Shown here one piece after another: positions 1 to 64,000 of a stretch of DNA of 64,000 nucleotides. Under the pieces are notes generated by a model. That model searched no databases, had not been told where the DNA came from, and saw only the letters and a list, made by a program, of their open reading frames with translations. Source of the DNA: Lytechinus pictus (taxonomy: Eukaryota); the NCBI RefSeq assembly GCF_037042905.1, contig NC_087251.1:20090001-20154000 (forward strand), in the 5' to 3' direction. Position 1 is the stretch's first letter. Each line of letters starts with the position of its first letter. A program made the position numbers and the translations under genes.

Positions 1-16
1 GTTTCAAATTCTAAGG

Positions 17-262
17 GACTTTGAAACAGAGGGTCGTGGGTTCGAATCCCAGCCATGGCGTTATTTCCTTCAGCAAGAAACTGATCCACAGTGTGCTGCA
101 CTCAACCCAGGTGAGGTAAATGGGTACCGGTAGGAAGTAATTCCTTAAAAAGCTGTGTGCGCTATGAACGCCTAGCTTAGCCGGGTAATATAGGAGCGCC
201 TTGAGCACCTAACAAGGTGGATATGTGCGCAATATAAATACCCTATATTATATTATTATTAT
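17..262 (+). mobile_element. tRNA-derived SINE
   Basis: B-box GGTTCGAATCC (39-49), central CCCAGGTGAGGTAAATGGGTACC motif, (ATT)n tail; related decayed copies elsewhere in the window. Confidence 0.85.
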
Positions 263-307
263 TAGATAATATAATCACTGACATAACTGAGAATGTAAGG
301 AATGTAC

Positions 308-418
308 CTGTTGTCCAAGAGCAGAGAGATCACTCTGGAAGGAGACATGTTTCCTCTGTAAGATGGCTACTGATTGCTGATCCTTGCCCAACTCCTCTGA
401 CATCTCATGTTGCTTCTC
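308..418 (-). CDS. SPTBN1: Beta-spectrin exon 29 (last in window)
   Basis: [40 protein letters not shown]|gtac donor, gene continues past the window. Confidence 0.93.
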
Positions 419-3400
419 CTGTAACAGAAGAATATTCAAAGGCAAACATTAACAAGCTGAAACAATCATTTCTCATTCCAAGAATGAAACTTAACAGAGG
501 GGAGAACCAAAGACAATACACATTCTTCCTTTGGTGATAACAGACAAATTTCATAAAGTAGAAAGTTATAGTTACACAAGTACAATTTGGAAATATCTCC
601 AAGACATGTTTCTTAGAATTGATACTTCCCATTTACTTCTCATTTGATTTATCAAGCAACATTCCATTATTAAAGTCAATTTTTGTTTCATTAATTGTGA
701 TCAACAGTGTTTCTGAATAGTGGACTTACCTGGATATGAGCAAGGACATCCTTGGCATCAGAGTAGAACTTGTGAAGCTCATATGATGCAGCCAACATCT
801 GGAGAAACAAAAGACAAAGAAGAGAAATTTGTTTAGAATTTAAAAAAAATCTTGGTTACTTGACAAATTATTGGATTAAAAAATAAATTGAATTAAAGTA
901 ACCATCACAAAAAGATGGAAAAGTGAATTTCAATGTTTAATACCAAACATATACTAAGGACTACAAATGAATGTAACTGGAATAAATAAAATGGTACCAG
1001 GGAACTGGATGGATGAAATAGAATGAAAAGTAAATATTTTTATGAAGAGCTTACTTTGTGTATTTTGTTTTGCAATTTGTTTTAATTTTACATTAAACTT
1101 AATGGCAATTCACAGGGTTTCTAATTACAAGGTAATAATATAAATTTAAGGAGTCAACAGGTCTTTGCCCTCAAGTGTTATTTTTCCACTGGGGAATGAT
1201 CACAAGAAAAACATATATCTTCACTTACTCTTGTTCTTGTATCAATGAGTTCAAGGAGATCAGCCCAAGCTTCATTGATTTGGTCTTTCCATTCTGCAAT
1301 GATTGCAGCGTCGGCATGACCCTCGTTGATGAGGGTATCACAGGTCCTGTTGGTGTGGGCAACCTTCTCTGTGCCAATGTTGTGGGTGTCACGGGCAAAC
1401 TCTGAAAATCGTTGCTGCAACATCTGAGTGACAAATATAGGATGAATTCATTACACATTGCTCTACATATAGCTTAAAGATGAAAAATTTGAAATTAGAA
1501 AGTAATGTATATTTATCTGAAGGTACTATCCAATTACAAAATTCCTACCATTGCATTTGACTAACATTAACTAATGCCCATGCCAAGAAATAAGTTAAAA
1601 CATCCCAATGGCAACTAGAGACCATTATAGGATGAATGAGACTTTCATCAATGAATGAGGGATGTCAAATTGATATTGATATCGATGTTCAACAATACTC
1701 TGAAACAAACCCCAGTATTTTTCAAAATTAATATTTTTTTTACACACAGTTGTTTCATAAATAGAGAAAATCAAGCCTATTAAAAAACATATATATAAGA
1801 TTTCCCCTCTTCCCCTCCCCAAAATGGGAACAAAAATGAAATGCCAACCATACCGTAACATGTTCAAGGTCCTGTCCAAGTTCATGTGAACCAGCAACAA
1901 CTTCCCTCTCAGCGATCCATTGCTCGATGTCATCAACTTCTTGGTTGAGGGCGAAGAGTCTGGTAGTCTCTTGGAGGCGTGCTCTCCTCTCCTCGGCAAG
2001 ATCCTTCAGACCGGCATAAAGTTTGTCAATCTGAGATTGACGGATTGCAATCTGGTCACTGTTAGAACATAATACAAAGAAGAATGGGTAATATGATTAC
2101 AATGGAAACAAAATTACTTAACACTACAGTCAAGAAATACACAATCTCAATACATTGAACCTTTACGATATGTATTTTGGGTGGACAGTTTTGCTTGGCT
2201 AAAAGACACAAACCTGCCTGATCAATCTACCTTTACAACCTTACAATTATGTTATCATATGTTGAAAATTTATAAAACCCCAAGACTTTGACAACTTTCT
2301 TTCATCAGCACCAGTCAGGATCACCCACCATTCAGAATTTCTGACCATCACTCAATGTAATATTGTACCCATGCAAGTGGAACTAAATGCCTCACTGACA
2401 AAGAAAAGATAAACCCAGACTTGTTTTTGCCCCCCTCAACCCCTAGGGCAAGATGTAAGGTAATTTTTGGAGACAGCCTCTAAAAAGTACCCAGTGACAA
2501 CCCTGGAGTACCCTGAAAGTGAAAAATGCCTAGTGAAGTTATACCTCTGTGGATGTCCCTCATCGATGAGTTGTTTAGCCTCATGCGAGAGCTCATTGAT
2601 GGTTTCAGCGTAGTCTTCTACAGCATTCTCAAGGATGGCATGCTTCTTAGCCATGGTAGCAGCACTAGCTTCATCCTTAGCACGTTCTTCACCCATCATG
2701 TACAGCTCCTGTTCACTCATCCAGGCTTCAGCCTCCGCTGCATTGAAGTAGTACTGCCAACAAAACATAATAAAAATCATCAGTAACACCATTTTAAATA
2801 CCCCGCTCTCTGGATTCACTACCTAATATGCTGCATTGTTTCCAGCGGTGTTATTTCTGCAAAGCGCACAGCAAAACAAGTAAATTTTCACTTCTTTATT
2901 CATGTTTTTTACATACATATAAGTGAATCAAAATGCAACAAATCATGAAATCTTTTGTGAATTGCTCAGTCTTGAAGCATAATCACAAAGGATTATGTAC
3001 GTAAAAATTATAAATATAGAGAGAACAAGAGAATTGTGAAATTGGATCATTTTCTTTTCTTTAAGACACAACGACAGGAAAAAAATGTAATATCAGACTC
3101 AGAATAAACCACTTTGCAACTGTTTCATGGAAGGTAATTTGATGTTCCGTTATAAGTTTCCAACGATTTCCTTGATATTTGTATGTACATAAATAAAGGC
3201 AAAGAACCATTTCATCATACACAATACATTAAACTAAATACACTGCCATGACATACACAATGTAGAAATAGTTATTGCAAGTACTTTGATCAATTAATAA
3301 GGGCCGGTACCTAACAACATGACCAATAATCATATCTTCATCTTAAGAATGTGCAATGTTCTCACCTGTTGTGCCTTATTTGAGTCAACCAGCTTATCTT

Positions 3401-6400
3401 TCCTCTCTGTAATGGATGACTTGAGCATGATGACATGTTCCTCAAGCTCTGTGATGCTGACCTTGATGTATTCTGATTGAGGATGACCCTGTTCAATCAT
3501 GGCCTTACCCCTCTCTATCACCTCCTCAACCTGAGGCACGTGGCCTTCCACCTCGGCATTGAGGGAATTGGTCTTCTTCTGCAAGGTCTGTACTGCCTGG
3601 AGGTTGTTCCCAACATCGTGGGAAGTAGCCAGAGGTAGCTTTTCCTGGACCCAGATCTGAAGCAAAAGGAAAAGACAGTATAAATAACATGTTCCATCCA
3701 GGTGAAAAACAGGAAAAAGTTGATAGGGATGTGAGAGAAATGTAATATCAAGAGCGATACATCAGGGGAGCTTTTCAGGACTTGTCAGACGTTTTATCTG
3801 ACAAGGAGTCACATTTTGTCCAACAGTTACCACAGAAACCGTGTTTCTCAGCCAATAAAAATCAAGGCCAGAAATGGTGAAATGCTTGCGTGATTTTTCA
3901 CAACGGTACATCGTGTCAGCATAAACCTTATATTTCATATTTACTCTAAATATCTGTATATTTGTTAAAATGTATGCATTCACTTATGTTGCATGTACCT
4001 GTATTGCCAATAACCAATATCCCAGGCTCATAACTTTTCTATTACTGTTACATATATGAATTTAAAAAAATTAGTTTTTGCGAAGGATTGCATTGATATC
4101 AAACACTTTTTAAAGACTTTTAAAAGAATCCACAGATCCACCTTAAAAAAAGAGGTGTAAGTGAAAGTGTAGGAATTATAAATGTTTCTCCTTGACATAT
4201 GGCAATGCCGTTACAACATCCATCAATAAGGACATGACGTTTTATCATATTCAAAATATTTTTTTTATTTTTTTACAATAAATATCAAATTTATTGTCGT
4301 GGTGAAAAAGCAAAGCTCTACTGCGATTTACTCCTTACTGTCAACAAAGTCCAGAGTCCACTACAAACATCTTACCTTCTCATCATCAAGATCCCTGAGA
4401 ACCTGGTACCCTTTCTGTTGTGCCTCTAGCTCTTCTCGCCTCTTCTTGAGTGGATCTGATAGGTTGCTGAATCGAGTGGCCATGGCTTCCTTCTTGGCCG
4501 TCACCTTCTCTATGTGTTCAGCATTCTCTAGTGAGGATACCTGGCATTGTAAGCTCTCTACCTCCTCTTGCTTGACTACCAGGAACTGTTCATAGACCTG
4601 AAGGAACACACAACATCCATTCTGTAAAAATCTATTTTCACAACATATTTGACAGTCAATGCTTCTGGTTGAGAAAGATACCAAACCTTGATCAACAAGT
4701 CCTTCACAGCACAGACCTTGTTTATAATCTCATGTTCATTCCCAAATCTTAAAATTTCTTTGTTACATGTAGTTAGACATCATCATCATCAAGTAGTAGA
4801 CGCTCAGGCCCACAATGTAAAGATTAAAGGCTACATACAGTGTCTGATTATCCAGGAATCTTGCTGATGGCAAGTTATGTCCTAGGAAAACTCCTTTTCA
4901 ATTCAAATTATTTATGTTTAGATATTCCAATCTTCAGAGAATGAAAATAAGTGGTGACTTCAAGCATGTGATATCCACACTGAATCTCATGAAAGCTTTC
5001 CTACCTGTTGTTTCTTGAGCAGGTTGTTGACTGAGACAAGATCCCCAGCAGCATCAGCATGACACAGCTCGGTCTCTAGGTCCACGATCTTCTGTTCCAT
5101 GTCATCACAAGCTTGGGTGAAGAGAGCCTGGCTATTGGCTTCAAACAGGGTCTTACCCTTGTCTTTGGTCGTGTTCTCAAGCTCATTCCATTGCTGTTCA
5201 AGGTCAGCAATCTTGGCCTGGACTTCCTCCTGGGTCTCGGGCTTCTCTTTAATGAGTTCATCTCCATGCTGAAATGATATGAACAAGATCATTACCATAT
5301 GTAGATACATATAGAAAGGGTTTAAACATAAATCATCTCATTCATTTCCGCATAGAATTCAGTATTTATATGCTGTACTGGTAAAATCATCACTGAAATG
5401 TCCGAACAAATTGAATCATTTCACGTAGATTCAAACTTCTGTCTTTGAAAAATTGTTTTGGATGTTAACACCTTTGAAGAAATCTTCTAACATTCTAATG
5501 AAGTGTCTCTGTATTAGAACAAAGAGTCTATGTTGTAGGGTAGAGACACTTATTTGTTTTTGATGTTTTTGTTAAATTGACCTCCTGGGGATGAAGTTCT
5601 GTACTATGTGTTTATTTCAAATCTACAAGCAGATGAAATACTGATGAGCTCCTTGCATGCAGATATTCTGCTAACAGTTCTAAATAAATAGAAACAATTA
5701 TTTGTTACTATTCATTATGAGACCATAACTTTAAAAGTAACATGTATGTTCATTGGAAACAAAAGTTTTTTCCTAAGACTAATTGAAATGGTATCAAACC
5801 TCTTTGAGCTTATCAAGGCGCTCCTTGTTGGCGACCAGCTCAGCTTCGAAGGCCTGGTGTTTCTGCCATTTGCTATGGAGACTCCTGGCTCCATCATAGG
5901 TCTCCTCCTGGGCTACGACCATCTTCTCCACCACCCAGAGACCAAGCTCCTCAGCCTCCTGGAGGAAGGACTGCAGGAGACGGTTGTCTTTCAGCTTCTC
6001 AAGCATAGCCTCGGCAGCTAGACGGTTGGCCTTTCGTCTGTTTGTAAGAAAGCAAGTGAGGAAATTGTACCGTGACTTGAAGGTATCCAATGGCTATATC
6101 AGAGCATTCCATCTACATGTATGTATGCTTCATACATGTGCATGAATGATTTAGTGATCAAAACAGTCCTCAGGCTCCTCTTATCTTGGAGCTGTGGCTA
6201 ATGCTGCGTATTGGAACATTCCTCAACTTACATGTACTGTTTCATGTATTCTTAACCAAATGAATCAATTAAAAGGTCCGAAAATCATATGAAGAAGTAT
6301 CAGAGCGGCCCAAGCTCAAGTTGATCACATTTTCTAAATTAATTCAGAGCTTCATATAATCCCAAACATTACATATGATTTCAATTCAAATTATGTTATG

Positions 6401-9400
6401 GACACTATTCTTATTGAAAAGAAGAAGAAGCAAAATTTATCGCCTGAGAGATATGTGAAATCATGCTTAGAGTATTCATTGTGATTTTCTAGGAATTAGG
6501 TTTTTATTTTTATTTTTTTTTTAGACTGACCTTTCATCAATGTTTTCTGCCTTCTTATTGATCTTGTCTGCAGCATAATGGTCTTCATCACACAGCCTGT
6601 TAGCGAAGGATAATACAGTGTTGATCTTCTCATCGTTAGTGGCCATCTGGTCAATGAAATGCTCATACTTCTTGATGGCTTCATCACAGGCCTCAAGGGA
6701 GTTCTGTCCAGATAGAGAGAGTGAGATCAATAGATCCAGATTTCAAAAGGCAATAGGGATGACCAACATAGTTTAGTTGAATGCAAAAAAGTAAATAAAT
6801 AACAAGTTAATAAAAAAACATTAAATTCATTAAGATACTACTTGCTCACAAGATCATTGTTTCGTGAAGGTCACCATCATTAACATTTTCAATTGTCCGA
6901 GTGCCGACTAGCCAATCAAACAAAGTTTCTCTAAAACTGTTAATGATTGGAAATCTTCATGCAAATATGCTCTGTTTATAAAGGTAGATTGAAATGGTAA
7001 ATCCTGCAGATTAGACAAGATGCATTAGCAGTACTTTATCAAACCCACTTATAGACAGTTACCAAAGTAGTCTGAAAACTCATTTGATTGGTTCACATGA
7101 CCTGAACTAGCCTGCTTTCCATCTAGCAGGTCTAGTCTTGTCCACAAATTTAACCGCATCACACTAATCTAAAAGAATAGAATACTTACAGGTTGTTCCA
7201 CTTTGGTAAGGAAGTTCTCCTGTTGGTTGAGGATGCTGTCAGCTTGACGTGCATCACGCTGGAACATCTGGTAGTTGAGAGCCTGGGAAAGGAGGAGTTG
7301 ACGGTTGTCCCACATCTGGTGAAGCTCAAGCCATCCATCATCCAACGCTTGCAGACGCTGTAAGAAAAATGCAAATGGATACAGTTTGTGAAAATTACAC
7401 CCACTCAGTCATTAAAGTTCTTCATAAATCAAAAGCGTTATGGGTTTTTGCTAGACTTCTCACATGAATTAAGTTCTGACCTAAATACATTGGTTTATTC
7501 TGTGTGTTATAGATAATAAGCCAAGGCAGCAGTAACTTTAAGACAGATTAAATGAGCAAATTCCCTTTCAGCTGTTCTTGTACATAATTCATCTTCTCAC
7601 CAAATGACACATTTCTATAATAAAACAGTCTAGCTCATAATTTTATCATTCTATCTGCTTAACCATATTTTATTTTCTCACTTTTTTTCAAATGTATACA
7701 GTATGTTTACCTTTTTCAGATAGGACCTACATGTTTATTCTTCAGGGGATTCCCATATCATTTATCTAGTCCGAGGCGCAGAGGGATGGGGGGGAATTAC
7801 AGATAAAATAATGTTTACTTGTGAGGGTATATGAACAGAGTATTACATCTATCATTTAGAACAAGAGTATATGAGATGTCTCTTTACCTGTCTGAGGAAC
7901 ATGTACTGTGTGTCTGTCTGTCCTTCTGTGATACGTTGTCCATTCTCCTTCATCTTGGCATACTTGTCTTCATAACCATCAATTTCATCCTTGATGGCAG
8001 CATGTTTGTTGAGGTACTTCTCAGCCTCAGCCAGAGACTCTGGGGTCTCTTCCGATGCCACGGTGGTCATGGTCCTGGATAGCCAGGCCTGGAAGTCATC
8101 CAGGTCACGCAGGAATTGATGTAGGTCACCGGCCTCGGCCAGAGCAGCTTCACGAGATTTTAGCTGCAAAAAAACAATTGTTAACAAATTTTAGTAATCT
8201 TCAGTAATGATTTTGTAATTGATTTTGAAAGTCAGTCTATTCAATATAATTTGTTTCACATAAATTGGGCCACACTTTTGAACAAACAATGCCATTATAT
8301 GCAAAATACTTACAAAAAAAAATTCAATGAGGGTTGGTAGAAAGGGCTAAAAGCCACAGGTCCTTGTGACCTGTGCTTGTAATAAAATCTACATGGATAA
8401 TTCCAGTGATTTGTCTTGCTAACAACCCTTGCAATTTGATACAATAGGGCTACTTGGAGCTGTGTAGAATGAGTCACTAAGGAGATAAATGGTTGTGACA
8501 TCATCTTTCTGTACTCTAATTTACTGTTATTCGAGCTCCCATCTCTTCCAATACATGTACTGTAAGATATCAGTTCCTTGTGAAGTAAGTTTATTCATCT
8601 CTTGTGTGACATAACAGGTATAGTTGTTGGTACTCACCAGTTCCTTGAGGTCAAGCCAGACTACCATGATCTCATCATATCTCTTCTTGATAAGTTCAGC
8701 ATCCTCTGGGTGTTCTTGAGCAAGTTTCTGTGCCTCGTTATCAAGGGCTTCAAGCTATGTTGAGAGAGAAAACAAAACAAAGTGATACTCATGAAACCAA
8801 GAGCTCCAAAATAAGAAAGAAGTTGGAATACTCGACAAGGAATACCTCCTCTCAAATGCATGAATAAACAATCATGTTATGGGTTCATAAGGTTTGGGTT
8901 TGTTCAAACATCAATCTTACATTTATTATATGATGAAAGTTATTGTAAACTGAGATGGAGATCTAGAAATTTTCTGATAGATGGATGATGAGACTGACAG
9001 ACCCACCTTAGCCTCGATAGCAGCCAGGTCGCTCTCCATGCCTTTGAGTCTGCGCTGTAGGACCATGATGCCTCCAAGGTCGTTGCCAAGTTCTTCTGTG
9101 GCCTGGATGAGACGAGCCTTGTCCCTGATCCATTGGGTGGTCTCCTGGCACTCGATGTGGTAGGTCTGTACCTCGGTGACAGCCATGACGGCATCCCGCT
9201 TCTGCTCCAAGAGGGCACGTAGATCGGCCCATCTGAAGATCAAAGCACAATTTTTTTACTTGTTTGGTAAGGAAACGGTTTGAGCTCTAATAAGGTATCA
9301 ATATTATAACACTAAGATAACTGAACTATTATTCATATTCAGAAAGTAAGGTGAGACTAAAATGTAATTGGTTGCCATAAAAAAATCAAAAATTAAATCA

Positions 9401-12400
9401 TACCTCACAAATATCCTACGAATACTACATGTACTCATCTAGAATTGTGAGCAAAGGTAGATTAGTGTAGGAATGAGAAATTTTTAAACCATTTTGAGGA
9501 GCTTTTACAGCCCCCCCCCCCCCCAGCAAGAGTTAAGTTAGTGCATTTTTCAGGTTTTATCTTAAAATTCTTATTGTATCGGGCGATTCTTCTGCAAATG
9601 ATGGGACATATACAATATTAGATCAACATTTCTCCACCCAGCTTACCTGGCATTGAGCTGGTTCTGTTTTGTTGTGATTTCTGTTGAGTTTGGATGCTCT
9701 ACAGCCAATAGCTGTCTGGCCAATTGGTTGACCAGTTCTACCTTGGCTTCGTTGACCTCTACCTCCTTCTCCAGACGGTCAAAGCGAGCCAGAATGACCT
9801 CGTTGGATTCTAGATCCTCAGCTGGGATTAGAGCAGTTAATGTATGCTCCTACAGGGAGATGGTACAAAAAGCAGTGTAGATAGTGTTATTACATTACAT
9901 GAAGAGCTTAGTTCTAACAATTTCACCTTTTTAATCATTTTTTTCAGTTATTTCAAGTCCATTGTGAAACATTCAATGGGTAACAATATCAAAGAATTTT
10001 CACTCAAGACTGTTTAACAATATTCTCAAATTCTTTTGAACCTAGTTTTAGCCGAGTCATCATTATACAATAAAAAATAAACATGTAGCTACTCACCTTC
10101 TCATCTATCCATGCCTCGACAGCATCAGCCTCGTTGAAGAGTTTGTAGAGGGAGAGGGCATCGAGGAGACGTTGCTTGCGGAGCTTGGCAAGCTCCAGGA
10201 GCTCCTTGTATCGTCTGTCGATGGTTCCAAGACGAGTCTGTACTTCTGGGGAATCTCGGTCCTATTCAAAGGGAAAAGGATTTAAAAAGTCAAAGTACTA
10301 AACTTTGAAAAATATGGTTAGGATATTGATATAACTGACTTTTTTGTATTTTTTATTCTCACTAATTTTTATAGTTCAAAATTGCCAAAAACTTTTTGGA
10401 ATGGCCAATTCTAAAAATCAAGACCAAATATATCCAGTCATATATCCTGAAAATATCAATGTGTAAATAATGACCAATAAAATATTGGGCACATTAATAA
10501 GATTAGTAAAATTTGACTCTATATAAAAACATGTTTTTAGTAAATTGAGAGGTCTCTGCTTGTTCAATAAGTAAATACTTAAAGGGAAGGTCCGGGCTGA
10601 AAGTATTTATAGCTTAATAAATAGAGGACTTAGAATTCACTGAGCAAAATGCCGAAAATTTCATCCAAATCGGATAACAAATAACAAAGTTATTGAATTT
10701 TAAAGTTTAGCAATATTTTGTGAAAACAGTTGTCATGAATATTCATTAGGTGGGCTGATGATGTCACATCCCAACTTGTTCTTTTGTATTTTATTATATG
10801 AAATTAGGTTTATTCAAATTTTTTCCTCCAAGAACTAGAAAAATTGGATTGACAACTGATTTAGTGCGTTAGATATTTATTGCTGCAACTTATTTCATTA
10901 TAAGGGAGACATATTATTCACACAAGTATGAAATAATGAAAAAAATATGATTTTATGTAATAACATAAGAAAACGGAAAGTGGAGATGTGACATCATCAG
11001 CCCACCTAATGAATATTCATGACGACTGTTTTCACAAAATATTGCTAAACTTTAAACTTCAATAACTTTATTATTTGTTATCCGATTTTGATGAAATTTT
11101 CGGTATTTTGCTCAGTGAGTTCTACTCTATGTATTAAGATATAAATATTTTCAGCCCGGACCATCCCTTTAAGGGAAGTTTAAAGAAATACACTGAATTA
11201 TAATTTAAATTTTAAAGTCAAACATAATGTACTTTCAATCAAAGATAAAGGAGTGAGCCTACCTGTTCTCCCAGCTCTGCTGCTTGTTTGTGAAGACCGT
11301 CAATAATGTTGGCGTAGTTCTGCAGTTCTTCTGTAACATCCTATAAAAAGAAAAATTATCATAAAAAATCAATGGCATTTCTGATACAATAACAGATAAA
11401 GAATACTTTATCAGATCTTTAATAATGTCATGCTCACGGCAACATACAAAATAACAACAAGTTGTAATCAATAAACATGATAAACAGGATAATTCCAGTT
11501 CACGTTCTCATTCACGTTCACGTTTTCATTTTTATAAAGGATAATTCCAGTTCAGTCAAAACTTGCATTGCTTCATCACCATCACATGAGTTTCATTCAG
11601 AAAAATTCACGTTCTCATTTTTATTTTGATGACTGAATGAATGACTAATACTTTCAAATATACATTGTCTATTTATCCGACAAATCTATTATATTTTTTT
11701 GGTTTAACTTAATGATCCATTTAGTTAATATTTAAATATGTTCTTTTTTTCTATCTTAAATTTTGAGGGTTTTTTTATAGATACAGTGCTATTCAAACAC
11801 ATTATATAAAAGAAACAGTTTATTTGAAAAAAAAAATCAGTTTGGGATCAAATCATAACATGTTAAATGCTAACATTTTTTTTTTCTCTCTCTCTTAATC
11901 ATTTTGACTTCTCATTTAAGAAATAAGAAGAAAATAACACACCAGGAGGTATTGTGGACCATCTACAAGACAATCTATGTCATGTGGAAATATTGGAACT
12001 GAATTGTGGTGGTAAAATATTAGGAATCATCTCACAGCAAATCACACAGCAAGGAAGTACTCAATCCATCCTACAGTATCGCCTTTACGGGTATATAATA
12101 CCTTGCAAACATGTAATATCATTCAAATCACCATGATTAATAAAATGTCCTCAGTAAATATTCATTTTTCATGTATGTATATATTCATTTGAACATTGTG
12201 TCACTGTCATTAGTTATGTTAGGAAACCTCATCATGTATTGTAATCATCTTCATCCCATGAATACTGTGGAAAGGAACAGTAGAGCTCCACAATGCACAG
12301 TACATGTACATGTGTAATGCTAGTATACCCCTTGCTCTGAAGGCCTTCTGATAATGTTATTGACATTCTCTGTATCATTGTGCAAACACAGCGGCCATGT

Positions 12401-15400
12401 TATCTATGTGACTCATTCCCATAGTCTACAAGACATCCGATTTTCAAAATGGCTATATGAATAAGATGCAGACCTTTGGAAAGTGTGAGAAAATCTATGC
12501 CCTAACGAACATTTTGAAACGAATATCAAGTTTAACCTTATTTTTTATTTTTAAAGTGCAAGGTAATAATGGCCAAAATGAGAGGTTACTTTCAAGAAAC
12601 CTAGAAATGCACCTATTTTACGAATCGTTGCAATATCGTAAATATCAGCATTGAAAAATTGGGCATTACACATGTACATGTAGATGCTCATACAATTGTC
12701 AATTCCCAGTGTAATAATACCAATTTTATAGGTCACTTATAAACTTGTGTTAAAGGAATCATATAGTAAATCCATGCAAATGTGTAAAATCTAAAGCAAT
12801 CTTAAATCCAAATATTACTGGTTAGTGAGTTATCGTCATCCACAATGCTACAGTGATATAAAGAAGATCTTTAATACAAGTATCACTTTATTCTTGTAAT
12901 CTGATATCATCATGCAAATTGCATTCACACAATATAAAGGGAGTTTGGTCTGGGTTTGTATGACTATATTGGTTCACACTAAACTGCAATGTTATGTTTT
13001 ATATATGTACCACACCACTTCTAAACTCACATCGGTCTTGCCATGAATACTCTGGTTTCGTATTTGCAACAGGCATGTACAAATCAATGAAAGAAAAATG
13101 TAACGCCATGTACATACATGTATGCAACATAGAAGTTAAATTATGTTAAGAAATCACTATGAAACAGAACAAAACAATGCAGACCTAGCCTTGATTATCT
13201 ATCAATATTTACCACAACATGTTTTTCCATTATCAAATAAAACCACTAAACAAATAAAATAGGCACTACCGAATTGAATAGCCTTGAGAACTCATTCTTT
13301 GCATCAATAAGTATTACACATTTAGCATTAAACAAGTATGGCACAATAGGGGCAGGTTTAGTTGAGTGAATCATATTAAACAAAAATAGAAAATAGGTAA
13401 AAACACAACTACATATGAAACCTACAGAAATAAACTTTCTTTATCAAGCAGCACATATCTATAATTTCAAAATGAAACATCGAAGATTCATTATTTGAAT
13501 AATCAAACAAGCTTAACTAATAGCTCTTTCCTCTTGAGTAGACAAAATTGCTTTTTAAATAACATGATTTCAAAACATACTTTTTACATCACTGGTGTTG
13601 ACGAATTTGGACTAATAAATTGACGGGAAAAAATGTAGATAACTGAAGACAGAGAAGACCCCCCCCCCCCAGTATTTCAATATTGATACTCTAACTAGAA
13701 CTCTGTAAAAATATGATCCCCTTGATCGTACATGAGCTAATGTTCTTACCCTGTGTTTCTTGAGTAGAGATTCAGCACTGGCTTCGTCCCTTCCAACGTC
13801 CTCGCTTGAAACGAGACGAAGGGTATCCAACATCCAGGTGTCAACATCGTCAGCATCAGCAAAGAACTGTTAAAGAAAACAATTATTCAGGAGGTTGAAG
13901 CAATCATTGCATTTTTACAGTACAGTACTGAACAATGAAATATCAAGGCAACAACTGATATTTTCTTTTTGTTTTCTATCAAGAATCCTTATCACCTTCT
14001 AAAATCTTGAGTATAGAATCACTCATATACCATCCCCTAACCCCCCCCCAATCTGTAACATTCATGAATAAATACAGTCTTTAAAATAAACTTGGAGTAG
14101 ATAGAATATAGAATAACATAAGAAGGTTGTTGCAGATTTATAAGAAAAATATGAAGATAGCTTCAACATCATCAGAAGATTGTTTTTTCAAGCTGTCAGA
14201 GAGAATTTGTCTTTACCTGGTAGAGGTCAACAGCTTCGAGGAGACGAGCTTTCCTCTGGTCAGCCAGCTCCTGTAGCCTCTGCCACATGTTCTTGACATC
14301 GGTGATACGGTCCTGAATCTTTGGTGCTCCAAAGTGTTCCTCTGCGATCAGGTCCTCGCCCACCCGGATGTTGCTCTCCAGCTGTGCATGACGACCCGAT
14401 ATCTCCGTCTCCAAGGCCTATAGATAACGGGTCATCAACAATTCATGGACATTAAATTTCAAGTTTACTAGAGACGATTACAACCTAAAGAATATTTTCA
14501 AAGGCTAGAAACGATCTAATAAATGACCCATGTTTGTTTTACACTGACACAACTCTAATTCAGGATTTAAATCCAGTTTAGTACCTGATAATAGGGAAGG
14601 TAAGGGGAGCATGTCCAACAGGTTGTCAGATCTGACAACTATCCTTGATTTTGATTGGCTGAAAAAGCACAGTTTCTATGGGTACTGTCAGATAAAACAA
14701 GTCGTTAAAACCAAAATTCAATATCCAGCCTCTGATTCTGTCAAAATGATGTAAACTTTACAATTCTAATAGTTCTGATTAGTACTAGAAAGTGCTTTAA
14801 AGAAAGCATACATAATTGGTTCAACGTTTCATCAAATAGGAGGGTTACCTTTTGTTTGTTGAGTAGGAGTTTGACAGTGGTGAGATCATGTCCAATATCC
14901 GTTGATGACATGATCTGCTGCTTCTCCTTGATCCAGTTCTCATCGTCGGCAAGATCCCAGAAGAACTGCCACAGACGCAGGGACTCATCCAGCTTGTCGC
15001 GCCGGAGACGGGCAAGTTCTTGAAGCTCATGGTAGCGTTCTTCTAGGTGGTTCATGCGACTTCCGACAATCTCTGGATCAACCGGCAGGTACCCTGAAGA
15101 CAAATCATACAATGGAAATACACAACTGAAAATATATATCAATATTTACACAGAATATCACATTCAGATGGAATATTTTGATATTATAACAGTATCATAA
15201 GACAGCATGTCACATTTTGCACAGAATGACTTAGAAAGCAATTTCACAGATTCTAAACAAGCGATATTTTCTAATTTACCAAAAAAAGAAGAAATTACGA
15301 AAATATATACTTCTCAATATATCTATACATTTGATTACAAAAATAAGCAAATCAGAATGAAAAGGAAATCAGGTAATAAAGAAATTTGCTAAGCATCTTT

Positions 15401-18400
15401 ATTATCTCCTTTTTTCAATTTCAGAATCAGAAGCAATGAAAATGCAAAATAAAAAAAATGGGCCAGGATCACACATTTGAGAAAAAAATATTGAAATAGA
15501 ATAATATCACAAATAAAAGTTCTTTCTTTTAGAAAGCCACTAAACATGCACATGTTTCTCTATACATACATTGAGATATCCTTGAATTTTTCATTGAATG
15601 AATGAGGTACATGTATTCATAGTTCATTGACCCTGACTGTTTAAATAAATTCCAGACATGTGTTAACTGAATGATAATCCACAGGATAAATCAACTGCTA
15701 ATTGTATATATCCTGTCAGTAACACACAAGGCTAAAAAGATGAATTGGTGCCTCAGTGGTAATCTTTGCTTTTCAATTTTAAATCATCGTAAACTTCTCC
15801 AAACTTAAAAACATACTAGTAAAATATTTTCATCTTTGTTTTCAGTAGTTAAGAATACAAGAATACTGGAGCAGGTTTGTAAGTTTCGTTCATTTTCCAT
15901 CTATCTAAAATCATAGAACTGATTTTATTTATATTCCATGGAGATCTCTCTGGCATTTTTTTTCTCCGAATACTTCATTAATATGTTTTTTTTTTATACC
16001 TGTCTTCACATACATCACGGAGTGTAAATATTTGCCTTATAAATTTGCCAAAATTTGTACACTTCTGAATTAAATTATTGAAAAAGCAAATAGATTTTGA
16101 TAAAACAAACACACCACAAAATAAAAAATAAACACCAACAAACCTCAATATACAAATCTCATAAATAACAGAAGGGGTTGTTACTTATGACCAGTTTATG
16201 AAAATGACCAAACTTTGAAATTTTAAGCTTAAAGGAGAATGAAACCTTTGAAACCAGCTGAATCCATATCAAAGAGAAAAATCAAAGAAACATATTGTTG
16301 AAAGTTTGAGGAAGATTGAATGAATAATAAGAAAGTTATGAGCATTTGAATATTGAGATCACTAATGCCATGTAGTTCCTCCCATTGGCAATGCGACAAA
16401 GATCTGTGATGTCACACACGTACAACTCCCTCATTACTTTAGTACTTATTTCACTTATATTGTCACTTTTATAGAGTCCATCACAAGGTGAGGTGTTCTC
16501 TTTATGAGAGGACAAGTACAGAGGTTTCACAACATTATTATCATTGATGAATCGTTTGTCATATGATTAGAATGAGCAAAAAGAGATGTTTTGGAGTATA
16601 TTTTCAGTGTCCAAAAGGGGAGAGTTGTTCATCTGTGACATCATAGATCTTGGTCGCATTGCCAATGGGAGGATCTCCATAGCATTAGTGATCTCGACAT
16701 TCATATGCTCATAACTCTTCTATTGCTAGTCCTATTTTACTCAAACTTTTGTTGATCTTATTCTTTGATTTTTCTGCTTTCACAAAAGCTAACTTGCTCC
16801 AAGAGTTTCATTCTCATTTAATATGAACAACTATGTTAAACAGGGTACGAAAATAACACACAAAGCAAGTACAGTACATGCACCTATTTATCATGTATTA
16901 AAAAGTAGCTTCCTTCATATGTAACAAATAAATTCCAAATTTCATCAGTATATCAATATTGAAATAACTACTTCAGAAGGTCATATTCCAAATTACAATT
17001 TTCATCGCTCTAATATCCACCTAATAGTTTCATCTTCATCAAGTGAATGAATATCCAACACATGACTCCAGATTACATTTCAAAGAAAATAAAAAACACT
17101 TGTAGACATCACTCACGCATACACATAATAAGAATCAGGTATATCATAAGAGCAATAATACACAATATGAAAACAATAAATGATGACAAAGAAATGCACT
17201 GAGTAAAGGAGACATTCATACCTGAACCATCCGGTCCATTGGGGTCCATATACTTGGCAGCCTGGTTGTTGATGTTGGTGACTTGCTCACCATACACCAC
17301 AATGTCGGATTCCAGCATGTTGTGCTTCTGTATGAGATCCTCAACCCCCATCAAGTGCTTGCCATAGTCCTCCGATAACAGCAGCACCTGGAAATTGAAA
17401 GTGTCATTTTCTTTGGTCAATCCTCACAGCTATCAAAGGTCAATATCAAATTGCAATATATTCTACCAGCTCGCGAAAACCAAATGTACACCATCAAGAT
17501 CTCCCAATAACCTAATATCGGTGTTGTGGCCAGGAATAGATTCTCACCATTCATTTCTTTGGAGCAGTGTTATATAGTTCACATACATGTACATATCACG
17601 CATGATGTCAAAATGTAAATGAACACGGTTAATAAAATCTAAAGAATTGAATTTTTTTTCGAACTCATTCTCACAGAAAGAATATGCTTTGACAAGGGAA
17701 AACAAGAAGACATCCCTTGTAGCATCAAAGAAAGGGACTCCTGCTTAGATACCACACAAATAATTACCATGATCGCATGATCAATTAGCTGGAACCATCG
17801 TCGTGTTGACACAAATGGTACAATCCTCAATGAAACAAATCGGCAGGCAAACCTTAAAGCCAATATACTCCAATCATAAACTTGACCAACATAAAATTCA
17901 ATCCAACAAGTCCTTCCCATCACCACCATGACCACCACAACTACCAGGTACATAGTAATGAAGACCAATACAGGAGCAATTGTTCAATTCATATAGACAA
18001 TTTTCTTCTTGGGCAGTTGTTTGACGTCATAATACCCAAGAACGGAATCCCCTCACCTTCCTATGATCTCAAGGAGGATTGGAGTCAAATTGAAAGTTAT
18101 GACCAATATCATCACCTCGCCACCATACCATAAGAATATGTATGTACCTTTATGAGCAACGATATGTACAGGGAGAGTGTACTGGATTCAATCAAAGAAT
18201 ATGACTTATTCACCTCTCTGCTCGTACTTTATTACACAAAGGAATTGTTGTATTTGCTGACACCTATTTCTGGTTTATTTACATGTGATCCTTGATGTTG
18301 CTCGTTCAGTTAAAGTCGTAATTTCTCTAGATAATTCAAGTGAATCAAAACTAAATTTCATCTTTGGATATTAAAATCAACAGTCACAGACCTGGATTTC

Positions 18401-21400
18401 AAGATGCACACAGTATTGCTGGGGTAATATAAGATGGTCTTGGGCACCACATTTGTTGATAATCTCTGTCCAACATCATCAACTACTATTAATCACAATA
18501 ATAATCATCATACTCGCTTATACAGGGTATAACACTATCTCAAAGCATTCTACAATAAATGCAACATAATTACCCTGGCTATAAAAGAGCAGCATTTAAA
18601 TGCTCTACATTACAAGGAATAAATTCCTGCCACATCCCCATTCACCTCACCTGGGTCCAGTACATCACAATATGATTAAAAATTGTATGCAATGTTTTTT
18701 CATTCAAACGTAATGCAGTGGACTCCCTTCTAAATTTGCCAACTAGGCTAGAAGCACTGAAAACTTTGAATAGATACAAGACATGATCCTATTTCATACC
18801 TTTGTTTCTTCCATTGAGTCTAGGAGAAGTTCCATCTCCTGGAATCGTCTCTGGATGTCCAATGAGAGCTGGAGTCTGACACGGCGAGCCTTCAGAAGCT
18901 CTATCAGGTAATCCCATAGGCGTAGAATGTTGTTTTTCCTGAAAGAAAATCATCACATTTATTTCACCATCAACTTTAATACATGTATGAAATACAATGA
19001 AACACAACTAATTCTTGATGTTGGTTGAATTTTTCTTTTTCTCATAAAAAAATTATAAAAAGGATGTTTTAACATGCTAGTAAGGCAATATTTGAATAAG
19101 TTTTGTGGTCTCTTTCTTTAACATTTCCTTTTATTACCATCAATAGAATCAATAGAACTTTTTTTTTTACTTCATTCTCTAAATTCACCATTCATTATTG
19201 GTGAATTCATTCTGATTGACCTAAAAAATCATTTGCAACATTGATGCTTATTAAGAAATCTGAGGGATTACAAGTGGGTAAAAAATGAAATTATTTACTA
19301 AGATTAAGAAAAGATGGAAAAGAAGTCTTGATAAAAAGCTTATTCAATATACTTTCAATTTCTTGAAATTGTCAATAGATAAATGTACTTTACATCATGA
19401 ATTTTTTTACATTTTTCACATTGTTTCGTTTTGGATTTTCATTTAGAGTAATGAAAAATAATCAGAATATGAAGAGCAATGAACGAAAAAATTACCTTGC
19501 ATTAATCCTCTCGATGTCATGATACCTCTCCTCTTCCAATTCTTGGGCAACGGCCACAACGGCAAACACCCTCTCTTGATAGGCCTTGATGTCTGTCTCG
19601 ATAGCCTCATGCTTCTTGGCTGCAGCCTCAACTGCAGGAAGGTCAAAGCCGAAGTTATCCTGGGCTACAAGGCGTTGGTTCTCACTCAGCCATGTTTCAC
19701 GCATGGCCGCCTTTCGGTCGAAACGGGCGGCCAGCTGCTCCAGCTTCTCCTGGCGGATCAGCTCCTGGCGCAGCGCCAGCTCACGACCGTGCTCAGACTT
19801 CTCCAAGTTCTCCCATGCCTGGGTGAGGAGGATGGAGAGGAGGGGTAAGAGAGAGGAAGAGACAGAGACATCAGTCATCATCTTCTCATTAGAAAAATGA
19901 TATGGAATGGAGATTTGTCATGTCCAGACCACATGTCCTTCAGAATGTCCATCATACAAGGATAATCAGAATTCAATTTACTTATGACACTGAGCCTGAG
20001 AGGCTTTACAATAACACCCTGCTATCATTTCACCATCACAATAAAATTGGTCAAGATGTAACAGAAATGTACAGAAATACTGCATGACCCTATGTTCTCC
20101 AAATTTTTCACTTTCATATCAATTTGAATTACATCTGTTTATCATATCAAAAACTAAAAAGATAACATTAAAATTGTGAGTTATTATCTACAGTTTAACT
20201 GATAATTTATTCAATCAGATACAAATCACACATTCACAGTAACAATCTTCCATTTTCAAAACAAATAATTATACCCTGCCAATATTAACATATTTGAATA
20301 AGTTCACCATTTTACATTGTGTTATCAACCTGGATTTCTTGTAATCTTCTTTCATCATTGTTCAGTTCCTTTGAAAATTTGAATCAAGATTATTTATATG
20401 ACAACAAAGTGATTGTTTATTTCATAATTTTTAATCTATTTCATCATGTTTGGAAGGTAACAAACAATCATAATTGAGGATAATCCCCTGGCAGAGAATC
20501 CCCTGGCAGTGAGTCCCCAGGGTACATGTATGCCACTGACCTTGTTGATATCATGCACTAGCTTGCCTTCCTTGGGCAAGAAGGGTTTCTGGTTGTTAGC
20601 CCTCATCTTACTCTGAATGGTGAACAACATCACCTCAAGGTTGCCCTTTTCAATGAATCTAAAAATAATCAATACAAATGAGAATGGTTGGAATTGGTAT
20701 GGAGAAAGATATGGGAATATACAATGGCAGATATGAGGCATACAAGGATAGGGAAACAATGGGACAGAGAATTATGTAATATGTAAGATGCACAATACGG
20801 GATGATGATCAAGACCGAGTAATGGTAGAATAATTGTAGAAATTGGTTAAAAAAATAAATGACTGAAAAAATACAAACACTAAATTAAACACAAAATAGA
20901 TTTTTTTAAATAACAAAATTAAACAAAAGTATAAGCATTGCTAAAGAAAACAGAAAGAAATTTACGAGAAAGACAGTCAAGAATGTATTGATTGATTAAT
21001 GGGAGGAAGATCATGAAAAACAAAAAGAAAAAAAATCAACATTTACATTGAGATTGAATCAATTGAGTACACAGTTGTGCATGCCAGTGTGCTGCATGTC
21101 CATCTATTAATGTTTTAAGTGCTATTTTCTAGCTCGGGTCTGCCAATGTATATTTGTGTCTGTGATTAATGCACAAGCATTCACACATTCATGTTTGTTC
21201 AAAGGTACTTCATTTGCAATGGATTTTAGGTGTGTTAGGCAAAGAAAATGCATATCTGTTATTCTTTCTTCTTTTACCTGTTAACAGATCTGAACTGCTT
21301 GCAAATGCATTATATAAATGAATTACAACCAAAAATAAATTACCTTCACTAAAAATCAGTAGCATTTGAATAATAATTTAATAAAAATTTTAAATCGTTA

Positions 21401-24400
21401 AAGTACAATGTATCTGAAAAAACAATGCAGCCATTCCTAAGTACCCTTAACAAAAGAAATATTTTTGATACAACCAAAGATAAACCTACAAAATTATATA
21501 AAGAAATTGTCTGTACATGCACATGCATTTCCTTGTCAACAAAATAAAATATGTACATTCACTGATAAACATAATTATTTTCCTCTTAACCAATACTTAT
21601 ACAGGCCTACATGGACATTGAAGAAGAATATCTTTATTTTTTCTGTGGTATCAATGACAGATCTGAGAGCTGGAGCATCAACATCACATGATGTCTGGCT
21701 TATTTAATTTGTGGCTGACTGACTGGTATGAGATTACAGGCCAGTGTTTGAGGGATACTGACTGAACACCATCCATCATGAATCCAGAGTGGTGTTGAAG
21801 GTAGTCCCAACCAAACAAAACACTTCTCCATCACATAATTCCCTAGCTTTTGTGAGTCCCAGCTGTCCCTATTGCTCTTGACTTGCCAGTGCAGGCACGA
21901 TTGTCCATGATATCATTCACACTGAAATAAAATCTTTGGAAAGGCTTCCCCTTTTTTTTTGGGGGGGGGTTTGTCTCTTTGAAATACATGTATGAAAATA
22001 TAACATCCATTCCCATATATCTAAGCATTATCAAAGAGTAATCTTGTTATCAAGGTACAATGTACATGTATGCATATATAGGGGAGAAACTAGCAATCTG
22101 GGGGGGGGGGGGGGGTTCTTCATCATTGAAAAATATCTTCTCATGTTACTTTTATCCCCTATCTGTAGAATTCACACAAAAAATCTGATCAAGGTATGCA
22201 GACACTGTATCTCTCATTAATTCATCATGTTCAATGTCAGAGCTGATTTACACGCAGAATCTAATTTTGGATTTCTTTTCCACGCAAGCATGGATTTACT
22301 TCAAGAATGGTATAACATAGCAATCTTGCAGAAACATTTCACCACTACTGCAGCGCTCCTTCTTTAAGTCTTAGAAATATCGTAAAAATAGCTCCCACTA
22401 CCTCCCAGCCAAGCGTTACTCAAACGTAAGAGCAGAAGTTGAAAGTTTGCCAATCCAGAGTCTATATTTGTCTTCGTCACCATAGAAGCATGCGATCAGA
22501 AATTAGAAGGAGAGAATGTCTGGATGAACAGACAAGAAGATTTTGATGCAAAGTACATTGATGCCATCTACAGCAAAGCTTAAATGAAACATGATTACTT
22601 TAAAAAGTTTAAAGTGAATATGGATAGAGAGTGTTGTGGGTTTTTTTTTTCTAGTGTAAATATTCATAACTCAATTCAAACGACATTTTAACTTTTGCCT
22701 TTGGTCCGCGGACCTACATGTAAAAGGGTTTCAAAGGTATTGTTTAACTTTGTGAGCAGCCGATTAAAAAAATTCTTAAATCAAGATAAAACATGTGTAC
22801 AAGTGCATGTATTAGAACTAATAAACCCTGAAAACAACCATTATTGAGAATGAAAAGCTAAAACTACAAGGCAAACCCCGATTTTGTAAATAGGCGTCTT
22901 ATAGACGCCTAAATAGTACACATAATTGTATGGGATGAAATTAAGATGGTGTTTTCGGTCACTTTATATTTCAATTTTTGAAGCACCAAATAATTATTTT
23001 CGAACGCAATTTTTTCTGGGCTTCATTTTTGTAACATATCACAGACACAGGTGACAAGTGTGACCTTCTAGCTCAGATTTTTTAAAAGTCAAACCAATGT
23101 TAACCAATCACTTTAAGGCATGTTACCTGGTGTTAATCACCTGAGCACATTAGAGCACATGGAGAAAGTGCAGACTGGCATTGAGGCATACCTATTTAAG
23201 GGCTCTGAAGGTGAATAAAAGGTCAACTATTTGGAAGGAAAGGTTGCATCCTGTCATGAGAGTGAGGGGGTTTGATCATGAGAGAGCGATACATACAACA
23301 TTGACACAAACTACACTACAAAGATACAGGGTATCCTTCCACTTCCAGAAGTGCCATCGGGCAGCGAGCCAGCTTTGTCTATCATTGATGGGAAGATCAT
23401 CCCTTTCAATGTTCCCTTATCAGGTTTTGCACTCTCATTGTGGCAGTGGCAATGTTTCCGGTACTTCTTTGGGATTCTGGTGGAAATTCAAAACTCTTGG
23501 ATTCATCCAGGAGTTATTTTCTTCAAAATGACAAGTCATTTCCTCAGTGAAAAAAAAGAGGAACATGAATAGAGCAGATATGGAAGAAAGCATTGTTCAT
23601 GTATGTGGGACGGGCTACTCTATGAACACATCAAGGGGATTCTTAAAAGTACAGCTCCAACAGAGTGATTTGAAATTTGCTCCAGTAACGATTTGCTCCC
23701 ATTTGAATTACAGTAAGGACTGAGAAAGATTTTATGGTTTAGTTTGATGTCAGGATAAGTTAAAGATCAGGTTTTAAGTTTGATTTTAATCATTTAAAAC
23801 ATTTCCACAAAAACAACTGTCACTGGTGCAAATACATAAAACAATTAACAAGCCCAAAACCAAAAACATCAACATCTTACTTGGGTGGTTTCTCTACTGT
23901 TCTGTAGGTGTTGAATGCAAGAAGCTGTTGCTGTACACCTTGCAACGAGTTGGCGAACTCCCGGTCGTTCAGGATCTCGATGGTCTGCCTGATCCACTTG
24001 AGGAGATCTGACGTAACCTTGTCGTATTCGGTGATCAGCTTGTCGTTGTCGATGGCGCCACTGATGACCTTGCCGATACGCTTACCGGACACGGTCTCGG
24101 CCTTCATCTTAGAGAAGTAGTGGTAGTAGGTGACCACATAGGTGATGATTGACTTCTCATCGGGATGGTCCACAACAACATCTGAGTGTAAAAAAAAAAA
24201 AAATGAAAAGATATTATGTAGATGTTTAGGGTCTACTATACTGTAAATGATAGATAAAAGCAGGGTGCTACATAAGCACTTGCCCAATTGCCGAAGGCAA
24301 GTAAAAGTTAGAGTTGGGCAAGTGTTTTGAAGTAAGACCAAAACTACTTGCCCAAAATGGGCAAGCAAAATTCTCACAGTAGAATGACCAAAATTAGGGT

Positions 24401-27400
24401 CGATATGATATGATATTGACCCAATTTTGGTCATGGCAGGTAGATCAGTTCATGTCAAAAGAGAGAAAAAGGTCAACAGTTTATAAAACTGCAAAACTCT
24501 CTTTTGAAGAGGTAAAACTTTTTTTCAGGATTTTTTCGGGCAAGTGAAATAGATTTTGGGGCAAGTATATTCCAACAATTTGAAAATTTACTTGCCCAAC
24601 CAGGCAAGTGCTTCTAAATAGTTATGTAGCACCCTGGATAAAAGCATATCATTCATGAATGGAATTGATTTTTCTCCTTTTTTTCCCCATTAAAAAAAGG
24701 AACAGAAAATACACAATCAAGTTACCATGATAAATGTTTTCCAAGTTTTATCTGTGGGAAAAATGCACATTTTTTAAAGATGTGAGGAACCATAAAACTC
24801 AGCACACAGAATCGATTTCTGTTTTTTTTTAATGTGCATTTTAAAGATATTTAATTCAATATCAAATCAATATCAACTGTACACCTTTACATGAGCAGTA
24901 TAAGCATTTTTTTCCTTTTATTTACAAATTTTTTAGAAACACAAACAGTGAGCTCAAATCTTAAACGAATGTCCCTTCCCTGAAAAAACACGTGAACAAC
25001 ACACTACTAGCATAAATCGAGCAGACACTTTCCCCCTTTAAATGATAGTTATACTTTTGGACAAATGATAGTTATACTTTTGGACAGGTACTGGGTCATG
25101 TAACAATAGAATAATGCAATTAGCTTTGATGCATGCATTTGATTGTAAAACCTTTATCTGAAATCTATATACCCCACAATCTAACCAAGCACAGCTGGGG
25201 ACCAATTAGTACAGAGAAGATAGCAGCAGCAGAATTGATTTATGAGAGGGATCCATAAAGGACTCAGAATCAAATATGAAATTCACAGGAAAGGTATAAT
25301 GTACATGCATATTCAGTGCATAGCATTTTCACCCATTCATCAAGAGAGTATCTGAAGAATCTCTAAAAATATATCATTAAAATGTTGAGCCATACAAATC
25401 TTGAATTCTTTGAAGATAATCTTTGAGAACTCTGATCTGTATGAAGCTGATACAATTCTCTTTTCTATATTTTCTCTCTTATTGCCCCACCCCTCCCCTA
25501 TTCCATAGAATGCATATTTGCACCTTCATTTGGAAATAGGCTGACCTCTTCTACTCTACCATAGCGACTCAGTCTATGAATTCACTTTCCCAAGGGAAAT
25601 ACTGAAGCAAATGCATCTAGAACATGTAAATAATCCCCTTTCAAACTGGTGATGACTGAAGATTTTGACCTATCTACAAGTACACACATTCAATAGGCCT
25701 ACATTGCACCAGGCAGCTATGCCTGTCAGATCCTAATGGAAAATCAGAATGTAAACAAAGTTCTTTAGGATAGTGTCGCCACTGTCTATTGGAATCTGAT
25801 GTGGAAGATTTATTGAGCTCTTCTAAAGGGAGATATCTTCATGTCATCTCAGATTAAGAATGATTAGGACAAATCACTGGATGATTATCTCCAGGAAAAG
25901 ATACTAATGAAGTCCATTTAGAACCCCTTCTACTGTTTATTGTGTTGGGTGAGCTAAAAAAGACCACACAATGTCGAATATTATTTCAAAGAAAATGATA
26001 GGAGACAAAAACAAACAATGTGAACCCGAATTGGAGGACAGTATAAAATTTAATGTTTATGTTTATGATTTATTTTATCAGCTCTGTGTTCATGTAGAGG
26101 CATCATGGTCTAGCGGGTACATCTCCAGACTACAGATCACAATATTTGGGTTCAATTCCTGGTTTGGCCCCTATGGCCTTTGGCCAGCAAAGTACTATTA
26201 ATCTACTTTTACCACACTTGACAGAGGTGTTAAATTGGTACCAGGAAGGAATGCATTCCTCAAAATGCTAAAAAGTGCCTTACTTGCAGCTATGCTATAG
26301 CTAGGTCCTGCATAAAAGCGCTATTCCTTAATAGCATTATGATTATAATCATCATTAGATCAGTCTGTACTCACCTTCGGGGTCTAGGAGCTTCATCAGG
26401 CCTAGTTTCTGTTCAGCAACATTGAATACATTGTTTAGGTTCTGAACTGGTTGTACTTTGGTCAGTTTGTTGTAGTCGATCAGGTCCGGCCTATGCTTGT
26501 GTACAAGTGCATTGAAGGCCAGACCATCTCGCCAGCTTGTTGTGAAGTTGCGGATGTCTACATTGGCGTAGCCGGCTGTTTTCATCTGGCACCAGAGGAG
26601 GAGGGCATCCTTAGCCGATCGTGTCTCCTGGTTGTCTTCATCTTCAAAAGAAATATCTTGAATCTAAAGAATCATACAAAAAAAGAAGATATTGTCATCT
26701 TTTTATTTCCAGGATAACAATGACACAGTATTTAATGTACATGTAAACACATTCAAGGAATCATAGCAGGGGAATTCTGTACAACTGTTTCTTTCAAATA
26801 CTTCCAACAGAATTGCAGAAAAAAATTTAAATAGCAGCAAAAATAAGAAGCCTGAAGGTCCAAGCAATCGAGAGACAATGTAACTTACTCCAATGAATCC
26901 ATTCTTATACAGGTAAGGTGGCATAATCATGCTAACAGGCCTTGCCTGAACAGCACCTCTATGTTAGGAACCCAGTAGAGGCACGACTGACCAAGTCCCA
27001 TCATCTCAAGAATACATAAATGTGTATGATTTCTTGCTAAACACGTAAATGAGGGGTCAGAAAATGGATGGAAGATTCCACCACCAGCTAAACTTAGGGT
27101 GTGATCAAGATGGTGTCTGATTTAGAAGGTTGATAAATGAAGGCACCTGCGTCTCTTCGTGCCACTTTGATACCCCCAGAGGAACATTTAATGAATTTTC
27201 CATTTAGCATGTACTGAAAATACGTAATCAGGAAGATATTTCATAACAAGAATTGAGAGAACTTTCGCTTGGTTATCTCCAAACTTGTTCATGTTAACTG
27301 TAAACAGTATTTTTTCTTTTTCTAATTTTTGAATTCACTCTTTCAAGGATAAAAAATGTAAAATATAGGTTTCTATTGTATTGAAGCAATTAAAAGTAAT

Positions 27401-30400
27401 ACTAAACTCTTTTAACAGCTTCATTACAATTTTACTCTGTACTACCGGTAATCATATCCCCTGGAAGAATGTAAGAATGTACATGTAAGTACATGTAAGT
27501 TTTCCCTCTAATCCTACGTGTTATGATTTTTTATTCAGATAAAGATATGTACACAAATTGCTGTATAGTACATGTACATGTATGTCTACATACTGAGGTT
27601 TATGCTGTTCATGAACATGTGGGTGTATAAACTCAAGTTTGAATTTTGGAGCCATTCTGGAGGAAGTCAAGCTAATTGGTTCATAAAACAGGGAATAGTT
27701 TATACCCACATCCTCAAAGATTCTTATCATAGCTTGGCTGTTTGTAAGCAATAATTCACATTTCCTTTGGAGTTCAAACTTTCCTAAGTACTCTAATAGC
27801 TAAGGTGTACAAGTACATGTGCAGTAAACAACTGTTGCAATACTAACACTCAACCTTTACAGATATGTGATTTCAGAATTACACGTTTTTTGGGGGGTTT
27901 TCACAAAGAAATTATTCTTAGATATTTTTTTCACTGAATTGCCAAAATATAAGGCCTACATAAATGTACATTCTCTTCAACTTTTGATGTGAAATCAAAT
28001 TGGATTCTATACTCTGTACTATACTGTACACATGAAGGCCTACATGTATAGATCTGTATTTTTAAATATGTCTGCATAAACAAATTGTATCTTTTTTTTA
28101 GGTACATTACTGTACAGTATGTACATGTACACTGTGCAGTCAAGTAGATACATGTAATGCAAATTTGTATTTCTTCCAGCTTGCATTTTACTGTACAGGA
28201 CTATATAATGCATGTACCTACTAACAGCGCACTAAAGATAGGCGAGCCATGCTGTCATCCATACAGCAAGCTCTAGAGGTTTTTATAATGTTATGCATCA
28301 AGTGCTGGGTGTAGTTCAATTTCATCAGCATGGAATGCCCTAGTGCCTGTAGGCCATGCACCCAACGATGAATAAGCCAGCATGCCATAGCAGCATTCTC
28401 TGTCAGGCAAATTGCCTTCACCTTCGCTCACTCTTCTCCACTCACTCCCACACTTTCATTTTCCCTTTCTTTTTTTGTACCTACTGCATGTATATTGGCC
28501 TAAATATGATTTTTATCATTACTTTACCTCTCATTTTATTAAGCACCATCTCATGCATTCCTAATATGCTCTCAGAAAATCCCATTATTCTTTTTTTTTT
28601 CAGTTCAGATTTCTAGATTTTGAAGATTTCATTTCCAATGGTTTTTTTTCATGATTTAGGCCATCTTGAGGAAAGAGCACTTAAACAATCATAATGATAT
28701 AGAATGAAGTTCCTCCATGGGTTAAAATATCCCCTTTTTAATAGCAATGTCCATGTACATTTATGTCTTTTTCAATCAATATCTTTAGATATACTCCCTG
28801 AGACATTGAAAATAAAATGCATATTTTCATTTAACAATTTATCCCTAACACATACAGTTTGCATTCTTCCCATTTCCTTCCTATGTATGTACATTATATA
28901 TCTCTATAAAGACCCTCATCCCTTCCTCTCTTTCTCTTTCTCTCCTCCTTCTCATCTCACATTCAATACACTGGAAGCTAAAAGCCGCATCAACCTCCTT
29001 GGTGCCTCATCAAAGCCCGAGCCGTCATATTGCTTCAGACTGGGCTTGGCCACTAGTGCATTTGTGATGCAGAATTAATGCGTCAAATAAGCACTCTCGA
29101 TGTGTTATTCCAATTACGAATCCTAGCTTACTTTGCTTACATGTAAGTTATCAAACAGTTTGACTGCATTTGTAAAGTTGTAAATGAATACAAAGGCACA
29201 ATGGGAGACATCATTGAAATTATTCACTATTAAAATGGGATTTACCTTTCAAAATAATGCAGATGTCCCCCACTGGGTTTGCATATATTGCAAGTACATG
29301 TACTTTATTCTCTGTCATGTCATGAATGGCTGTACTACTAGCTGTATCCTCTAAAAGGTGGTGAACATTATCATTCCTTTGATATATTTTAATTGGCATT
29401 ATTGTTTGGAGAAAAAATGAATTAATGCATGAAAACCTTCCTTTTTTTAATAATTCAAATAATGACATTTTAATGTTTTTTTTTTCTTTCAGAATTACAT
29501 CATGACTTTGTACATCCAATAAAATAAACTTATACCACTCCAGTTTAAAGCAAGAGTGGAGAATATCATGTAAATTGACCAGCTCACTGTCACATTCCGA
29601 GACCTTACTAAAATAGCATGCGTAACTATTTATGACTGTGAACTTGAATTAACATTTAATCACTTTAACATCTTCTCTTTGACGAGAAGCACATTCCAAA
29701 ATATGCATTCTGCCATGCAGCCAATGGAAAGGTCATGTTTATAAACCCTATCTATCATTCACATGGTACAGTTACATGTACATTACAAGCGATGCTGCGG
29801 CTTCAACCATGTTACCATCTATACCAGTATTAACCCACCCATAATATAAGACTGACAACACGAATACTGAAGAATACTGGCCAAATGATTTCACCTTCTT
29901 TTATCAAAAACAAGATTTTTGTTTGTATGGGGTGGGGCAAGAGAAGAAATGACACATCTCTCTTTAAAAGTTTCGATCACAAAGAAAAAAAAAAGATGAC
30001 AAACAATGGAAAGGCATCAGGCATATTTATTATGCTACACTGTAGTTTTGTTTTCATGATAAAATTTCCAAGATAAAAGTTAATAAAATGTGACCCCATT
30101 CGATTTCAAAATTAAAAGAACAATTTCCTGGTGAATCTGGTACATGCATACCACATTTACAGAATTATTGTTTTTATCATGAAAATCAAGTACAGATGCT
30201 TTCTCTTACATGTTGAGGAAAAGGTATTTGCACCGCTGCTGGTCTAAAGTAAGACGTGAACATTCATATTTGAATGATGCGTTTCTTAAAACCGAAATCA
30301 ACAACAACAAAAATGGATCTAGTTGGACACCTACCTGGAATCTAAGGATGATGGTCCAGATGAGACCGAGGGTCAATCTGTGGTTGCTATCTACGATGTC

Positions 30401-33400
30401 ATGGGATCCCATGTTCTCTAAATGTACACGTTTCTCTTTCAGGAATTGCAGGGCCTTGTCTACGTTCTCTAAGCAGTGAATGCGCATCTTGCCTTTGGTA
30501 GGTTTGGGCTGTAATAAAACAACAAGATTAATGAATTTAGTATGACATACTGTATTATCATGAGGCCTACTGTATGCTGGTTGTATAAACACTGTACGCA
30601 ATGTTCAATAGCATCTTACATTTTCAGGCATGCTATGCAGAGGATTGAATGGACGTCAGCAACATCACAAATTTATAAACAATCTATCGGAGCCTGTTTT
30701 AAATTATTTCAAAGAAATATTATATGGAGCAAAATCATTCTCTCCTGAAAAAAAATACATATACAGCATAAATCATGCATATCAGAGAAGTGCAGATACA
30801 TGTAGGATGAAAGGTAAGTTATCAATATCACAGATTAATGAACTATCAATGGCTACAAGCCTACATGTTTAAAATTGTCCTGAAGCCCTACATGTAATTT
30901 AATTTTTATAAACATTCTGGAATGAACTCTTGCCCCCTTGAAACAAATATAAAATCCCATATCTTCCCAATGCAATGCAGTTTTAACAACTGAGCTGATT
31001 TTTTTTTTTTTCTTGATCACTCATCTTCTCTGCATCATACAGTACTTGTAGATATTGGTATCAGGCCGATGCAAGAGGAAAAACATCTGGTATTGGAGCA
31101 GCGAAATTTTCTTTATTTTCATAGATTTACGTATGAAATAACCAATTATTGTTCATATTTTCGCTAACTTCCGAGGCATTGTACAGGTACAGCTTAAACA
31201 TTTCGCAATCAGTGAAAAAAGAGACACTCTATTCAACGAGGCGTTATAGAGGCCATAGAGCATCTTTCTTTCACATTATGCGATCTCTTGCACCATCGCT
31301 CCCATGCCTATTCGCCATTTGTATAATGCTGATCAACGCATTATTGAATGAAATTCAGTGGACCAGCTAAAGGCCTGGTCCCACAAATGTTTTATGCATA
31401 TTAGGCCCTACAGTATGTAGCATGATCTGGGGCCATAGATTTGCAATCTATGCAACCTACAAATGTAAAGGTTCATACATGTACATATATTTGGGACTTG
31501 TGTGCAATCTTTCTTTAGTTGCAATAGAATGCAACTTTTTTTTTAAATGGGCCAATGGTCAACAATGTGATGTCTCATGAACCAAACACAACGCCACACA
31601 GGCCCCTACATGTACAACATACCTACACATAGAAAATAATTTGTGTTTAACAATAACAGTAACTCTTTATTCTTCATTATGCACCCCAGCCTGCACATAC
31701 ATGTACATGTATGTACTGTGCATGTACAGTATGTGCAATTAAATTCTAACAAATGATAAAGAGCAAATACCAGGTATGAAATAATTCACATTTACATTTG
31801 TACCTGAAAACTTCAGGAGAATGGCCTTGCTACTGTTTGTTTTAAAAGGCATGTATTTTACATATCACATCGTCACCAATGTGTTCCATACAGTATGTTG
31901 ATTACACACTGTACATGTATGTAGTAAATTAAATTTACATGTATAATGTACAGCGTACATGTATGCCTACATCATACATGTACATGTACACCCTTGGGCC
32001 CGTATTCTGAACTCGAGTTTAACTTATACCCTTTTTACACACGCTAAAATTTCCTTAACCCCGTACTATAGGTGGGGCTAAATGGCAATTTAGCCCCACC
32101 TATAGTACGGGGTTAAGCTTAGCCCACTTTCTTTTTACACAGCATTTTTGCAAAGTGGGCTAACCCCACCTTTAGTACGGGATTATTTGGCCCTGCAAAA
32201 AAGCAGGGTTATCCCAGCAATTGCGGTGCTAAGAGCGATAGTACGGGGTTAAGATCGCTAGTGTAAAACGAAAGTGGGCTAAGCTTAACCCCGTACTATA
32301 GGTGGGGCTAAATGGCAATTTGGCCCCATCTATAGTACGGGGTTAAGGAAATTGTAGCGTGTGTAAAAAGGTACGAGTGAAGTACTTGTACTACGAATGA
32401 TCGACAAAAACCACTAGTCCGGGGTTAGCGAGTTTCGTGTGTGAAAAGCAAGGATTCCTTATCCGGGGTTAGCGATAACAATTTGGCATGTGTGAAAAAG
32501 AAAAAAAATAGTACGGGGTTAAGGATAGTACGGGGTTAGCGATAGTCCGGGGCCAAGAAAATCCTGTGTAAAAAGGGTATTAGAGTCACTGTGGACTAAC
32601 TCTGTGCTAAATTATGGGAAGCCAAAACATGTAAAAATTTGTTCACATGTTACATGTACATGTATGTTTCTAATGTTACTGTGCTCTTTCCTAATTAATG
32701 GTGATGACAATTATCTTATTTATCCTTTCCAGACAGTTAAGTCTGATACATGTATGAGAGTCAAATGAACTGATACCATGGACCTCTACTGTTACAGATT
32801 TATGTCACAATCTGCTATCCATACATGTACATATAGTTAAACTGCACTTTGAGACTATAGAGTTTAGAATTAAACCCAACTTCAGAATACAGGCCTTGGG
32901 CTATACTGTAAAAATACAAATTTATCCAACAATCAATGAGTGCACTCAGCTCAGAGCAGACTCTCCAAGGGTGAGACCTAACACCCTGCATGCATAATAC
33001 CAGTCCCCCACAGTCAATAGAAGATTGAAGGTTATCAACTATACCCTGGGAAAGGAAAGACTTTGAGGTTTGAAACAGATGAATGCTCACATACAATCAT
33101 CTCTATTTGTTCTTTTCCCATTCAATACACATCCCTGAATTTTTTTTTAATGGTGGAGTTTGACATAATGTGATCACATGTTGAATTATGAATACTGTAG
33201 TAGACATCTGCGCACACTATTCTCTTGCCACGTTTCAGTGCATGTTGATGACTCATACAATAGCAAACAGTGAAGATGCTTGCATGGGTCACACTCTACT
33301 GGATTCTTAGCAAGACATGTATGCCAGTGAGTACGTGGGTGGTGGCTGGCCAGTGTGATCATACTCCAAATCGTCAATTTGACTGAATTCATGCCATGAT

Positions 33401-36400
33401 TTCTACATACCAGTACATTATATTAATTACCATTCAGACATTTTTTCATTTGACCTTTCACGTCTCTTTGACATAACACAATAAAAATTAAAAGTAATTT
33501 ACTGACACACAATGTACTAGGCCTACAACACACTGTTCATACATGGGCACTGTACAAATACTGTAAGCCCATGTTAAAGGTGAAAACATTATTAAGGGGA
33601 AGCCCAAGGCACTCCAACAAAAAGTTGATGAATACAAAAAGCATGTTAAAAAAAAATTCAAATTGGATGTATGTGTACTGTACATGTTAAATAAGAAAGT
33701 TATGACATTCTAAAATTTCAATAATTTTCTTAAGACAGCTGATGATGTCACTCACTATTTTTTGTATTGAAATTAATAAAGTACATTATTTCAATTTTGC
33801 AAATTTGACAATAATGATTCTTCATCAAGTGTTCAACAATGGTAATTCTAAATGGTGGTGGTGATTTTTTTTACCTGATTGCTATTACTGTAAAAGAAAG
33901 CATGAATGCTTGTACATGTAAGCAAGCAGCCAGACGCCTAACGGCTTTAATAGGATTCTCTACGATGGACCTGGTAATGAGGATACAAAACTGTAAATGC
34001 CTTTAAAGGTCAAGTCCACCCCAACAAAAAGTCAATTTGAATAAAAAGAGAAAAATCCAACAAGCATAACACTGAAAAATTTATCAAAATCGGATGTAAA
34101 ATAAGAAAGTTATGACATTTTATACATGTAGTTTCGCTTAATTTCACAAAACAGTTATATGCACATTCTGTTTGGTATGCAAATGAGGAGACTATGATGT
34201 CATCCACTCACTATTTCTTTTGTATTTTATTATAGGTAAATGAAATATTCTAATTTTCTCCTCATTGTCAAGTAATACAACGATTAATTCCTCCCTGAAC
34301 ATGTAGAATTAGCATTGTTTAATAATATATGGTTCAGTCAAGTTGGTCTTTATTGTCAAATCTATAAAAAATGAAATATTGTATAATTCAAAGTTTCAAA
34401 CAATAAAAAACAAAAGAAATAGTGAGTGATGGACATCATCGACTGACTCACTTAGTTGTGCATATCACTGTTTTTTGAAAAATAAGCGAAACTTTAAAAT
34501 GTCATAACTTTCTTATATTACATCCAATTTTGATGAAATTTTCAGCATTATGCTACATGTAGTTTGATTTTTCTCTATTTATTCAAGTCTGCATTTTCCT
34601 GGGGTGGACTTGACCTTTAATACCAAAGGACACTAGCGTAACAAGTGGGAAGCGAATCCGAAACCCCGCTCTACCAACTGAGTTTTCCCCGCCTCCGATG
34701 GTGAATTTTTTATCATATGAAAAAATACAAAAGTAACCAACCAACCAAAGTAACCAAAGTGAGTGGATGAAATCAGCGGCTCACTAATGAATATCAACCA
34801 TGTCTTGCGAAATTAATGTTAGAACTTTCCTATTTTAGAACGTTCTTATTTCACATCATATCAATTTTCTTGTTTTTATTCAAATCAAGGTTGACTTCAC
34901 TAACAAAATATGGATTGATTGAGGGCAACTTGAACAATTTTTTGTATGCAAATAAATAAAGTTCATGTAGCAAACACCCCTCCCTTTGTTTCTTCTCAAA
35001 ACTCAAATACAATTTGTACAAATTTGGCGCGTCAATATAACATGTGACTGACCGTTCAAAGTCCTCAACTGATTTTGTTGCATTGTGAAAAATCCATGCA
35101 AACTCAAATAGCTCAACTTCTTCCGGCAACATTTTATACACATCAGTACTCTATAGTACAAAGACATAATTTTCAAAAGGTATCACAATCGCAGTTATTA
35201 CTGTTACTTTATAACTGTGTTAGTGATGCCCATTTGCATGAATTAAAAGTCACTTTTATCAATCTACTGTAGATGTAATTCTAAAAAAAAACAATTCTTT
35301 CTTTTGCATTGTGTGTGTGTGTTTGGGGTTATTACATTGTAATTTGATTTGAAAAAAAAATTGTTCTCATTTTCACAAACAGTCCCAAGAGGTGTTAAAG
35401 GAGAATGAAACCCTTGAAACCAGCTGAATCCATATCAAAGAGAAAATCAAAGAAACATATTGTTGAAAGTTTGAGGAAGATTGAATGAATAATAAGAAAG
35501 TTATGAGCATTTGAATATTGAGATCACTAATGCCATGTAGTTCCTCCTATTGGCAATGCGACCAAGATCTGTGATGTCACACACGTACAACTACATGTAC
35601 CTCATTACTTTAGTAATATTCTCACTTTTGTAGAGTCTATCACAAGGTGAGGTGTTCTCTTTATGAGAGGACAAGTACAGAGGTTTCACAACATTATATC
35701 ATTGATGAATCGTTTGACATATGATTAGAATGAGCAAAAAGAGATGTTTTGGGGTATATTTTCAGTGTCCAAAAGGGGAGAGTTGTTCATCTGTAACATC
35801 ATAGATCTTGGTCGCATTGCCAATAGGAGGATCTCCATAGCATTAGTGATCTCGACATTCAAATGCTCATAACTCTTCTATTGCTAGTCCTATTTTACTC
35901 AAACTTTTGTTGATCTTATTCTTTGATTTTTCTGCTTTCACAAAAGCTAACTTGCTCCAAGAGTTTCATTCTCCTTTAAGCAGTTTCAAATACATGCAAC
36001 TTGTGCTATTTTGGAGAGTGAAGTTAAATTTTGATACCATGATACATTGTAACTTCAGTGCTGCCAACAAGGGGCTATAAATGTCACTTTCTGGTAATTA
36101 AAAAAAACTTGTTAAATTTGAGCATTGATTTGACTTATCAAAAATAATCTGTACATCCCATTTGCTTAATACCTGCAACTTGTACATAAAGAGTACTTAA
36201 ACCTGTGTCTGTGGTTCTAAAAATGAAAAGTGAGAAGTCAAGTGACCACAAACACTATCCAAATTTTATTCCATGTATAATTGTATACCATAGAGTCTCC
36301 AGCAGAGAAATTTGAAGAAAAAAAATTCATAGAAAAAAAAGTTATAGATACATGTATTTTGAAAGTGTCTCCAAGAATTGGACTTTTATTTTCCTCCTTT

Positions 36401-39400
36401 TTTAATTTCAATCCACACTTCAATTTTTTTTTTAAACAAGACCATTGTAATGTTAACCATTTTTAAAGCACCATTTGGACATTGTACTGATACAGTTACT
36501 GTGGCATCAATGAAACATTAAAAATAAATGTGTAGTACTATAGTGCATCTTCATCCTAGATCTACAATGTGGACATTAAATTTATTTTTTTTGCAAGATT
36601 TTTATATTAGGCCATTACATGAGACTACATAATTCCTACATGTACATGTAGACCTATATCTATATTGTACAACGCCTAATACGGTACATGTAGCTTGTTG
36701 TACACAGGTAAATGGGAGGCTGAATGTCAAACATTCGTACCGTTGCACACACGACGTACAATCCAAAATGTAGTTGCATGGCTTTAGGACATGATGTCAC
36801 AATACGATTCAATTCATTAATTCTCAGTTAAAAATGAAGGCGAAATACGTGTATAGCCTGCTGGCTAAATGCTGCCCGAGGTCATATTATTTCATCTTAT
36901 TTTTTCATATTTTTGCCAAACTCCGAGGCGTTGTACAACACAAATAGCGATTATTCTAGTTCGGGCAACGGTGTGAGATTTCGCATTCGGTGAAAGAAAG
37001 AGACACTCTATTTATATACAGCATCTTTCTTTCACCTCATCCAAAATCTCACACCATCGCACTCATGCCTTTTCGCTATTTACTGTATAACTGGTGACCT
37101 AACATTTTGCAATCATTATTATCTGTAGCATCATTACAATACTGTACTAATAATCATTCAATTTCACATCTTCTATTACAAACATAGACCAGATGTACCG
37201 TAGTCCTACATGTATACTGCAAAGCTCATTAATTCTATTGAGTGTTTCCAAGGCCAGGGGAGAGAGTTTTTCGTACACTTTAGATGATTTTTTTTTAAAT
37301 GTCTACAGCTGTATAGGACCTACATGTACAGCAGCCATTAACAAGACAAGTAAAAGGAACATGTAAGCCTACATGACATTGACAAATAATGTAAACATTT
37401 GTACTGTACATGTAGGCATACTTCACAATAAGGTAATTCTGTACATACGTACACAATACTTTAATAGTGGTGGTCGAGAGAAACCATCACTTGGGACTTA
37501 CATTTCTCGATAAACCAATAAATTTGAAATGAAAAATTGGCCCAATAGTGGACGTACATGTATACTACATAGTGTACTGTACACTACAGTACATGTACAT
37601 CATCAGCCTCTGATAGAAAACCTTTCTATCTCAGCAGCATACCATGTTACTGCAGTATGCCTGGATAACAGACACACCCTTTTGCAGCTAGAGTATTCAT
37701 TGAGCAACACATAATAAGTCACTGTGTGTATATGCGCAGATGTATGGAATAGGATTCCCTACTCCATCTATACATCCCTAGTACATGTACAGTACATCGA
37801 TGAGAATGAGATGGGAAAAACTAGACTTGATGCAGTGCCATAGAAGTTTACAATGTGTATAATATCTTCATAAAAAATTATTGTTTAGAAACACAATGCA
37901 TGCAGGCATAATAATCTGAATAAGTTTATTTTACTTCACTTTCGATATCCAATCCAGTTTATAGATCATATTTCCATTCAAAGTACCGTTAAGTTCTGTG
38001 TAGGCCTACATGTATACGGCGCACTTACATGTATTTTTACATCAGGAAATGTAAAAAGTTGAGGTGCGCCATATACACGGGTACAACGGAATCGCGGCAG
38101 CAGTCCCGACATGAATGCATACATATATAGTACATGTATGGGGCGGTAGACAGAGGATAGGTGCACGGGATGTTGCACAGTTTTATAAATGTCAAAATAC
38201 ACATAAAAAATTTTCATACATGCAATATTCATGATGAATACTTATCACTTTGAAAAAAGCAAAAACATGCATGATCTTTATTCCACTAGCACTGCACAAG
38301 GCACTGTGATCTACCACTACACTGATTCGGCAGCAGGCTTTTCCCACTCGCAACGCATTAACAAGGTTGTACAAGGTACGGTCACATGATTTTTGCAAAT
38401 GGTAGTGGCATATATACGTGCGGGTTTCTACTACACCACCAGCATATTTGGAGTTAGCAGCGTTTTTTTCTTTTTTCTCTGTTGTCCAATTAATTACCGC
38501 TTATTTAGTGTTGAAAAGCGAGGGGAAAAAATGTGGCGCAAGTAAGGAATGTGTCAATTCGGATGGGTAATTTTCATGTCCTTATAAACGGGTGCACCGT
38601 ATACACAAAACTTTACAGGACTCAATCCATTGAATGCAGGCCCTACATTTATGTAATGGAGTCCTAAAGCTACATGTATGCATAAAACTCATTGCGCATT
38701 AATTTTAATAGCAAAATGCAGGCCCTATGGGACTGTTACCGTATATATACAAACAAGCTGCAATAAATTTCAAAATTAAGAGAAAAGCTGCATAATTTGC
38801 AGTATTGTAATTTTATTCTCATTAATAGTTTATTTTCATTAATAACATGAATAGGCACTATACGTGTACCTTAGAAATACGGACACAAATATGCATAATT
38901 ATTTTCTTTGCCTGAAAAATTGAGTACATGTACATAGCATTAGGATTCCTTTCAAACCCGGGTGTGAAATCAAGATTTGTTCAAAGATGGCAAGATTTTT
39001 GGTCATGTTGTTTAGTGAGTTTTATGCTACCCACTTCTTGAGTCATTATCTTTAAAATATTTACCACCAATTAAATACACAGCCTGCCCAAATATTTGAA
39101 TTGCCATAGTAGGACCAACTTTGTATTCAATTTGGGCAGACAACATTCAACACAAACTGGCAGAAATATGTCATATTTTCACGCTCCCAACAACAGATTT
39201 CAAGTGCAACGAGGCACTAATTGTTGCATTTTATATATGTTTTGAAGACAGGCCTATAGGATTTTAATAGGGCTGGGTAAAAATGATTAACTGCCAGTCA
39301 AATGATTGTCAAAAGCATGTACCGTATTTCAATTCTGGCAAGTGTTCAACAGTATGGAAGAAAACAGAAAAAGAAAAGTATCAGTGAAAATTCACAAAAG

Positions 39401-40471
39401 TCCAGAAGTCAATCTTTCAGAGTCGAGAAAGAAGTGAATATTTTGTTTTCTTCATAGACAACCAGATGAAATTCTTTCAAGAAAATATGGACAATAAAAG
39501 AGTATCTCATCATGGGTCATCATGCAAAGTGAAATGTAAATATTTTTATAAGCTTTTCAATTTTTTTTTGTCACTTCTATTTTTCTTGGAGCAGTGCAGC
39601 CGCATTCTACAGATTTCAAGGGCCAGATATATTATTTTGTTTTGGTCAGACTTTCACCATTTTGCATATAAATGTATTAAAAGAAGAAACAATAAGAAGA
39701 AACATACTAAAAATACACAAACATGAAGGCAATATAATTTCTTAATCCCCCCAAAAAACAGGAAAAAAATGAGCTGAAATAAATCAAATAAAACAACTTA
39801 CCAGTTTGTCCCCTGATAAAACTTCTAGTAGTTTGATTAGCATACGTCCATCATATAAATCCGTATATAGATCCACAATGCGACAGCCAACTCTTTGTAA
39901 ATGTGAGTTTACCCATTTTGTGAATGTTTTCTTTTGCACCATTTCACGCTCATCTGGAAAAATTAAAAAAAATTATCATCAATCCTAATAATTAAGAGAA
40001 ACCTTTACGGTAATACAAAAGCATGAATAATTGCTCTTTCATTCCATAGTCCATACCGGGAGTCCATATAAAAACAATATAACTTTATTAAAAGTAAATG
40101 AATTAGTGAACAATTATGTAACTGTCCATGTGCACCTTCAATGCAAAAAAAAAAAAATTACACTTAGCACAAGAGAATCTAATGATTTTATCTTAATATT
40201 GAATGAGCTGGATAACAGACTGTTGAAGAATACAATTCTATTTCATACAAAGGGATTAGTGAGATATGTGATCCCCCTGTAAAAACATACATGTACATGC
40301 CCAACTATTCCTGTACTTCTAAACTCTGGACAAATGTTGTTTCGATTTCTTACCTGCCAGCGCTCTGATTCGAGAACGCTCAAACAGCTTGGCTCCTCCA
40401 TCATCCAAGCTGCTTTCCACGTCTTCATTGTTATCCCACTTGACACCATTGTTTTCCATTTCTACCGACAT
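308..40471 (-). CDS. SPTBN1: Beta-spectrin (conventional, SPTBN1/beta-Spec-like), 29 coding exons in window, 3'-truncated by window edge
   Basis: Manual splicing gives 5553 nt / 1851 aa with all GT-AG introns and matching phases. It contains the beta-spectrin N-terminus ([29 protein letters not shown]), CH1/CH2, [48 protein letters not shown] and the ankyrin-binding repeat 14-15 region ([14 protein letters not shown]). The symbol denotes the family; an invertebrate gene is co-orthologous to several vertebrate beta-spectrins. Confidence 0.97.
730..798 (-). CDS. SPTBN1: Beta-spectrin exon 28
   Basis: [23 protein letters not shown]. Confidence 0.94.
1229..1423 (-). CDS. SPTBN1: Beta-spectrin exon 27 (ankyrin-binding repeat 14 region)
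   Basis: [13 protein letters not shown]...[31 protein letters not shown]. Confidence 0.96.
1854..2058 (-). CDS. SPTBN1: Beta-spectrin exon 26
   Basis: [28 protein letters not shown]...[24 protein letters not shown]. Confidence 0.96.
2545..2753 (-). CDS. SPTBN1: Beta-spectrin exon 25
   Basis: [31 protein letters not shown]...EGHPQ. Confidence 0.96.
3366..3656 (-). CDS. SPTBN1: Beta-spectrin exon 24
   Basis: [32 protein letters not shown]...DSNKAQQ. Confidence 0.95.
4376..4597 (-). CDS. SPTBN1: Beta-spectrin exon 23
   Basis: [17 protein letters not shown]...[33 protein letters not shown]. Confidence 0.94.
5005..5268 (-). CDS. SPTBN1: Beta-spectrin exon 22
   Basis: [19 protein letters not shown]...[13 protein letters not shown]. 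Confidence 0.95.
5800..6037 (-). CDS. SPTBN1: Beta-spectrin exon 21
   Basis: [26 protein letters not shown]...[30 protein letters not shown]. Confidence 0.95.
6531..6703 (-). CDS. SPTBN1: Beta-spectrin exon 20
   Basis: [28 protein letters not shown]...KAENIDER. Confidence 0.94.
7190..7357 (-). CDS. SPTBN1: Beta-spectrin exon 19
   Basis: [56 protein letters not shown]. Confidence 0.95.
7888..8163 (-). CDS. SPTBN1: Beta-spectrin exon 18
   Basis: [31 protein letters not shown]...[12 protein letters not shown]. Confidence 0.96.
8638..8754 (-). CDS. SPTBN1: Beta-spectrin exon 17
   Basis: [39 protein letters not shown]. Confidence 0.94.
9007..9232 (-). CDS. SPTBN1: Beta-spectrin exon 16
   Basis: [13 protein letters not shown]...[15 protein letters not shown]...[18 protein letters not shown]. 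Confidence 0.95.
9647..9849 (-). CDS. SPTBN1: Beta-spectrin exon 15
   Basis: [29 protein letters not shown]...[17 protein letters not shown]. Confidence 0.94.
10097..10261 (-). CDS. SPTBN1: Beta-spectrin exon 14
   Basis: [55 protein letters not shown]. Confidence 0.95.
10583..11168. mobile_element. Non-autonomous Kolobok-like DNA transposon (long-TIR MITE)
   Basis: TTAA on both flanks; termini AGGGAAGGTCCGGGCTGAAA / TTTCAGCCCGGACCATCCCT; inverted arms of ~200 bp; 5'-AG..CT-3' ends with TTAA TSD are typical of Kolobok. Confidence 0.85.
11263..11340 (-). CDS. SPTBN1: Beta-spectrin exon 13
   Basis: [26 protein letters not shown]; phase 0/0. Confidence 0.92.
13750..13866 (-). CDS. SPTBN1: Beta-spectrin exon 12
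   Basis: [39 protein letters not shown]. Confidence 0.95.
14217..14417 (-). CDS. SPTBN1: Beta-spectrin exon 11
   Basis: [37 protein letters not shown]...LLEAVDLYQ. Confidence 0.95.
14849..15093 (-). CDS. SPTBN1: Beta-spectrin exon 10
   Basis: [21 protein letters not shown]...[20 protein letters not shown]...LLNKQK. Confidence 0.95.
16233..16817. mobile_element. Kolobok-like MITE, family B copy 1
   Basis: TTAA flanks; AGGAGAATGAAAC...GTTTCATTCTCAT; internal inverted repeats; near-identical to 35399-35975. Confidence 0.87.
17222..17387 (-). CDS. SPTBN1: Beta-spectrin exon 9
   Basis: [29 protein letters not shown]...DPNGPDGS. Confidence 0.95.
18480..18680 (-). mobile_element. Decayed SINE copy
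   Basis: ccattcacctcacctgggt is the reverse complement of the central motif of the SINE at 17-262; the surrounding sequence also matches. Confidence 0.6.
18800..18938 (-). CDS. SPTBN1: Beta-spectrin exon 8
   Basis: [46 protein letters not shown]. Confidence 0.94.
19496..19818 (-). CDS. SPTBN1: Beta-spectrin exon 7
   Basis: [44 protein letters not shown]...HDIERINAR. Confidence 0.96.
20541..20658 (-). CDS. SPTBN1: Beta-spectrin exon 6
   Basis: [39 protein letters not shown]. Confidence 0.95.
22735..23112. mobile_element. Kolobok-like MITE with short imperfect TIRs
   Basis: TCAA/TTAA flanks; AGGTATTGTTTAAC versus GTTAACCAATCACT; internal palindrome taggcgtct-ta-tagacgccta. Confidence 0.6.
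23881..24181 (-). CDS. SPTBN1: Beta-spectrin exon 5 (end of CH2, repeat 1)
   Basis: [27 protein letters not shown]...YRTVEKPPK. Confidence 0.96.
24261..24636. mobile_element. hAT-like MITE
   Basis: TIR CAGGGTGCTACATAA / TTATGTAGCACCCTG; exact 8-bp TSD GATAAAAG on both sides; repeated internal ACTTGCCC/GGGCAAGT motifs. Confidence 0.92.
26097..26356 (+). mobile_element. Decayed tRNA-derived SINE
   Basis: tggtctagcgg A-box-like, gggttcaattcc B-box-like, aggtgttaaattggtaccaggaagg core, ATT-rich tail ending ~20 bp from the exon 4 donor. Confidence 0.7.
26375..26663 (-). CDS. SPTBN1: Beta-spectrin exon 4 (CH2)
   Basis: [61 protein letters not shown]...LLDPE. Confidence 0.96.
30335..30508 (-). 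CDS. SPTBN1: Beta-spectrin exon 3 (CH1 C-terminal part)
   Basis: [58 protein letters not shown]. Confidence 0.96.
31100..31330. repeat. Dispersed palindromic repeat, copy 1
   Basis: Shares ccgaggc.ttgtaca, gtgaaa.aaagagacactctatt and gcatctttctttcac...caccatcgc with 36890-37090. Confidence 0.65.
31997..32895. mobile_element. Host Harbinger-like MITE interrupted by 32027-32579
   Basis: TIR GGCCCGTATTCTGAA / TTCAGAATACAGGCC; TTG on both flanks. Confidence 0.75.
32027..32579. mobile_element. PIF/Harbinger-like MITE with an internal array of TAGTACGGGGTTA motifs (nested insertion)
   Basis: TIR TACCCTTTTTACAC / GTGTAAAAAGGGTA; TTA on both flanks. Confidence 0.85.
33592..33860. mobile_element. 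Decayed Kolobok-like MITE fragment
   Basis: Starts ttaagggg; carries aataagaaagttatgacatt and gatgatgtcactcactatt like the left arm of 34007-34616. Confidence 0.55.
33920..34690 (-). mobile_element. tRNA-derived SINE interrupted by a Kolobok-like MITE
   Basis: Minus strand reads CTCAGTTGGTAGAGC (A-box) ...GCTAGTGTCCTTTGGTA-TTAA, resuming AGGCATTTA... beyond the MITE. Confidence 0.55.
34007..34616. mobile_element. Kolobok-like long-TIR MITE
   Basis: TTAA flanks; perfect termini AGGTCAAGTCCACCCCA / TGGGGTGGACTTGACCT; long inverted arms. Confidence 0.88.
35399..35975. mobile_element. Kolobok-like MITE, family B copy 2
   Basis: TTAA flanks; AGGAGAATGAAAC...GTTTCATTCTCCT; same orientation as copy 1. 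Confidence 0.87.
36890..37090. repeat. Dispersed palindromic repeat, copy 2
   Basis: Similar to 31100-31330; gtgaaagaaag / ctttctttcac inverted pair. Confidence 0.65.
37986..38618. mobile_element. Tc1/pogo-like non-autonomous element
   Basis: TA|CCGTTAAGTTCTGTGTA..TACGGCGCAC left end versus GTGCACCGTATACACAAAACTTTACAG right end. Confidence 0.6.
39802..39953 (-). CDS. SPTBN1: Beta-spectrin exon 2 (CH1 N-terminal part)
   Basis: [51 protein letters not shown]; tccag acceptor, gtaagt donor. Confidence 0.95.
40354..40471 (-). CDS. SPTBN1: Beta-spectrin coding exon 1 (exon spans 40354-40497 including 26 nt of 5'UTR)
   Basis: [45 protein letters not shown] start with an in-frame TGA two codons upstream; acceptor ttatgcag, donor GCAG|gtaag. 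Confidence 0.9.
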
Positions 40472-41329
40472 GGCTCAAAGCCTATGTCTTCCTACTCCTG
40501 CATAAAATTAAAAAAAAAATTATTATAGAATAAAATAGAAATCTAGTTTGGTTTGTCAAACAAAAGTCACTTGGGACTGCTGAATTACAGATTTGCATAC
40601 AATTTAGAAAAAATTTGTAAATCTGAATGAGACAAGAATGCATTTCGAAACAGGAATCATAAAATTATAAAAATACAGAGCTCATGCTCATCGATATTAT
40701 TAATATAATAAATTCATTTGTGAGGGAAAAATATATTTTGGGGGCTACTTTTCAAAACCTTCTGTCTAAATCTGCAACACTGTCCAGACAAGCTTTCACA
40801 ATGCAGTGAATGGGGGTTTCCAGGGCTCTTTTGAGCATTTTGGGGGCAAAATTGCCCAGAGCCACTATGTGATTTTTTTCCTGCTGTAAATGTGTAGGAT
40901 TTACTGTACGCCGAACATGTACATCTTTTCCTTGATATTTACAGAAATAATTTGCTGACTTTAAGTTGGTTCTTACCTGTATACATGTAGGCAGATGTAT
41001 ACAGAACAGAAAAAAAAAGGGAAACATTTTTTTACTGCTACAGATTTATCAAGATCCAACATCATTACCGTAAGTAACGGTCTATTAACCGCACCTTTTA
41101 ATCGGCGGGATAGAAGCAAAAGTCGGGGGTGCGGTTTATCCACGGTGACGGGTCTGAGCCAGCTCGTCGTAACCCTTCCCGAACATGTAAGACGTCTGCC
41201 AGTTCACAACACATCGAGTGGCCGGGCGTAGCCGCCCAGGGCAATGTCGTTTAGAGGGGTATGAGCCGCGGGTAATGATAAGCGATTAATAAGATTTTAT
41301 CAAATATTGTCCATAACAAACGCACCCAC

Positions 41330-41640
41330 CTTCATGACACTAATTTCGACTTTTATTCTCGGTTCAAAGCAGCGAAGTTCCCTGGCTAAGTTCAAAGAGA
41401 AGCCAAGCATACTCGGTAATATTTTGTCACAGCTGAGCGAGAGTTGAGTTAGCTGAGCTAGCTTGCGTTGTATTGTGGTTATAGTGCGACTTAAGCTGGC
41501 GCTATTCATTTTAACCCTCGATCCCCTCCAAAGTCCTGTTTCGCGCCAGCTTATTTTTTCTTTCCCCGTTTGCTTTTCATAAGATACCATGTACACCACG
41601 CAACGAGAGAGACGGCACGAAGCCGTCAAAACAACTGTAA
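41330..41640 (-). promoter_or_regulatory. Candidate beta-spectrin promoter and non-coding first exon (proximal)
   Basis: CpG-rich patch ~41050-41640 with donor AAG|GTGGGT at 41330/41329. Confidence 0.4.
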
Positions 41641-43994
41641 AAAATGCAAATTTCTTTGTTTCTTTAACCTTCCTGTAATCCCGTATCCAAAATTCATGCT
41701 AATACATCGAATGCTAGACAAATTCTGAAAGTGATTGTGAGTTTGTGATGCAAGAAATGTGAATGTTTCTTCCTCCTACGGCGGGAAAGACACAGATCAT
41801 TATTTGATAAGATGTACTGGTACCGATCATAGTTTGCAATGTACAAGAACGGCAGTGCTGTGTGTGTGTACACTGTGACTGTGAGGTGAGTGATTGTGTA
41901 AGTGGCCAATATTGTCGGGACCTTTCTTTCTTGCAAACATTTGTAGATGAATTGATCAAGAACAGTAGATTTCCGCATACCGGTAATCTCTTTGGATACT
42001 TTGAAATCTTTAACTTAGTTTTTGTTTCTTCGTACCTCAAATATAATGTGAGGATTTTTTTTGGTCCAAATTGGGGGTGCGGTTTATAGTCCGTTACTTA
42101 TGGTACTCATTGTACATAGATCTATACATGTACACTGACCTAAACACACACGGCAATGTACATTGTAGCTCTGATTCATCATCGATGCACAAAATAATGT
42201 CCTTAAAAAGAGCAAATTCGGAATCTCAAGTCACAACTGTGACTTTTGGCCTTGGATTAATGACTCGATCTAGTATCACAAAGACAAATACATTTACTGG
42301 CTTCACTAGCCCTAACGTAAATAAAGACAAAGATCTATTTGCATAACAAGCCCATGAATTGAAATCACAACCCCCCTTGTGACTGGATCTTGGCTACATG
42401 TACGTCTCATGTCTTTCATTCAAAGTTTAAAACTACATTGTACATGTACTCCTGCCTACAAATTGGTCTGACATATTGCAGCTTTTCACAGCAGTATCCG
42501 GCATTGATGACATTACAAGTAATTCAGACTCCAGACCAATTCTTTTCCTTTTCAAGATCAGAGAGAATTCATGGTCATATATGTAACTTCAAAAGAAACG
42601 TATCCGTACAAAACTGAGGCAAGAGGTTTTCTCACAGAGAATGTGTGCATGTGTACTTGATTTTTTTTTGTACGTGTACAAAGGAGATATATGATAATTT
42701 ACGGTCTAGGACGATATATTATATTACCATCCAAAAGACATGATCAGGGTCTGAACCACTGCATCAATTTGTAACTTCCCCACATGGATTGGGTTACAAG
42801 TGAACAACACAATGCCAAGAATCATTCAGTGAAAAAAATTACAAGATAAAGTTGTAAACATGTTCAAACACATAATTTGGAAAAGAAGTGGAAAGGGGCC
42901 TTGAGAATAATCCTGATGATAGTTCATGTCCATATTCTACCAACTACCTATGCCACTCAAAACCAAATACTTCAAAGGAGCAAAGAAATGTAATCCAAGG
43001 TAAATCCATGGTAAATTAAAAATGCAGATCTCCAACTTCTCTAAATTGGTCATAAAAAAGCAATAATAATAAATACTTCCCATTTTTACTTTAAAAAAAA
43101 TCATATCTTTTCCTCTTTTTCCCTCTCAATTTATTCAAATTAATTCAGTAAAATCTTTAAAATCTTTAAATTACAACCTGTGCAAACTGTAATAACAAAT
43201 TTGGCCTCAGAATTCATCAGCATGAATCGTGCTATTGACTTTATTGTAATTTTCAATTTGTGATTCAACGAACATCAGACCACGGGCTGTGAAATGAAAA
43301 TTCGTTACCAGAATTAATCAACAGATCGTATCCAGATATCGGATAGATTCTAGTGTTCATGTTGTTCCAAACCCATGACTGACATTACTATCTATAGAAT
43401 GTAGAAGTGAGGGCACTACTTTCTCTAGAAGCGAGGGCATTACTTTCTCTACATATACATCAAGTTCATGTAGTCCTGGATGCAGGATCTTCTGAAAAAT
43501 ATTCCTTTATGTCCAGCTCTTGGTGGAGCGGTCTGGGGGAGGGCCGGGGGAGGGGGGGAATCGAATTATGAAATGTGCCGCACCAAAAATGAAAATCAAG
43601 GGTTTGGAACTAAAATTTGGTCTTAAAATGGGGGTCTCCGGAACTGCTCTAGTATCAATGATTGCTAAAAATGCAATGCTCTAGAACGGCATGAATTCTA
43701 TGTTTCGGAGTGTTGCATGAAATTGGTCATGGCGTTTCTGTGCGATGAACCAATCAGCGACCTCTGAATCGCTGTGCAGGGCACTGGAACAAGAAACAAT
43801 AAATTTTAGGGTGTCCGGAACAGGGAAAAATAGACATTTCTATGGCTTTCAAAATCAGTGATGCTCTGGAATGGAAATTTAGGCTGAAAATGTGGTTCTG
43901 GCATTATGCCACCACAAATCAATCCTCTTTTCAAATTGTAATACATTAACCTCACAATCTCATGAAGACTAACAACTATGTTGACGGGGTGGTT

Positions 43995-44492
43995 GGGGGG
44001 GGGGGGTACTCGACCAAAAAAGTAGTAGGTATGTGCCGCGGGCGAGAAAAAAAAAGGGGGGCCTTGGAGCGGGCTTATTGTAAAAAGGAGGGTCCTCAGA
44101 ACGGGCGTCGGAACTACAAATGTTTGTGAAAGCGGGGGTCCTTTGAACGGGTCGCCTGCATGTGAGTGCGTATGCATCCCTATGGAACGTGCATGCAGCT
44201 AGCTCGGCGGCACGGGCGCTGGGTGCGCTAGCGCAGAGGCGATGGTCGGACAGCGCTCTGCGGCCCCTTTTCACCAAAATTGCGGCTTATTGTAAGCAGA
44301 TCAATTCGGCCGGAACTGCGTAACAGAAAATATGCGAAGCTTTGGGGGGGATTTCTTTCTTCTTTTTTCTCGATAAGAAGAAAATGCTATGCTTTGGAAC
44401 AGAAATTTGAGTGTAAAAATGGGGGTCCCCTCTGCGGCACAGCCCCCACTATGCATTATATTATTTATATACTGAGTGCCCCCCACCCCGGG
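43995..44492. mobile_element. GC-rich non-autonomous TIR element
   Basis: G-run-TACTC left end and GAGTGCCCCCCACCCCGGG right end; GTGCCGC/GCGGCAC subterminal inverted motif; a related decayed copy precedes it (~43535-43920). Confidence 0.65.
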
Positions 44493-45217
44493 TTGGTTGG
44501 TGCTTATTTTTACAGCGTTTGCATTTATGCCCTTTCTGATTATATATTTTTTCTCCATTATTCAGACTTTTTTTTCTTCATTTTTCTTTAAAAAATTCAG
44601 TCGAAAGAGCACAAGTTGCAAAAACAAAAATATGGCAAAACCAACGCAATATAAAACATAGTATACAAAGGAACAGAAATGAAGGCTGTATATGCTTTAT
44701 TTTTCAGGCTTTACTGTACATTGCCTCATTAGGCATCAGAGTATTAATGCATAGCCTACATGAATACAGGACCTATTTCATTTTTTTTTTGGGGGGGAAG
44801 TATAATTATATAAAGAAGACAGACTCGACTTCGGCCTACTTTACTTCGTACAAACAAAGTTCTGACATAGGCCTATTCATTATTCTTTTATCATGCTGAA
44901 GGAATATTCACTACTATAATACTACTCGAGCCATAATCAATGAATAACATCCCTTTAGTTTCTCACAAGGCACATGATTTATTACTATTCAATAGTATTG
45001 AGTATTGGTATTGCTTGGAAAGTCCACACAGCTAGCTGCACTATGTATGATGATGATCGTGTACCGTTATGTCCCCGTTACGTCTGGCTGCTTTACCCCT
45101 ATTCAACACCTTTATCCACCCAGGCTTGATTGACTAACTCAAGATGCACACACCCGAAACATGTACGGAAACATTACGAAGATCCCCTTCTTTTAATTAT
45201 ATATAATACAATCTCAC

Positions 45218-45430
45218 CTAAATCCAAAATAGCTTGATGGTATATTCCAGCTACTAAAATCCCTAAAATCCAGCTTGATAACAGGTCCTTTTAGTATTTT
45301 CCAAGGCTTTTCATTCCACATACGATAGATCCTCAGTCGGGCCAGCCGAAACACAACGCCACGCGCATTCATCTGTGTATCCCATTTACGTGCAAACTAA
45401 ATAGGAAGAGTCGAACTATGTTTCATACGC
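45218..45430 (-). promoter_or_regulatory. Candidate beta-spectrin promoter and non-coding first exon (distal)
   Basis: Coding exon 1 has a splice acceptor, so an upstream exon must exist; this CpG-retaining patch ends in donor TTTAG|GTGAGA. Confidence 0.45.
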
Positions 45431-46234
45431 AGAGAAGAGGCTTGGCTGGCTGGTAAAGTACACAAGTATGCATTGCTGATGGTGTAATATGTTGATTTCA
45501 TCTTCCAATGTGTCTTATTCTGTTTGCTTATTATCGGCAATAGAATTTTGGTTTTAGTTTGGGAGCAGTCTCAAGTACATTAACATGATCATACGGATTT
45601 GTTCCCTTTTCGGTTATTGATTACTGTTCATCAATAGTCAAAGAGCCACTGGAGTGAAACTTTCAAAATATAATTCCATCGATTGTTACACTTCGGGACC
45701 ACTATGACCACGCCCATTTTTTACCGCAAAAGTAAAGAACTTTCTTTTATTCTCCAAGTACTTTGCAAAAATTTTGCGTCAGAGCTTTACTTCAAGTAAT
45801 GAGGTATGGCTACATGTTTTGAAAATGATAGAGACTGCAGTGGGGGTGAAAAGACGCCATCCATTGCCAGTGCCACACAGTGAAGCAGGAGCTAATAAGA
45901 TGAAGTGAGCACCGTGGGTCCTCCTCCAAAAACTGATATTGTGCCATCTCTCCATGAAAGTGATAGGCCTAGGCCTACATGTATACCCCACCCCCGGTCT
46001 TTTGCATTAAGGACATTCTAGGAAAATTAATACATTATTTAGAAATGTGAACACTGGGGTACAAATGGAGACTTGGGGCCATGGACCTCAAAAAAATAAA
46101 AATAACGACCAAGAAAAAAAGGAGAAAATGAAAGAGAAAAGGGTAAAATCAGGGGCGGCGATCCTGGGGGGCTGGGGAACAGTGCCCCCCCCCCCCATTT
46201 TTTGAAGCACTGAAAAATGCCCTTTTTATGCAAG

Positions 46235-46898
46235 AAAAATGCCCCCTCACGAACGTGTACTGTGCCCCTTTCACCTAACGAGGACCCATTTTAGGTGTTA
46301 CCAAGTGCCCTTTCTCGTATAAGTGCCAATTTTTTTTAATTGAAAATGCCCCCTCACGAACATGTTCTGTGCCCCTTCATCTGAGAATGACCCGTTTTGT
46401 GTGTGAGCAAGTGCCCCCTTGCCTTCTTGTAAGTGACCTATCTCGTATCAGTTCCCCCCCTTTTTTTTTACCAAAGAAAAATGCCACACACGAACGTGTT
46501 CTGTGCCCCTTTCACCTGAGAAGGACCCGTTTTATGTGTAAGCAAGTGCCACCTTTCTCGAATCAGTGCCCCTTTTTACCCAAGAAAGGTGCCCCTCACA
46601 AACGTGTTCTGTGCCCCTTTCACCTGAGAATGACCCATTTTAGGTGTTACCAAGTGCCCTTTCTCGTATAAGTGCCAATTTTTTATATTGAAAATGCCCC
46701 CATACGAACATGTTCTGTGCCCCTTTCACCTGAGAAGGACCCGTTTTGTGTGTGAGCAAGTGCCCCCCTGCCTTCTTTCTAATTGCCCTATCTCGTATCA
46801 GTTCCCCCTTTTTACTCAAGAAAAGTGCCCCACAAGAATGTGTTAGTGCCCCTTTCATTTGAGAAGGACCCATTTTATGTGTTATCGAGTGCCCCTTT
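46235..46898. repeat. Tandem array of six ~105-135 bp units built on a GTGCCCCTTT motif
   Basis: Units start near 46235, 46343, 46477, 46586, 46691 and 46821, each with ..TGCCCC..ACGAAC.TGTTCTGTGCCCCTTTCACCTGAGAA.GACCC.TTTT. Confidence 0.9.
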
Positions 46899-46988
46899 GA
46901 AACAAGAAAACGATATTCACATTTTTATATGTTACTTCAAAACCTACGTGCCTTAAACTTCATGAGTCATGTGAGTGGGGTAGATGAG

Positions 46989-47148
46989 CAGAGGCGTAAA
47001 GATGGGGGGGGGGGGGCTCTTGCCCCTCCCTAAATTTTTCACGACCAATTTTTCTTTGTTTTAAGATAGTGCCCTTTTTAAAAGAAAATGTGCCCTTTTT
47101 TCCTGTGCCCCCCCCCCCCCCACTTTCACCTTTGCTCCACCGCCCCTG
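46989..47148. mobile_element. Short CAG..CTG-terminated MITE
   Basis: CAGAGGCGTA..G-run and C-run..CCACCGCCCCTG ends; related CAGGGGCGGCGA end at 46150. Confidence 0.5.
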
Positions 47149-49178
47149 GGTGATGATAGTATTTTCTGAGTATCATGTCAACAGCTAGATCGCTCGTAGC
47201 CCTTTTTGCCACTGGCTTCCTCAAATGTTTGGCTCATTATGCTTCTGTTTGTTCAGCTAAAAAAAAATAAACCGGCCATCATGAAATGATCTTCTTTGAA
47301 AGATTTACATGTCAATAACAAAAATATTCTCCTTGTTTTGGGGAAACTTGGAATAAATTCCCAAAGAAAAGTAAGCTAGGTTATGCACTGATTTAATGAA
47401 GATGGCAGGGATCAGTATTTAGTCCTGGCGATGATGTAAGGTTTTGGACCATGATCGTACACTCAAATGGGGGAAAAGGTAATTATGAATAAAGAAATTA
47501 AATAGGTATGACGCCCACAAGAGGTGACCCCAATGAAAATCGCCCATTAATTTGAAAACTAAATCATTTAATATAAAACTATTAAAGTTGGCATAAAATA
47601 CTATAACATGCAAATAATGTCTATCCGTCTATTTTTCTAAGCGCTTTGAGCTCAGAATACTGTATTATATAGCGGCCCGAAAACTTTTGTCATTTTTCCA
47701 CTCCCCCGATTCCCAACTAGGCCCGAAGCATGGGCACCCCTGCATCCCACTGAATAGTGAACATGATTGAACTTATTTTCTGTACTAGACAAAGCCTACA
47801 TTGTAGGTTCTTTACCGTCTTATAAAGTCTCCCCCATATCATTAATCAAACACAATACAATAAAGTCTTTGGAATATGAGAACTTCATCAAATCGGATGC
47901 AAAGCTAAATGACTTCTCAATTTCAGTTGGTGTCAGATTTAGTCACCTATCTCCTTTAATCTGGATGACATGGTACTTATTTTTCCTGCTGTGTTTTTAT
48001 TTTTCTGGAGGGGTAGAAATCAAAAGTTAAGAAATAAAGAAAATAATCACCTTCCCCCTGTCTGAGCATCATATTTGATAGCGAATGATGTAATAGTTAA
48101 AATCAAACTATAAACCTTTAAAAAATAGCCTACCTCTCGTTGACAATGTAACGATGTCTGTGTTTATATTCCTAATTATTAATTTATCCAAGAAGAAACA
48201 TATAGGGCAGATCTTCATCACTAAGACTTCCGAGAAAACACAAAATCAAACCATATTCCAGAAACTGCTACATTTCACGCTTGTAGCCGTGTCGTCTGTC
48301 AGACTCATATTCGCGACCCAGATTCATCAGCAAAAAAAATGTATCTCCGGCATTCACTTATTATTTACACTTCAGTCATCTATATTATGAAGTAGATGTT
48401 GTCTATGATACCACCATAATCCATTGGTACTATCCACGGAGACCGTGGTATCGATGCGGGATGATAATGAATTTTGAAAAAGAAAAAAAAAGTACAAGGG
48501 CATCCAGTCTGGCGGGAGAAAGGGCACGCGCATGCGTAATGATGGTATTCATTTAGCAGCATCCGGCGACGTTCCAAAGCATCGGATATTGGTATACAAT
48601 GTGAGAAGATGTCCACTTCCTTTCGTTTAAGATTTGAAACTAAATAGGATGGGGCCACGCTTTCTTTGTTTGACAGAGTTAACGAATGAATACGCTTACT
48701 CCAAACCAAAAAATAAATTTTGAAAGTATATCTCAACTTGGCCCAATAATAATATTGTATGACGTCAGGATGTGGCATGTACAATATACATAGAAACTTA
48801 AGTATGCCAAGTATAATTTTATAAAGGAACAAAAAGGACACTTGCAGGCCTGTGTATAAACACAATATTTTTACATGTATTTGCAAATTAAAGTAGGGTG
48901 GCCTTTACTTTACCATGCATGTTCAGAATAAGATGGGTAACGTTCGTATGACGTCACTGTGTTATCAATAACTTCCTCAATTTTGAATAACTCTACTCAA
49001 CGTGAGCTAGCGCCGAAGGAAAGGTGTGGTATATAGGCCTACCCATAGTGAACTTAAAAATACATCAAAAGTTCAGAACCTACCTCATCAATCATCATTC
49101 TGAATGCCAGGATAGATATTCAAAACATTCGTAGTCTATATCAGAGGCAGTGTACCCAATGAAGTTACTATGTTGAGG

Positions 49179-49412
49179 CAGGGGCGGCGACATTAATATT
49201 TTGATTGGGGGCGGGAGCAAAACTACCATAAAGGTATATAACGTCATATTTTTTTTCTAATATTAATTATCAGAGGGGTATTACACTGCCAAAACCGCTT
49301 TCTTTCTCCCCCCCCCATTTATTTCCCCCCTTTCCCTCTATTTTCCTTTTCCCACTTCTTGACAAATCATAGAGGGTGGTCGCCCCATGCCTACTCCTAG
49401 TGTCACCGCCCC
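49179..49412. mobile_element. Short MITE, CAGGGGCGGCGA family
   Basis: CAGGGGCGGCGACA / TGTCACCGCCCC inverted ends. Confidence 0.55.
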
Positions 49413-50036
49413 AAAACCGATATCGTGAAACTTTAATAATAACCATATCGTGAACCAATATATTGCTTAGTGTAATCATGTCCACGGTGTAACCTTATCT
49501 AACACTAACCCAATTCGGCGATTCTATATATAAGGCCAAATATGAATTATATCATTGTGACTCGAAAACATTCGTTAACATAACGTATAATTCAAGTCAA
49601 GTTTCCCATGAATTTAAGATGATTTGTATATCAATCCAAAAAGCAAACAGCATGAAATTTGTCGAAACTTCCTTTTTTTTATCCAAAATGATCACACTGA
49701 AGCGGGCATTGGTGTCCCAATATATTTTTGCTACCGTTTCCATCGGTTGAAATTTGAAGTGTTACATCTTTTCATGAAAATCTGGCCCTGATATCCAAAT
49801 ATATAGGCCTAAGGATATTTGGTGAAAAATCTCGCCTGATATAAAACAGTTTAAAATTTTGAAACAAATTTCATATTGAAGGACGAGGGTGAGGCCGCGG
49901 CTTGGAAAGTGGTGTCAGGAAAAAATAGGCCTAATCCGAGTAATTTTTATATCAGACATTATGACAGGATGGAGAAGATCGATGACTGAATGTTGATTAA
50001 ATTAATGATATTATGAATGATTAGATGACCCAGAAC

Positions 50037-50145
50037 TTTATTTATTTATTTGTTTATTTATTTATCTATCTATTTAATTATTTATTTATTTATCTATTTA
50101 TTTGTCTCTTTATTAATCCATTTATTTACTAATTCATTCATTTAT
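50037..50145. repeat. Degenerate (TTTA)n/(TCTA)n microsatellite
   Basis: Directly visible tetranucleotide repeats. Confidence 0.85.
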
Positions 50146-53100
50146 TTTCTATTCCTATCTATTTTTTGGGGTGGGGCTTAGTTCATATTTCTTCCTCCTA
50201 AATTCAATACTTATATAGCGCCTATTATTTTTTTTCAAAGCGTTTTCATTTATCCTTCCCGTTTCCCTTTTTTAAAAAAAATAAATAAATGAGGTGGTCG
50301 TCTGACTCGTCTCCTTCCCCCTGTGACGTCTCTCCTGGGTAAAAACAGGCACAAAATGTCTCTTTTAAGACAAAATACAGTTTGACCCCCCCCCCCGAGC
50401 GTTTAAATTACACAAAAATTATTATGTTGTAATAACATGGTGCTGGACTGACACCACACATTTTACACAGATGTAAAATGACGGACACTCTCCTCTTTGT
50501 GCAGTGGACCAGTCGATCTGAAGCATGATTCTATATCCTCTTTCACTTTTCTGGACATACAAGAATCCCCTTTATTCGCACAATGCTCCTCCATCCGCTT
50601 TATTTATTTTAATAGTAGTTTTTTAATTGCCGGTTAAACGTACTCTCATGCTTTCATGATGCATGAAAACAAGGGAACGGGAAGATTTCGAACAAGTTTT
50701 TCCGTGACCTCATCGGGTCACAAAATCTGAGCTTAATGGAATGTTGACAAACTCCTGTCTCCATAGTTACCACTACTCGATCTTGTATCATGTGAGAAAG
50801 TGGTAGTAATCTGATACTTTACGACCCACAGGGGGCCAGCAGTGCGGACCCTGAAGCGAAGGATGAGGTAGTAGGTCCACGGTAAAACCGACGACTCTTA
50901 TTTCGTTGACCCTGGATGACCCGAGGGGACCATCCCTGGTGCCTGGTATAAGGACACGCCCACCTCACTAACTTGACAGTGTACATGAGTGCACTTTTAT
51001 CGTTATTACATGTATTAGGGGTTCACTTCTGGAGGTGTGATGACGTATGTACTTTTGTTTGGTTTTGTTTGTTTCTTTTGCTCTGTGTTATAGCATGGCA
51101 GTGTCGAATGGAAGTTTGACACAAAGATATACATCCAAGAATACAAATCTTTTTAACATCCATAAAGCCATTAGGTGTCACGGAAGAAATAATTCAATAT
51201 TATCATTGATAACAGGCAGCTGTGTAGCCTATACTAGTTTTCTCTTTTTAAAAGGATTCTCTTTCAACTAATTTATATAATCAAGGTAATTGTATTTTAT
51301 AGGCATATTCAAGTCTTCATATTGAGGATATATTTTCAGAATGTTGATATTTACGATTTTATCCAGCTATTTAGAAATCTTACTGTAAATAGCACAACCT
51401 GGGTAATCCTCAAAGGAAATAGCTAAATCGCCGACTTTATTTCATGCCTGGGCAGGGTTGCATACCGTTTTGAAAAGAAATGAATAATACTTGGCTATTA
51501 ATGGTAGGATCATTAATAACCCCTTCCATGGACGATGGAGATAATGGAAGATCTTTTGTGAGGCAAACTCACAGAACCTGAACAAAGAACAGGAAGCGAA
51601 TTGAAGCAAAAGATCAACTTTAGAAGTCAAAAGACAAATTTTCCGGTCTGTCACCTTTTCGTTCTTTCATCATAGCTCTATTTAATACGTTAACGACTAT
51701 AAACGCTCGAGTCGGATAATACAGTAAAAGATGAAAGCATATAGCAAGTTACAACTGTCCTAATCAGTATCAGAAAATTTCTGAAAATGTAGTCATGTCA
51801 TTATTGCATAGGAACACTGTCTTCGCCTGTCTAATGTTTATATCAAGAGTTAGCACATGACACATTTAAAAACGATCTCGAATTAATCCTTGTGGAAATG
51901 TGGGGGGGGGGGGATAGAGTGGTAATATATTCAAACTTATTTTGAAAAGTCAGAAAAGGCTAAAATAAGGCAGGCCTGGGTCGCATTCTGCATTCGATAA
52001 GTCTTATCACTCAAGTTCATTGAACATTGTCTTGAATTAATAGCAGCAATACATTTTTCATTTTGTTCTATTTTTATATCCTAAAATCTATCAAGATTTA
52101 CGGTCTAGTTTCTGTAATTTAAGATATAATCATGAAAACTTATAGAATAATCGTACTATGGTATCATCGTGCACGATATTATTTCTAATATTGCTCTTAT
52201 TTCTGCCCCTATGAAAAGCACGTATAAAATTCGACATTTTATTTTCCGTTTGAATGTTCTATCATAGCATCATTCCCCTCTCTACTCAAGAATTAACTGT
52301 CTAATTCTGATGATTAGTGAGAAATAATGAGCATCACGAGAAAACCACATGCTCATGCCATTCGCGCAGGGACATTTTGTACTTCATGCAAATTAAGGAA
52401 TTATGCATATAATTTCAGTGTCACTTGTAATTACAAGAATGCAATAATTTATTAACCTTTCTTTGATTTGGACAATGAACATCTTTATGCACGCGTTCTC
52501 CCTTGTGGATTATGGTTTCTTTTATCCCTTAAATTGTTTTTCATTATTGCATTATGAAATGACCAATACCCGAACGTAGCCTAATCACCAATAATTTTAT
52601 ATAAAAATATAGCATTAATTAAGTTAACAAGTGGACTTGTTTCAAGAAAATAAAGATGTCAAATTTCTTAATGAGCTATAAACTGCAATCTCCTCCATGA
52701 ATTGCATTACGATGACACACTTTGTAATTTAGGAAACATGCAGGTGGTGAGATAATAATTATAAAATACATGTTGATATAAGCTGCCTTAATGATTTAAT
52801 TCTGAATTAGGAATTATAATGGGAACAATGCCTCGCATTTGAAAATAGTACGTTTGCAATCCTCTACCTGATGTACAAGCATTTTCTTTGCGGACACCAC
52901 TCCACTCTCCACCCCAGTTTATCTAATCCACTGGCGCCATATAGTAAATTTTGACAGAGGAATGAACTTGACATGATGTCCTACATTATAGGAAATGCAG
53001 CCATCGACTACTAGTATATGAATACGAAAAAGACTGTTAAAAATAGTGAATTTCCATAGGCCTATGACTGAGGACTAGCTGTAATTCCCCTTTAAAGTTT

Positions 53101-56100
53101 TGTGCAGTGTTAAAATCGCGATTAACGAAAAGAATCATGCCAAAATACGTCGGTAATAACAGATTACAGGGGGTAGTCACCCTGTGATTTTTCAATAAGT
53201 AGAAAAAATATATATATAAGTGGGAAACGGAGGAAAGAAGAATGAAGAGTATTAGGATAGTTCTGGATCTAGATCCCCAAAAAGGAATTAAATGAAAGAA
53301 AAAAAAGGGAAAAGGAGGAACACAATCAGAAAGAGCTAGGAGACTGGGTCAAGTAACTCTAAATGATCTCTGTTATTCTATCAAGAGGAGAAAGAGTACG
53401 TCACGTTAGGATAGCCCCCTTATCAAAATACTACCGCCCCCTTGTTAAAAAGTAAGATGAAATCAAAATGACAGTATTAAAGAGCATTATCACGATAATG
53501 GCGTGTATACTGGATCCATACAAAGACCACAATGCATGCACTGCTCAATGCGTAGAAAAATTATGATCACAGATTTTGTCTTATGAGCTGTATTATCAAC
53601 AATTTTTAGTATCACTTAACCTTTGATATACCGAAATCAAACAAACTCATGGCCGGGTGGTGCTCTTAAATACCAGTGTAATGTCAGTAAACTAATGCAA
53701 TCATATAATATACAGGGTGAATAAAAAATATTTTGTCCACACATAACATGATCCAGGATTCTGAAAGGGATGAACAAAATATGCAGTTATTTTTTTGTCG
53801 GCCAAGTGCTGACGGAACGCGCAGAAAAGTGAAAATAGATGGATGGCTACCTGTCCATGAATTCTTTTAAAGGAAATACAATATAAAAGGCGTTGGAGAT
53901 ATAGAAAAGGAAGAATCAAGGAACCATGATAGATTATGAAATAACCATGAAGAAATCGAATGTCTGGGGGGATGCATGTAAGAAAATAGTTTACATCACA
54001 CCTACATCCAGGGGGCATCAATAAATTATAATTCATTTTTAACCAATTATGTGCCTACCAATCACTGAGTAAAAATCCCAATTAGTTTCATTTCACGTGA
54101 AATTCTATTTAAACCCTTAGGGTGGTTCAATGTCAAATAACTTATTTTTGTTGTTGTTATAAGTGTACAATTCACGCACCACAAACAACGTCACAGTAGC
54201 TGCTTCATGGACCGAATGATCATCATTTACAACCACGACCACACCGTTTTGTTATTTCTTTACTATCAACATATTCACCATCGCCATCATCATTTCCACT
54301 CATATATCATGCATAAAAAGCATTTTTTTGGAACACGTTATATCAAGAGAAGGAATTTCAATATGACTGATGAAAAACTCACCCATATGAAAGAGTAAAC
54401 AGAATTTGACCATAAATCTATGAATGCCATTGATCATTCTTCCAAGGACTAGTTTTTTTTCTTCATATAATCTAATATCTCGAGGTGAGGAAAGTAATGT
54501 ACATGTAGCTCTTTGCAACTATTACTATTGCCTGAAGAAAATCAGTTATGATTCACCATTTGATTTCACCACACATTTTTATCAAAAATTTAGAAATTTA
54601 CTCTGAAAATTATTGGAATTGATATGTGATTTGTAATGGAGGAAAAGTATGGCACAATAAACTGTCAAATGAATCACCATGATAAATTGTCTATTAAAGC
54701 CAGAACGTCACTGAACTCTATAATTCCTTATAGGCAGATATACAGAAAAGAGACATACACCAAACAGAAAAAGACAAACGCCCAAAGCAAGTTCAATGAG
54801 TTGATATTTATTGATATATCATCTTATATACAAAAGAACTAAAAAATCATAGCATAATGGTGCAAATATAACATAATTATAGCATCATATATTTTACTAC
54901 ATATAGGTCTGATACAAAAATTCTTGGTAATCCTGCTTGTAATAAACATATGAGGTTTATTATACTACAGCAATTTATTCAATTGGGGGATTCAAAGATA
55001 GAGGAATTGACAGTACAAAATAAGCATTAAAAAAAAGATAGTGATGACAGAATATATATATGTAGAAATACAGTAGCATCAGGCAATAGACAGAATTATA
55101 GATGGTTATGAGAAAGGGAGAGAGAGAGAGAGAAAGAGAGGGGGAGGCAACACGTATGGGGGAGAAATATACAAATAACACTATACATCACTTAAGTCAT
55201 CTGACACATTTTCCTATCTATTGCATTTGTAACATTTAAATAATAAACATGAATTACCATCTGTGTCATGTATAGGAAGTTGAATCATATCAAGCAAATG
55301 TACTAATGTGAATGTACTAATGTGAATGTTGCCTGGATATCCAAACATTCATCAAAATATAGTTATAGACTGATATAAGCGTTCCTTTGTGTTGAGTGAA
55401 AACTACAACATAATCTAATTTTTTTTTACATGACAAAGAGAAGTAATGTATGAATAAGCACATATTTGGTCACTTTTAAACACCTTCATCAACTCTCACG
55501 TTGTAATGAAGTAAATAGTCATATAGTTTTCAACCAGAAAGAAAAGATTGTCAGCTATTGATAAAGAGTAAATATTGTAAGGGTTATACATTATGTCTCT
55601 TCAACCAAGAACCATGACATCATTTAATGTGTTATCACCATACACATAAACTCGAGCATCTAAAAAAAAACGACATCCATTATCTATAATGGCATAAAAG
55701 CTTCTGAACCGAGCATATATCTGCCATACTCTTAGTTTTCATCTCATATCAGATTTGCACAAAATATAACAACCAAAAAGGGGAGAAAATATCAAATCAC
55801 CTTCAAACACCGAAACAATGCACTCAGCTCAAATCTCATAACTGTAAAGAGAATGGGTAAAGTGTTCCCATAAATCTTTGTAATGTTTTTTTTTTCAATA
55901 TCCTGCCCTGGTTGCCTAGCCCTTCTTGGATGGGTTTGGCAAACTAAAAACCAAATAGCAAATACAATGTGTGCAGGGAGCTTTGTAAAGCTCAAAGAAT
56001 TTGAAATCCAATCTGATCTATGGTCCGGTGATGTCAGATGTCTGGCAATATTGGATACAATCAATGTGGGGTTCATGCGCTTTCTGCACTTTGATCTTTC

Positions 56101-57863
56101 CTCAGGTTTAGAGCCAGAAAGGAGTAGAGTCAATGTTTAATGATACCCTTTAGTGCCTTTCTGGTTCTCAGAAGAGATGTAGCTAGAACAGGAATGAGGA
56201 TGTAGGCTTACAGGGTGACAAAATGCAAGTCGTAACAGAGAGGGGGAAAGAGAGAGAGGGGGGGGGGGAATGACATGAAAACGAAGTAACTGAGGAAGAG
56301 GATAAAGAAGACAATGAAGGTGAAGAAACAACAAAAACAAAGAAGAAAAGAAAGAAAGGTAAGAAAATGAAAAGTAAAGGAGGATGAGAAGGGAGTGGAG
56401 AAGGAGGATGAGAAGAGAGTGTGTATTGACAAGACCAATACATAATGCATAAACACTGAAATTTAGAAAACTACAAATCAATTCCTGCATCAGTAACTAG
56501 CCGTGAGGCTACTAAATCAATGTCCTAAACGTGTAATGCTTCAAATATAATATCCATTATTGATTAATTCAAGCATTAACCAACAGTAGAGAAAATAAAT
56601 CTATAACATACACAAAAATGATTGCCAATGTAATTGAAAGCATCGTCAATGAATGATAATAATTAGCGGCATTCTTCACTGCAGTATATTATGCTTACAC
56701 AGTAGACAATTCTTTTTATAAAGTTTTATGATTTCTCATTCCTCTGCATATTTGCTTAGTAATTTTGAAATTGCAAAAAAGTTCATTTCAGATAACACAG
56801 TCAATCAATTATATTAACAAGACTGGTACTGGTTAACCAATTTACAGAGATTCAATAATAGTATACTCCTTGTACTTAAATTGTACAAGGTGATTTTAAT
56901 GTTTTAGATGGCACAATATCAATCCTTTAATTTATAAAGAATAAGCATGCACTCTGTGTCATACAACTCTTATGCACACACACAATGGGGACTTCTGTCA
57001 AACATAAGCACCATTAATCTCATAAACTTCACTTTTCAAGATACATGTATGAGCAAATAGAATGTTTCTCTCTTTTCCTCTCTATAACACAGTATAAAGA
57101 AGAAATGGACAAATATTAACGTTTTCATTAAAAAAAAGTGACATCAAGTACGTTTTTGCAAAAATGCCTCTAGATGAAAATACCAAGAGCCAATACCAAA
57201 TGAGATTCTATAAAGATTGATACATCTTTGCTTAAGAGAATGCACACAAAATAATGGTGGTATACCTCTATGATTGCTGCACTATATCAACTATACCTCA
57301 GTATGTCGTCATATACATAAGTGGGCCGATCTATTCCAAATCTATAAATGTTCAGCAGTTATCTAAACTCAAAGTGTTACATTGTTTTAGTTGACTTCAT
57401 GTAATAGAGACCCTATGCCTCATGTTCAACCACCATCATCATCATCAACATCACTGTTACTGCCATCATCCCTGGCTAAACAATTCTATTGATTCCATGA
57501 GGTTCCTCATACAACGCATCTAATGTCAGACTTGATTAAAGTGTTGTTGTTGTACGGAGGAGGAAGATGAAGATGGTTGAAGAAGGCTTATTGCTCATCA
57601 ACGATGCTCATTAACCTGGCGGATTCTTGATCAGCATGAGCTATAAATTTCCCCTGAGAAGCCTCCTCACATAGCAATGCATTCAACGATCAAGAATGGT
57701 GGTAATTTAAGGGGACACGGGGTGTGTTCATAAGATGAGTTTTCATGCCACCTTTAGGCTTGTGAACGATGTGGACTTCAATTCAGAACACAAGTGTGTT
57801 CGGGAGATTTATCATAGATCACAAATTTATCAGACTTTGAATCCTCATAAATGGAGAATTTTA

Positions 57864-58047
57864 AGGCCCTGTCACATCGTTCCGTGCAAAGTTTTGAGCG
57901 TGTTCTAAACTTTTCTGCGTGTAAATCAGACTTGCATGCACAGTGCTCTTCTGGGATACTGCCAATGCGGGTGATCTATGGGCGACATGCATTAGCAAAA
58001 ATAGTTAGTCACATGCACGGCTTGCAATGAACGATGTGACAGGGCCT
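57864..58047. mobile_element. Harbinger-like MITE
   Basis: Perfect TIR AGGCCCTGTCACATCGTTC / GAACGATGTGACAGGGCCT; TTA TSD. Confidence 0.88.
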
Positions 58048-60188
58048 TTATTTTCTATGGTACAACGGAGATGATTTTTGTTGCCATCCCCATAGGAAAT
58101 AAGGAGGGGGGGGGGGGGCTACTATGAATTTAAAATGTGAACAAATATGAAGTAACCAACCTGTTGGCAACAGAAAAATACAAATAAACTTTAAAGTGCC
58201 CATTTCAAAGGCATGAATGTATGTTTGAGTTGGAGTTTTGATTACCATAGTGCTCCTTGTTCTCATTCATAATTCATCACAAAAATTGTATGAACCCATC
58301 TATAGATAAATAGTCAGGCGGTATCATGGAGCAGACAAAGTAATGATATGTTATATCATGGCTCTCTCTCCCTAGAGGTTTCCAGGATAGATAAGTTCTT
58401 GCTGTTGATACAGACTGTTGACTTTGATGACATGAGATGCAACATGCCTTTCAAGGTCTTCATCAATCTTCATGTGGTTACTATGGAAATAGGCCTACAT
58501 GTACATCCCATGAGGTGATTTCGTACCAACCCAATTACAAAAAAATATGACATTTCTCATCTGATCAGTAAATATAAGATATTTTGCAAGTGTAAAAGCA
58601 AAGTACTCGTATTTACACCTCAAAGAATATAACCTAATACTACCCGAAACTATTCAGAATACTAAAAAAAGTTCCGCAGGGATTTCTCCAGGGTTCTACA
58701 TTTAACAGTTCAAAAAACTACTAGAACTTCAGATATGAGGCAAGAAGAATGCAGATTGTTTGCATAGGAAAGCAAGAGTCCTGTTGCAGGCTCAGAATCA
58801 AAGTATAGGTATTTTATCTGGTTCTGGCGGGTGTGGGTGCACAAAACATATTAGAGGATATTTAAAGGCCAGAACAATTTCTCAGAATTCAAATACATAT
58901 TTTGTAATTGGGTGGGTAAGGAAGCACCTTCTTTCTCCTCTATCTTCCTTCCCTCCTCCTTTCTCTCTCTGTATATATCCCTTTATCTGTCTTTCCTCTC
59001 TGTAATTCAACATAGGCATATACATAGTTCCATTTTGGTTCAAATTGAATGTTTACACAGTTTACCAGGCACAAATCCATTCAACAGGGATTTCCTTGCA
59101 CATTTCAGTATAGAATATTACAATATGAATAATTTCAGCTATCACAGTTGATTAACTTTTTGATATGAACATGCTGAAACAAGATGAATTCATAAACATT
59201 TACCATAGACATAAAGAAAGTATCAAGCCAACAATTTTGCTCTGGTTTAGAGCCAAATTCATTCTTTCACATGATAAATATTAGAATTCTATACTTGAAT
59301 TGTGATAGGCCCCCTTTACACAATTTCATGACCTTTTACTTGGAAAATACTTATCTTTTCTGGAATAATAATATATATCTAGATCAAAGTCCAATATACC
59401 ATTATATTGTAAATACATTTCTGACATATCTAAAGAAAAGATGAATGCTAATAATTTAGTTGAAGAGGAGAATCAATCATGTTGTCAAAGCTTGGAGTTT
59501 GTATGATTGTGCAAAAAAAAAAATCCCTTGGGCATGGGGTACGGTACACTATCCTCTGTTGAAGCATGAATTGAACATGTGTAATTCTACTTTTCCGGCT
59601 AAAATTGCAATATAATTCTGACATCAACATACTGGCCATTTAGCTACTCTACCTTTAGCTTGCCGTGCATGCAGCCTCTTATCCTTAATATGATATTTAT
59701 TATGTCGAATGAATGTTTGTTGAGTGAATGTGGAGTGAGTTACAACATTATTTCTACATGTTTATTAGTTATATAAATGCATACTACTTTAATCAAATTA
59801 CATGCCCAAATGGGAGCAGATGCATTACAGACGTGTACTTAAAATTTACTCCTGAATATCAAAAATAAAAATAAACTTCTATACTTGAATAAGTAAAATG
59901 AAGGGAAGGAAACAAAAAAACACTATTTATGCACTCAAATCTAATGCATGTTATACTTCGATTATGGGCAAAATGTTGTTTCTTGTTTCACTTCTAAAAG
60001 TAAATACTACCTGCATAACTAATTGTGTGTTCAACCACAAATCTACTTCAGACCAAACAAATGTATTTGCAAAAACAGAATATGAATATGGTTGTGATTT
60101 CATCCTTATAGCTGATTCAATGAAAAAATACTGATTTATTGTTCGTTCTACATGTATAGAGAGTTACCTAGATGTTTGATATATATTT

Positions 60189-60194
60189 TTTATT
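60189..60194 (-). terminator. Candidate AATAAA polyadenylation signal of VPS39
   Basis: First minus-strand AATAAA I noticed downstream of the stop codon (~870 nt); others occur at ~59761 and ~59696. Confidence 0.3.
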
Positions 60195-61059
60195 CTATTG
60201 GTCGTTCACAGTAGAAACCCACATTCTATACTAATTATATGCAAATGAATTCTTTCCCAAATTCCTGTTCAGAAACTACTTCATAGGCTTAGAGGCATGG
60301 CTCCCTAACAATGGATTAAAAAAAATTAGTGCAGGGTGAGGAACGCGTAACACATGTGTAAAGTTACATATTCATACGGGCCCATATTTCCTAATGAGAT
60401 CTGATTTGCCACTCTCCACCCAGGTGTTAAATGAGTAAATGGTAGGAAGCGAAAGTCAAAATTGCTGGCTCACTCCCTTGGGAGGGACGGCGCAGTGGTG
60501 TACATTGTCTGAAGGCAAAGCCAGAATCTAACAGGGGTAATATTTAAAGTGCTCAGAGATGTTATTCCGATGTGATGAGTACAATACGATATTAGCTTAA
60601 CCGTACTCTGAACTAAACCTTTTGAAGCAAATATGAAACAATTCTCAACTAGTCGATGTTTGATTTTGCAGCACCTTTTTGTTTTCAAAATACGAGAGAC
60701 TGTCTGCGAATGTTAATGACATTAGAATTGGTTCCTATAATTGATTGCACATGATTAATGTCATCAATCAATCAATCATAAACCTTATGATCAATTGCTA
60801 AGCTACAGGACCTAGAAACCCAGCATCACATCTTAAACAAAAGTATTACATACTTGGCTTGCCATAGTTTAAACAGATTTGAAGGTTTATGATACAATCA
60901 CTTTTGAGAATATCAGACATAAAATGTAGACAGTGTGCATGGCAAGCTCTCTCTCATATTTGTTTATATTTTTCAACTTCTATTAAGACAATAAAATACA
61001 TTCAGACATCAATGCAGAGAATCTATGAATTAACATACTCTTTTTAATAAAAAAATAGG

Positions 61060-61236
61060 TCATGTAGGTTCCACGGGGCAGACCTTGGGGTCTTTACAGC
61101 AGTAGTAATGCACAATGACTCCATTGGGGTAGCGGGCAAAGGCGCTGTTTCCTATACGTTTCTTGCAGACCACACAGTTCTTCTCATCATTGATGACGCA
61201 ACGGTCGCTCTGGTAGTGAATGTGTTGTTCTCTCAC
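61060..61236 (-). CDS. VPS39: VPS39/Vam6 (HOPS subunit) terminal coding exon with C-terminal zinc-finger-like motif
   Basis: After acceptor caatag: VREQHIHYQSDRCVINDEKNCVVCKKRIGNSAFARYPNGVIVHYYCCKDPKVCPVEPT*. The C..CKK.IGNSAFARYPNGV.VHY.C motif matches the C-terminus of animal VPS39. Upstream exons lie outside the window. Confidence 0.92.
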   Translation of the reverse strand: MREQHIHYQSDRCVINDEKNCVVCKKRIGNSAFARYPNGVIVHYYCCKDPKVCPVEPT

Positions 61237-63032
61237 CTATTGTGTATAAGCAAAAAATAAAAGAAAGGAGAGAGATTTAAAACATAATTCATTAAAATTT
61301 CATATCCCAAACAATTCATTTTCAATTTCATGATTAACAATCAATTGGCTTTATTTAGTTTTGTACCATTACAGGTTTTGGAATCAATGTTCTCTTTCCA
61401 CAGGATTAACCACAATCATTCAAAACACACTGAATAATGATTGAACATCCACTGCCAAGACATTCATGTGAAAAATCATTTTAATGCCATTTGGACTACC
61501 TAAAATCGTACTTCACTTAATTCCACACACCAACACACTTCAAAATACTCTTAAAATTTGCCATTACATGAAGCAGTCACCCATATATTACGCATTTAAC
61601 AGTATTTAGCAGTGCTCTACTAAAGCTGCACCCAAAATAACAATCCGGTGAACAATTACATCGGCTTTGAATAGCTGTACATCTTTCTTTACAACCCACA
61701 CCCCACCCCCCATTTTCCCTTAAATACTATTCATATCATTGAGTCTGATCATGGATCTGATCAATAGGCAAGGATTGCTTACAAGAGGATAATGAGATAA
61801 AAAGTGATTTGAGATTAGGAAATGATCAGTGGACCAAATAAAGCAAGGGTCTTTGGATAGAGGTTGCAAAGTGATTGATATTGGTGAAGAGAAGTATTTG
61901 CATAAAGGATTGGTGTTCTCAGATTTAAAGGTGCACTGAGCAGGTTTTTGTTATTTACATCCATGGATAAATTGAGAAATAGCAACAAATACATACTTAG
62001 AGAAGGCATGGAGTGGGGGTAATACATTACAGTTGGAAAAGGGATTACCGTATAGTTCAGTAGTTCAGAAATAGTATTTATGAGTTGGTGGGGGAGGGGG
62101 GATACACAACAATAAACAATAACAACAAGTCGATACAGATGAGGAGTCAAGAGTCATAGCCAAAAGGGAAGTAGATCAAGAGGAATTGATGATCAAACAT
62201 AAAGAGAAGAATAAAACAGCGAAATAAATCTATAAGAGAGAGGAGAAAACAAACAAATTATGGACCTCTTCAGTTCGACCATTGGGGCTCAATCAGGATG
62301 CATAAATCATCCTGTGATATGAAAATGCAATTAATTAATTTATACACATTACAATCAATTGTAATAATAAATGTATGGCAAATCATGCACAAATAATTAT
62401 ATATTATAGATATTGATCGCATATCCTTACGTCACAGGGTCCTGGACATACACTACATCTACATCTACTGCTGACCTACTTAATTGTGTAGGTATGCATC
62501 TCATCCAATGTGAATCTAGTTCCTACAAACAAACCATAAATAAAACAAGCAGGAAGAGATAGGTTGGAGAAATATTCCAACAGTGGTGTGAGCACTCCTT
62601 TTTGTCATCGCGCTCTCACCTCAGCCCCTTAACATCTGCAGATTCGGACACGTTCCCTAACTCTACTTCCACCTATTAAGTCCAGGCATCTCGGCTCATG
62701 ACAAATTATTTAATATTCAGAAGCCCTATGGCTGTTATTCCGGTGGATTTCCCTTTTCCATGCCATCTATAAATGTAGATCAGTTTCATTTCAATTCAAA
62801 ATTCAATAATTACATTTTAGGGGATTGAATGACCTCAACAATTAAATCATGTACAGAATATTATACTTTGAATTCAAATGTTACTATGGCAAGCTGTCTC
62901 CGCAAATCTACTAACGGCACATTAATTTTCGAATGTATTCAATTGGCAGTGAACAATTTAATTGAATCCTCAATTTAAATGGAATATGCAAATTAATCCC
63001 AATTCTGAGTAAGTTAATTCCTTGTTTCTTCA

Positions 63033-63723
63033 CGGTGGCTCAGTGGTAGAGTATCCAGAAGATTGTGGGTTTGATCCCTGCCAAGTCATACCAAAGACTT
63101 TAACAATAGGTGGTTTCAGACCGCCTCGAAGTTCGTCAGTTCCAGGTATTCTCTGATTGGGAAATTTACCCAGATCAGAAAATACCAGGTATTTTGGTAA
63201 TGTGAAAGCAAACTACGCGTAATTTCCCCGAAAGAAAATACCCGCTAAATAGTAGGTACTTGGCGAAATTACGAGAACTTTCGCGGGGATTTTTCCAAGG
63301 TCGCAGGTATTTTGGCAATGTGAAAGCAATTTACGGGAACTTTTAGCCAAGCGTGTCGTTGGGCGCGGGCGCCGTGGGTGGCTGCTGGGCTAGTGGTTTT
63401 GAATCTCGTGCCTTGCCTGCTTATTAGACCATACTGCGCATGCTCCTAACTTCAGGAATTTATCCCGAAGGGTATGTTTCGGGGCGGTGTGAATGCAGGA
63501 ATAATTAATGGGTATTTTTTAGCCTAAAAATGTTCTCGTAATTTAACGGGGATTCTTGTGATCGAGGCGGTTTGAAACCGCCGTATGGGATCTTCTGCCT
63601 CAAGGATCTAGTTGCTCAGCATTCAGATTGGAGAAGGGTAATAATAACATTGTGTATGGGGCCCACTGGTAGAGCAGTGGCTACCAGGGGTAAATAAAAT
63701 GTTGTTATAATTATTATTATTAT
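63033..63723 (+). mobile_element. tRNA-derived SINE interrupted by a MITE
   Basis: GGTGGCTCAGTGGTAGAG A-box, gggtttgatccc B-box, gtcataccaaagactttaa body; resumes after 63582 and ends in aataaa plus (TTA)n. Confidence 0.75.
63109..63582. mobile_element. MITE (probably Harbinger-like) inserted in a SINE
   Basis: TIR GGTGGTTTCAGACCGCCTCGA / TCGAGGCGGTTTGAAACCGCC; flanks ATA/GTA; CpG-rich interior suggests a young insertion. Confidence 0.82.
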
Positions 63724-64000
63724 GAAATGTCTTCAATTGTAGATAAAAGCCACTTACAGTATTATAATATAGCATAAACACTATGAAATATGCTCTCACG
63801 AATGTATTCCTGATTTCATCTCTATCATATAAAGGAGGAATGACTACTACTATGACTACAGTGACAATGTCCTTACAATCTGGATAGATAAATTAACATG
63901 ACTACCTGAAGATCCCGCCTAGTTCAATCAAAAGACGTCATTCAAGATGGGGGTTGAATGAATGATTCATAACGCAGCTCTGACTCACAAAGTAACACTT

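Follow-up and report, generated by a model that had tools for sequence, protein, structure and literature searches.

Results

The window, by which we mean the whole stretch of 64,000 nucleotides analysed here, carries an echinoderm beta-spectrin gene on the minus strand, with coding segments mapped by tblastn (6261 nt in total), and several inverted-repeat elements (Table 1). Its top-ranking 8-mer is TACATGTA, present in 72 copies, in which two TAs enclose the letters CA..TG in the footprint layout TA-CA-TG-TA. Dinucleotide shuffles of the window contained a mean of 1.7 copies and a maximum of 5 in 100 shuffles, and the enrichment persists against Markov backgrounds of orders 1 to 6 trained with the motif collapsed, which predict 1.6-4.5 copies. 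A self-trained order-6 model expects about 60, because TACATGTA supplies its own sub-words. One-mismatch neighbours of the motif number 92, compared with 58 expected. The preliminary description, which had tallied 55-65 copies against about 2 expected, captured a real and strong excess, although the exact count is higher. The four doubles that it named are real as well, but it overstated the frequency of chaining: after merging, 62 of the 67 sites are single units and 5 are pure doubles, the fifth at 31975.

As had been noticed before, about two thirds of the copies (50 of 72) lie between positions 26700 and 42500. This field occupies the first long introns of the spectrin gene: it takes in two long introns and a short one, and continues past the start-codon exon into upstream DNA. 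In non-coding DNA, the density of TACATGTA is 3.26 per kb in the field, 0.73 per kb in the 3' introns, and 0.32-0.33 per kb upstream (p = 6e-7 and 3e-11 in rate tests of the field density on merged sites). None of the 72 copies lies inside or within 10 nt of the spectrin coding segments, in agreement with the earlier remark that coding exons are free of the motif. The gene body is CpG-poor (observed/expected 0.3-0.5). Upstream of the field, in the CpG-rich block spanning 42.5-54 kb, the density is about tenfold lower, which leaves the proposed concentration near the promoter, in germline-accessible chromatin, without support. A separate CpG-rich patch, at 41-42 kb, stems from a ~1 kb TA-flanked element. 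Sites in the field are spaced no more tightly than random placement on TAs would give (9 pairs within 50 nt, 6.0 expected, p = 0.12). The flank bias of the TACATGTA sites is limited to three letters on each side (p = 2e-6, 2e-6, and 0.004), with C enriched and A depleted at +1, G at +2, and T at +3, and may reflect a transposase target preference.

Table 1. Features of the window that bear on the TACATGTA field
Feature	Position	Strand	Remarks
TACATGTA field	26738..42448		50 TACATGTA (45 merged sites) and 23 TACAGTA/TACTGTA
Beta-spectrin coding exon, CH domain	26376..26663	-	lower bound of the field
Beta-spectrin coding exon	30332..30508	-	within the field, without motif
Beta-spectrin coding exon	39802..39960	-	within the field, without motif
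Beta-spectrin first coding exon	40346..40471	-	ATG at 40469-40471, inferred from sequence
TTAA-flanked inverted-repeat element, copy A	16229..16821		empty comparator for 35592
TTAA-flanked inverted-repeat element, copy B	35395..35979		~97% identical to copy A in aligned columns
TTAA-flanked inverted-repeat element, copy C	34003..34620		very high-copy family
Copy D, distant relative of copy C	10580..11171		empty comparator
TA-flanked inverted-repeat element, CCC..GGG ends	32029..32577		nested in a high-copy element
TA-flanked ~1 kb element, CC..GG ends, ~30-nt arms	41068..42103		non-coding
Filled site, copy B	35592..35599		net +6 vs copy A; TC opposite
Filled site, left arm of copy C	34123..34130		net +6; AA opposite
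Filled site, right arm of copy C	34554..34561		net +6; TT opposite
Stack in old copy E	33670..33688		net +17 (6+5+6); TA in both arms of copy C

Other TA-bounded words are also in excess. The pair TACAGTA/TACTGTA occurs 37 times in the window (12.2 expected) and 23 times in the field (3.0 expected), with 11 of the 23 field copies within 40 nt of a TACATGTA (5.6 expected, p = 0.011). TAGGCCTA and TACCGGTA (the latter 3 vs 0.3 expected) are likewise enriched, as is TACCGTA/TACGGTA (9 vs 3.2 expected, one of the nine being an element end); the window contains two TA-flanked CC..GG elements, and the scars predicted from them are in excess. Several of these words share a TA with a neighbour in a stack: direct joins, out of 144 half-sites, number 10 for CATG (2.1 expected; 5.4 at the field rate), 3 for GGCC (0.3 expected), and 4 for CAG/CTG (1.1 expected; 2.5 at the field rate). 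The +4 forms TACATA/TATGTA are not enriched in the window (74 vs 77.3 expected) or in the field (24 vs 18.9). A scan for the chain pattern recovered at least 118 metagenome loci and 3 viral loci. Among the matches listed, TAGGCCTA stands in register ahead of a double TACATGTA in 10 of the 118 marine and other metagenome loci, compared with none of the 118 for the four three-mismatch variants that the pattern permitted. The excess of these related words, several of them stacked, is what excision scars of TA-targeting DNA transposons would be expected to show.

Repeat copies that differ in the presence of the motif reveal how it arises. Copy C belongs to a family with 158-499 loose ends per terminus per run, and the high-copy element at ~31997-32895, host of the nested CCC..GGG element, itself holds four TACATGTA. 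At all three clean sites (34123, 34554, and 35592), comparison of repeat copies yields an exact +6 insertion, which rules out origin by substitution, argues against slippage, and bears out the proposal of a 6-bp insertion. Insertion at TA, as had been proposed, is not supported: the empty homologue is not TA at three of the four checked sites, reading AA, TT, and TC at the clean ones, and is TA only at the fourth, stacked one (33670). The AA opposite 34123 is shared by the other arm of copy C and by copies D and E; three runs, each with a loose-end consensus of 185-220 contigs, also give AA there. Opposite 34554, TT is found in the other arm of copy C and in one family contig, and TC in copy D. 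The stack at 33670 ends in TT rather than TA. Of 34 ordinary TAs in copy B, four stand opposite a non-TA in copy A, each difference being a CA/TG transition, and 13 of 37 TAs of copy C face a non-TA in its other arm, nine of these being TT, AA, GA, or TC. Of 15 runs, eleven with small shares, four were compared over 30700-38300, in repeat-dominated tables with 12 of 308 indel rows listed; in one run, from a related organism, a letter within TACATGTA at 30893 is altered.

The earlier claim that no intact copy is left here is supported for the window: neither a CA..TG nor a GG..CC element flanked by a duplicated TA was found, a donor with the proposed CA..TG termini thus being absent from it, and no TACATGTA site was seen in the element-filled state. 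A Pfam scan of the 25 longer non-spectrin frames, out of 96 open frames in all, found no transposase. Further copies of the host elements were absent from the viral contigs, metagenomes, and GTDB genomes scanned; five viral matches were rejected as having no similarity to the window. An all-against-all comparison of the 118 metagenome loci gave no clean filled/empty pair among the matches listed, the exceptions being one weak pair (L117/L035) and an ambiguous array in L067.

Discussion

The words are probably scars left when cut-and-paste transposons that target TA, of the IS630-Tc1-mariner/pogo kind, were excised. An element ending in CAG..CTG would enter a TA, which is duplicated; the transposase would then excise the element so that each flank keeps, as a 3' overhang, two or three letters of the element's end. 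End joining that retains two letters per side, with fill-in, would produce TA-CA-TG-TA, a net gain of 6; pairing of three-letter overhangs would produce TACAGTA/TACTGTA (+5), and trimming the minor +4 form. Pol mu and Pol lambda are described as bridging non-complementary 3' overhangs (PMC3799444). Elements with GG or CC ends would give rise to TAGGCCTA and TACCGGTA by the same route. The doubles and mixed stacks are observed directly, and may have formed because the two TAs of each scar were targeted again; insertions would have been concentrated in the 5' part of the transcribed gene body. The suggestion that a TA-targeting element repeatedly entered and left these introns is partly supported, by the insertions and by the co-occurrence and stacking with sister words, but not by the empty sites, of which one of the four checked is TA, nor by a donor within the window. 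On this account the three non-TA empty sites would have mutated to TA before insertion, which is possible, with a joint chance of about 0.002-0.015 (calculated post hoc, n = 3). The non-TA empties weigh against membership of Tc1/mariner, for which TACATGTA is a candidate, and not against the view that it works like a Tc1/mariner scar.

An alternative that we regard as unlikely is that the same +6 product is made at T-pyrimidine pairs (TT, TC) and at TA, with both TAs supplied or written in the event. The donor TA overhangs of an excised element might overwrite a near-TA target (piggyBac carries TTAA), or insertion might be coupled to lesion or mismatch repair at a pyrimidine pair. On one strand, the change at all three clean sites is C-T-Y to C-TACATGTA; this route has family-level support at 34123 and paralogue and own-arm support at 35592, and L117 versus L035 (68% identity), with TT opposite, is a weak additional case. 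Ordinary insertion at a non-TA pair would duplicate that pair (PMC5801840), and neither TTCATGTT (8 vs 8.5 expected) nor TCCATGTC (1 vs 2.1 expected) is enriched; excised Sleeping Beauty (SB) fragments with TA kept on one end are reported still to integrate (bioRxiv 659086). However, the sites number three and were found post hoc, a single old and diverged copy contributes two of them, and the fourth, 33670, starts from TA. A C precedes the motif on either strand at no more than 25 of the 67 sites, near background, and the excess of TACATGTT (18 vs 6.6 expected) is weak support for a TT target, as one copy is coding and several stand in GAACATGT context. In its broadest and equally unlikely form, this reading is that a widespread process among marine eukaryotes puts one fixed eight-letter palindrome where a two-letter site stood, whether or not that site was TA (here C-T-pyrimidine). 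The agent would be either a transposon able to carry in or write the target duplication itself or an insertion coupled to lesions at pyrimidine pairs. It would favour the 5' portion of transcribed gene bodies, use its own products again, and have sister words with GGCC, CCGG, and CAG/CTG cores.

Replication slippage in alternating purine-pyrimidine DNA, seeding (TACATG)n microsatellites, would fit the 5 pure doubles, the slightly more alternating flanks (0.575 vs 0.526 at other TAs, ~2.5 sd), and the long (TACATG)n runs in some metagenome loci, and it may lie behind some doubles. As a general explanation it is very unlikely, given the predominance of single units, the 89 of 134 half-sites without in-register extension, and inserted letters that have no copy in the empty homologues; nor can slippage yield mixed GGCC/CATG/CTG stacks. 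A word of HIP1 type, an iterated palindrome, would be expected to form by substitution and to occur in coding DNA as well. That TACATGTA is such a word, or was kept or gained by selection as a protein site (Irx homeodomain or BEN-domain NACC1 type), we hold to be highly improbable: the sites appear by insertion within repeat copies, are absent from coding exons, unlike HIP1-type words, and are sparsest in the CpG-rich upstream block, and both the excess of one-mismatch neighbours, which fits neutral decay, and the changed letter at 30893 speak against it. In its favour, the same eight letters are given as the preferred Irx site and as an abundant Phytophthora promoter motif (PMC3520976), and NACC1 was crystallised on them (PMC11472053). 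Decay of CpG in a methylated gene body, converting TACGCGTA-type words to TACATGTA, would suit the CpG-poor gene body but is scarcely credible: the word arises as a +6 insertion, with a length difference at homologous sites, precursors and intermediates are rare (one TACGCGTA and three TACACGTA/TACGTGTA), and the 3' introns are equally CpG-poor, yet their density is 4.5-fold lower.

Excision normally leaves little to count. A scar of uniform form, as dense as 3 per kb, would record the place and frequency of germline entry and exit of DNA transposons, by end type, and such scars would contribute heavily to 5-6 nt indel polymorphism. They would, in addition, readily mislead motif discovery, the word being at once an Irx site, a NACC1 site, and an abundant Phytophthora promoter motif. 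If the non-TA empties hold, the standard target-duplication model fails for TACATGTA and a new insertion route is implied. The literature searched, with few older or subscription papers, contained no account of genome-wide TACATGTA or TAGGCCTA insertions in animals, and the available portions of PMC2872659, PMC12862219, PMC9976928, PMC520745, PMC1636448, and PMC3509143 contained nothing on TACATGTA as a footprint.

Comparison with known systems

The identical eight letters occur in high abundance as Phytophthora motif-1, in Irx and NACC1 BEN-domain sites, and among HIP1-like words; unlike these binding or iterated motifs, the word here was inserted recently into introns and repeats, is kept out of coding DNA, and is thinly spread in the CpG-rich block upstream. 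As in the excision surveys of rice, the products were read by genome comparison; the rice excisions were perfect in 8 of 94 cases and mostly produced variable deletions or filler (PMC4423477), whereas one uniform product dominates here. The canonical SB footprints are TACAGTA/TACTGTA, which are enriched and co-localised with TACATGTA in the window, although TACATGTA itself is not among the eight SB footprints listed (bioRxiv 659086). About 1.4% of SB insertions are at non-TA sites, with the non-TA pair duplicated as perfect TSDs (PMC5801840), whereas the product here carries TAs; and in contrast to the target preference reported for ZB/SB, ATATATAT (PMC7913693), the +1 flank letter is enriched in C, not T. 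The Tc1 comparison made in the preliminary description is sound insofar as TACATGTA is cited as a Tc1 footprint, but a rare one (PMC3520976, citing Eide and Anderson 1988), the +4 forms TATGTA/TACATA making up 73-78% of Tc1/Tc3 footprints in Caenorhabditis elegans (PMC12632400; bioRxiv 2022.08.01.502254). The scars described here share with those of Tc1/Tc3 the TA on both sides of the CA..TG end letters, and differ from them as follows: the +6 form dominates and the +4 form is not enriched; fixed genomic copies reach a density of 3 per kb; and three of the four checked empty sites are not TA.

Abundance and distribution of the palindromic word

The TA-bounded palindrome with a CATG core, TACATGTA, is the top-ranking 8-mer of the window, with 72 copies compared with a mean of 1.7 (maximum 5) in 100 shuffled windows, and 50 of these copies lie within 26700-42500, bearing out the dense field of the preliminary description. 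The enrichment holds against Markov backgrounds of orders 1-6 (1.6-4.5 expected, with the motif collapsed before training); an order-6 model trained on the window itself expects ~60 copies because TACATGTA feeds in its own sub-words. Doubles exist, but their description as frequent was overstated, only 5 of the 67 merged sites being pure doubles. From the words with one mismatch (92 versus 58 expected), we infer a mean decay of at most ~6% per letter, and thus the sites appear to be young. Flanking sequence bias is confined to three letters on either side.

The field occupies the 5' introns of a minus-strand beta-spectrin gene, whose protein has its top identity, 93%, to a starfish protein among the 120 matches listed. 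As previously noticed, coding exons are spared, with all 72 copies more than 10 nt away from any mapped spectrin coding segment. Per non-coding kb, the field has 3.26 TACATGTA, as against 0.73 for the 3' introns and 0.32-0.33 for upstream sequence (regional contrasts on merged sites, p=6e-7 and 3e-11); the pattern is an excess with sharp edges covering the 5' part of the spectrin gene body. The suggested link of the field to open chromatin near the promoter is unsupported here. The transcription start is in the interval bounded by spectrin's first coding exon (~40470) and the final coding exon of the Vps39/Vam6 gene, which lies upstream on the same strand (Table). CpG-rich sequence at 41-42 kb belongs to a transposon, and the lowest TACATGTA density of the window is found in a broader CpG-rich block (~42.5-54 kb). 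CpG depletion alone is insufficient to explain the field because the 3' introns are equally depleted yet 4.5-fold poorer in TACATGTA. At 40972-41030 (minus strand), a polypyrimidine tract and CAG are immediately followed by GTAAG, an overlapping acceptor and donor resembling a recursive splice site, with a TACATGTA at 40982 between the tract and the AG.

Table. Coordinates of features in the window
Feature	Position	Strand	Remarks
High-copy inverted-repeat element	31997-32895		Host of the element at 32029-32577; contains four TACATGTA
TA-flanked element	32029-32577		CC..GG ends
TA-flanked element	41068-42103		CC..GG ends
Stack	45964-45983		Two GGCC units and one CATG unit
Tandem array	46220-46900		~106-nt units
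Short inverted-repeat element	57860-58050
Short inverted-repeat element	58513-58929
Last coding exon, Vps39/Vam6 gene	61060-61236	minus	Pfam zf-Vps39_C, E=1.6e-18

Origin by insertion

Three clean sites lie within TTAA-flanked inverted-repeat elements with comparators inside the window. The site at 35592 has exactly six additional letters compared with a ~97% identical element copy, and those at 34123 and 34554, both in one element, have exactly six relative to that element's other arm and to a related copy. The family of the latter element comprises hundreds of copies among contigs of four runs aligned to 30700-38300, and in these contigs it lacks TACATGTA at both sites. In an old element copy, the stacked site at 33670-33688 has 17 additional letters relative to its homologues, which parse as 6+5+6. 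These exact length gains exclude substitution and CpG decay as origins of TACATGTA, so the suggested insertion origin stands. Slippage is unlikely for single sites because the empty homologues have no template copy of the inserted letters and single units make up 62 of the 67 merged sites. On one strand, AAC immediately precedes the word at all three clean sites, possibly reflecting mere element composition.

The proposed insertion at TA is not supported at the clean sites: the letters opposite TACATGTA are TC (35592, also in the element's other arm), AA and TT, and among the four checked sites only the stacked one starts from TA. At 34123, AA is the loose-end consensus in three runs (185-220 contigs per run), and no clean 6-letter deletion was found among 12 of 308 indel rows (run contigs on 30700-38300). 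Ordinary TA is opposite non-TA in 4/34 cases in the close-pair alignment, all transitions, and in 13/37 in the arm alignment, 9 being of the TT/AA/GA/TC type; these rates give a joint chance of ~0.002-0.015 for three non-TA empty sites, a post hoc figure with n=3.

Sister words and stacking

Related TA-bounded words are co-enriched: TACAGTA/TACTGTA (37 versus 12.2 expected in the window; 23 versus 3.0 in the field), the GGCC-core word TAGGCCTA (11 versus 0.5), the CCGG-core word TACCGGTA (3 versus 0.3) and TACCGTA/TACGGTA (9 versus 3.2). Of 23 TACAGTA/TACTGTA copies, 11 have a TACATGTA no more than 40 nt away (5.6 expected, p=0.011). At the 144 half-sites, units joined directly via a shared TA number 10 for CATG (2.1 expected from window rates, 5.4 from field rates), 3 for GGCC (0.3 and 0.2) and 4 for CAG/CTG (1.1 and 2.5). 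Unlike TACATGTA, TAGGCCTA has 6 of its 11 copies in the CpG-rich upstream block (42.5-52 kb), where TACATGTA is rarest.

Two elements have CC..GG ends matching the CCGG and CCG words. Neither an element with CA..TG ends nor a transposase reading frame was found in the window, in agreement with the reported absence of an intact donor. The high-copy inverted-repeat element has no second copy within the window.

A degenerate chain pattern matched 118 listed metagenome loci. In 10 of these, a TAGGCCTA stands immediately ahead of a double TACATGTA and in register with it, although loci may share organisms, compared with 0/118 for four 3-mismatch alternatives in that position. In GC-richer contigs (L027, 4525 nt; L055, L063, L092), the non-coding sequence consists of strings of TA-bounded palindromic words with CATG, CCGG, GATC and GGCC cores, which suggests the same stacking in other eukaryotes. 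Others (L035, L024, L064, L062, L028) are AT-rich and CpG-poor; beyond the chain that matched the pattern, TACATGTA occurs in them at 0.9-2.3 per kb, and most contain TACAGTA/TACTGTA, like the window.

Possible mechanism and comparison with known systems

From the +6 gain, stacking and co-enrichment, we infer a transposon and a repair route, the simplest reading being that the words are probably excision scars, sealed by end joining, of CAG-ended elements that target TA. On leaving a site, such elements would leave short 3' overhangs; end joining could keep two letters per side (+6), pair across three (+5) or trim (+4), and the scars, retaining two TAs, could be hit again. Non-complementary overhangs can be bridged by Pol X enzymes (PMC3799444). 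The footprint interpretation of the preliminary description is favored by insertion, stacking and sister words, but not by the empty sites, which should be TA, or by the +4 form, which should dominate as in Tc1. Ordinary non-TA insertion fails to explain the clean sites because it would duplicate the non-TA pair (PMC5801840), and the expected products are not enriched in the window. Alternatively, both TAs might be supplied or written during the event at a T-pyrimidine site, which would accommodate TC, AA and TT at the clean sites; we consider this route improbable.

No paper on TACATGTA in animal genomes was found in a search covering mainly newer, openly accessible main texts. The window adds a scar spectrum, CC-ended elements with matching words, the upstream fall in density and non-TA empty sites.

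Regarding known systems, PMC3520976 mentions TACATGTA as an infrequent footprint of Tc1, and bioRxiv 659086 gives TACAGTA/TACTGTA as the canonical footprints of Sleeping Beauty. In Tc1, the +4 form accounts for 73-78% of footprints (PMC12632400), whereas here it is at background (74 versus 77 expected in the window). Flank preference also differs from ATATATAT, the target preference reported for ZB and SB (PMC7913693). Given the non-TA empty sites, the unenriched +4 form and these flanks, TACATGTA works like a Tc1/mariner scar but is not classed as one.
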